Below are positions 1 to 42,909 of a stretch of 42,909 bases of DNA, in pieces. Source of the DNA: Gammaproteobacteria bacterium (GTDB lineage: Bacteria > Pseudomonadota > Gammaproteobacteria > GCA-001735895). The DNA lies in the NCBI GenBank assembly GCA_029864185.1, contig JAOTTY010000003.1:1-42909 (forward strand). Reading direction: 5' to 3'. Positions within the stretch are counted from its first letter, which is position 1; each line of letters starts with the position of its first letter. The notes below the pieces were generated by a model. That model did no database searches, was not told the origin of the DNA, and was given only the letters and a program-made list of their open reading frames with translations. The position numbers and the translations under genes were made by a program.

Positions 1-1047
1 CTGAACCGCGTCCGGCGAGCCGCTGGCATCCTTGAACGGCATTTCCAGCGTCATGACCGGCGCGTTGAAGCGTTCGGCGAGCGAGTTCGAGCAATAACTC
101 ATATTGGCTTTGCCGGCGGAATTGGGCGGGTAACCATGCTCGGTCTGAAAATCCGGATTGATATTCGCCAGCGTCATCTTGAACAGCTCGAGCCGCTGCT
201 GACGTTCCCGATTCCAGCCGGGAATACCCTCGGTACCGGCGATAAAATTGTACGGCAGCGCTTCGTCTCCGTGCACGTCCAGCCCGAAGTCCAGCCCCGT
301 TTGCCTGATTTTTTCGAGCACACAGAACACTTCCGGGCTCCTTTCGGGCGTCGGGTGATCCCATTCGCGGTTCAGGTTGGAGCCAGCCGCGTTGGTGCGC
401 AGATGCCCGCGACGGCTGCCGTCAGGGTTCATGTTCGGCACCAGGTAAATCACCGCCCTGTCGAGGATCGCGTTGACGACCGGGTCGCTGTAATCGACGA
501 GCCGGTTGATCAGTCCCTCCATCCACCATTCGGCCATGGTCTCGCCGGGGTGCTGACGCGCCACCATCCAGATTTTCCTGCGCGCAGCCTCATCCTCGCC
601 AAAACGCAGGCAGTCGATGGTTTGCCCGTCGAGGGTCATACCCAGGGTCTGCGCTTCGCAGCGATCGCTGCTCTGCGCAAACGCGATCAGATCGGCGTGC
701 CGCTCCATCGAATATGGGGCAAAATAAGCGAAGTAGACCTGGTCTGCGCTGCTGTTGTGTTCGATCACGAGGTTTTCGCCATCGAAGGAAGTGTCGACCC
801 GAAACCAGAATTCGCGATCGTAGCTCGCTACCGCCCGGTAATTCTCCCAGCCCTTCTGATAGGCCGCGCCGCCGGCGTTGCCGATGACATAGCGGCAATC
901 GATATCCTTTACGTTCGCGGCGCGAAAGTAAAACCACTGGTAAAAATCGGACTGGCTGTCCTTACGGATGCTGAGTAGCACGTTGGCCGGATCGCCGGGG
1001 TCGTTGCACTCGATATTACCGCCGTCAAACTGGCTGGAGATAATCAT
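1..1047 (-). CDS. M14-family cytosolic-type zinc carboxypeptidase (3' end runs off the window)
   Basis: Not in the ORF track. Manual translation from ATG at 1047 gives MIISSQFDGGNI...DFYQWFYFR...VARQHPGETM...VPNMNPDG...NLNREW...LDVHGDE...MTLEMPFKD, which contains the HxxE, NPDG, H and catalytic E motifs of M14 peptidases. Confidence 0.92.
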   Translation of the reverse strand, partial: MIISSQFDGGNIECNDPGDPANVLLSIRKDSQSDFYQWFYFRAANVKDIDCRYVIGNAGGAAYQKGWENYRAVASYDREFWFRVDTSFDGENLVIEHNSSADQVYFAYFAPYSMERHADLIAFAQSSDRCEAQTLGMTLDGQTIDCLRFGEDEAARRKIWMVARQHPGETMAEWWMEGLINRLVDYSDPVVNAILDRAVIYLVPNMNPDGSRRGHLRTNAAGSNLNREWDHPTPERSPEVFCVLEKIRQTGLDFGLDVHGDEALPYNFIAGTEGIPGWNRERQQRLELFKMTLANINPDFQTEHGYPPNSAGKANMSYCSNSLAERFNAPVMTLEMPFKDASGSPDAVQ

Positions 1048-1157
1048 TGTGTTTCTCGAATTCAGGGCTGTACGAAACTTGGCCGGAGTCAGAACTTTCT
1101 GGCGGAAAACTCCTGCTTCGGGTAAAAATTCGGGTCTTCGATATGAGAGAATACTGT

Positions 1158-2255
1158 ATGCGTTGGTTAATTTCGATTCCTTTGCTGTTTTTACTGTCCG
1201 GCTGCGCCGATATCGGCTACTACTGGAACAATGCCCGCGGTCACCTGGCGGTGATGGACAAGCGGATCGATATCGAAGATTTGCTCGCCGACGACGGAAT
1301 CGACCCCGAATTACACGAACGCCTCGTGCTGGTTCGGGAAATTCGCCGCTTTTCGATCGACCGCCTCGGGCTGCCCGAAAACGGCAGCTACCTCAGTTAC
1401 GTCGAACTGGAAAGGCCTTATGTGCTCCAGAACCTGTTCGCCGCCCCCGAATTTTCGACGCGATTGCAGCGTTGGTGCTACTTGGTAATTGGCTGCGCCA
1501 GTTACCGCGGATACTACGACGAACAGCGTTTGCTCGACTATGTCGACAAGTTGAAAGCCGAGGGCCTCGAGATTTACATCAGCCATGTCCCCGCCTACTC
1601 GACGCTCGGCTGGTTCGACGACCCGGTGCTAAGCAGCTTTGTCTACTGGCCGGACTACCGGCTCGCGGGCCTGATATTCCACGAGCTCACGCATCAGCAG
1701 GTTTATATCGACGACGATACCACCTTCAACGAATCGCTCGCGTCCGCCGTGCAGCAGGTCGGCACCGAGCTGTGGCTGCAGTCGCGCGACGACGCCGAGG
1801 AACTCGGACGCCTGTCGCGCTGGCTCGCCTACCGCGGTGAAGTGATAGCACTGATCGAATCCACGCGCGAACAGCTCGCCGGCATTTACCAGCGCGATAT
1901 CCCCGACGACCGGAAACGCGCGCTGAAATCGGCCGCTTTTGCCGCCGCGCGTGAAGCGCATACCCTGGTTGCGGAGAAACATGGAACCAGCGGGGGATTC
2001 ACTGCCTGGTTTGCCGATGAGCTCAATAATGCCAAGATCGGCTCGGTCGCGGCCTATAACGACGCGGTACCCGCCTTCGTCAACATGATTCGCGCGCATG
2101 AAGCGGATTTCGCCGCATTCTTTGACTATGCGGCGGCCATTGGCAGGCTCGATAAACAGCGTCGCGACACCTGCCTGCTGGCCTGGAAACAGGATTCCGG
2201 AGCTGCTGACGGTGTTTGCCCGAAAATCGGCGTGGACGAAGCTACTGCTTCTTGA
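1158..2255 (+). CDS. Putative zinc aminopeptidase lipoprotein (DUF2265/Aminopep family)
   Basis: Lipobox-like LLSGC, then YRGYY, AYSTLGWFDDP, HELTH (HExxH) followed by TTFNESLA, and LNNA motifs. Start chosen at MRWLISIP; ATG 1143 is an alternative. Confidence 0.85.
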   Translation: MRWLISIPLLFLLSGCADIGYYWNNARGHLAVMDKRIDIEDLLADDGIDPELHERLVLVREIRRFSIDRLGLPENGSYLSYVELERPYVLQNLFAAPEFSTRLQRWCYLVIGCASYRGYYDEQRLLDYVDKLKAEGLEIYISHVPAYSTLGWFDDPVLSSFVYWPDYRLAGLIFHELTHQQVYIDDDTTFNESLASAVQQVGTELWLQSRDDAEELGRLSRWLAYRGEVIALIESTREQLAGIYQRDIPDDRKRALKSAAFAAAREAHTLVAEKHGTSGGFTAWFADELNNAKIGSVAAYNDAVPAFVNMIRAHEADFAAFFDYAAAIGRLDKQRRDTCLLAWKQDSGAADGVCPKIGVDEATAS

Positions 2256-2556
2256 TGAAATGGGAATACTTCGTGTAAACCGTCTTGTAGTCTTCGAGGT
2301 TCTCTTCCAGCATCTGCTGGTACTGGCTAGCGAAAAACTCCCGCGCCCGCGGTAAATCCTTTTCGTAATCCTCGAGCGTATTGGCGTGCTGGGACACGAC
2401 ATGAGCGTTGTAACGCGCCGCGGCGTAAAGCAGGGCCAGTCCGACGTTTTCTGGGCTGTTGGTTTCGGCAAACTCGTTGGCGCGATCGATAAACAAATCG
2501 ATCATGCGCCGATAGATTTCATCGAGCTCCTCGTCGCTCAGGGATTTTTCGACCAT
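2242..2556 (-). CDS. DUF3144-like small helical protein
   Basis: FIDRANE...VGLALLYAAARYNA...QYQQMLEENLEDY pattern; AGGTAGAGG RBS-like sequence upstream. Confidence 0.8.
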   Translation of the reverse strand: MVEKSLSDEELDEIYRRMIDLFIDRANEFAETNSPENVGLALLYAAARYNAHVVSQHANTLEDYEKDLPRAREFFASQYQQMLEENLEDYKTVYTKYSHFIKKQ

Positions 2557-2593
2557 CTTTCCTCTACCTGTAATACGTAATTCGGGCGTAATT

Positions 2594-2725
2594 CGGGGAC
2601 AGTTTACTTAAAACGTCAATGCGGGGACAGTTTACTTAATTCCGAATTCCGGGGGAATTAAGTAAACTGTCCCCGCATTACTGTCCCGGGGGAATTAAGT
2701 AAACTGTCCCCGCATTACTGTCCCC
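2594..2725. repeat. Cluster of REP-like GGGGACAGTTTACTTAA repeats (inverted pair plus 37-bp tandem duplication)
   Basis: Forward copies start at 2594 and 2618. A perfect 26-bp inverted repeat spans 2618-2643 / 2654-2679. A 37-bp direct tandem unit spans 2649-2685 and 2686-2722. Confidence 0.9.
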
Positions 2726-3062
2726 GCCGATCGTCGACGAGGTGTCCGGCGATCATCTCGGTCAGTCCGAGCAGTTCTATATCCATTTCGTTGGCCTTGA
2801 CGCCGTCCTCCATCACCATGCGGCAATTGGAACAGGCGGTGACCACCTTTTCCACGTTGATTTCGTCGATCTGAGATTTCTTGCGATTGAACGCGGTGAA
2901 CTTCAGTTCCTTGGCGCGCTCGTTACTGCTGACGCCCCCGCCACCGCCGCAGCACCAGTTCATACTGCCATGGTGGTCCATCTCGACGAAGTTTTCCGTC
3001 ATCGGTCGTAGCAGGTTGCGCGGTTGCGCCTGGATACTGCCGCGCCGAACGATCGAACAGGC
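2715..3062 (-). pseudogene. C-terminal fragment of an HdrD/DsrK/TmcB-like (Fe-S)-binding CCG-domain protein
   Basis: Reads ACSIVRRGSIQAQPRNLLRPMTENFVEM...NWCCGGGGG...VVTACSNCR. This is the C-x(n)-CCG-x(n)-CxxC domain without its N-terminal ferredoxin and first CCG regions. Confidence 0.8.
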
Positions 3063-3354
3063 TTTGTTCGAGAAACACGACCTGCGGCGCCGCGAAAAAC
3101 AGCAGCGCGAACAGGCCCAGGTGGGACATGTAGCCAGCCACGAGCGGAATACCGATTTGCCGGCTGATTTCCCCGTGGGGAATAAAGCGGCTGAATACCG
3201 TTTTGAATGCGGCCGGGGCTGCCGCTACGCGCGCGACCGGCAGGTCCTGCGCGCGGCTGGCGAACACAATCGACCCCAGCTTCCAGACCACTCCGATGCC
3301 GAATACCGCGAGCGATGAGTAGCAGAGAAGTCCATCGACGAGATACTCGATCAT
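3063..3354 (-). pseudogene. N-terminal fragment of a NarI/DsrM/TmcC-like membrane cytochrome b
   Basis: MIEYLVDGLLCYSSLAVFGIGVVWKL...AGYMSHLGLFALLFFAAPQVVFL resembles the GYxxHxGL...PH family pattern. It runs out of homology near 3065, where the Fe-S fragment begins in another frame. ATG overlaps the upstream stop (ATGA). Confidence 0.7.
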
Positions 3355-4447
3355 TTTACCCGCTCCTCCGACGTGGCTACGGCGTCTGGCGCCGGTTTTT
3401 CACCCCGCAGCCGGGCAAACTTCGCGGCCGACAGTACCTGACCCTGCTCCTGACATTCCCTCCCCCAGCGGTCGTGATGGGCGTTAGCCCAGTTGGTATC
3501 GACATAGCCGGACGTCATTCCCTGCAGCGCCCCTCGATGCCGATGGTGCCCATGTACATGTGCCCCAGGGATCCCAGCATCAGCAGCAGGGAGCCGACGA
3601 CATGCACCAGGTGGGGTATTTCCATGATAACCCGCCCCTGACCAAAATTCAGAGAGACCAAAACAAGGCCGCTGATGGAAACCACGAGACCGAACAGAAT
3701 GACCATCCAGTACCAGATTTTCTCGCCCATGTTGAAGAAACCGACGCAGGGATGACCGTCGCCGATCAAGCCGCCGAGTCTCAGCAACCAGCCCAGGTCC
3801 CCCTGCTCGTAGAGATTGTGCCAGGTAAAACTGAACAGCATCGTCAGCAGTGATACCAGGAACAGCGGGCCAAACAGGTTGTGCCCCTCCTTGCTGGCCG
3901 AGGCGAACAGCGCGAAGACTTCCCTGCCAAAAAGCGGCAGTAACATGGATCGGCCGAGCAACAGGTTCAGCCCCGTAATCGCCAGAAACAGAAAAACGAT
4001 CGCAAGCGTCCAGTGCACGATGCGCTCGCAGTCGGTAAAGCGCCTGACAACGCGCCCCGACGGGCCACCCTCGATTTCGACTTTGCCACGCAACACGAAT
4101 ACCAGACCGAGGACAGCAAATTCTCCCACCAGGGCCTAGGAAACGGTTTTGGTAACCTCGTTGATTCTAAATCGCGCCCATTGATCACCGCGCGCATCGA
4201 TCAGGGCGCCGGTTTCGACCCCCTTGACCTGGCTAACTCCATCGATAACCCGGCCACCGCGCTGCCGGACCTCGCGCCAGAAATCGCCTCCCGGATTGAT
4301 CGACGAAACTCCCTGCGGATACTGCTGTGGTTCTGGCGGAATATTGCTGGCGCCCGCAATTTGCGGCGATGGAAAAGCGATTACGAGTAATAGTGTCGCG
4401 ATCAGTCCCAAATACCAGGGAGTCGGAAGCGAGGATCGATATAACAA
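3351..4447 (-). pseudogene. Disrupted paralog of formate dehydrogenase gamma (cytochrome b556-like) subunit
   Basis: ORFs 4136..4447 and 3515..4129 are in the same frame, separated by TAG at 4136-4138. A frameshift near 3530 continues as ALQGMTSGYVDTNWANAHHDRW...ERVK* to 3351. The whole aligns by eye with the intact gene at 4567..5592. Confidence 0.88.
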
Positions 4448-4523
4448 GGTTTTTCCCGCCAGATCATAACCGCGGGCAGCATAATGCAGGAGCCTGGAGC
4501 TTCAAGCTCAATCGTGCTTTTTA

Positions 4524-4537
4524 TTGATCCAGGGCAA
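4524..4537. promoter_or_regulatory. Possible FNR/CRP-family box upstream of the decayed cytochrome b operon
   Basis: TTGAT-CCAG-GGCAA versus consensus TTGAT-N4-ATCAA (one perfect half-site), about 80 bp upstream of the 4447 start. Confidence 0.4.
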
Positions 4538-4566
4538 CCTGGACCATTGGTAATATTAACCGGCGA

Positions 4567-5592
4567 TCAGGCCGTATCGGTAGATCCTCGCTGTGCCATG
4601 CCGGCTTTCGCGACGGACTGAACCTGCTCTTCCGGCTGTGCGGAATCCTTGACCTTCTCATACCAGAGGTCATGGTGGTCCTTCGCCCAGTTGGCATCGC
4701 AGTAACCCGTCTGCATGACTTCGAAGGTCGCTTCGAGCGCCGCGGTGCCCATGTAGATATGCCCGAAAGACACGACGATCAGGACCACGGCCGATACGCT
4801 GTGCACGAAATGATAAAACTCCATCGTCGCACGGGTTTGCCCAAAGATCGGAAAGTCGAGCACGAGGCCGCTGACGATGACGGCCAGGCCGCCGATCGCC
4901 GCAAGCCAGAACCAGGCCTTTTCCCCGGCATTGTAGCGGTCGGAATGGGCATGCTTGCCGAACAAACCACCCCCACTCAGCAACCATTGCAGGTCCAGCT
5001 TCGGCGAGGGCATGTTATCGCGCACGAACAGCACGAACAGCCAGGTCAGCGCAAACACGAACAGCGGACCGAGGTAATCGTGCAGGAATTTCGCTACCAC
5101 CGCGATATTACTGAAACCCTCCGCGCCAAACACGGGGATCAAAAATTTTCGGCCCAAAAGCAGCGTCAGACCGGTCAGACCAAGTATCACGAACAGGGTG
5201 GCCGTCGACCAGTGTGCGAGGCGCTGATTGGTCGTAAAGCGCAGAATCTTGAGGCCGGATCGCCCCTCCGACAACTTGATATTGCCGCGCAATAGCCGGA
5301 AAACCAGGATCGTCAGCAGCACGATAAGGATAGCCGCGCCGGCAATCGGGATTAGCTGCTGCATGCGGTACTGACGCCAGTTTTCCCCGGAAACGTTGAT
5401 CAATATATCGGCATCGGTCGACTTGACCTGGGTGACGCCGCGCACTTCACCGTTACGCTGGCGTATTTCGTTCCAGAGCTCGATGCCTGGATCTGAGGTA
5501 TACAGACTGGGAGGCGGTGGTGGCGGGGCCGCCTGTACCTGGAATACCGACGCAATCAAGCAGAACACCACCAACAATGTATGAATTCTCAC
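4567..5592 (-). CDS. Formate dehydrogenase subunit gamma (cytochrome b)
   Basis: Signal peptide, RF...QRLAHW, FLHDYLG, RYNAGEK, FVHS, FGHIYMGT and GYCDANWAKDHH motifs; downstream of the alpha and beta genes. Confidence 0.93.
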   Translation of the reverse strand: MRIHTLLVVFCLIASVFQVQAAPPPPPPSLYTSDPGIELWNEIRQRNGEVRGVTQVKSTDADILINVSGENWRQYRMQQLIPIAGAAILIVLLTILVFRLLRGNIKLSEGRSGLKILRFTTNQRLAHWSTATLFVILGLTGLTLLLGRKFLIPVFGAEGFSNIAVVAKFLHDYLGPLFVFALTWLFVLFVRDNMPSPKLDLQWLLSGGGLFGKHAHSDRYNAGEKAWFWLAAIGGLAVIVSGLVLDFPIFGQTRATMEFYHFVHSVSAVVLIVVSFGHIYMGTAALEATFEVMQTGYCDANWAKDHHDLWYEKVKDSAQPEEQVQSVAKAGMAQRGSTDTA

Positions 5593-5687
5593 GACTCTCG
5601 ACCTATTTTTGTTGTACCGCGGGCTCCGCCGGACAGGCTCGATACGTCCCTGTATCGAGTTTATTCGTCCCGGTGCGAACCGACCCG

Positions 5688-6275
5688 TTAAAGCTTGGCT
5701 TTATCGAAGTTCACACCCCACTCGAAGGCGCTGGCGCCTCGATTGATCACGCGCTTGCGGTAGATATCCGATAGCACGTCGGCATCGCCGGCCAGCAGCG
5801 CATGGGTCGAGCACATTTCCGCGCACAGCGGCAGCTTGCCCTCGGAAAGGCGGTTGCGGCCATACTTCTTGTACTCCTCCGAGCTGTTGTCGTCCTCCGG
5901 ACCACCCGCGCAGAAAGTACACTTGTCCATCTTGCCGCGCGACGAGAAGGCCGCTTCTTCGGGAAACTGCGGCGCGCCGAACGGGCAGGCGTAAAAGCAG
6001 TAACCGCAACCGATGCAGATATCCTTGTCGTGCAGCACGATGCCGTCGCCGGTGGTGTAAAAACAGTCCACCGGGCAAACCGCGGCGCAGGGCGCGTCGG
6101 AACAATGCATGCAGGCCACCGACAGCGAGCGCTCGCCCTGTTCGCCATCCTTGATCGTGACCACGCGACGCCGGTTGACTCCCCACGGGATATCGTGCTC
6201 GTTCTTGCAGGCGGTTACGCAGGCGTTACATTCGATGCAGCGTTCCGCGTCGCAATAAAATTTCATTCTAGCCAT
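5688..6275 (-). CDS. fdh3B: Formate dehydrogenase FDH3-type iron-sulfur beta subunit
   Basis: MARMKFYCDAERCIECNACVTACKNEH start, four CxxCxxC-type clusters, GKMDKCTFCAGG and GRNRLSEGKLPLCAEMC. Confidence 0.95.
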   Translation of the reverse strand: MARMKFYCDAERCIECNACVTACKNEHDIPWGVNRRRVVTIKDGEQGERSLSVACMHCSDAPCAAVCPVDCFYTTGDGIVLHDKDICIGCGYCFYACPFGAPQFPEEAAFSSRGKMDKCTFCAGGPEDDNSSEEYKKYGRNRLSEGKLPLCAEMCSTHALLAGDADVLSDIYRKRVINRGASAFEWGVNFDKAKL

Positions 6276-6292
6276 TTTCTAATCCCCCCTGC

Positions 6293-9184
6293 TTAAGCTT
6301 TGGTTATGCGACAAAGGCTGCATTTCGATTCCTGCATCTGCGTCACGGAATCGTAGCCATAGGTAAACGCCGTATTGGCCGCCTCACCCAGAACGTAGGG
6401 ATCGGCACCCTCGGGGTACTTGCTCCTCAGATCCTTGCCCTGGAAATGCCCGGCGAAGTGGAACGGCATGAACGCTACCCCGGAGCCGACGCGGCGGGTT
6501 ACCATCGCCTTGACCTTGACCTTCGCGGACTCGGCGCCCTCGACCCAGACGTCGTCACCATCCTTGATGCCGGCATTGTTGGCGTCGCGCGGGTGGATTT
6601 CGACGAACATGTCCTGTTGCAGTTCGGCCAGCCACTTGTTGGAGCGGGATTCGTCGCCACCGCCCTCGTACTCGACCAGTCGACCCGAGGTCAGAATGAT
6701 CGGGTAATCCTTGGAATAGTCGGTCGCCTGGATCGACTGGTAGCGGGTCGGCAATCTCCAGAAGGACTTGCGATCGTCGTAGGTCGGATATTTCTCGACC
6801 AGGTCACGTCGCGACGTGTACAGCGGTTCGCGGTGAATCGGCACCGGATCCGGGAAGGTCCAGACGACGGTTCGCGCCTTGGCGTTACCGAACGGCGCAC
6901 AACCATGCTTGATCGCAACGCGCTGGATACCTCCGGACAGGTCGGTTTTCCAGTTCTTACCGTCGGCCGCCTTCTGCTCTTCCGGGGTCAGGTCGTTCCA
7001 CCAGCCGAGTTTCTTCAACACTTCGTGGCTGAACTCGGGGTAACCATCCTTGATTTCGGAGCCCTTGCTATAAGAGCCCTCGGCGAGCAGGTTGGTGCCA
7101 TTGCGCTCGACACCGAACCGGGCCCTGAAAGTCAGGCCGCCATCGGCAACCGCCTTCGAGGTATCGTAGAGATTCGGCGTCCCGGGATGATTCATCTCGG
7201 CGGTACCCCACGACGGCCACGGCAGACCGTAGTAATCGCCATCGGCGGGTCCGCCCTCGGCCTTGAGGCTGGTGTAATCGAAAGTACCCCAGTTTTCCTG
7301 ATGCTTCTTCAGGCGCTCCGGGCTCTGACCGGTATAACCGATGGTCCACATGCCGCTGTTGATTTCGCGCAGCACGTCCTCGACCAGCGGCTCTTCGCCG
7401 TTGACCTTGATGTTCTTGAACATCTGGTCGGCAACGCCTAGTTTCTTCGCGAGCTTGTACATGATGACGTGGTCAGGCAGCGACTCGAACAGCGGGTCGA
7501 TGACTTTGGAGCGCCATTGCAGCGAGCGGTTGGAGGCGGTAACCGAACCGTAGGTTTCCATTTGCGTTGAAGCCGGCAGCAGGTAGATCCCGTCGGTGCG
7601 GTCTGGCATGACCGCTGATGCCGTCGGATAAGGATCGATGACGACCATCAACTCCAGTTTTTCCATCGCCTTTTTCTGCTCGACGCCGCGGGTCTGGCTG
7701 TTGGGCGCGTGGCCCCAGAACAGCATCGCCTTGAGGATGTCTTTCTGGGCGACGTTTTCCGGGGTTTCGAGCACGCCGTCGATCCAGCGCGACACCGGGA
7801 TGCCGGTGGAATTCATGACGTGCACGTCCTTGCCGCCTTTCTGCTCGTAGCTGCCGTTGTCGAAGCGGCCCTTGACCCAATCGAAGTCGAGATCCCAGAC
7901 GCGCGCCCAGTGCTTCCATGAACCCTCGGCCAGGCCATAGTAGCCGGGCAGGGTATTGGACAGGACGCCGAGGTCGGTCGCACCCTGCACGTTGTCGTGA
8001 CCGCGGAAAATATTCGCGCCGCCGCCGGATACGCCCATGTTGCCGAGCGCCAGCTGGAACGCGCAGTAGGCGCGGGTATTATTGTTACCGATGGTGTGCT
8101 GGGTGCCGCCCATGCACCAGATGAAGGTGCCGGGCCGATTGTCGGCCATCGCCTTGGCGGCGGCATAAACCTGGTCTTCCGGAACGCCGGTGACATTCTC
8201 GACCTCCTTCGGATTCCATTTCTTGACCTCGGCCATGACCTCGTCCATGCCGTAAACGCGCTGGCGAATGAACTGCTTGTCTTCCCAGCCGTTCTCGAAG
8301 ATATGCCACATCATGCCCCAGATGATACCGACGTCGGTACCGGGACGGATGCGCAGGTAATGGTCGGCATGCGCCGCGGTGCGGGTATAACGCGGATCGA
8401 TGACGATCACCGGCGCGTTGTTTTCTTCCTTGGCCTTGAAGATATGCTGCAGCGAAACCGGGTGCGCCTCGGTCGGGTTGGAACCGATCAACAGTATCGA
8501 TTTCGAGTTATGGATGTCGTTGTACGAATTGGTCATCGCACCGTAACCCCAGGTATTGGCTACCCCGGCTACCGTGGTCGAGTGGCAGATACGCGCCTGG
8601 TGATCGACGTTGTTGGTGCCCCACATCGCCGCGAACTTGCGGAACAGGTAAGCCTGCTCGTTGCTATGCTTGGCGGAGCCGAGCCAGAACACCGAGTCGG
8701 GTCCGGACTTTTCGCGAATCTCGAGCATCTTGTCGCCGATTTCGTTGATCGCCTCGTCCCAGGAAATTTTCTTCCATTTGCCGTCGACCAGCTTGGTCGG
8801 ATACTTGAGGCGGCGCTCGCCATGCCCGTGCTCGCGAATCGACGCGCCCTTGGCACAGTGCGCACCCTTGTTGAAGGGGTGATCGAAAGCCGGTTCCTGG
8901 CCGGTCCACACGCCGTTCTGTACTTCGGCAATAATGCCGCAACCGACCGAGCAATGGGTACAGACCGTCTTTACCTGCTCGATTTTACCGCCGGTGTTGG
9001 AGACCGCGGCGTCGGCTTTTTTCATCATCACCGGCGTAATCGTGGTCGCCAGCGCGGCGCCCCCGGCCATCAGGCCTGAATTTCGCAGGAAGGTCCGGCG
9101 ACTGATCGCCCCGGGCATCGCTTGCTTGAAATCGACGGTAACGCTGTTATCGATCTTACTGGACGTCTTGGTTAATTTTCTCAT
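6293..9184 (-). CDS. fdhA: Formate dehydrogenase alpha subunit (Tat-exported, Mo/W-bis-PGD, Cys-ligated)
   Basis: Tat motif SRRTFLR, CTHCSVGC...HCAKG [4Fe-4S] site, DHQARICHS active-site Cys/His, RGHDNVQGATD. Start at MRKLTK (ATG 9184) behind a G-rich RBS. Confidence 0.96.
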   Translation of the reverse strand: MRKLTKTSSKIDNSVTVDFKQAMPGAISRRTFLRNSGLMAGGAALATTITPVMMKKADAAVSNTGGKIEQVKTVCTHCSVGCGIIAEVQNGVWTGQEPAFDHPFNKGAHCAKGASIREHGHGERRLKYPTKLVDGKWKKISWDEAINEIGDKMLEIREKSGPDSVFWLGSAKHSNEQAYLFRKFAAMWGTNNVDHQARICHSTTVAGVANTWGYGAMTNSYNDIHNSKSILLIGSNPTEAHPVSLQHIFKAKEENNAPVIVIDPRYTRTAAHADHYLRIRPGTDVGIIWGMMWHIFENGWEDKQFIRQRVYGMDEVMAEVKKWNPKEVENVTGVPEDQVYAAAKAMADNRPGTFIWCMGGTQHTIGNNNTRAYCAFQLALGNMGVSGGGANIFRGHDNVQGATDLGVLSNTLPGYYGLAEGSWKHWARVWDLDFDWVKGRFDNGSYEQKGGKDVHVMNSTGIPVSRWIDGVLETPENVAQKDILKAMLFWGHAPNSQTRGVEQKKAMEKLELMVVIDPYPTASAVMPDRTDGIYLLPASTQMETYGSVTASNRSLQWRSKVIDPLFESLPDHVIMYKLAKKLGVADQMFKNIKVNGEEPLVEDVLREINSGMWTIGYTGQSPERLKKHQENWGTFDYTSLKAEGGPADGDYYGLPWPSWGTAEMNHPGTPNLYDTSKAVADGGLTFRARFGVERNGTNLLAEGSYSKGSEIKDGYPEFSHEVLKKLGWWNDLTPEEQKAADGKNWKTDLSGGIQRVAIKHGCAPFGNAKARTVVWTFPDPVPIHREPLYTSRRDLVEKYPTYDDRKSFWRLPTRYQSIQATDYSKDYPIILTSGRLVEYEGGGDESRSNKWLAELQQDMFVEIHPRDANNAGIKDGDDVWVEGAESAKVKVKAMVTRRVGSGVAFMPFHFAGHFQGKDLRSKYPEGADPYVLGEAANTAFTYGYDSVTQMQESKCSLCRITKA

Positions 9185-9200
9185 GCTGCAACCCCCCAGG

Positions 9201-9407
9201 TTATACGTCGGCAGACTTGTAGTAATCGAGGACATGCTGGGTTAGCTGGTAACCCTTCTGTGCTGGCTTTTCGACCTCATCGCTGGACATATCGGCGATA
9301 GCGACGGTACTGACCATCGTTGTGGCTGCCACGCCTGCTCCGACGAGGGTGGACTTCTTGATAAATGCTCTGCGTTCCTGGTCCTTGGGCTGATTTTTAC
9401 TTTTCAC
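9201..9407 (-). CDS. Small twin-arginine protein of the formate dehydrogenase region
   Basis: ERRAFIK Tat motif, hydrophobic stretch, C-terminal GYQLTQHVLDYYKSA; GTG start behind GGAGGAG. Confidence 0.88.
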   Translation of the reverse strand: MKSKNQPKDQERRAFIKKSTLVGAGVAATTMVSTVAIADMSSDEVEKPAQKGYQLTQHVLDYYKSADV

Positions 9408-9454
9408 GTGTTGCTCCTCCACAGGGTAATAGAGTATTTCGGTTGTATTATGTA

Positions 9455-10054
9455 TTAACTGCGCATCGAGAGGTAATCTTGCTCCAATTCGATGAAGGCC
9501 GCGCCAAATCGCGCAACCGGTTTAAAAAAATCGGCCGACCTGGCTTTCTCCAGGTCCGTAAAAAATCGCTGTAGCCACGGTTTCATGTGCTTTTCGAAGA
9601 AACGTTGCTGGTCCGTAAAACTTGAAGCATCCGAAATCATAACAGAAAATACTTCAAAAATCGCAGAAATATGGTCCTCGGGTTCGTGCGTATTTTCGCT
9701 GCGCTCGAACCCAAGCGCGGCCAGGTCGTCGCGCAGGTCGCTGAGCGGCTGCTCCATCAGGAACCCGGTCAAATACCAGGACAGATAAGGCACTATTTCA
9801 CCTTTACCGATGCCGATAAACAGGTTGTTATATTCGTCTTCCAGCTGATCCTCGTCAAAGGTCGGCGCCGCGGCAGCGAGCTGCGCCATGGCCTCGGCAA
9901 GCGCATCGGGCTCGACTTCAGCGGACGGCGACAGTTTGCTGACGTGCTCCAACAACGCCTGGTCGGGCGCGGCGCGCAGCAATGCGGCAAGCAGCGCATA
10001 GGCTGAAGCCCGATAGCGTTGCTCGTTTTCGATGATGGCGTCTGCGGCAGGCAC
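9455..10054 (-). CDS. TorD/DmsD-family molybdoenzyme chaperone
   Basis: EYNNLFIGIG, PYLSWYLTGFLME and EPEDHI motifs. Confidence 0.92.
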   Translation of the reverse strand: MPAADAIIENEQRYRASAYALLAALLRAAPDQALLEHVSKLSPSAEVEPDALAEAMAQLAAAAPTFDEDQLEDEYNNLFIGIGKGEIVPYLSWYLTGFLMEQPLSDLRDDLAALGFERSENTHEPEDHISAIFEVFSVMISDASSFTDQQRFFEKHMKPWLQRFFTDLEKARSADFFKPVARFGAAFIELEQDYLSMRS

Positions 10055-10078
10055 GATTAACTTTATCCTGAAACGGGG

Positions 10079-11644
10079 TTACTGGCGGAAACCCTTGAGC
10101 GGATCGAACTGCCCACCCAAAGCCTCCGGGTCCTGGACGATATCGGCGACCCGGCAATTGTCGCACATCTTGAGCCGGTCCAGCGCGCGCTGGTTGCCGA
10201 ACATGTAGTGATCCTTCAACTTGTCCTGCATCTTGTTGATAACCGAAGTCGGCGCGAACGGCTTGCCGCAGGCAATACAGGCAAACGGGGTATCGCTATT
10301 CAGCGCGCGTGCGCGGTTGCGCCGTTCACGATCGAACAGCATCCGCGGCGCGAGCGTCACCGCGTCTTCGGGGCAGGTTTGCACGCAGGCGCCACATTGC
10401 AGGCAATTGCTTTCGATGAAAAAGACTTCGGGCACTTCCCGATTCGAACCATCCTGCAGCGCTCGGCCCGGGCAGGCGCCGACGCAGGCCATGCATAGCG
10501 TACACTTCCCCGCATCGATGGCAACCTCGCCAAAAGGCGCCGCGTCGGGCAGTTCGATTTGCTCTGCCTGCGGCCGCAGTGAATTCACGAGGTGGTCCAG
10601 CGCCTGGAAAATCGCGTTGCGTTTCAGCGGCGGCATGTCCTGGATCGCGGCCTCGACTATTCTGTCGCCGTCCACCTCGGGCAGCGCCGCATCGCCGCGA
10701 CATAGCGAGACATATGCCGAACCGAGCCCCAGTCCGGTAATGATAGCGTGCAGCCAGTCGAGCTGCTGCTGCAAACCCGCCATGGAACTCCGCGGCATCT
10801 GATCGTCGGCAAGCAGCACTACCTGCATCGCGCCATAGGCCAGCGCCGAGAGGCATAAGTCCATGCCGACACTGGCCAGCTCTTCGACCCGTATCGGTAA
10901 AACGTTATCGTAGGCCTCGAGGTAGCGGTCGGGCGCGCTGCTCGCGTCATGAAATAGCACGATCGCACGCGTGCCGCCCTGCGCGCGGTAGGCGTCGAGC
11001 ATATCGCGCAGACGCTTGCCGCTGTCGCGCAGGTTCGGGTACAGATAGCGAATCGCGCCTGACGGGCATACCGTGGCGCAGACTCCGCCGCCCTGGCACA
11101 GGTTGGGATCGACCTCGATGCGCTCGCCGGCGCTTGTGATCGCCTCCGCCGGGCAGGCGTCGATACACTGGGTGCAAACTGTCTTACCGTTTACTCCATG
11201 CGCGCAAATCGACGGGTCGTAAGCGAAATATTTCGGTTTCTGAAATTCGCCGGTGAGGTTTTCGAGTTCTTCGCGCAGCTCCTGTGGCTGCGAATCCGCT
11301 GCCTGCGCATGAAAGTAACCCGGCGGCAGCATCTCTCTGGTGAGCAGCGGGTTTTCGTTCAGATCGAGTATCGCATCCCCCTGATAAGTCGTCTGGTTGC
11401 CGTGCTGATCGCTGACGCGGATCCTGTAGGCGCCAAGGTAACCGTCGATCTCGACCTTGCCGCCGCGGGGAGATACGCGGATGAAGTCGAGCCCAGGCGC
11501 AATCTCGTCGCATCCGCGCAGCGCGTCGTCGTCGCCGAGCGCGATTACCCTGCCTGCCGAGCGATAGGTGACCAGGCTGGTGGGCTCGAATTCGAAGGCA
11601 TCTCGCACCCCGAGGGCCCGTTGTCGCGCGTCGCTATTGCTCAT
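10079..11644 (-). CDS. Polyferredoxin-type 4Fe-4S protein of FDH accessory clusters
   Basis: CAH...CTQCIDACP, CQGGGVCATVCP, CTLCMACVGACP, CLQCGACVQTCP, CIACGKPF and MCDNCR. Start moved to MSNSDAR (11644). Confidence 0.9.
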   Translation of the reverse strand: MSNSDARQRALGVRDAFEFEPTSLVTYRSAGRVIALGDDDALRGCDEIAPGLDFIRVSPRGGKVEIDGYLGAYRIRVSDQHGNQTTYQGDAILDLNENPLLTREMLPPGYFHAQAADSQPQELREELENLTGEFQKPKYFAYDPSICAHGVNGKTVCTQCIDACPAEAITSAGERIEVDPNLCQGGGVCATVCPSGAIRYLYPNLRDSGKRLRDMLDAYRAQGGTRAIVLFHDASSAPDRYLEAYDNVLPIRVEELASVGMDLCLSALAYGAMQVVLLADDQMPRSSMAGLQQQLDWLHAIITGLGLGSAYVSLCRGDAALPEVDGDRIVEAAIQDMPPLKRNAIFQALDHLVNSLRPQAEQIELPDAAPFGEVAIDAGKCTLCMACVGACPGRALQDGSNREVPEVFFIESNCLQCGACVQTCPEDAVTLAPRMLFDRERRNRARALNSDTPFACIACGKPFAPTSVINKMQDKLKDHYMFGNQRALDRLKMCDNCRVADIVQDPEALGGQFDPLKGFRQ

Positions 11645-12215
11645 CTGTCGCTGTTTTCCCGGGGTCGGCCGCGGCAACCGCCGTGGCGGATTGCGCGACG
11701 TCGTCGGCGTCATCTGCGGCGGCTGCGTCAGCGGCTTCATCCGCGCCATCGATGGCCTCGAGTTCGTCCGGCTGTTCGGCTACAGCCTCGCTTTCCGCGG
11801 CCAGTTTTTCGCGCAGCTTCTGCTCCTCCATTTCGATCCGGTGACGCATGTCGCTGGTGACGATGTCCCCCAGTTTCTCGAAGGACGTGTAATCGTCATC
11901 GTACTCGTCGAGCCCGTCGCGTATGTTGAAAACCGGCGCCCCAAAAAGTTTGCGCAACGCGAGATTGCGCAACTCGTCGCTGACGCCCGCCGACATGAAG
12001 CCGCTGAAATCCGAACTCTCGTCGAGCGATTCGACTGCGGGCATATCGGCGTCGGTCAGTACCGGCTGCGCTGCCGCCTCCACCTGTGGCGGAGCTTGAG
12101 CTGTGGCAGTTTCCGGCGGCGCGGCGGATTCCGGAGCCGGCTGCAACGCCTTGTCGGCCTCGTGCTTGCGGCGCGACCAGCGCGACAATACCGATTCATT
12201 GCTATCCCTGGTCAT
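11634..12215 (-). CDS. DUF3306 domain protein (FDH accessory)
   Basis: LSRWSRRK, SDFSGFM, LRNLALRKLF, DGLDEYDDDYT. Confidence 0.88.
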   Translation of the reverse strand: MTRDSNESVLSRWSRRKHEADKALQPAPESAAPPETATAQAPPQVEAAAQPVLTDADMPAVESLDESSDFSGFMSAGVSDELRNLALRKLFGAPVFNIRDGLDEYDDDYTSFEKLGDIVTSDMRHRIEMEEQKLREKLAAESEAVAEQPDELEAIDGADEAADAAAADDADDVAQSATAVAAADPGKTATDEQ

Positions 12216-12748
12216 GACTTTTCGTCGGCCGGATTCGTCTCCGGCCGCTCGCCTTCGCCCCAGTTCTTCAGCTTGCGCTTGGTTTTTTTGATCGCGATAT
12301 AATGCGTCAGCACATAGGCTTCCAACCATTTATAAAGCTCCGGAATGAGCGCTACCGCGTAAACCTGCTCGTCTCCCTCCTGATAGGCGTGAACCTCGTC
12401 GAAGCTCAGTGATACCAGGTAGGGAACCGGCATTTCGTCGCTGCTGTCCGGCTGGCTGGCGACGATGAAACAGCCGGGCTCGGGCGACATCAGGTTATGG
12501 TAATAGCTTTCGCATTGATCGACGTGCAGCCGCAGCGTCAACCCGGTGACCAGGAAATGCTCGATGTCGCCGTTCTGGTAAACCTGCCTGACCGACCTCT
12601 CTTCGCCCGCCGCGCGCACCACGACCCCGAGCGCCTGGTACCTGAAATTCGCCCAGGGGTGTGACGAAGGCTGCTTTTCCATCAACACCGCGAGCGTCAA
12701 TTCCTCGGGCAGGACCTGGTCGAAATCCTCGAGTTCCAGTTTTTCCAT
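12212..12748 (-). CDS. DUF3305 domain protein (FDH accessory)
   Basis: PW motif, LRLHVDQCESYYHNLMSPEP, basic C-terminus; ATGA overlap with DUF3306. Confidence 0.85.
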   Translation of the reverse strand: MEKLELEDFDQVLPEELTLAVLMEKQPSSHPWANFRYQALGVVVRAAGEERSVRQVYQNGDIEHFLVTGLTLRLHVDQCESYYHNLMSPEPGCFIVASQPDSSDEMPVPYLVSLSFDEVHAYQEGDEQVYAVALIPELYKWLEAYVLTHYIAIKKTKRKLKNWGEGERPETNPADEKS

Positions 12749-12965
12749 CGACTCCGGTCGGGGCTTTGAACATGGGAAGGGAGTTATACCATAATCCGCC
12801 CCTGCTCGCGCAACCACAGCTTTTCAGGGGTTTATCCGATGCTTCCCTTCAGGCTGGATATATCCCGAGCCCCTTCGAGAGAGTCAGGGCAGGTTTTGCG
12901 GTGATTGCGGTGCCGCGGTAGACAAATGTCGCGACAAACCTGGTCAGTCACAATTCTTGCGGCGG

Positions 12966-13790
12966 TTATTGCTGTTCGACGGTGAACGGACGCTCGTTTT
13001 TGAGCGCCGGGATGCGAGCGCGCACCTTTTCGACCTGGGCGAGGTCGATGTCGGCGTAGACGACGCCCGGCTCGGGGCCGCCGTCGACGAGGACTTCGCC
13101 CCAGGGATCGACGATTAGCGAATGGCCGTAAGAATAGCGCTTGTCGCAATGATGCCCACACTGGTTGGGCGCGATGACGAAGGCACCGGTTTCGATGGCG
13201 CGCGCCCGCACCAGCGTATGCCAGTGCGCCTTGCCGGTAGTCTGCGTAAAAGCGGCCGGAATCGTGATCATTTCCGCACCGGCATGGGCAAGCGCGCGGT
13301 ACAGTGCGCCGAAGCGCAGGTCGTAACAAATCGAAAGCCCCAGCCTGCCGAGCGGTGTCTCGACCAGCACCGCCCTGTCGCCATGCATGATCGCGTCCGA
13401 CTCGCGGTAGACTTCCCCGTTCTGCAGCTCGATATCGAACATGTGCAGCTTGTCATAACGCGCACGGATTTCGCCGGCGCTATCGAGCACAAAACAGCGG
13501 TTGAATATGCTTTCGCCATCGCGAATCAGCTGCGAACCGACCAGTATCATGACGCCGTGTTGGCGCGCCCTGTCGCGAAATGCAGCCAGGCCGATGTCGT
13601 CGGACTCGCGGTAGGTCGATGCGGGTATCTGCGCGTTCACCGGCTCGATCAGCCCCACGGTTTCGGGCAGCGCAACGAACTGCGCGCCGCCGGCGACCGC
13701 GTCATCGATGCGCGCGCACACCCACTCGATGTTGGTCTTTATATCGCGCGTCGCGGTATTTTGTACGCAGGCGACGCGAATTTCAGTCAT
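12966..13790 (-). CDS. Carbon-nitrogen hydrolase (Nit1/deaminated-glutathione amidase-like)
   Basis: Glu-Lys-Cys triad in ALPE, YDKLHMFD and SICYDLRF; TGKAHW, RARAIE and YGHSLIVDPWG. Confidence 0.92.
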   Translation of the reverse strand: MTEIRVACVQNTATRDIKTNIEWVCARIDDAVAGGAQFVALPETVGLIEPVNAQIPASTYRESDDIGLAAFRDRARQHGVMILVGSQLIRDGESIFNRCFVLDSAGEIRARYDKLHMFDIELQNGEVYRESDAIMHGDRAVLVETPLGRLGLSICYDLRFGALYRALAHAGAEMITIPAAFTQTTGKAHWHTLVRARAIETGAFVIAPNQCGHHCDKRYSYGHSLIVDPWGEVLVDGGPEPGVVYADIDLAQVEKVRARIPALKNERPFTVEQQ

Positions 13791-14904
13791 GCCGCAGCAC
13801 CTCCTCGGAATCATGATAGTCATACCCGAGATCGTGCGCCACTTCGCGCTGGGTAATCTTGCCCTTGTGTACATTGAGCCCGTCGCGCAGCCAGCGATTC
13901 TCCATCAAGGCCTGCCGGTATCCCTTGTCCGCAAGCTCGAGTACGTGCGGCAAGGTCACGTTGTTGAGGGCATAGGTCGACGTACGCGGCACGCCGCCCG
14001 GCATGTTGGCGACACAGTAATGCACCACGTTGTCGACGATATAGGTTGGCTCCGCGTGCGTCGTCGGCCTCGAGGTTTCGCAACAGCCACCCTGATCGAT
14101 GGCGACGTCGACGATTACCGCACCGGCTTTCATGCCCGTGACCATCTCGGCGGTTACCAGCTTCGGCGCTTCCGCACCCGGAATCAGCACGCCGCCGATA
14201 ACCAGGTCGGCGTCTTTGACATGACGCTCGATCGCGTCCTGCGTCGAAAACACGGTATTGGTGCTGCGCCCGAATTGCTTCCAGTGAGCCTCGATTGCCT
14301 CCGGATTGCGATCGATGACCCAGACGTCGGCGCCCATGCCGACAGCGATGTGCGTGGCGTGGGTGCCGACCACACCGGCGCCGAGGATCACGACCTTGGC
14401 CGGGTCGACCCCGGGCACGCCGCCGAGCAACATGCCGAGTCCGCCGTGCGGATGCTCGAGGCAATAGGCGCCGGCCTGGATCGCCATGCGTCCGGCAACC
14501 TTGGACATCGGCGCCAGCAGCGGCAATCCACCATGTGGCGAAGTCACGGTCTCATATGCGATGCAGATGGCGCCACTCGCGACCAGGTCTTTGGTCTGTT
14601 CCGGATCCGGCGCCAGGTGCAGGTAGGTAAACAGCACCTGACCTTCGCGCAGCATTGCGCGCTCCGACGCCTGCGGCTCCTTGACCTTGACCACCATTTC
14701 GGCGCGCGCAAAGATTTCCTTCGCCGAGTCGACGATCTCGGCACCGATCTGGGCGTATTCGTCGTCGCCGACGCCGATACCGCCACCGGCATCGGTTTCG
14801 ACCATGACCTGGTGCCCGTGCCTGATCGCCTCGCGCACGCTCGCCGGCGCCATGCCGACGCGATACTCATGATTCTTGATTTCCTTGGGAACGCCTATCA
14901 ACAT
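13783..14904 (-). CDS. ald: Alanine dehydrogenase
   Basis: [54 protein letters not shown]. Confidence 0.97.
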
Positions 14905-15255
14905 AATAACCACCGGGGTAGCAGGGTAAAGACCACAAAAGTAATTGAGCCCGGTGACGCCCGCTAGTGCCAGCAAAACTAATTTACTGTACCAGCCCGC
15001 TTCGGGCATTTTACCGGGCCGTGGGCTTTACAGACCAAGGTCGCGAGCGGGAAACTCGCTGGAGGTTGCCAGCCATCGGCAAAGCGATCGGACCCGGCTG
15101 CCCGGCGCGTCGACACCTGAGAGTCGATTCGATTTCAATCATGCCGGCGATTCGTCTCGCCAGCGTGCAGATCGACAGGAAATCGCCGCCGCGCCGACCC
15201 CGCGAGCCGTTTCAGCGGGGGAATCGCGGTGCCAGAGACCTTACAGATAATGCCG

Positions 15256-15284
15256 TTGGTAATTGGATTAATCGTTGCTAGAAT
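15256..15284 (+). promoter_or_regulatory. Candidate sigma70 promoter for moaA-fdhD
   Basis: TTGGTA-17 nt-TAGAAT with a TGn extended -10 element, ending 10 nt before the ATG at 15295. Confidence 0.4.
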
Positions 15285-15294
15285 AGCCCGTTCT

Positions 15295-16305
15295 ATGTCA
15301 GCACAAAACTCACAGCACCAGCTCATCGACCGTTTCGGCCGCAGTGTGAGCTACGTGCGCCTGTCGGTAACCGACCGCTGTGACCTGCGCTGCGTCTACT
15401 GCATGCCGGAGAAGATGAAATTCGTGCCGCGCACGCAACTGCTGACGCTCGAGGAAATGGAAAGCGTCGGGCGCGCCTTCGTCAAGCTCGGCGTCGACAA
15501 GATCCGCATCACCGGCGGAGAACCTCTGGTGCGGCAGAACATCCTGCAGCTGTTCCAGAACCTCGGCGCAATCGAAGGGCTGCGCGACCTGACGCTGACG
15601 ACCAATGCGACGCAGCTAACCAAATTCGCGCGGCCGCTGAAGGACGCGGGCGTTACGCGCATCAACGTCAGCCTCGATACCCTGCAGACAGATCGCTTTC
15701 GCGCCATGACCCGCGTCGGCGACCTGCAGAAAACCCTGGACGGCATCGACGCCGCCATTGCCTGTGATTTCAAGCAGATAAAAATTAACACCGTGGTGCT
15801 CAGAAACCATAACCACGACGAAATCCTCGACCTGGTCAATTTCTGTATCGATCGCGGCATCGATATCAGCTTTATCGAGGAAATGCCGCTGGGTCAGAAC
15901 GATCACCACGATCGCGCGGTAGCATATTACTCCAGCGACCAGATTCTCCAGGACCTGGAACAGCATTTCGAGCTGGTACCGAGTACGATGACCACCGCCG
16001 GTCCGACTCGCTACTACCAGCTTACCGACCACCAGAAAACCCGTGTCGGCTTCATCTCGCCGCACAGCCACAACTTCTGCGACAGTTGCAACCGGGTTCG
16101 CGTCACCGCCGAAGGACGCCTGCTGCTGTGCCTGGGACAGGAACACTCGATGGATCTGCGTCACGTTATCCGCGCCCATCCGGGCGCGCCCGAGGCGCTC
16201 GAGCAGGCCCTGGTCGACTCGATGCAGATCAAGCCCAAAGGGCATGACTTCAATCTCAATTCCCAGGAAATACTGCTGCGCCATATGAATATGACCGGAG
16301 GCTGA
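15295..16305 (+). CDS. moaA: GTP 3',8-cyclase (radical SAM)
   Basis: LIDRFGR, CDLRCVYC, TGGEPL, FCDSCNRVR...LCL, C-terminal MNMTGG. Confidence 0.97.
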   Translation: MSAQNSQHQLIDRFGRSVSYVRLSVTDRCDLRCVYCMPEKMKFVPRTQLLTLEEMESVGRAFVKLGVDKIRITGGEPLVRQNILQLFQNLGAIEGLRDLTLTTNATQLTKFARPLKDAGVTRINVSLDTLQTDRFRAMTRVGDLQKTLDGIDAAIACDFKQIKINTVVLRNHNHDEILDLVNFCIDRGIDISFIEEMPLGQNDHHDRAVAYYSSDQILQDLEQHFELVPSTMTTAGPTRYYQLTDHQKTRVGFISPHSHNFCDSCNRVRVTAEGRLLLCLGQEHSMDLRHVIRAHPGAPEALEQALVDSMQIKPKGHDFNLNSQEILLRHMNMTGG

Positions 16306-16306
16306 T

Positions 16307-17188
16307 ATGGCCTCGGTGCAAAAGCGGCGCCTTCCCGAACTGTCCAACGCCGGCCTCAAGGCGACCGCCAACGTGGTGGCATTCAACGAGTACAACGAAC
16401 CCGTCGACGGCGCCATCGCGGTCGAGCGAGCGTTGACGATTTACCTCGACAAGCGTGAAATCGTGACCCTGATGACGCTCGGCAACCATCCCGAGTTGCT
16501 GATCCTGGGCTGGTTGCGCAATCAGCGCCTGGTCGACGACATCGAGGCGATCAAGGCGATACAGGTCGACTGGGAAACGGAGTCGGTCGCGATCGTGACC
16601 CACGGGGGCGTTGCCAGTCTCGACAAGAAGCTCGACCGCAAAACCGTGACCACGGGTTGCGGACAGGGCACCGTTTTCGGCGACCTGATGGAAAACATCG
16701 ACGAAATATCGCTGCAACAGCCCGTCCTCAAGCAGTCGTCCATCTACGCGCTGCTGAACGCGCTGAGCGCTTTCAACGAGATCTATAAAAACGCCGGCGC
16801 GGTGCACGGCTGCGCGCTGTGCAGCGAGGAATTCGGCATCGAGCAGTTCATCGAGGACGTCGGCCGGCACAACGCGGTCGACGCGATCGCCGGCTACATG
16901 TGGCTTAACGATATCAGGGGCAACGACAAACTCTTCTACACCACCGGCCGGCTGACCTCGGAAATGGTCATCAAGGTAGCACTGATGCAGATCCCGGTAT
17001 TGCTGTCGCGTTCGGGCATTACCGCGATGGGACTCGAGATCGCGCAAAAGGTCGGCGTGACGCTGATCGCGCGCGCCAAGGGGAGACACTTCCTGGTCTA
17101 CCACGGTGGCGAACTGATCGAATACGACGAAATGCCGCCGCAGCGCCCGCGCCACCCCGGCAGGGATACGCGCAGCAGTCCCGACTAG
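16307..17188 (+). CDS. fdhD: Formate dehydrogenase accessory sulfurtransferase
   Basis: TTGCGQG, AGAVHGCAL, EDVGRHNAVD, TTGRLTSEMV. Confidence 0.95.
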   Translation: MASVQKRRLPELSNAGLKATANVVAFNEYNEPVDGAIAVERALTIYLDKREIVTLMTLGNHPELLILGWLRNQRLVDDIEAIKAIQVDWETESVAIVTHGGVASLDKKLDRKTVTTGCGQGTVFGDLMENIDEISLQQPVLKQSSIYALLNALSAFNEIYKNAGAVHGCALCSEEFGIEQFIEDVGRHNAVDAIAGYMWLNDIRGNDKLFYTTGRLTSEMVIKVALMQIPVLLSRSGITAMGLEIAQKVGVTLIARAKGRHFLVYHGGELIEYDEMPPQRPRHPGRDTRSSPD

Positions 17189-17257
17189 GGCGTTTCTCGG
17201 CGCGATACCGCTTGCCGCGCCAGCCTGCTAAGCTTGATCCATGCCAGGCTGCGCCCA

Positions 17258-17890
17258 ATGAAGATAAAACCTTTTAGATCCAATCACCTGCTGCACGCGC
17301 TGATACTGTGGTTGATCCTGGCCTGGGTTGCCACCGCGATCGATCCGCTGTACCCGCGCGACTGGCTACTCGAAAACCTGCTGGTTTTTATCTGCAGCGC
17401 GCTGCTGGTATTCACCTACCACAACTTCCAGTTCTCCAATTTATCCTACGCCCTGTTTGTCCTGTTTCTGAGCCTCCACCTCGCCGGGGCGCATTATACC
17501 TACGCCGAGACGCCGTTCGGATTCTGGCTACAGGACCAGTTCGGATTCGAACGCAATCATTACGACCGCATCGTTCATTTTTGCTTCGGGCTACTGATCG
17601 CATATCCGATGCGGGAAATTCTGTTACGCAAATCCGGGCTGAGCAAAGCCTGGTCGTATTTCATTACCGTCAACTGCGTCCTCGCTTTCAGCGCGATCTA
17701 CGAGATTATCGAGGCCATCACCGCGGCTATCGTCAGCCCGGAGCTCGGCGCCGCCTACCTGGGCACGCAAGGGGACGAATGGGATGCGCAGAAAGACGCC
17801 CTGCTCGCCTTCACCGGCGCGATTCTTGCGATGCTGGTGACCTGGGCGCATACCCGCAACCGGGCGGGGACGAACGAACCGGGGATATAA
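17258..17890 (+). CDS. DUF2238 (YjdF-like) inner membrane protein
   Basis: DWLLEN, GAHYTYAETP, RNHYDRIVH, YEIIE, YLGTQGDEWDAQKD. Confidence 0.9.
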   Translation: MKIKPFRSNHLLHALILWLILAWVATAIDPLYPRDWLLENLLVFICSALLVFTYHNFQFSNLSYALFVLFLSLHLAGAHYTYAETPFGFWLQDQFGFERNHYDRIVHFCFGLLIAYPMREILLRKSGLSKAWSYFITVNCVLAFSAIYEIIEAITAAIVSPELGAAYLGTQGDEWDAQKDALLAFTGAILAMLVTWAHTRNRAGTNEPGI

Positions 17891-17919
17891 ACCGGATCGA
17901 ATACCCACGATCGGGAGCG

Positions 17920-18441
17920 TTATGTTTCGCGCAATCTCGGCATCAGTTCCACCAGGTTACAGGGGCGGGTGCGGAAATCGAGCTGGGTAGCGATCAGTTG
18001 CGTCCAGGCGTCCTTGCAGGCGCCGGATGAACCGGGCAGGCAGAAAATGTAGGTGCCATTGGCAACGCCCGCGACCGCGCGCGACTGCAGCGTCGAGGTA
18101 CCGATGGTCTGGTAGGAAAGACTGCGGAATGTTTCGCCGAATCCGTCGATCACCTTGTCGAGCAGCGGGATGACCGCTTCCGGCGTGCCGTCCCGGCCGG
18201 TAACGCCGGTGCCTCCCGTCGTCAGCACCACCTGTAGATCCTCATCGACGATCCAGCGCGACAGGACTTCGCGGATTCGATACTTGTCGTCCGGAACGAT
18301 GGCCCTGTGCGCGAGCCGGTGCCCGGCCTCGGTCAGAAACCGGGCCAACAGGGGCCCGGACTTGTCGCTGGCTTCGTCGCGTGAATCGGATACGGTCAGC
18401 ACCGCGATATTGAGCGGGACAAAATCTCGATCCTGGTCCAT
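17920..18441 (-). CDS. moaB: Molybdenum cofactor biosynthesis protein B (MogA/MoaB family)
   Basis: IAVLTVSD, DKSG, TTGGTGVTGRDGTPEA, LQSRA, LPGS, TRPCNLVELMPRL. Confidence 0.95.
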   Translation of the reverse strand: MDQDRDFVPLNIAVLTVSDSRDEASDKSGPLLARFLTEAGHRLAHRAIVPDDKYRIREVLSRWIVDEDLQVVLTTGGTGVTGRDGTPEAVIPLLDKVIDGFGETFRSLSYQTIGTSTLQSRAVAGVANGTYIFCLPGSSGACKDAWTQLIATQLDFRTRPCNLVELMPRLRET

Positions 18442-18446
18442 CGAGG

Positions 18447-18647
18447 TCAGTACTTGATTTCGTCTTCGATCGACAGGGCGTCGTCGATCAGGTCGCATTC
18501 CAGCGTGATCTTGACCCGCACCGGGTTGCCGTCGAGACGGCCCTCGTCATTAGCCTGATCGATGGCGCGTTCGATTTCGCGTTGCGAGGTAATGCCGACT
18601 TTTTTGAGGAACTTGCGAATCGACATGTTAAGGGCATCTTCGTCCAT
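18447..18647 (-). CDS. Small conserved protein (DUF6494-like)
   Basis: MDEDALNMSIRKFLKKVGITSQREIE pattern; AGGAG RBS; 5 bp upstream of moaB. Confidence 0.75.
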   Translation of the reverse strand: MDEDALNMSIRKFLKKVGITSQREIERAIDQANDEGRLDGNPVRVKITLECDLIDDALSIEDEIKY

Positions 18648-18866
18648 CGGTATTACTCCTGCAGTTATATCCGGGGCAGGCATTTTACCCGTTTTATCTA
18701 ACGGCCCCAATAATATTCGACTAGGCCGGCGCAGGATTGATAAACTGCGATCCCCATTTGACCCGACTGAAAAGGAAAAGATATTGCGCGATCACCAGAT
18801 TCGGCCCGAGACGCCGGCAGCCGCCGCAGCCGTGAACCCCGACCTGGTGCGCCAGATCCAGAATCG

Positions 18867-19460
18867 ATGACTATCACGGCAGAAGACATTACCGCGGTCA
18901 TTCTCGCCGGCGGCCAGGGCCGTCGTATGGGCGGCCAGGACAAGGGTTTGCTCGACTTCAACGGCAGGCCACTGGTCGCGCTGCTGATCGATGAGCTCGA
19001 ACGCCAGGCGCTCGCCATCGTCATCAACGCCAACCGCAACCTGCAGCGTTACCGGAGCTTTGGCTATCCCGTCGTCAACGACCAGCTCGAAGATTACCAG
19101 GGGCCGCTGGCCGGTTTCGCGAGCGCGATGCATGCGGTAAAAACCGACTTCATCCTGACCCTGCCCTGCGACGGGCCGACGCTGGCAGACGATTATGCCG
19201 CGCGATTCATGGCCAGGTTCGAGCAAACCGGTGCCCCGGTGATTGTCGCCTTCGACGGCGAGCGCCTGCAACCGGTGCACGCGCTGATCCGGACCAGCCT
19301 GCGGCCGAGCCTGGACCGGTTCCTGGCGACGGGCGATCGCAAGATCGACCGCTGGTACGCGTCGCACGATTATGCGCAGGCCGACTTTTCCGACTGTGCC
19401 GACATGTTTCGCAACATCAACACGCCCTCCGATCGGCAAGACCTGCAGGCCAGCCAGTGA
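18867..19460 (+). CDS. mobA: Molybdenum cofactor guanylyltransferase
   Basis: ILAGGQGRRMGGQDKG, INANRN, GPLAG, PCD, FRNINTP. Confidence 0.95.
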   Translation: MTITAEDITAVILAGGQGRRMGGQDKGLLDFNGRPLVALLIDELERQALAIVINANRNLQRYRSFGYPVVNDQLEDYQGPLAGFASAMHAVKTDFILTLPCDGPTLADDYAARFMARFEQTGAPVIVAFDGERLQPVHALIRTSLRPSLDRFLATGDRKIDRWYASHDYAQADFSDCADMFRNINTPSDRQDLQASQ

Positions 19461-19981
19461 ACGCACCGATTCCGATACTGGGTTTCAGCGCGTGGAGCGG
19501 CACCGGCAAGACCACCCTGTTGCGGCAGTTGATCCCGGCGCTCAAGGCGCGCGGCTTGCGCGTTTCGGTGATCAAGCACGCGCACCATCATTTCGATCTG
19601 GACTTTCCTGGCAAGGACAGCTACGAGCTGCGCAAGGCCGGGGCCGAACAGACCGTCATCTGCACCACCACGCGCATGGCGACGATTACCGAGTTCGATA
19701 CACCCGGCGACGAGCCGAGTTTGCAACAAATCATCGCGTCGCTCGACACCCAACGCGTCGACATGATCCTGGTGGAAGGCTACAAGGATATTCGCTTCCC
19801 CAAGGTCGAGCTGCACCGCAAGGCGCTCGGTAAACCCTATATGTACCCGAAAGACGACGCCATAATCGCCATCGCCTGCGATGCCGCGCTACCCGACGAC
19901 TCCCGCATCCCGGTGCTCGATATCAACGACATCGAGGCCGTTGCGAATTTTATCTTTGACGAGTTCTACGCCAAAAGCTGA
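19457..19981 (+). CDS. mobB: Molybdopterin-guanine dinucleotide biosynthesis protein B
   Basis: P-loop AWSGTGKTT, IKHAHH, GKDSY, LVEGYK, PKVEL. Confidence 0.95.
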   Translation: MNAPIPILGFSAWSGTGKTTLLRQLIPALKARGLRVSVIKHAHHHFDLDFPGKDSYELRKAGAEQTVICTTTRMATITEFDTPGDEPSLQQIIASLDTQRVDMILVEGYKDIRFPKVELHRKALGKPYMYPKDDAIIAIACDAALPDDSRIPVLDINDIEAVANFIFDEFYAKS

Positions 19982-20074
19982 TCCTCGGGTTGCAGCAGGA
20001 GACGAGGTTTACGAGGCACGGTCGCGAGTCGCCCGTTAAGCCTCACTTCTGACGCATCGAGGCAATCCTCCGGT

Positions 20075-20332
20075 TTATTCTTCAAACGGCAGTGCCGGCT
20101 TGCTTGTCGCGTGTTCGCCCAGGAATTCGACAAGATGACGCACGCCGGGCGTAATGCCGCACTCGGCCAAGTAATCCGGGATAAATTAGCGGGCCAGCCC
20201 GATTTCCTCGTCGAGCCGTAGCGACGCCTCGCGCGCCACCGCGGTGGCCAGTTCGCGGCAACGGTCGTCGGGATCGAAAAGGTAACCCTCCTCGTCGCAA
20301 AGCGCCGCCGTAATTTTTGCAGTCGTATGATT
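20075..20332 (-). pseudogene. Degenerate DsrC/TusE-family (sulfur relay-like) gene remnant
   Basis: Manual translation: NHTTAKITAALCDEEGYLFDPDDRCRELATAVAREASLRLDEEIGLAR*FIPDYLAECGITPGVRHLVEFLGEH... This matches the DxEGYLxDPxxW...A...L...F.R.Y....P..R pattern. There is an internal TAA at 20186-20188, no ATG, and no C-terminal Cys arm. Confidence 0.62.
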
Positions 20333-21553
20333 TCAGCCGGGACGGCCGTCAACCCGCGCGCGGCACAGAATCGGCGCGTAGACGACGAGAAATATAAGAA
20401 ACGCGAGGCACCACAGCAGCGCGCCGAGAACCGACCAGGTCAACAATGCCGATGGCAGCAGCATCGGACCGAACACGCGCAGCAGCGCGGCTCCGGTAAC
20501 CAGTAAATAAGCGGCTATCATCCCGCGAGGTGCTACCAGCGCTCGCCCGGTGTGTCCGAGCGCGGCGCGGCTCATGACGCCCATGATCATCGTCGAGAAG
20601 GCGCCGACGGTCAGCGCGTGCAGCCAGCTGGCGCCAGGCATCGTCACGACCGTCAAGCCGAGCGCCTTGATGGCGAGACTGACCGGCAGCCACGCGTAGC
20701 CAGCATGCAGCACCCAGACCAGTGGATTCCGCAGTGCCCTGTGACCCTGCCAGCGGCCCAGCTGGGTAGACATCAGCACCGCCGCGATGGCCGCGATGGC
20801 CGCGGCAAACAGGCTTTCGGGCAGCAGCAGATCGACGACGAGTACACCGCCGACAACGGGCAATACCATCTTGTCCAGCAACTGATAGCGCCTGATCCGA
20901 ATATCGAGTCCACCCTCCTTGAGGCCGGCCGACGTGAATGCGGGGACGATGCGCCCACCGAGCATCGCCAGCATGCAAAGCATGGTGTTCATCCCCAGCA
21001 ACAAGGGACCGGTGACGGCAGCGCCACTTAGATGAAAATGCAGGTTGGACGCAAACAACAGCGCAAGCAGGCCGATGAATACCAGGTTACGGCGGTTACC
21101 GGAACGCAGCATTGCCGGCAGGATCGTCAGCCCGAGGGCTGGTACGAATGCAAGGTCAATTATCGCTATCCACAGGGCGGGCAGACCCAGCGTTACCGTC
21201 GTCGCCACGCGGCCCGCGACCCACAACAACAGCAGTCCGACCAGGGGCGCACCGGCGTACCCGCGACGGCCGGTCCAGCTCGGAACCGCGGTCAGCAGGA
21301 AACCGGCGACCGCAGCGGCGATGAAACCGTAGAGCATTTCGTGGGCATGCCAGACGTAGGCGGGTAATGCCGTCTGCGGCAACTCGAGCCCGTGCAGCAG
21401 GCCGATCCAAAACGGTATCGCGACCGCAGCATAAATGCCGGTAACCAGGAAAAAAGGCCGAAAACCGTATGCGAAAATGACGGGGTAGCCCAGGGCCTGT
21501 GGACTCGGATCAGGCTCGATGGAAGCAGGCTGCGGTGGTGGCGATGATTTCAT
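20333..21553 (-). CDS. nnrS: NnrS-family heme-copper membrane protein (NO response)
   Basis: GFRPFFL, WHAHEMLYGF, GFLLTAVPSWTG, GGRIVPAFT, LHAGY, LHALTVG, SRAALGHTGR, RVDGRPG. Confidence 0.95.
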   Translation of the reverse strand: MKSSPPPQPASIEPDPSPQALGYPVIFAYGFRPFFLVTGIYAAVAIPFWIGLLHGLELPQTALPAYVWHAHEMLYGFIAAAVAGFLLTAVPSWTGRRGYAGAPLVGLLLLWVAGRVATTVTLGLPALWIAIIDLAFVPALGLTILPAMLRSGNRRNLVFIGLLALLFASNLHFHLSGAAVTGPLLLGMNTMLCMLAMLGGRIVPAFTSAGLKEGGLDIRIRRYQLLDKMVLPVVGGVLVVDLLLPESLFAAAIAAIAAVLMSTQLGRWQGHRALRNPLVWVLHAGYAWLPVSLAIKALGLTVVTMPGASWLHALTVGAFSTMIMGVMSRAALGHTGRALVAPRGMIAAYLLVTGAALLRVFGPMLLPSALLTWSVLGALLWCLAFLIFLVVYAPILCRARVDGRPG

Positions 21554-21599
21554 CTCCCGGAGGAACGTCGGAATTTCACTGGACTAGGATAGTAAAACC

Positions 21600-21641
21600 A
21601 GCATAACCAGGCCCGCGGGTTGCGCAAATGACTAATGTCAA
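21600..21641 (-). promoter_or_regulatory. FNR/DNR/NnrR-type class II promoter of nnrS
   Basis: Minus strand TTGAC-ATTA-GTCAT (21641-21628) and -10 TATGCT (21605-21600). This places the box centre at about -41.5. Confidence 0.65.
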
Positions 21642-21683
21642 ACGGCTAAATATGGCTGCAGTTGACTTAACTCGGCCTTTATT

Positions 21684-21704
21684 CGGGGACAGTTTACTTA
21701 ATTC
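21684..21704. repeat. Single REP-like GGGGACAGTTTACTTAATTC copy
   Basis: CGGGGACAGTTTACTTAATTC, identical to the copy at 2622-2642. Confidence 0.85.
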
Positions 21705-21803
21705 GAACCAGACCCTGCCCGAGTAAGCGATATCCCCCCATTTTTGAGCCGGCTGCCGATGCGCTTCTTTATCTCTGCTGATATTTCCCGAGAACAGCAG
21801 CGG

Positions 21804-22217
21804 TTAGTAGAAAAATATCGCGCAGCTTCCGTAAACGAGGTTGGTTGTTACCGAGGCGAAAATACAGATCAGAAACAACGCGGCGACCAATTTGTCCATC
21901 CTCGTTTCGTCGAAATCGCCGCCGAGCAGATGGTCAGCCAGGTATTTTACATAACCGCCGCTGCGGCTATCCAGCCCCAGTTCCCTGCGAACGCCCCACT
22001 GGATATCGGTAACCAGGCAGTAGCCCCAGGCATCGCCTTTTCCGAGCAGTGGACCCAGCCCGTACCACGAGATCAGGGTCAACGCCAAGCCCACCAGGTT
22101 CAGCATCCTTGTCTCGCAAAACATCCATCCCGCCAGACTAAACAGGATAAGAAACTGGTGAATTCCATGCAGCGAAAGATTGAGCGCCTGCAGAACAAAC
22201 CTGCGCATAACTGTCAT
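21804..22217 (-). CDS. DUF2784-like small membrane protein
   Basis: Hydrophobic helices with H..F...GW, GYCLVTDIQW and GYVKY pattern. Start uncertain (22217 or 22244). Confidence 0.65.
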   Translation of the reverse strand: MTVMRRFVLQALNLSLHGIHQFLILFSLAGWMFCETRMLNLVGLALTLISWYGLGPLLGKGDAWGYCLVTDIQWGVRRELGLDSRSGGYVKYLADHLLGGDFDETRMDKLVAALFLICIFASVTTNLVYGSCAIFFY

Positions 22218-22257
22218 GTCTGAATGATTGCCGAACTTGATCATGACACGACTTTTT

Positions 22258-23529
22258 TCAAGCCTCCTCTGCCAACGCACTCGCCCGAATTTCGTCAGCA
22301 TGCTCGATTACGCGCCTGAAAGCGAGGACGTACTGGTCCAGCAATGCCCGATCGGCGTTCGGGAACGATGGGAGCTTGATTAATGTTTCGTTTCCAAGCC
22401 GGGTTTCGGCCAGGTCTTCGGGTCGGTATTGGGCCGGAACTACCCCGGCCGGCAATCTCGCCAGCGTCATCGCATGCCCCTCGGTAAAAAAGGGTTGCTG
22501 GTGAACCAGCGGGTAACGGGGCGACCATACTAGACATCCCTCGGCCTTCAGAGCCCTGACCAGAAGCGGCAGGGGCAGGGATAGCCGGTCGGGTCTGTAG
22601 CGGATCAGGTATTCAAAATATACCCGTTCGATGTGGGCGGGTGGCAGGAAGGTGTCAAAGCCCAGATCCTCCAGCCGTGCGGAGAGATACTTCAGATTTT
22701 CGTTACGCTTTCGATTGTGCTCGGGTAGCCGGCGTAGTTGCTCCCGGCCAAGCGCTGCGGACATTGGTGCAATACGCGTTTTGATGCCGAAGCTAGTGGC
22801 GGCGAATCGTCGCATCGGGCTCTCCAGTTCGATGATCCGGGTAATATCGCCCAGGCACACGGCGCGCTCGTAATAATCCCGGTCGCGACACAGCAATACC
22901 CCCCCTTCACCGGCCGGCGCCAACTTATCCCCCTGCAGACTGAAGACGGAGATGTCGCCCAGCGAGCCGCAGGGTTGGCCTCGCCATGAAGCGCCATGCG
23001 CGTGAGAGGCGTCCTCGATGATCTTCAGGCCGTACGTTTCGGCAATCTTTTTAATTTCCGTCATCTTGCTGGGTAATCCCCAGAGGTGAACAACGACGAT
23101 GGCGCGCGTGCGGTCGGTGATCTTGCGTTCCAGGTCTTCCGGATCGAGGCCCATTCGCTCCGGTTCGCTGTTGCAAAACACCGGCACCAGACCGTTCCAT
23201 AGCATCGGTGAAACCGAGGCCCAGAAGGTCGCGGACGGAACCAGTATTTCACCGCCGGGTTCGAGATCCAGCGCAAAAAACGCCGCGAGCAAGGCCGCGG
23301 TGCCGTTACAATGGGCGAGTGCATAGGGCATGCCGGTGAATTCCCTGTAATCGGCTTCAAGGTCACGAATTACCGGATGGGTCGACACATTACCATCGCG
23401 AATTACCTGCAGCACGGCCTGCTCGTCGTCGATCGTTAAGTTCGGCCATGAATTTGCAGCTTCCTGATCCAGGGTTACCACCGGATCACCGCCCAGAATA
23501 GCAGGTAGTTCTGTAGTTTCTTTCTGCAT
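22258..23529 (-). CDS. DegT/DnrJ/EryC1/StrS-family PLP aminotransferase
   Basis: NGTAAL, VPSATF, VHLWG, IEDASHAHGA, VFSLQGDK (PLP Lys) and GEGG. Confidence 0.93.
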   Translation of the reverse strand: MQKETTELPAILGGDPVVTLDQEAANSWPNLTIDDEQAVLQVIRDGNVSTHPVIRDLEADYREFTGMPYALAHCNGTAALLAAFFALDLEPGGEILVPSATFWASVSPMLWNGLVPVFCNSEPERMGLDPEDLERKITDRTRAIVVVHLWGLPSKMTEIKKIAETYGLKIIEDASHAHGASWRGQPCGSLGDISVFSLQGDKLAPAGEGGVLLCRDRDYYERAVCLGDITRIIELESPMRRFAATSFGIKTRIAPMSAALGREQLRRLPEHNRKRNENLKYLSARLEDLGFDTFLPPAHIERVYFEYLIRYRPDRLSLPLPLLVRALKAEGCLVWSPRYPLVHQQPFFTEGHAMTLARLPAGVVPAQYRPEDLAETRLGNETLIKLPSFPNADRALLDQYVLAFRRVIEHADEIRASALAEEA

Positions 23530-23552
23530 AGCGCCTTTACCTTTAATCTCGA

Positions 23553-25049
23553 TTAAACATTTTCGAGCACCCGGTCAAATCGATCTGCAACGCTTGCCCG
23601 ATAGGCCGCCAGATGCTGCTCTGCCTTTACCCGATTACCGCGTGCAAGCGTCAATGACATCTCGCGCAACAGCTGCAGGTTTTCATCCTCAGATCCGAGC
23701 CCTTCACGCGGCACCCATTGAGAGATGTTGGTGCGCCGCCTCAGATAATCTTCCAGCGTGTTGCAGTATTCGTGTTCCATACACCAGTCGATTGTCGGAA
23801 ATTTTTCAGCCAGCCCCGGGAAAGCGAAAGTTCTCGCGGAGGCCTGATCCGCCGGAATTTCCTCGGCACTAATTTTTTGCCGCTCGGGAAGAATTGCATC
23901 GAGCCTGCGTGCGACAGACGCCGCCAGGCTTCTACAACCGGTTATTTTGCTGCCGTATACGGATACCCAGGACTTGCCTTTATCTACCGTAATACGACTA
24001 CGGCGCGAGAGTTCCAGCGGATATTCATCCTTGTCATAACTCGCTTTGACAACCAGCGGACGAATGCCACAGCGAAGCGATACGATATCTTTTGTGGTCG
24101 CGGCTCGCCTGTAGCAGCGGCCATAGTGATGCAATAAAAAATGAATGTCTTCGGGTAAGGCGGAAAATCCTTGCTCGATATCCCGGATTGCGGTTTCCGT
24201 GGGCCCCCACAGGCCGATCGGTCCCCAGGGAATGCTGGTAATGACATCATTATGCTCTCCCATATCGAATATCATCGGGGCCAGCTGCTCGCGGTGACGC
24301 CTCATGCCGAGAATGACACCCTTGCTGAATACATGCTTGTACGGGGAAGGAATACCGAAACTGGCATTGATTCGATCGGTCCACACCCCGGCACAATTGA
24401 TTACCGCGCGCGTGCGAAAACTGATTTCCTGATTTCCGATTCGATCCCTTGCCGATAAATGCCAGGACCCATCGCCGTCGCTGAATGCGCCTTCTTCCAG
24501 TTCACAGTAATTGAGGGCAACTCCGCCAGAATTCGTGTTGCGCGTAATCCAGTGCAATACGAAGCGCGCGTCGGACTGCATGATTCGGGCTTCTTCAAAC
24601 AGCAGGGAAACGTTATCCCGGGCCAGGAGGCCTTTTTCGGGGAATTGTTTCTCGATACGGGGGCGGCCTCTTTTGAATTGACTGATCAGCCAGTACAGGT
24701 AAAGAGCCAGTGTCACGGGCGCCTTGCTGAGCAAGCCATGCTTCGCGGGCAGAAATCTGAACCAACATGGTGACACCCACTCTGCCATTTCGTGGATCAT
24801 TTTGTCACGGGACGCGGAAAAGCTGTAAACCGCAGGAAAATCCAGGCTTCCAAGGTACAGTAACCCACCCCACACCATCATCGCCGAAGCCTGACTGGTA
24901 CCGCTGCCGAAGTCAGACTTCTCGATCAGGATAACGCGACGGCCTTCGCGACAAAGCTGGTTATAAAGGCAGGCGCCGTTGATTCCGCCGCCAATGATGG
25001 CTACATCAAAAATCCCTGATGTGGCCGCGTCTTTGTTTTCTTCCCGCAT
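23553..25049 (-). CDS. FAD-dependent oxidoreductase, divergent glycerol-3-phosphate dehydrogenase (GlpD/DAO) family
   Basis: IIGGGING, EKSDFGSGTSQAS..VWGGLLYL, SDAR, VINCAGVWTD, SKG, GIRPL, LEDYLRRRT. Start at MREENK. Confidence 0.85.
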   Translation of the reverse strand: MREENKDAATSGIFDVAIIGGGINGACLYNQLCREGRRVILIEKSDFGSGTSQASAMMVWGGLLYLGSLDFPAVYSFSASRDKMIHEMAEWVSPCWFRFLPAKHGLLSKAPVTLALYLYWLISQFKRGRPRIEKQFPEKGLLARDNVSLLFEEARIMQSDARFVLHWITRNTNSGGVALNYCELEEGAFSDGDGSWHLSARDRIGNQEISFRTRAVINCAGVWTDRINASFGIPSPYKHVFSKGVILGMRRHREQLAPMIFDMGEHNDVITSIPWGPIGLWGPTETAIRDIEQGFSALPEDIHFLLHHYGRCYRRAATTKDIVSLRCGIRPLVVKASYDKDEYPLELSRRSRITVDKGKSWVSVYGSKITGCRSLAASVARRLDAILPERQKISAEEIPADQASARTFAFPGLAEKFPTIDWCMEHEYCNTLEDYLRRRTNISQWVPREGLGSEDENLQLLREMSLTLARGNRVKAEQHLAAYRASVADRFDRVLENV

Positions 25050-25517
25050 TGCCAATCGAGCCCACTGCCAAATCATCCCTCTCGGATGAAAGTCATCTGC
25101 AATATTTGCTGACGTCCTGTCATCACCCGTATCTTTTACAATTTGGTCGGTTTTATTTACCGAAACTCTGCCGCCTTGATCCGCTGTATCTCCAGGTTCG
25201 GAGACTCACACAGGTCTCGGTCAAAGTCCCTGTCTGATAAGTTTCGACCACCTCTTAAGTCAATGACAATCCCAAAACCCAATAAAAACATTACATCAGG
25301 TTTTACCAGGGATAAACTGACATACATCAAATTCGAACTCTCTGGGCCAGATGAACCTGCGGCCTTGAAATGCGTTCGAATTTCCAGCGAAATATCCGAT
25401 CGCGGCGGAAGTATGATAGCTCGCGCCAGCGCCACTGCTGTTCTGGCAGGTTTGCCACGCCTGGTTTGCAAGCGTCGGCAAATCCTTGCCGTTTCTTACA
25501 ATGGGAGGCTTTCCAGG

Positions 25518-26486
25518 TTAATCGAGCGGATGGAAACAGGCGACTTCGACCGAGCCCCTGGAAACCAGCGGTGGCTCGGATTTACTGCAATCCGCCTGCG
25601 CGTTCGCACAGCGCGGGGCAAACGCGCAGCCCGGCGGCGGGGACAGCGGCGATGGAGGTTCGCCGACCAGACGGATGCGCTGCCGGCGCCTCCTCGGATC
25701 GGCGACCGGCGTAGCGGAAAACAGCGCCTTGGTATAGTGATGCCTCGGATTCTCGAAAATTTTGTCGGCCGGCCCGACTTCGATCGGCTTGCCGAAATAC
25801 ATCACCATAATGTCGTCGGCGATACGCCGCACCACCGATAAATCGTGCGATATAAATATGTACGCGAGGCCGAACTCATCCTGCAGATCGCTCAACAAAT
25901 TCAAAATCTGCGCGCGGATCGACAAATCGAGCGCCGACACCGGCTCGTCGAGGATCAGTATCTTCGGATTCAGCATCAACGCGCGCGCGATCGCGATGCG
26001 CTGCCGCTGACCGCCGGAAAACATGTGTGGGTAACGGTCCGCGTGCTCGGGCCGTAGACCGACCTTGGCGATCATTTCTTCCGCCGCGGCGCGGCGTTGC
26101 GTGATATCGAGATCGGTATTCAGTTTGAGCGGCTCTTCCAGCATCGTCGCCACGGTCTTGCGCGGGTTCAGCGATCCGTAGGGATTCTGAAACACGATCT
26201 GTACGTGACGGCGCAGCTCGTCGGGCGGCTTGCCGCCGACCAGCGCGATTTCGTTGCCCTCGATTTCGAGGGTGCCGCTGGTAGGCGACTCAATCATCGT
26301 CAACACCCGCGCCAGCGTCGATTTTCCGCAGCCGCTCTCGCCCACGATGGCCAGGGTCTCTCCCGGAAAAACATCGAAAGAGGCGCCGTTCAACGCCTTG
26401 ACCGTGGCGTTCGGCTTGAACGCCCCGCGGTTCACCGCGTAGTAACGGGTCAGGTTACGCGCCCGCAGGATCGCCTGTTTACTCAT
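25518..26486 (-). CDS. dppF: Dipeptide ABC transporter ATP-binding subunit
   Basis: GESGCGKST, VFQNPYGSLNP, YPHMFSGGQRQR, DEPVSALD, C-terminal Cys-containing oligopeptide domain. Confidence 0.93.
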   Translation of the reverse strand: MSKQAILRARNLTRYYAVNRGAFKPNATVKALNGASFDVFPGETLAIVGESGCGKSTLARVLTMIESPTSGTLEIEGNEIALVGGKPPDELRRHVQIVFQNPYGSLNPRKTVATMLEEPLKLNTDLDITQRRAAAEEMIAKVGLRPEHADRYPHMFSGGQRQRIAIARALMLNPKILILDEPVSALDLSIRAQILNLLSDLQDEFGLAYIFISHDLSVVRRIADDIMVMYFGKPIEVGPADKIFENPRHHYTKALFSATPVADPRRRRQRIRLVGEPPSPLSPPPGCAFAPRCANAQADCSKSEPPLVSRGSVEVACFHPLD

Positions 26487-27462
26487 GCGCCTGCTCCGGC
26501 GAATGGGTCAGCGGGTAATGGCACAGAGTCAGGGCCCTGTCGGCGGCTGCGGCCACCGGCGGAGTGGTGCGGCAAAGATCGTCCGCAAACTTGCAACGGG
26601 GATTGAACAGGCAGCCCTGCGGCCGGTCGAACTGGCCCGGCACCACGCCGGGTATGGTTGGCAGGCGCTGGTCCCTGCGCGCCCTCTCCGGTAACGCAGA
26701 CAGCAGCGCGGCGGTGTAGGGATGATGCGGGTGCTCGAACAATTCCAGCACCGGCTGCATTTCGACCTGCTGCCCCGCGTATTGCACCGCAACCCGGTGA
26801 GCAGTCTCCGCGACCACCCCCATGTCATGGGTAATCAGGATCAGGCCCATGTCATGGGACGATTGCAAATCGAGCAGCAATTCCAGTATCTGCGCCTGGA
26901 TCGTCACGTCGAGCGCGGTGCTCGGTTCGTCCGCTATCAACAGCCGCGGCGAGCAGGCTATCGCCATCGCGATCATGACGCGCTGGCTCATGCCGCCCGA
27001 CATTTGGTGCGGATAATTGTGATAGCGTTTCTGCGGGTCCGGGATGCCCACCTGCTCGAGCAGTTCCAGCGCGAGCTGCTTGCGTTGCTGCTTGTCCTTG
27101 TCGGTATGGAAACGGATCATTTCGTCGATCTGGGCGCCGACGGTGAAACAGGGGTTGAGACTGGTCATCGGCTCCTGGAAAATCATCGACATCGAGCCGC
27201 CGTTCAGTTCACGGCGCGCCTTCGGCTCCAGCGAGTTCAAATCGACGCCGTCGAACAGCAGCTCGTCGGCGGTGATTTCCGCGGTCCAGGGCAGCAGGCC
27301 CATGACGGCCAGCATAGCCACCGACTTGCCGCTGCCGGATTCTCCGACGATCGCCAGTACCTCGCCGTGCTCGACATCGAGCGACACGTTTTCCACCGCG
27401 GTAAACAGGCCATGCGCGGTCTTGAAGCGCACACTCAGGTTTCTGATCGACAACAATGACAT
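26479..27462 (-). CDS. dppD: Dipeptide ABC transporter ATP-binding subunit
   Basis: [39 protein letters not shown]. Start at MSLLSIRN overlaps the dppC stop (TGATG). Confidence 0.93.
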
Positions 27463-28364
27463 CAGGAACGCTTCATCTTCGGATCGAGCGCATCGCGCAG
27501 GCCGTCGCCCATCAGGTTTATCGACAATACCGTCAGCAGAATCGCGAGGCCCGGGAAAGTCACCACCCACCAGGCGCGCAGGATAAATTCGCGCGCCTCG
27601 GCCAGCATCGCGCCCCATTCCGGCGTCGGCGGCTGTGCGCCCATGCCGAGAAAACCCAGCGCCGCCGCATCGAGTATCGCGTTCGAAAATGACAGGGTTC
27701 CCTGCACGATCAATGGCGCCATGCAATTCGGCAGGATGGTGTTGATCATCAACCGCAGGTGGCCCGCGCCGGCCAGGCGGCTGGCGATCACGTATTCCTT
27801 GTTTTTCTCGGACATCACGCTGGAACGGGTAAGGCGAACGAAATGCGGTAGCAGCACGATCGCGATCGCGATCATCGCGTTGATCAGCGCGGGTCCGAGG
27901 ATGGCGACCAGGCCCAGCGCCAGCAACAGGCTCGGAAACGCCAGGATCACATCCATGATGCGCATGATGACGGTTTCGATGCGCCCGCGAAAATAGCCGG
28001 CGATCAATCCCAGCATGACACCGGCGCTCATCGACAGCGTGACGACCATGGCGCCGATGAACATCGAGAAACGCGCGCCGTGAATGATACGTGACAACAG
28101 GTCGCGACCGACCGCGTCGGTGCCGATGATGTAATCCCAGCTGCCGCCTTCCTGCCAGACCGGTGGCTGCAGCAGCGCGTCGCGGTTTTGCTGGGTGGGA
28201 TCCCAGGGCGAAATCAGGTCGGCAAAAATGGCGCAGAACAGCACCAGCAGGATGAAATACAGGCCGGCCACCGCGCCCGGATTTTCGCGAAAATAACGCC
28301 AGAACTCGAACAGGCTATGCCTGAAGGTTCCAATTTGTGCAGTCGAAATAACCGGTTCCGCCAT
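27462..28364 (-). CDS. dppC: Dipeptide ABC transporter permease
   Basis: GTDAVGRDLLSR, EYVIASRLAGA, PPTPEWG, GDGLRDALDP. Confidence 0.93.
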   Translation of the reverse strand: MAEPVISTAQIGTFRHSLFEFWRYFRENPGAVAGLYFILLVLFCAIFADLISPWDPTQQNRDALLQPPVWQEGGSWDYIIGTDAVGRDLLSRIIHGARFSMFIGAMVVTLSMSAGVMLGLIAGYFRGRIETVIMRIMDVILAFPSLLLALGLVAILGPALINAMIAIAIVLLPHFVRLTRSSVMSEKNKEYVIASRLAGAGHLRLMINTILPNCMAPLIVQGTLSFSNAILDAAALGFLGMGAQPPTPEWGAMLAEAREFILRAWWVVTFPGLAILLTVLSINLMGDGLRDALDPKMKRS

Positions 28365-28367
28365 GTG

Positions 28368-29378
28368 TCAACGCTCGTGCCGAATGCTGGGATTGATCAG
28401 GCCGTAAGTCAGGTCGACGATCAGGTTGACCAGCATGACGATCGACGCGATCATCAGCAGGCCGCCCTGTACCGACGGGTAATCGCGCCTGAAAATCGAA
28501 TCGATCATCCATTTGCCGATGCCGGGCCATGCGAATATGGTCTCGGTCAGTATCGCGCCGGCGAGCAGCACGCCCACCTGCAGACCGATGACGGTTACCA
28601 CGGTAATCAGCGCATTGCGCAGTGCGTGCACGCCGATGACGCGCGCTGGTGACAGGCCCTTGGCGCGCGCGGTGCGCACGTAGTCCTCGCTCAAAACCTC
28701 TAGCATCGCCGAGCGCGTCTGCCGCGCAATAACGGCGAGCGGTATCGTGCCGAGTACGACCGCGGGCAGGATCAGGTGCATGACGGCGGACTGGAACGCC
28801 CCGGACTGACCGGAGAGCAGGGAATCGATCAGCATGAAACCGGTCACCGGCTCGAAATAGTAAAGGAAAGAAATCCGTCCGGAGACCGGCGTCCAGCCCA
28901 GGATCCCGGAAAACAATATGATCAATAGCAGGCCCCACCAGAATATCGGCATCGAGTAGCCGGTCAGCGAAACCCCCATCACGGTATGGTCGAAGATGGA
29001 TCCGCGCCGCACCGCGGCGATGACGCCGGCCGGCAGACCGAGCGCGACAGCGAAGATGATGGCGATCACGGAGAGTTCGATGGTTGCCGGGAAACGCCCG
29101 AGAAATTCTTCCAGCACCGGGGCCTTGGTCACAATCGACACGCCGAGGTCGCCCTGCAGCAGGTCGCCGAGAAAACCGAGATACTGTTCCCACAGGGGTC
29201 GATCGAAACCCATCACCTGCTCGAGTTCGGCGCGGCGCTCGGGGGTTACGCCACGCTCGCCGGCCATCAGCAGGATCGGGTCGCCGGGCAGTAATCGAAT
29301 GAAGGAGAAAGCCGCGATGGTGACGCCGATAAAGGTCGGCACGATCATCATCAGCCTGGAAAGTAAAAACCTAAACAT
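28368..29378 (-). CDS. dppB: Dipeptide ABC transporter permease
   Basis: LPGDP, FPATIEL, SMPIFWWG, EDYVRTARAKGL, RDYPSVQG. Confidence 0.93.
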   Translation of the reverse strand: MFRFLLSRLMMIVPTFIGVTIAAFSFIRLLPGDPILLMAGERGVTPERRAELEQVMGFDRPLWEQYLGFLGDLLQGDLGVSIVTKAPVLEEFLGRFPATIELSVIAIIFAVALGLPAGVIAAVRRGSIFDHTVMGVSLTGYSMPIFWWGLLLIILFSGILGWTPVSGRISFLYYFEPVTGFMLIDSLLSGQSGAFQSAVMHLILPAVVLGTIPLAVIARQTRSAMLEVLSEDYVRTARAKGLSPARVIGVHALRNALITVVTVIGLQVGVLLAGAILTETIFAWPGIGKWMIDSIFRRDYPSVQGGLLMIASIVMLVNLIVDLTYGLINPSIRHER

Positions 29379-29412
29379 TCACCTTTCCTGGCTCGGCAGG
29401 AAATAAAGGAAA

Positions 29413-29438
29413 CTGGCCCCACGATTTCGTGGGGCCAG
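29413..29438 (-). terminator. Stem-loop between dppA and dppB (attenuating or mRNA-stabilising)
   Basis: CTGGCCCCACG-ATTT-CGTGGGGCCAG, followed on the minus strand by TTTCCTTTATTT. Confidence 0.7.
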
Positions 29439-29453
29439 CGATCTTTTCCATGC

Positions 29454-31034
29454 TTATTTCAGGTCCACACCGTAGAAGGAGTGGCCGCCGAAAGGATCGA
29501 TCTTGAATCCGACGACTTCCTTGCGCAGCGGTTTGAAAACCACCGAGTGGGCGATCGTGGCCCAGGGCGCCTGCGACTTGAATTCGATCTGCGCCTGCTC
29601 GTACAGCCTGGTGCGTTCGGCGATATCCGAGACCACCTTGGCTTTCTGGATCAGGTCTTCGAACGGCTGATAACACCATTGTGCCCGGTTGGAGCCGCCA
29701 ACGCCGTCACAGCCGAGCAGCACCGCCAGGAAGTTATCCGGATCCCCGTTGTCGCCGGTCCATCCGAGCAATACCGCGCCATCGCGATCCTTTTCCTTGG
29801 AACGTTTCAGGTATTCACCCCATTCGTAGGACACGATCTCGACCTCGACCCCAACCTTGCCGAAATCTGACTGGATCAGCTCGGCCATGCGCCGCGCGTT
29901 GGGATTGTAGGGACGCTGTACCGGCATCGCCCAGACCTTCATTTTCAGATTCTGGACGCTCTCCGCGGCGAGCGCAGCCTTCGCGGCAGCCGGATCGTAG
30001 GGATCGTCGGCCGTGGCGTTGTTATACGACCAGATGGTCGGCGGGATCGGGTTCTTGGCGACCTTGCCGGCGCCCTGGAATACGGCGTCGATAATGGCCT
30101 GCTTGTTGATCGCCATGTTCAGGGCCTTACGCACCCTGGGGTTGTCAAACGGCGGCACCAGGGAGTTGTAGGCCAGGTAGCCGACGTTGAGGCCTTCCTG
30201 GCTCATCAGGTTGACCGCGGGATCGGTGCGCATGGCGGCGATATCGGCCGGGTTCGGGTAAGGCATGACGTGGCACTCGCCGGCTTTCAGTTTCTGGTAG
30301 CGAACCGAAGCGTCCGGGGTGATCGCGAAAACGAGGTCGTCGATGGCAGCCTTGCCGCGGAAGAAATCCGGGTGAGCCTTGTAGCGGATAAAGGCATCTT
30401 TCTGGTAGGCCACCAGCTGGAACGGACCGGTACCGACCGGGCTCTGGTCGAAGGTATCCATGGTGCCTGCCGTCGCCATCTTCTCGGCATACTCGGCCGA
30501 GTGAATCGACGCGAAGTCCATCGCCAGGTTGGCAATCATCGGCGATTCGGGGCGATTCAATACGAACCTGACGGTATAGTCGTCGACCTTCTCGATGCGC
30601 TTGATCAGGTCGGGCATCGACATGCCGTTGAAATACTCGTAGGCGCCGCCGGATACCATGTGATACGGATGATCCTTGGAAAACTGGCGCTCGAAGGAAA
30701 ACAGCACGTCTTCGGCGTTGAAATCGCGGCTCGGGGTAAAATCCTTGGTGGTATGAAACTTGACGCCCTTGCGCAGCTTAAAGGTATAAATCAATCCATC
30801 CGGGGAAATCGTCCAGCTCTCGGCGAGGCCCGGGATGATTTTGGTGGTACCGATTTCGAATTCGACCAGGCGGTTATAAACCTGGCGCGACGACGCGTCG
30901 AAGGTCGTACCTGCCGTATACAGCGACGGGGTGAATCCCTCCGGTGATCCCTCGGAACAGAAAATGAGTGTTTTTGCGTGCAGCTGGGTCGCAAATAATG
31001 CAACCACCGCCGCGAAAATAATTCTTGATTTCAT
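29454..31034 (-). CDS. dppA: Dipeptide ABC transporter periplasmic binding protein
   Basis: Signal peptide, FCSEGSPEGF, PVGTGPF, AMPVQRPYNPN, GWTGDNGDPDNF. Start at MKSRIIF behind GGAG. Confidence 0.95.
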   Translation of the reverse strand: MKSRIIFAAVVALFATQLHAKTLIFCSEGSPEGFTPSLYTAGTTFDASSRQVYNRLVEFEIGTTKIIPGLAESWTISPDGLIYTFKLRKGVKFHTTKDFTPSRDFNAEDVLFSFERQFSKDHPYHMVSGGAYEYFNGMSMPDLIKRIEKVDDYTVRFVLNRPESPMIANLAMDFASIHSAEYAEKMATAGTMDTFDQSPVGTGPFQLVAYQKDAFIRYKAHPDFFRGKAAIDDLVFAITPDASVRYQKLKAGECHVMPYPNPADIAAMRTDPAVNLMSQEGLNVGYLAYNSLVPPFDNPRVRKALNMAINKQAIIDAVFQGAGKVAKNPIPPTIWSYNNATADDPYDPAAAKAALAAESVQNLKMKVWAMPVQRPYNPNARRMAELIQSDFGKVGVEVEIVSYEWGEYLKRSKEKDRDGAVLLGWTGDNGDPDNFLAVLLGCDGVGGSNRAQWCYQPFEDLIQKAKVVSDIAERTRLYEQAQIEFKSQAPWATIAHSVVFKPLRKEVVGFKIDPFGGHSFYGVDLK

Positions 31035-31212
31035 TATGATTTCTCCACTTTGGCTATTAGCCTGAGTAATCGTTGCAGATTTACTCAATTTTGGTTTTAT
31101 GGTTGTGCGTTGATCGGCTTGGGTTAACTTGCTGGTAAAGTCGACTAACAACAGACCCAGATTGTACAGCCATTCGGCACGATTCTTCACTTTTTTTTAA
31201 TATTGGCGCAAA

Positions 31213-31629
31213 TTAGCGGATGGTTGACGCAGCGCGCTTTAGCATGGCGACGATCAGGGCCAGCCAGCCCAGGATAAAGGCGACGCCGCCCAGTGGCGTA
31301 ATCGCACCCAGCCACTTGCTGCCGCTCAACGCGAGCAGGTAGAGGGATCCGCTGAACAGTGCGATACCAAGCGCGAACGCGATCGTGGCAAACACCAGCC
31401 AGCGACGGGGAAATTGCGGCATGGCAGCCATCACGCCGATGCAAAGCAATGCGATCGCATGGTACATCTGGTACCTGACGGCGGTTTCGAAAATCCCGAG
31501 GTGGTAGCCGTCCAGCACCTGCTTGAGCCGGTGCGCGCCAAACGCGCCCGACATTACGGCGAGCATGGCAAACCCTGCCCCCAGCGCAATTACCCAACGA
31601 CTCATTCTAGAATTCTCGAACAGGTTCAT
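31213..31629 (-). CDS. DUF423 (YgdD/TMEM256-like) membrane protein
   Basis: GAFGAH, YQMYH, FSGSLY, GAITPLGG. Start at 31629 or 31605. Confidence 0.9.
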   Translation of the reverse strand: MNLFENSRMSRWVIALGAGFAMLAVMSGAFGAHRLKQVLDGYHLGIFETAVRYQMYHAIALLCIGVMAAMPQFPRRWLVFATIAFALGIALFSGSLYLLALSGSKWLGAITPLGGVAFILGWLALIVAMLKRAASTIR

Positions 31630-31837
31630 GAAGGCTCGTTGCTCCGATTGACCGGAATGATTTAGCGGATGATTGCACTGCGGAATTCTAAAGCACCGGC
31701 AATCCAATTGTAAGCCGGTAATGAATTACCGCGAGAACGAAGCCCGGAAATACTTCACGATAGACTTCGACCTCCCGGTTACTTATCCTCTGATTACTTT
31801 TCCTCGGCCTGCATTTCAGGCGGCTGCGTTGACCGAT

Positions 31838-32275
31838 ATGCGATTTTCCGAAGTGCTTTTGCGACTGGGCTGTAATCTCGTCGGCTGGCTGATCATTTAC
31901 AGCTATTTTATCTGGCTGGGGGTAATCCCCCAGGTCAGCTGCGGCCCCGAGGGCGCGGAGCTTTACCGCCTGGTGCTAGCTTCATGTCCAGTCGCAATCC
32001 TGGCCGCGATGCTGCTTGGACTGGCGCATCCCCTTACCGGGGTAATCGATTATCTGAAGTGGCTCGCGCTGCCGCTGGTTATTCTGATTCCGCTGTCCAT
32101 AGACCCGATCGCGAAGGCCATGGAGACGGCCACGCTCGGGGCACTCGATTTCTGCGGGCCACTACCTGCTAGCGACTGGCAACGCGCCTGGGCGCCGGTA
32201 CAGATCGCGACGGTGACGATCATCGTCATCGCGGTCGCCCGTTTCCTGATCAGGCGCAGACAAGTTGTCGCTTAG
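31838..32275 (+). CDS. Hypothetical 4-TM membrane protein
   Basis: Four hydrophobic segments, loop cysteines (VSCGP, DFCGP), basic C-terminus; fills the gap between DUF423 and mscL. Confidence 0.65.
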   Translation: MRFSEVLLRLGCNLVGWLIIYSYFIWLGVIPQVSCGPEGAELYRLVLASCPVAILAAMLLGLAHPLTGVIDYLKWLALPLVILIPLSIDPIAKAMETATLGALDFCGPLPASDWQRAWAPVQIATVTIIVIAVARFLIRRRQVVA

Positions 32276-32387
32276 GTAAAATAATTGTCGTAATATTCCC
32301 TTCGTACATTGTGTTGAGGGCCACAGCCTGCCAGAAACAGTGACTCCGGTCACGAACAAGAACCATAAACTGTAAGGGGAAAAGCTA

Positions 32388-32789
32388 ATGAGTATGTTGA
32401 ATGAATTCAAAGATTTTGCAATGCGCGGTAACGTGGTCGACATGGCGGTCGGTATCGTAATCGGAGGCGCGTTCGGAAAAATCGTTTCTTCTTTCGTCGC
32501 GGATGTTCTGATGCCGCCAATTGGCCTGCTGCTCGGTGGGGTCGATTTTCGCGACCTCGCGATCATGCTGAAAGAAGGCGTCGGTGATACCGCGGCTGTC
32601 ATGATCAATTACGGGTCGTTCATCCAGACTGTGGTCGATTTCGTAATCATCGCGTTCGCGATCTTCCTCGTCGTCAAGGCAATGAACTCCTTGAAAAAGA
32701 AAGAAGAAGCACCGGCACCCGCGCCTGAACCCGCGCCGAGCGCAGAAGAAGTCCTGCTGGGCGAAATCCGGGATTTGTTGAAGAAGTAG
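32388..32789 (+). CDS. mscL: Large-conductance mechanosensitive channel
   Basis: [30 protein letters not shown]...[10 protein letters not shown]. Confidence 0.97.
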
Positions 32790-32864
32790 CGACCCGACTC
32801 GGCCACTGATTCCTGGAAATCCGTCGCACGGACACGACGACTGGCAGTTTATCGGGATAAATCC

Positions 32865-33407
32865 ATGCTCCGATTCCTGCAGTGGTTGCCAGTTACAGGT
32901 CACATCCTCGTGAGCAGCGCTGCACTGGCCGCGAACGGCAACCTGGAACCCACGCTCGAAACCCACACGGGGCCCTGGTACGAGCCAGGCGCCCCTTTCG
33001 TCAGGAGCCTGTGGGAACCGGGGCTGCCCGGGGAGCGTCTGCAGCTTAAGGGGCGGATTTTGAACACGCTGGGCGTGCCGGTCGCGGATGCACTGGTCGA
33101 ACTCTGGCACACCGATGCCCATGGCGATTACCCGCCGCTGCGGGCAAGTATAAGAACGAAGCAAAACGGCAGCTTCGGCATCGGTACCGTGCTGCCCGGC
33201 CATAACCAGGGGTACCGCGCGCGACATATCCATTTTGTCATCACCCACCCGGCCCACAGGCAGCTGGTCACGCGCATCTTTTTCAAGGGTGACGTCAACA
33301 TGGCGGAGGCGCCCTACCCGGAGCTGGCAGTGTTTCTCGAGGAGGGTTATATTGACGGGCAGCCGGTGCTGTTTGCCGATGTCGAGTTCGTGCTGTTACC
33401 GCAGTGA
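32865..33407 (+). CDS. Intradiol ring-cleavage dioxygenase-like protein
   Basis: GPWY, GRIL...PV..A.VELWHTDAHGDY, TVLPG, YRARHIHF, LVTRIFF. Confidence 0.8.
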   Translation: MLRFLQWLPVTGHILVSSAALAANGNLEPTLETHTGPWYEPGAPFVRSLWEPGLPGERLQLKGRILNTLGVPVADALVELWHTDAHGDYPPLRASIRTKQNGSFGIGTVLPGHNQGYRARHIHFVITHPAHRQLVTRIFFKGDVNMAEAPYPELAVFLEEGYIDGQPVLFADVEFVLLPQ

Positions 33408-33486
33408 GACGCCAGCGGAATGCCTGCTCGCATCTGCAGGCCGTAATCAGACCAGGCCAGAGCAACCGTCAACGAGGAAATTACCG

Positions 33487-33687
33487 ATGTTTTTTTTACT
33501 GGCCGGGGTACTGATGCTAACCATCATCATCGGCCTGTTCTGGCTCAAGGACCACCTGCATAGTCCGCTGCTCGCGCGCATCGCCTACTCGGAACTGACC
33601 GCGCGCCTGGCGGTGGTCGGGGCCGCTTTTTCGGTGATCGGTGTGCTGTTGATCATTTCTGACCTGGCCGCAGGCCCGAAGCCATGA
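33487..33687 (+). CDS. Small 2-TM hypothetical protein
   Basis: GAGGA RBS then MFFLLAGVL...; two hydrophobic helices. Confidence 0.6.
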   Translation: MFFLLAGVLMLTIIIGLFWLKDHLHSPLLARIAYSELTARLAVVGAAFSVIGVLLIISDLAAGPKP

Positions 33688-33825
33688 AGATGCTTCATCG
33701 AGTCGTTGCTGCCGCAAGCATGCGGTTAACAGTCTTCGCTAGACTCCTGCTATCTTCGGTGACGGTATCGGGCAGTCTTTGTTCTCCGCACAGAACCGTT
33801 TTCAGGTATTCGGGTCGAACGGTTT

Positions 33826-34332
33826 ATGAATTGCGCGCTTAAACAGATGGCCATCGTGACCTTTGTCGCCTGTTTATCGAATCTCGCCGCTGCGGCTGTT
33901 ATTCATAAATGGGTAGATGCCGACGGCGTCACGCACTACTCCGACGAGGCGCCCGCGACCGCCGAAATCCCGGTTACCGAGATCGATGTTCCACCGGCGC
34001 AAGCCGCATCCGGGGATGCGACAGAGGGTTATTATTCGATAACCAATCAATGGGAGCGGATGCGCCGCGAACGAATCGAACGCGAAAAACTGGCACTCGA
34101 AAAGGCCAGATTCGAAGCAGAGCGGCAGGCTTCGAGCCCGACAGTAGTGTACGTCAACGAACCGGAGACATCGCGATCCGTCAGCGGGTTGCCGGTTTAT
34201 CTACGCCAGGCGGCTCGGCATCATCGCATGCACCACAAATTCGGCCATCGCTATCGCGGTGGGCGGGTTGGGTATAGCCATCCGCGGCCGCCACAACAGG
34301 CCGACCTCGGCTACTTTCCGCACGTTGACTGA
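33826..34332 (+). CDS. DUF4124 domain secreted protein
   Basis: Signal peptide followed by IHKWVDADGVTHYSDEAP and a coiled coil. Confidence 0.85.
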   Translation: MNCALKQMAIVTFVACLSNLAAAAVIHKWVDADGVTHYSDEAPATAEIPVTEIDVPPAQAASGDATEGYYSITNQWERMRRERIEREKLALEKARFEAERQASSPTVVYVNEPETSRSVSGLPVYLRQAARHHRMHHKFGHRYRGGRVGYSHPRPPQQADLGYFPHVD

Positions 34333-34383
34333 CCAGCGGTCGCTTCGTCTCGCGGTGCATTATTGCAAGGGCGATCTAGGGTA

Positions 34384-35643
34384 ATGCGTAATTTCTTCCG
34401 CGTTGTTTTTTCGCTCCTTATCGGGCTGCAATTTTTCCATGCGGGCGACGGCAGTGCACAAACCGAAATTACCGCGCCGGTATCGGAAGATATCGAAGTT
34501 ACCGTTAGCCGGTTCGACGCGAACGGCGACTATCTGCTGCTGTGGATCGCCCCCGAGTACGGTTTTCGCGAAACCCACAGGTCGATGGCCCGCAGGCTCG
34601 GCGCGCAGGGTATCGAAGTCTGGCAAAGCGACATCGTCGAAGCGCTGTTCCTGCCGCAGGGCAGCGGCTCGCTGAAACGGCTCGACGGCAGTACGATCGC
34701 CGACCTGATCGAATATGCGCATCGGCAAACCGGCAAAAAAATCGCGCTGGCGGGAGATTCCTATGCCGCGATGGCGGCGCTGCTCGGAGCCCGCAGCTGG
34801 CAGGACAGAAAACTGGCCGACCCGTACCTGGTCGGCGCCGTCCTCTTCACCCCCTATAGCTATGCCTACATCCCGGCGCTCGGCCTCGAGCCGGAATACA
34901 TGCCGATCGTCGAATCGACCAACATCCCGATGATGATTTACCAGGCGAAAAACAGCGGCACCACGGGCGGCTTTGCCGTGCTGCTGGATAAACTGCGTTT
35001 GCACGAAAGCCCGGTTTACACTCGCATCGTACCCGGCGTCATGAGCCTGTTCTACGCGGAGCCGCCGTCCCGCGCAATGATCGACGTCGCCGAACCGATC
35101 GCGATCGACATCAGGCGGATGCTCGCAGTACTGGCAAGGCACCAGCTACCCGACGCCCCGGTAGCGATCGTGAAGGGCACATCGATCAGGAGCGGAATCG
35201 ATATTTATCTCAGGGAATTCAATGGCGCGATCCCACCCCTGGCGATAAAACTGACCGATATACACGGCGCTCCTGTCGTCCGAAACGACTTTGCCGGCAA
35301 GGTAACCGTGGTCAACTTCTGGGCGACCTGGTGCCCCCCGTGCATCGAGGAAATTCCTTCGCTGAATCGCCTGCAGCGCAAGATGAAGGGTCGGCCATTC
35401 GAGCTGATATCGATTAATTACGCGGAAGACAGGGAAACCGTGATGGATTTCCTGCGACGGGTCAAGGTGGATTTTCCGGTGCTGCTCGACACGGATGGCG
35501 CCTACGCGAAGGCCTGGAGCGTCATCAGCTACCCGTCAAGCTTTGTCATCGACCCGCAGGGCAGGATCAGGTACGGCGTCAACGCAGCCATCGAGTGGGA
35601 CGACCCGGAGCTAATAACCAAACTGGAATCGCTGATGCGATAA
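34384..35643 (+). CDS. TlpA/ResA-like disulfide reductase fused to an N-terminal alpha/beta-hydrolase-like domain
   Basis: Signal peptide; C-terminal GKVTVVNFWATWCPPCIEEIP...YPSSFVIDPQG; N-terminal domain containing IALAGDSYAA. Confidence 0.8.
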   Translation: MRNFFRVVFSLLIGLQFFHAGDGSAQTEITAPVSEDIEVTVSRFDANGDYLLLWIAPEYGFRETHRSMARRLGAQGIEVWQSDIVEALFLPQGSGSLKRLDGSTIADLIEYAHRQTGKKIALAGDSYAAMAALLGARSWQDRKLADPYLVGAVLFTPYSYAYIPALGLEPEYMPIVESTNIPMMIYQAKNSGTTGGFAVLLDKLRLHESPVYTRIVPGVMSLFYAEPPSRAMIDVAEPIAIDIRRMLAVLARHQLPDAPVAIVKGTSIRSGIDIYLREFNGAIPPLAIKLTDIHGAPVVRNDFAGKVTVVNFWATWCPPCIEEIPSLNRLQRKMKGRPFELISINYAEDRETVMDFLRRVKVDFPVLLDTDGAYAKAWSVISYPSSFVIDPQGRIRYGVNAAIEWDDPELITKLESLMR

Positions 35644-35671
35644 TGCCTGACGCGGCGCGGCCGGCATCGGG

Positions 35672-36415
35672 TCAGGTCTTCGCACAGGCGGGGCAGTCGG
35701 GATTTTTCGGTAGCGTCACCGCCTGCCATTCCATAGCGTAGGCGTCGAACAGCAACAGGCGGTTCACCATCGCCTCGCCCTGTCCCGCGAGAATCAACAG
35801 GGTTTGCAGCGCCTGCATCGTGCCGATGACTCCAACCACCGGACCGAGCACGCCTTCGAGTTCGCAGGACTCCTCGGCGCCGAAGGCGTGCGTATACAGG
35901 CACTGGTAACAGGCGCTGTTTGCGGCCGGCTGGTAATTCATGATCTGCCCCTCGAGCCGGATTGCGGCGCCAGTCACCAGCGGGGTCGCGGTGTCGACGC
36001 AGGCGCGGTTGACGTCGAAACGGGTCGGGTAGTTATCGCAACAGTCGAGCACGATGTCGACAGAGCTTACCACCTGCTTCAATTCGTCGCCTTCGAGCTG
36101 ATAGGAAATAAGGTCCACCTCGCATCTCGGGTTCAGGTCCTTGAGGGTTTGCCTGCCCGATTCGACCTTGTGCTCGCCGACCGCGGCCTCGCGGTGAATG
36201 ATCTGCCGCTGCAGGTTGGATGTCTCGACGATGTCGTAATCGCTTAGCACCAGTCTACCGATGCCCGCCGCGGCCAGATACATGGCCGCCGGCGAGCCGA
36301 GGCCGCCGACGCCGACGATCAACGCGCTCGCGTCAAGAATGGCCTGCTGCCCTTTTTCGCCGATCTGCGGCAAGCGGATATGACGCGCAAAGCGCTCTTT
36401 CTGCTCCGGATTCAT
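35672..36415 (-). CDS. moeB: Molybdopterin-synthase adenylyltransferase (MoeB/ThiF E1-like)
   Basis: RFARHI.LP.IG..GQ, VGVGGLG, SNLQRQ, DCCDNY, CYQC...SC..EGVLGP...CPAC. Confidence 0.92.
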   Translation of the reverse strand: MNPEQKERFARHIRLPQIGEKGQQAILDASALIVGVGGLGSPAAMYLAAAGIGRLVLSDYDIVETSNLQRQIIHREAAVGEHKVESGRQTLKDLNPRCEVDLISYQLEGDELKQVVSSVDIVLDCCDNYPTRFDVNRACVDTATPLVTGAAIRLEGQIMNYQPAANSACYQCLYTHAFGAEESCELEGVLGPVVGVIGTMQALQTLLILAGQGEAMVNRLLLFDAYAMEWQAVTLPKNPDCPACAKT

Positions 36416-36741
36416 CCGCCGCCCTTGTGAAAATACTGGTGGAAGCGATGGAAAAAGCGTTCGCGCTCGTCCGGTTCCGCGCGGTCGAAATGGAAGCTCA
36501 CCTTGAGCACCGGCAACGCGAACAGCCCGATCTTGCGCGGTGGCTGTTCGGCCACTTCGATCTCGAGTTCGAAGGCCGAGTTGACGAGCGATACCAGCCA
36601 GCGGTGGCGGCCGATTGCGGCCGCATTGAAGTCGCTGCGTGCGCCGGTGAACGGACCGAGCAGCACCTTGCCGAATTCGTCGGCGCCGTAGCCCATCTCG
36701 TATTCTACGCGGCTCGATCGTGGATCCGGATTAGCGTTCAT
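36412..36741 (-). CDS. Conserved-looking hypothetical protein with C-terminal GGG (AorE-like)
   Basis: EYEMGY...RKIGLFALPVLKVSF.F...FFHRFHQYFHKGGG*. The stop overlaps the moeB start (ATGA). Confidence 0.75.
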   Translation of the reverse strand: MNANPDPRSSRVEYEMGYGADEFGKVLLGPFTGARSDFNAAAIGRHRWLVSLVNSAFELEIEVAEQPPRKIGLFALPVLKVSFHFDRAEPDERERFFHRFHQYFHKGGG

Positions 36742-36839
36742 TGAACTCCACCAAAAGGGGGCATGCGAATTGTCCGGGAAGTTTGAAGACCACTCCGGAT
36801 ACCCATAGCAATGACGCCCCCGTCGCGCGGGATCCCGGT

Positions 36840-37091
36840 TCAACCGCCCGCCACGGGCGGCCAGATCGACACCACGTCGCCCTCTGCCAGTTCACGGGAT
36901 TCACGCTGATCGGCGTTGACGTAATTGCCGTTGACCAGCACGATATGCGCTTCCGCCGGTGAAATATGGTAGCTCTCGATCAGGCGGTTGAGCGGCAACC
37001 CGTCCTCTACCTTGATATCGCGCCTGAATCGGCTCTGCCCAGGCGGCAGATACTTCATCAGCGAGGCGTAGAACTCGATGCTGATATTCAT
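36840..37091 (-). CDS. MoaD/ThiS-family sulfur carrier (AorD-like)
   Basis: IEFYASL, VLVNG, EGDVVSIWPPVAGG. Confidence 0.92.
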   Translation of the reverse strand: MNISIEFYASLMKYLPPGQSRFRRDIKVEDGLPLNRLIESYHISPAEAHIVLVNGNYVNADQRESRELAEGDVVSIWPPVAGG

Positions 37092-37097
37092 TGGTGC

Positions 37098-38351
37098 TCA
37101 GGCGTAACCGAGTTCCTGGGTACAGGCGACATAAGCCTCCATGACCGCGGTCGGATCCTTCATCAGACGCCCCTTCCATTCGCCCAGGTGGATTTTCGAC
37201 TCGATTAATCCGCGCAGCACGCCGATGTGCTGGGTCTTGCCGACGCTGCTCGCACCGACCAGGTGATCGCCGTCGAACTGCAGGTTGATGTACTGGTACT
37301 CGCCCGGATTGTAGAGCTCGGCGCTATCGCCGCCGTCGACACCCATCCACAGGCCGAAAGAGCAGGAAATCAGGCCGACGGTATCGAGCACGTTCATGTT
37401 CAGGGTGCCGTGATGTTCGTCATCCCTGCCGGCCATATTGAGCGCTGCGATGCGCCCGTGATCGGTTGCGGTCGGCTGGATCGCCTGCACCTCGAAGTTG
37501 CCGGTCGAGAAATCGACGCCCTGCGCGACGTCTCCCGCTGCGTAGACGTCGGGATTGCTGGACTGCATACGGCGGTCGACAAGGATACCCTGGTCGACTT
37601 TGATGTCGGTACCCTGGACCAGGTCGGTGTTCGCCTTGACCCCGGTCGCGGTGATTACCAGCGCCGCTGCAAGCTTGCTGCCATCGCTCAGTGAAACTTC
37701 GACCTGGCCTTTGCCGGCGTCGCTAACGCCCTCGACGCTGCAGGAAGTATGCACGTCGATACCCTTGTGCTTGCACCAGGTTTCGAGCAAGCCACCCGCC
37801 TTGTCGTTAAGCATGCGCGGCACCATGCGGTTGCCCATTTCGACCACCGCAAGATTCACGCCGCGCTTGACCAGCGCTTCGAGAATAATACAGCCGATAA
37901 AGCCGGCGCCGATTAACACGACGTTGGAGCCGGATTGCGCCAGCTTGATAATGTTGCGCGCATCTTCCAGTGTCCAGCAGGAATGCACCTGTGACAGATC
38001 CAGCCCTGGAATTGGCGGGCTGATCGGATGCGAACCAGTCGCCAGCAACAGCTTGTCATAACCGCGGCTGCTACCATCCTCAAGCGTCACGGTTTTTCCA
38101 CCGGTGTCGATCTTGTCGACCTTCTGTTGCACTACCTCGATGTTCAAGTCACCGAAATGCTGTTTCGGATCACGCAGGTAGGTACCGGATTCGTCGATGT
38201 TGTTGATCAGATAGTAAGGGATAGCCATACGCGAGTAAGGCGGTTCGGGTTCGTCTCCAATGATTGCGATATCCGCATCTGGATCGGCCTTGCGCAGAGT
38301 CTCGGCGGCGACGACGCCGGCAGGACCCGCACCAATGATTAAATGTTGCAT
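37098..38351 (-). CDS. FAD/NAD(P)-dependent oxidoreductase subunit (AorC-like)
   Basis: IIGAGPAG, PYSR, LLLATGS, IGAGFIG, YAAGDVA; located in the AOR operon. Confidence 0.88.
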   Translation of the reverse strand: MQHLIIGAGPAGVVAAETLRKADPDADIAIIGDEPEPPYSRMAIPYYLINNIDESGTYLRDPKQHFGDLNIEVVQQKVDKIDTGGKTVTLEDGSSRGYDKLLLATGSHPISPPIPGLDLSQVHSCWTLEDARNIIKLAQSGSNVVLIGAGFIGCIILEALVKRGVNLAVVEMGNRMVPRMLNDKAGGLLETWCKHKGIDVHTSCSVEGVSDAGKGQVEVSLSDGSKLAAALVITATGVKANTDLVQGTDIKVDQGILVDRRMQSSNPDVYAAGDVAQGVDFSTGNFEVQAIQPTATDHGRIAALNMAGRDDEHHGTLNMNVLDTVGLISCSFGLWMGVDGGDSAELYNPGEYQYINLQFDGDHLVGASSVGKTQHIGVLRGLIESKIHLGEWKGRLMKDPTAVMEAYVACTQELGYA

Positions 38352-38370
38352 GATGTTATGCCTTCAACTG

Positions 38371-38398
38371 AAAACCCCCTGCCGGTAACGGCAGGGGG
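38371..38398 (-). terminator. Intrinsic-terminator-like hairpin between the AOR gene and the FAD-subunit gene
   Basis: Minus strand CCCCCTGCCG-TTAC-CGGCAGGGGG-TTTT: a 10-bp perfect stem plus a U4 tail. Confidence 0.75.
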
Positions 38399-38405
38399 CG
38401 TTTGA

Positions 38406-40256
38406 TTAAAGCGAAAGCCGTTGACGGGTTTCTTCCGGGATCTTGCCGTCCGCGGTCCAGCCCCTGACCTCGTAGTACTTGGGCAGCATTTCGCCGAGAC
38501 GATTCACCTGACCCTTGGTCGGACCATCCTTGATGGCTTCCTCGAGCAGGCGCTTGGGCAACTTGTCGTCATCGGCGGTGAAACCGGCCGCCTCGTTGAA
38601 CAGGCGCTCCATGTTCCAGATGCGCTCACCGGTTTCGAGACAGTTCTCGACGCTCCAGTCGCCCTCGCAGGCGGCATCGATCTGCGGTGCGATGTTGTCC
38701 ATGCCCCAGGCGAAAGTGGTGAAAATGCACAGCCCGGCGGAATCGACCAGCGCGGTCGCATCCTGGAAGGCTTTCACCAGTTCGGCCTTGCCGTCGGTGT
38801 CGTTGAGTTCGGTCTTGACCGGGATACCGAGCACTTCGGAAGCAATGGTATAGCCGCGCAGGTGGCAGGCGCCGCGATTCGAAGTCGCGTAGTTGAGGCC
38901 GATACCCTGGATGCCGCGCGGATCGTAGGCCGGGAATTCCTGACCCTTGACCGTCATCGACAGATCCGGCTTGCCATATTTTTCGGTCAGGCGCTTGGAA
39001 CCCAGGCCCAGGTCGGCAGAGAATGCACCGCCGTTGACAAACTGCTCCGTGATCGCGACAAAAGCCTCGGCATCGCCGAACCTGAGCTCGATTCCGCCGG
39101 TCTCCTTGGTCGTGATGATGCCATCTTCGAACATTTCCATCGCAGCCGCGACGGTCGCGCCATAAGAGATCGGGTCCATGCCGTCCTCGTTGCACAGGAA
39201 ATTCACGTAGGTGATTGCATCTAGGTCGTCGATTCCGGTATCTGCGCCAAGCGACCATGCGGCCTCGTACTCCAGCCCCCCGGAGGCGCCCTGGTACTGC
39301 GGCTTGTCCTTGACCGAAAAATGCGTGGGGTCGACCGTCGAGATACGGCCGCAGGCGATGGTGCAGCCGAAGCAGGCGCCATTCGTGGTCAAGTTCGGCT
39401 TGCCGTCGCTCTTGCGCGGTTCGGCCATGGCCTCGGCGGAAATATGTTCCGCACCCTCGAAGCCGACATCGCGCATATTGCGCGCCGGCAGGCCGCCGAC
39501 GCCATTGATGACGTTCATCAACACCTGCGTGCCATAGGCTGGTAATCCCTGCCCGGTAACGGCGTTTTCGGCGAGCACCTCCTTGCCGTCATTGGTCGCC
39601 GCTATGAAAGCATCGGCGTCGTCTACATTACCGATCCCCTGGGTGCCACGGACCGCGACCGCTTTCAGGTTCTTCGATGCCATCACGGTACCGACTCCGG
39701 AACGCCCCGCGGCGCGATGTCTGTCATTCATGACCGCGGCGTAAAGACAGCCGTTTTCGGCGGTGCGCCCGATACAGGCGACCCGCATTTGCGGATCCTG
39801 ATGGGTGGCGTGAATGATATCGTCGGTTTCCCAGGCGGTCTTGCCCCACAGGTGCTCGGCTGAACGCAATTCAGCCTTGTCATCCTGCACCAGCAGGTAG
39901 ACCGGCTTGTCCGACCTGCCCTCGAAGATAATCATGTCCCAGCCAGCATACTTCAGCTCCGCGCCAAAAAATCCCCCCGAGTTGGAGCAGGCGATGGCGC
40001 CTGTCAGCGGTCCCTTGGTGATGACGGAGTAGCGTCCGCCAGTCGACGCCATGGTGCCGGTTAGTGGGCCTGTGGCCATGATCATCTTGTTTTCGGGCCC
40101 GAGTGCGTCGCATTTCGGATCGACTTCCTCGCTCAGATACTTCGACGCCAGTCCACGCTGGCCCAGATATAGCTTCGCCCATTCCATATTGAGCGGTTCG
40201 GATTTACAGCTGCCTTTAGAGAGGTCTACCCTCAGAATTTTTCTTGTCCAGGACAT
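38406..40256 (-). CDS. aorB: Aldehyde oxidoreductase catalytic subunit (AOR family, tungstopterin)
   Basis: ILRVDLS, KGPLTG...SNSGG, AAGRSGVGTVMASKNLKA, CFGCTIAC, LEYE, GMDPIS, YATSNRGACH, DSAGLCIF, YYEVRGW. Confidence 0.93.
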   Translation of the reverse strand: MSWTRKILRVDLSKGSCKSEPLNMEWAKLYLGQRGLASKYLSEEVDPKCDALGPENKMIMATGPLTGTMASTGGRYSVITKGPLTGAIACSNSGGFFGAELKYAGWDMIIFEGRSDKPVYLLVQDDKAELRSAEHLWGKTAWETDDIIHATHQDPQMRVACIGRTAENGCLYAAVMNDRHRAAGRSGVGTVMASKNLKAVAVRGTQGIGNVDDADAFIAATNDGKEVLAENAVTGQGLPAYGTQVLMNVINGVGGLPARNMRDVGFEGAEHISAEAMAEPRKSDGKPNLTTNGACFGCTIACGRISTVDPTHFSVKDKPQYQGASGGLEYEAAWSLGADTGIDDLDAITYVNFLCNEDGMDPISYGATVAAAMEMFEDGIITTKETGGIELRFGDAEAFVAITEQFVNGGAFSADLGLGSKRLTEKYGKPDLSMTVKGQEFPAYDPRGIQGIGLNYATSNRGACHLRGYTIASEVLGIPVKTELNDTDGKAELVKAFQDATALVDSAGLCIFTTFAWGMDNIAPQIDAACEGDWSVENCLETGERIWNMERLFNEAAGFTADDDKLPKRLLEEAIKDGPTKGQVNRLGEMLPKYYEVRGWTADGKIPEETRQRLSL

Positions 40257-40271
40257 GATTCATTTCCCCCA

Positions 40272-40754
40272 TTATCCAGCGGTGGCTTCGGCAGAAGGCA
40301 GGCTCTTGGCCGCCGACGCCAGCATGCGGTCGTAACCGGTCCAGTCCGCATCTACGTAGGTGATCGCATCGGTTGGGCAGGCCGCCGCGCACTGCGGGTC
40401 GCCGCCGCAAAGATCGCACTTGACAACCTTGCCGGTTGCCTGCGAGTAATTGATGGTGCCGAACGGGCAGGCGATGGTGCAAACCTTGCAGCCGACACAC
40501 TTGTCGTCGGAGACAACCTTGGCGCCGGTTGCCATGTCGACGCTGATCGCGTCAACCGGACAGGCGCGCATGCACCAGGCCTCGTCGCACTGGGTGCAGG
40601 TATAGGGCGCAAATCTTCCCTCGTGATGGAAAGTAAATACCTTGATATAGGATCGTGATGGATTAAAGGTGCCGGTATGCTCGTAGGAGCATGCCATTTC
40701 GCACTGCAGACAGCCGGTACACTTTCCCGGGTCGATATTGAGGGATTTCAGCAT
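40272..40754 (-). CDS. aorA: 4Fe-4S electron transfer subunit of AOR
   Basis: CTGCLQCEMAC, CTQCDEAWCMRACP, CVGCKVCTIACP, CDLCGGDPQCAAACP; GGAGG RBS before ATG 40754. Confidence 0.9.
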   Translation of the reverse strand: MLKSLNIDPGKCTGCLQCEMACSYEHTGTFNPSRSYIKVFTFHHEGRFAPYTCTQCDEAWCMRACPVDAISVDMATGAKVVSDDKCVGCKVCTIACPFGTINYSQATGKVVKCDLCGGDPQCAAACPTDAITYVDADWTGYDRMLASAAKSLPSAEATAG

Positions 40755-40996
40755 TGTATCCTCCGCTTGTGTCGTTCTTGTCGTTACCCCGGACGGCTCT
40801 TTTTTTATCCGGACGCAACGCCTCGGGTCAATGCGTAAAAATACCACTGTCGCCCGAGCATTTATAGCCCTAAAGCCAAATTTAATCGGCTTTTACGTCG
40901 AGACCATGGTTCGTGGCAAAAAATATCGTCATACCCCTACCAATTTGGACTAGTCTATGACTCAATAACGCGCCTGACGGATTAAACCCGGTTTCA

Positions 40997-42265
40997 ATGA
41001 GCGAAAAAATCACTCCCGTTCCCAGCTGCGCCGATCCCTCCGATCCAGCTTCGATCAGCCTGTCCGAGGCGCTGGCAAGAATCGAAGCGCGCGTGCTCCC
41101 GGTCCACGCCTGCGAACGCCTGCCGATCCGCGAATGCCTGGGTCGCGTCAACAACGAGGCGGTCAAATCTCCGCACAACGTGCCGCCATCGCCGAATTCG
41201 GCGATGGACGGTTTCGCGATTGCAATCGCCAGCCTGCGACCGGACGGCATCACCGAACTCGAAGAGATCGGCACCGCCTACGCGGGCCTGCCGTTTGCGG
41301 GTAGCTGCGGCAAAGGCCAGTGCGTGCGCATCATGACCGGCGCGCTGATTCCCGATGGCGCCGATGCCGTGATCATGCAGGAGCAGGCAGAGGTCGACGC
41401 GGCGGGCAAAATCAGGATCGACTCCGACCACCGCAGCGGCGAAAACATCCGCCAGGCGGGCGAGGATGTCAGGCAGGGCGAGACCGTGATCGAAGCCGGC
41501 GTGCGCCTGAACCCGGCCGATCTCGGGGTGCTGGCCTCGCTCGGACTGAGCCAGTTGCAGGTAAAACGCAAACCCGTGGTCGCTTTCTTTTCTACCGGCG
41601 ACGAGCTGGTCGCGGTTGGCGAATCGCTGCAACCGGGCAAAATTTACGACAGCAACCGCTACAGCCTGCACGGCATGCTGTCGCGGCTGGCGGTGGATAT
41701 CATCGACCTCGGCGTCGTGCGCGACAATCCCGAGAGCATGCGTGACGCCCTGACTCGAGCCGCGTCACAGGCCGACCTGATCATCAGCACCGGCGGGGTT
41801 TCGGTCGGCGAAGCCGACTATGTCAAGCCCGCGCTGGAAGAACTCGGCACCACCGAGTTCTGGAAGATCGCAATCAAACCGGGACGCCCGCTGACCTTCG
41901 GCCAGATCGGCGCCAGTATTTTCATGGGTCTGCCTGGCAATCCGGTGGCGGTGATGGTGACCTTCAGCCAGTTTGTGGAGCCGGCGATCGAGGTTCTGTC
42001 GGGTGCCCGACTGCGCCCACCCGCGCTGTTTCGTGCCCGCGCGCTCGATGCGATGCGCAAGAAACCGGGCCGTTACGAGTTCCAGCGCGGCATCGCGACG
42101 CTGGCCGAGGACGGCCATTGGCAGGTGCGTAAAACCGGCAAGCAGGGGTCGGGCATCCTCACCTCGATGAGCCGCGCCAACTGTTTTATCGTGTTGCCGG
42201 ACGATAACGCCGGCGTCGAACCCGGGGACGAGGTCAGCATTCAGTTTTTCGACTGGTCGCGCTAA
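40997..42265 (+). CDS. moeA: Molybdopterin molybdo/tungstotransferase
   Basis: NSAMDGFA, RIMTGA, STGDEL, IYDSNR, TGGVSVG, IKPGRP, GLPGNPV, QGSGILTSM. Confidence 0.96.
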   Translation: MSEKITPVPSCADPSDPASISLSEALARIEARVLPVHACERLPIRECLGRVNNEAVKSPHNVPPSPNSAMDGFAIAIASLRPDGITELEEIGTAYAGLPFAGSCGKGQCVRIMTGALIPDGADAVIMQEQAEVDAAGKIRIDSDHRSGENIRQAGEDVRQGETVIEAGVRLNPADLGVLASLGLSQLQVKRKPVVAFFSTGDELVAVGESLQPGKIYDSNRYSLHGMLSRLAVDIIDLGVVRDNPESMRDALTRAASQADLIISTGGVSVGEADYVKPALEELGTTEFWKIAIKPGRPLTFGQIGASIFMGLPGNPVAVMVTFSQFVEPAIEVLSGARLRPPALFRARALDAMRKKPGRYEFQRGIATLAEDGHWQVRKTGKQGSGILTSMSRANCFIVLPDDNAGVEPGDEVSIQFFDWSR

Positions 42266-42270
42266 TCATC

Positions 42271-42525
42271 ATGGCTAACCTTCTTTATTTCGCGAGTCTC
42301 GCCGAGGCGCTGGGTACAAAATCCGAAACCCTGGCATTGCCGGCGGACTGCAAAACGGTTGCTAACCTGGTAACGCTGCAGCGCGGACGCGGGGAACCCT
42401 TCGCCAGCGCCTTCGACGGCAGCACCCGGATCCTGGTGGCTATCAACCAGCAAATGAGCGATCTCGGGGCCGAAATCAACGATAGCGACGAAATCGCCTT
42501 CTTCCCCCCGGTCACCGGCGGCTGA
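42271..42525 (+). CDS. moaD: Molybdopterin synthase sulfur carrier subunit
   Basis: LLYFASLAE, AINQ, DEIAFFPPVTGG. Confidence 0.93.
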   Translation: MANLLYFASLAEALGTKSETLALPADCKTVANLVTLQRGRGEPFASAFDGSTRILVAINQQMSDLGAEINDSDEIAFFPPVTGG

Positions 42526-42530
42526 TATAC

Positions 42531-42576
42531 GGGGACAGTTTACTTATTTCTCCCGAGAAATAAGTAAACTGTCCCC
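42531..42576. repeat. REP-like inverted repeat, probably also a terminator between convergent genes
   Basis: GGGGACAGTTTACTTATTTCTC-CC-GAGAAATAAGTAAACTGTCCCC followed by TTTT; same core as the copies at 2594-2725 and 21684. Confidence 0.88.
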
Positions 42577-42589
42577 TTTTATCCTTTTA

Positions 42590-42909
42590 TCATTGCTGCT
42601 CGGGCACACCGGCCGTGCGTAGCGCAGCGACGTAGTGTTCCAGATCGCTTTCGTGACGATATATGCTTTCGCGACGCTCATTCACCAGCGTGATATCCGT
42701 ATTGATCGCGAGTGCTTCGTTTACCGCCCATTCGGCATCCTCGGTTCTTCCGAGCTCGGCATAGATAGCCGCCAGGTTTAACTGAGTACGATCGAGTGCC
42801 GGGTTACGCGCTGCACTATCCTCGACCAACGGCAGCGCCTCTTCGTATCTACCCATTAGAAACAGAATCCGGCCTTTGATGTCGAGATAGATGGCGGTGC
42901 CCTGCGGAT
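42590..42909 (-). CDS. C-terminal TPR region of a larger protein (5' part outside the window)
   Basis: Open frame to the window edge: PQGTAIYLDIKGRILFLMGRYEEA...LAAIYAELGRTEDAEW...LRTAGVPE. This resembles TPR tails of cyclase/TolB-TPR regulators. Confidence 0.75.
   Translation of the reverse strand, partial: PQGTAIYLDIKGRILFLMGRYEEALPLVEDSAARNPALDRTQLNLAAIYAELGRTEDAEWAVNEALAINTDITLVNERRESIYRHESDLEHYVAALRTAGVPEQQ

Follow-up and report, generated by a model that had tools for sequence, protein, structure and literature searches.

Gene content of the dppF–nnrS locus

The DNA analyzed here (the window) comprises 42,909 nt of contig JAOTTY010000003.1 in the 4.35-Mb assembly GCA_029864185.1, assigned to Gammaproteobacteria bacterium (GCA-001735895). 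Between dppF and nnrS, it carries a group of three genes, referred to below as the cassette, with a distinctive feature at either edge:

21659–21707 (approximate), no strand: REP-like repeat copy, with 62 matches in the assembly
21804–22244, minus strand: DUF2784 membrane protein (PF10861)
22258–23529, minus strand: DegT-family putative aminotransferase (PF01041)
23553–25076, minus strand: GlpD-family FAD enzyme (Pfam DAO plus a weak DAO_C)
25077–25517, no strand: AT-rich non-coding stretch of 441 nt, GC content 0.485

Open reading frames and family searches agree with the original prediction of three closely spaced genes in this position, all transcribed in the same direction, with only 23 nt (23530–23552) separating the genes for the flavoprotein and the DegT protein. 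The flanking genes are identified as DppF by the NCBIfam subfamily model NF008453 (509.6 bits; cutoff, 408) and as NnrS by Pfam (345 bits). The REP-like copy expected at one edge and the roughly 450 bp of AT-rich non-coding DNA expected at the other are both present. The cassette is also AT-richer than its surroundings, as predicted, but the difference in GC content is modest and uneven. The genes for the flavoprotein and the DUF2784 protein have GC contents of 0.526 and 0.537, respectively, and the adjoining intergenic regions have 0.508 (21554–21803) and 0.485 (25077–25517), whereas the degT-like gene (0.583) is close to the mean of the 32 other open reading frames of the window (0.596 ± 0.022). 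Just as the prediction had it, no glpK, glpF, glycosyltransferase, or nucleotide-sugar genes are found among the open reading frames of at least 150 aa in the 42.9-kb window, and the same scan showed no genes for nucleotidyltransferases, NDP-sugar dehydratases, or flippases.

GlpD-family flavoprotein

The longest open reading frame of the flavoprotein encodes 507 aa; the database form has 498 aa and starts at 25049. Its residues 24 to 341 match the DAO domain (PF01266; 85 bits), and the protein is ~30% identical to Escherichia coli GlpD (PDB 2QCU) over residues 15 to 385. The FAD-binding GxGxxG motif is intact, with IIGGGINGA aligning to residues 7 to 16 of E. coli GlpD. The C-terminal DAO_C domain (PF16901) scores 28.8 bits, below its gathering score of 31.4, but is listed for this protein in the precomputed Pfam annotation of the database, and a short stretch that includes the RRT motif aligns to residues 451 to 479 of E. 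coli GlpD. The cassette protein has in common with GlpD, both of the E. coli type and of the glpK-linked type found on another contig of this genome, the FAD-binding DAO fold and probably a homologous C-terminal domain; like GlpD, it is probably a quinone-reducing enzyme of the membrane surface.

It is, however, not a typical GlpD. On the two NCBIfam GlpD models, it scores 150.4 (cutoff, 360) and 136.9 (cutoff, 352), less than half of what is required, whereas the glpK-linked GlpD of the same genome, which also remains below the cutoffs, scores about twice as high (274.8 and 241.3). The cassette flavoproteins form a separate clade (SH-aLRT support, 100), and the branch leading to it has a length of 1.71 changes per site. 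In JGI names, this “GlpD-like” clade is currently annotated, probably wrongly, as glycerol-3-phosphate dehydrogenase.

The family has a characteristic signature, W50, L54, E143, Y/F/I233, D254, P270, and E272 in E. coli GlpD numbering. Positions 54, 233, 254, 270, and 272, which we take to line the substrate pocket of GlpD, are occupied in the window protein by L, I, D, P, and E. The 60 family members have at these positions L (60), Y/F/I (59), D (60), P (60), and E (59), in contrast to R/K (43), H (42), R (43), T (41), and D (43) in 43 other GlpD-type proteins, a set that covers E. coli GlpD as well as the type represented by the glpK-linked GlpD of this genome. Three basic residues, R317, R332, and K354 (numbered R330, R349, and K368 in the 498-aa form), are kept and invariant in the family. 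Together with the FAD motif, they make the flavoprotein look catalytically competent, while the replacement of R/K54 by L, of H233 by Y/F/I, and of R254 by D suggests that it is probably not a glycerol-3-phosphate dehydrogenase. This interpretation depends in part on the presumed roles of the corresponding residues in E. coli GlpD, where we take Arg317 to be the general base. The participation of an arginine as the general base of GlpD has been proposed (10.1101/2024.02.29.582781, partial text).

DegT-family PLP enzyme

The 423-aa product of the second gene matches the DegT_DnrJ_EryC1 family (PF01041) with an E value of 1e-73 and 249.1 bits (gathering score, 19.8), covering positions 6 to 324 of the 360-position profile. 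No NCBIfam equivalog model is passed: all 12 listed families, including the nucleotide-sugar aminotransferases PseC, LegC-like, DesI, ArnB, WecE, and RfbH, score far below their cutoffs, with PseC the best at 173.5 versus 423.5. The PLP lysine is present, being the K of SLQGDK, which aligns with SLQATK, SFNGNK, and SMQHSK in the three solved DegT enzymes 8gyh, 7b0m, and 5w70, respectively, and falls inside a strongly conserved block. In dehydratase members of the family, this Schiff-base lysine is replaced by histidine.

Judged by its sequence, DegT is the best-conserved member of the cassette. Partners from other phyla are 59 to 74% identical to the window protein, and 117 of its 423 alignment columns are invariant in 35 sequences. 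Database searches return at least 1,443 homologues with E values of 1e-100 or lower; the groups named as their sources are Alpha- and Gammaproteobacteria, Thermodesulfobacteriota, Nitrospinota, and Nitrospirae. The predicted aminotransferase activity is the default assignment for a family that also holds dehydratases and at least one racemase (PMC12814064, partial text).

DUF2784 membrane protein

The third protein is a member of the DUF2784 family (PF10861; 40.3 bits; cutoff, 29.7; E value, 3.6e-10), and its nearest ESM Atlas clusters are likewise DUF2784 (score, 0.96). The longest open reading frame extends to 22301 and overlaps the degT-like gene by 44 nt; the ESM Atlas start corresponds to M20 of this long frame and gives a 146-aa protein (21804–22244) that begins 13 nt past the DegT stop. 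It has three long hydrophobic helices and a conserved interfacial loop, with H26, H29, W40, L55, S59, W60, L63, G68, G74, Y75, C76, D80, and W83 invariant or nearly so. The AlphaFold2 model is all-helical (pLDDT, 88), and a fold search with it gave no informative match (top Z score, 5.8).

Conservation and phyletic distribution of the cassette

A total of 80 metagenome loci encoding the flavoprotein were gathered; in 70 of them, the sequence continues for 400 nt or more past this gene, so that the next gene could be checked. A DegT protein with at least 50% identity is encoded directly downstream in 69 of these 70; at the remaining locus (L088), its place is taken by a short-chain dehydrogenase. 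Of the 49 loci that could be tested for the third gene, 39 have DUF2784 after degT, 38 of them directly adjacent, as detected with a profile built from 18 of the same loci; with the window protein as the sole tblastn query, DUF2784 is found in 42 of the 80. Its absence from 10 of the 49 testable loci means that DUF2784 is not obligatory. The loci are not all independent, as they include the near-identical sets L029/L030/L033, L038/L039, L063/L065, and L079/L080. The three families occur in the same order on dozens of unrelated contigs, bearing out the suggestion that they belong together.

Beyond these genes, the surroundings differ between loci, and across the 80 loci no further neighbor family is conserved. 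In the 35 long loci, glycosyltransferase and NDP-sugar genes were not seen around the cassette, and there is no conserved link to glpK or glpF; glycosyltransferases, nucleotidyltransferases, NDP-sugar dehydratases, and flippases are also absent among 81 flanking proteins scanned, which were chosen from 145 family-unique open reading frames of at least 100 aa beside the cassette in the long loci. These results speak against the concern that the three genes might be only a piece of a larger polysaccharide or antibiotic cluster; the cassette is widespread and complete in itself.

The two enzymes are also found in a single polypeptide. Protein P0273 (987 aa) combines an N-terminal DegT domain with a cassette-type flavoprotein (residues 484 to 980), which is 45% identical to the window protein and carries the family signature. 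Because its domains stand in the opposite order to the genes of a typical locus, the fusion is not a read-through artifact, and it supports the coupling of the two enzymes. In a second fusion, P0274, the signature is retained only in part.

Among relatives of the host, the cassette is rare. It is found in 2 of 25 genomes of the host genus and in none of ~800 other genomes of the class or phylum, which points to horizontal acquisition. The description of the cassette as an insert fits this rarity and the lower GC content, but no empty dppF–nnrS site was found.

Predicted function

We give an even chance to the proposal that the cassette directs quinone-linked oxidation of a secondary alcohol in an anionic, glycerol-phosphate-like substrate, followed by transamination, with DUF2784 as the membrane partner. 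The trio would then be a self-contained, horizontally mobile “oxidize-then-aminate” unit. In its first step, the GlpD-family enzyme, located at the cytoplasmic face of the membrane, would oxidize the alcohol and pass the electrons to quinone. Its substrate would be anionic and similar to glycerol-3-phosphate, yet different from it; candidates include glycerol phosphodiesters or lipid head groups, C3 sulfonates (for example, dihydroxypropanesulfonate), and other polyols or cyclitols that carry a phosphate. In the second step, the DegT PLP enzyme would transaminate the resulting ketone to an amine. DUF2784 might partner the pair at the membrane, either anchoring it, binding a quinone, metal, or lipid as a subunit, or acting as a small membrane enzyme in its own right. 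The original prediction, in which a GlpD-type enzyme supplies a ketone for amination by DegT, gains support from the fusion, which favors a coupling of the enzymes, and from the altered pocket, which fits a substrate other than glycerol-3-phosphate. We infer the rest, namely, the origin of the DegT ketone substrate from the flavoprotein reaction, the reaction order, the quinone coupling, the substrate class (polyol, sugar, or lipid head group), and the role of DUF2784.

A more specific version, which we regard as quite unlikely, is a previously unknown editing of membrane lipid head groups. The GlpD-like enzyme would oxidize the free glycerol in the head group of a glycerophospholipid, for example, phosphatidylglycerol, and DegT would aminate the ketone, converting the anionic lipid to a zwitterionic 2-amino-2-deoxyglycerol (“serinol”) lipid, with DUF2784 presenting the lipid or anchoring the enzymes. 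This idea draws on the predicted pocket, which has lost two candidate phosphate-binding arginines and gained hydrophobic residues and an aspartate. Alternatively, the same chemistry may convert dihydroxypropanesulfonate to cysteinolate, a compound described as having no known biosynthetic route (PMC12814064, partial text).

Similarity to known systems

No description of the trio or its product was found in print. The proposed logic is the same as in NtdC/NtdA (kanosamine) and GnnA/GnnB (lipid A GlcN3N), where a secondary alcohol is oxidized to a ketone that then undergoes transamination by a DegT-family enzyme; NtdA is among the PDB matches of the cassette DegT. Those pairs use soluble NAD-dependent dehydrogenases of the Gfo/Idh/MocA type and act on sugars or nucleotide sugars, whereas the cassette has a GlpD-type flavoprotein as the oxidant, along with a small membrane protein.

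Another parallel, in the reaction, is Campylobacter jejuni Cj1437, presumably a DegT-family enzyme, although it belongs to a capsule locus, has an amidoligase and a phosphatase as partners, and lacks a dedicated flavoprotein. This PLP enzyme transaminates dihydroxyacetone phosphate to (S)-serinol phosphate, so that the amine is placed on the C2 keto group of a three-carbon phosphate, the product of the GlpD reaction (PMC11800397, partial text). CuyC, a cysteinolate racemase of sulfate- and sulfite-reducing bacteria, is a DegT-family (PF01041) protein that acts on a small anionic C3 amino alcohol, a sulfonate, and is paired with a dehydrogenase; in contrast to the activity proposed here, it is a racemase, and its gene belongs to a catabolic cluster that also encodes the NAD-dependent HpsN, CuyA, and CuyB (PMC12814064, partial text). 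Linkage of HpsN, CuyA, or CuyB to the cassette was not seen in the related loci examined.

As for DUF2784, glycerol-3-phosphate dehydrogenases use a variety of small proteins encoded downstream as membrane anchors; GlpC, SdhCD-like subunits, and the CoxG-like Saci_2031 are all small, encoded directly downstream of a GlpD/GlpA-type flavoprotein, and proposed or shown to be membrane tethers (PMC11962113, partial text). DUF2784, an integral membrane protein of three helices, shows no detectable similarity to these anchors and is encoded after DegT, not directly after the flavoprotein.

Alternative functions

The PLP enzyme could also act ahead of the flavoprotein, in a catabolic order. In such a module, an amino-polyol or aminosulfonate taken up from outside would first be transaminated, or racemized as by CuyC, and the flavoprotein would then oxidize the alcohol of that product and feed electrons to the respiratory chain. 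Degradation of cysteinolate in sulfate reducers by CuyC and a dehydrogenase (PMC12814064, partial text) provides a precedent, dehydrogenases linked to FAD or quinone are commonly catabolic, and many cassette holders with a named source are Thermodesulfobacteriota or sediment metagenome-assembled genomes. Nonetheless, we consider this order unlikely: in the 35 long loci, the transporters, regulators, lyases, and downstream catabolic genes that are usual in catabolic operons are not conserved next to the cassette, the dehydrogenase of the known pathway is the NAD-dependent HpsN and not a GlpD-type enzyme (PMC12814064, partial text), and the cassette DegT matches no NCBIfam equivalog.

It is very unlikely that the cassette is a stray piece of a nucleotide-sugar pathway for O antigen, capsule, or antibiotic, with DegT aminating an NDP-keto-sugar and the flavoprotein being an unrelated neighbor or an odd sugar oxidase. 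The top NCBIfam match and several PDB matches of DegT are indeed NDP-sugar aminotransferases, among them PseC, LegC-like, DesI, ArnB, and perosamine synthase, and automatic JGI names label its relatives “perosamine synthetase.” However, all such scores are far under the curated cutoffs, and inosose aminotransferases, whose substrates are not nucleotides, match DegT equally well. The glycosyltransferase, nucleotidyltransferase, dehydratase, and flippase genes of such a pathway are absent from the open reading frames scanned in the window and not conserved in the related loci, and that the flavoprotein is a genuine partner is shown both by the linkage in 69 of 70 loci and by the fusion.

Equally doubtful is an ordinary second glycerol-3-phosphate dehydrogenase serving respiration, with DegT either unrelated or aminating dihydroxyacetone phosphate to serinol phosphate, an activity known from Cj1437 (PMC11800397, partial text): it would account for the GlpD architecture (DAO plus a C-terminal domain with an aligned RRT motif) and the retained R317, R332, and K354, but dihydroxyacetone phosphate is a central metabolite for which a dedicated supplier is unnecessary, a glpK-linked GlpD is already encoded on another contig, the basic residues 54 and 254 and His233, kept by both GlpD types, are lost in the family, and the NCBIfam scores are less than half of the cutoffs.

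If the oxidize-then-aminate reading is correct, a trio common in the environment would represent an unrecognized route from alcohol to amine, in which the respiratory chain, taking the place of NAD, would make the uphill oxidation irreversible. Possible products are amino-polyols, aminosulfonate osmolytes, and lipid head groups bearing an amine, any of which would be a new metabolite or membrane modification for sediment and soil bacteria, and a function would be assigned to DUF2784 and to the large “GlpD-like” clade. With only three genes, the cassette is directly testable by heterologous expression.

Cassette edges

The 441-nt stretch upstream of the flavoprotein gene is present in a single copy in the genome, as seen in a search of the assembly, and an Rfam search of it returned no match. 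It is ~80 to 85% identical in the sister genome (alignment judged by eye), while in most other cassette loci the upstream gap is short; the stretch is lineage specific. It probably holds a promoter and a long leader. Contigs from RNA libraries with exact matches cover 25024–25174 and 25099–25341, a weak hint of transcription across this region. The REP-like repeat lies at the opposite, downstream edge of the cassette, and its matches elsewhere in the assembly often form close inverted pairs.

Gene content and conservation of the cassette

The cassette is encoded on the minus strand, with dppF (and dppDCBA beyond it) on one side and nnrS on the other, and consists of three genes:

23553-25076, minus strand, FAD enzyme (507 aa; Pfam DAO, 85 bits, and a weaker DAO_C match)
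22258-23529, minus strand, DegT/DnrJ/EryC1/StrS protein (423 aa; 249 bits)
21804-22244, minus strand, DUF2784 protein (start at M20, as in the ESM Atlas record)

The flavoprotein and DegT genes are separated by 23 nt; the database form of the flavoprotein is 498 aa long and starts at 25049. The longest DUF2784 ORF extends to 22301, and the M20 start places this gene 13 nt past the DegT stop. The absence of nearby glpK, glpF, glycosyltransferase, and nucleotide-sugar genes, noted in the original prediction, holds for the scanned ORFs of at least 150 aa throughout the 42.9-kb window.

More than 1,000 proteins of about 500 aa are related to the flavoprotein at 45 to 60% identity; the few for which a source supplies a name belong to Thermodesulfobacteriota, Nitrospinota, Verrucomicrobia, and Gammaproteobacteria metagenome-assembled genomes (MAGs). 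The original prediction treated the three genes as a unit, and the three families do occur together elsewhere. Among 80 metagenome loci retrieved with a profile of the flavoprotein family, DegT is found directly downstream of the flavoprotein in 69 of the 70 that continue for 400 nt or more past that gene, and it is 59 to 74% identical to the DegT of the window. Of the 49 loci that extend at least 450 nt beyond DegT, 39 have DUF2784 after it, as detected by a profile built from 18 of the retrieved loci; DUF2784 is directly adjacent in 38 of them and separated by one gene in locus L034. A tblastn search with the DUF2784 protein of the window alone identifies this family in 42 of the 80 loci. 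All these counts include several near-duplicate loci.

Clustering of the ORFs from the 80 loci reveals no fourth family beyond a handful of closely related contigs, which argues against the trio being a fragment of a larger cluster. Two ORF clusters, present in 12 and 7 loci, were set aside as apparent antisense miscalls over the DegT and flavoprotein genes. From 145 family-unique ORFs of at least 100 aa located beside the cassette in long loci, 81 were chosen for a Pfam scan, which shows unrelated housekeeping genes. The trio is a conserved, self-contained cassette.

A search among longer proteins yields two fusions. P0273 (987 aa) has DegT at the N terminus and a cassette-type flavoprotein, with the family signature present, at residues 484 to 980. 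This domain order is opposite to the usual gene order, indicating a real fusion of both enzymes. In the more distant P0274 (913 aa), the family signature is incomplete.

Several loci have distinctive neighbors. L088 (150-4975) contains the sole cassette-family flavoprotein without a downstream DegT and has a short-chain dehydrogenase in its place; the upstream gene codes for a 569-aa lipid kinase of the DAGK_cat/YegS type, which, for this single locus, is a possible hint at a lipid substrate. An inositol-monophosphatase-family gene lies 21 nt upstream of the cassette in the same orientation in L020 (6198-6974), a class I fructose-bisphosphate aldolase is found upstream of it in L080 (833-1864), and a PlsC-type acyltransferase is encoded two genes downstream in L038 (11506-12837). 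None of the neighbor types in L020, L080, and L038 recurs across lineages.

Relationship of the flavoprotein to GlpD

Sequence comparisons indicate that the flavoprotein is a relative of GlpD but probably not a glycerol-3-phosphate (G3P) dehydrogenase. Two NCBIfam GlpD models with cutoffs of 360 and 352 give it scores of 150 and 137 bits. In an HMMER search, full-length matches come from its own family; for ordinary GlpD-type proteins, the match is confined to the first ~390 residues, with 130 to 190 bits. In a 75-sequence tree built by a quick IQ-TREE method, with the fusion P0274 excluded, the cassette flavoproteins form one split (SH-aLRT of 100) whose stem measures 1.71 changes per site.

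In an alignment of 60 cassette-family members with GlpD of Escherichia coli K-12 and 42 other GlpD-type proteins, the comparison GlpDs fall into two types, the E. coli type with the motif HGGLRY and a second one with WGGIKY. The host's other GlpD-type protein (contig C276 of the host assembly; L002 1057-2658, with L002 3-923 downstream) belongs to the WGGIKY type and adjoins glpK, so it is likely the working GlpD, with a score of 274.8 against the NCBIfam GlpD cutoff of 360. Trp and Lys replace His50 and Arg54 in this glpK-linked GlpD and in 34 of the 43 sampled GlpD-type proteins. The residues that are common to both GlpD types and differ in the cassette family are as follows.

Residues at selected positions (E. 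coli GlpD numbering) in the two GlpD types and in the cassette family
54: basic in 43/43 GlpDs; Leu in 60/60 cassette-family members
233: His in 42/43 GlpDs; Tyr, Phe, or Ile in 59/60 cassette-family members
254: Arg in 43/43 GlpDs; Asp in 60/60 cassette-family members
270: Thr in 41/43 GlpDs; Pro in 60/60 cassette-family members
272: Asp in 43/43 GlpDs; Glu in 59/60 cassette-family members

Positions 54, 233, and 254 of GlpD presumably line the substrate or phosphate pocket. Arg317, Arg332, and Lys354 are invariant across all aligned sequences, and we take Arg317 to be the arginine proposed as the general base of GlpD. On balance, the cassette family has given up two positive charges and one histidine and acquired one acidic and two hydrophobic or aromatic side chains, with the anion-binding set kept in part. 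We interpret this pattern as reflecting a substrate that remains anionic and resembles glycerol phosphate, without being the phosphate dianion of G3P.

A preprint mentions an arginine proposed as the general base of GlpD (10.1101/2024.02.29.582781), and in Mycoplasma GlpO the histidine at position 50 has been proposed as the base (PMC10726252). Position 50 does not discriminate between the families because it is Trp in both the cassette family and the glpK-linked type. The presence of Trp50 in the WGGIKY type also means that the base histidine of Mycoplasma GlpO is not universal among likely G3P dehydrogenases.

The DegT and DUF2784 proteins

Alignment of the DegT protein to three solved family members shows that the Schiff base lysine is kept. 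With 117 invariant columns among 35 sequences from different lineages, this protein is unusually constrained. It reaches no curated equivalog, the best being PseC with 173.5 bits versus a cutoff of 423.5, and it is approximately equidistant from the solved NDP-sugar aminotransferases and the non-nucleotide inosose aminotransferases. Cj1437 is, on our assumption, a member of the DegT family.

DUF2784 combines three long hydrophobic helices with a loop that contains two short ones (AF2 model, pLDDT of 88). Its conserved residues are H26, H29, W40, S59, W60, G74-Y75-C76, D80, and W83. One might speculate that the His-His-Cys-Asp set near the membrane interface, made up of H26, H29, C76, and D80, could form a metal, heme, quinone, or head-group site. 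Comparison of the model with 48,161 PDB chains gave generic helical matches only (best Z score of 5.8) and no informative fold.

Proposed reaction sequence

The flavoprotein would oxidize a secondary alcohol to a ketone, which the DegT enzyme would then aminate, with DUF2784 serving as a membrane partner of the two enzymes. With a GlpD-type, presumably quinone-linked, oxidant taking the place of an NAD enzyme, the first step would be irreversible and would occur at the membrane. We consider this general mechanism an even bet and rate its rivals as less probable. The same oxidize-then-aminate logic is shared by the known pairs of a dehydrogenase with a DegT enzyme. The chemistry itself is a variant of the known two-step amination; the novelty lies in the type of oxidizing enzyme, the membrane partner, and the putative product.

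Two precedents support this proposal. GlpD- and GlpA-type enzymes are known to recruit a range of small partners whose genes lie downstream (PMC11962113), and small C3 phosphate and sulfonate compounds serve as substrates for DegT-family or related PLP enzymes (PMC11800397 and PMC12814064). Since no further conserved gene is needed, the substrate should be a common cell constituent and the product an end product; for this reason, the boldest readings that we retain involve a lipid head group or an osmolyte.

Literature searches returned no description of the flavoprotein-DegT-DUF2784 trio, no mention of structure 8GYH, and, among the matches listed, no relevant work on DegT together with an FAD-dependent glycerol-3-phosphate dehydrogenase. 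DUF2784 was mentioned solely in three papers, each dealing with the pncA region of Mycobacterium tuberculosis. The source names of the relatives are generic or automatic ("FAD-dependent oxidoreductase," "glycerol-3-phosphate dehydrogenase," and "perosamine synthetase"). Close homologs are also present on contigs of 3.8 to 5.4 Mb.

Occurrence and origin

The host, an uncultured gammaproteobacterium, is represented by a 4.35-Mb MAG of 439 contigs, and the stretch covered by the window is present in sediment metagenomes. Within the genus, the cassette-type flavoprotein is found in 2 of 25 genomes, those of the host and of a sister genome, G001 (89% identity). The cassette-type DegT (E ≤ 1e-100) is found in 0 of 399 other class genomes, which represent 320 genera, and in 0 of 400 other genomes of the phylum; a plasmid collection contains no match at E ≤ 1e-60. 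In G001, the flavoprotein gene follows dppF at a contig end, and cassette-type DegT and DUF2784 genes were not found. With an assembly completeness of 81% and a break at the cassette in each of the relevant contigs, their absence is uninformative.

The original prediction described an AT-richer insert. The GC content of the cassette genes is indeed lower (0.526, 0.583, and 0.537, against a mean of 0.596 ± 0.022 for 32 other ORFs of the window), but the cassette is not uniformly AT-rich. The intergenic stretches beside it have GC contents of 0.508 and 0.485. Together, this lower GC and the rarity of the cassette in the class, phylum, and genus point to its horizontal acquisition by the lineage of the host and G001. 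No empty dppF-nnrS site was found: in 10 other genomes of the genus, neither dppF nor any cassette gene lies within 1.5 kb of the nnrS ortholog (54 to 68% identity). Because dppF-nnrS synteny is absent in these more distant members, the search for an empty site speaks neither for nor against an insertion. A repeat search for direct or inverted repeats flanking an insertion found only short, chance-like pairs.

The 441-nt stretch upstream of the cassette occurs once in the genome; comparison of this leader involves two sequences, those of the window and G001. An Rfam scan of 21300-25700 gave one chance-level match (E value of 0.59), and promoter and terminator scans gave counts equal to those in shuffled sequence. 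Small contigs from four runs of RNA libraries fall on the cassette, which is not proof of transcription, and cassette parts left uncovered by them carry no meaning. Three libraries contain exact matches, some of them located at 25024-25341 in the stretch upstream; in the fourth, a 90 to 95% relative covers parts of all three genes.

Surroundings of the cassette

The predicted REP-like copy at the cassette edge (~21659-21707) is borne out by its recurrence at 62 places in the assembly. The repeat, found at no fewer than this number of places, frequently forms close inverted pairs and is present on many other contigs of the host genome; a cluster of four copies is located at 2575-2715 of the window.

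Regions 3515-20000 and 35672-42265 of the window contain mostly genes for molybdenum and tungsten enzymes, a theme interrupted by the dpp operon and the cassette. These genes include a formate-dehydrogenase-like molybdoenzyme set; among their products are a 980-aa molybdopterin oxidoreductase accompanied by Fe-S and cytochrome b561 subunits, a TorD-like chaperone, and FdhD. Cofactor genes comprise moaA, mobA, mobB, moeA, and those for a MoCF_biosynth protein and a ThiF/MoeB-like protein. An aldehyde:ferredoxin oxidoreductase is encoded with a ferredoxin and a pyridine-nucleotide-disulfide oxidoreductase. Three ORFs are without a Pfam match at the thresholds used:

136-978, plus strand, ORF of 280 aa
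13708-14967, plus strand, ORF of 419 aa
19966-20352, minus strand, ORF of 128 aa, between mobB and nnrS

The 128-aa ORF has a 56% identical counterpart in the same place in G001.
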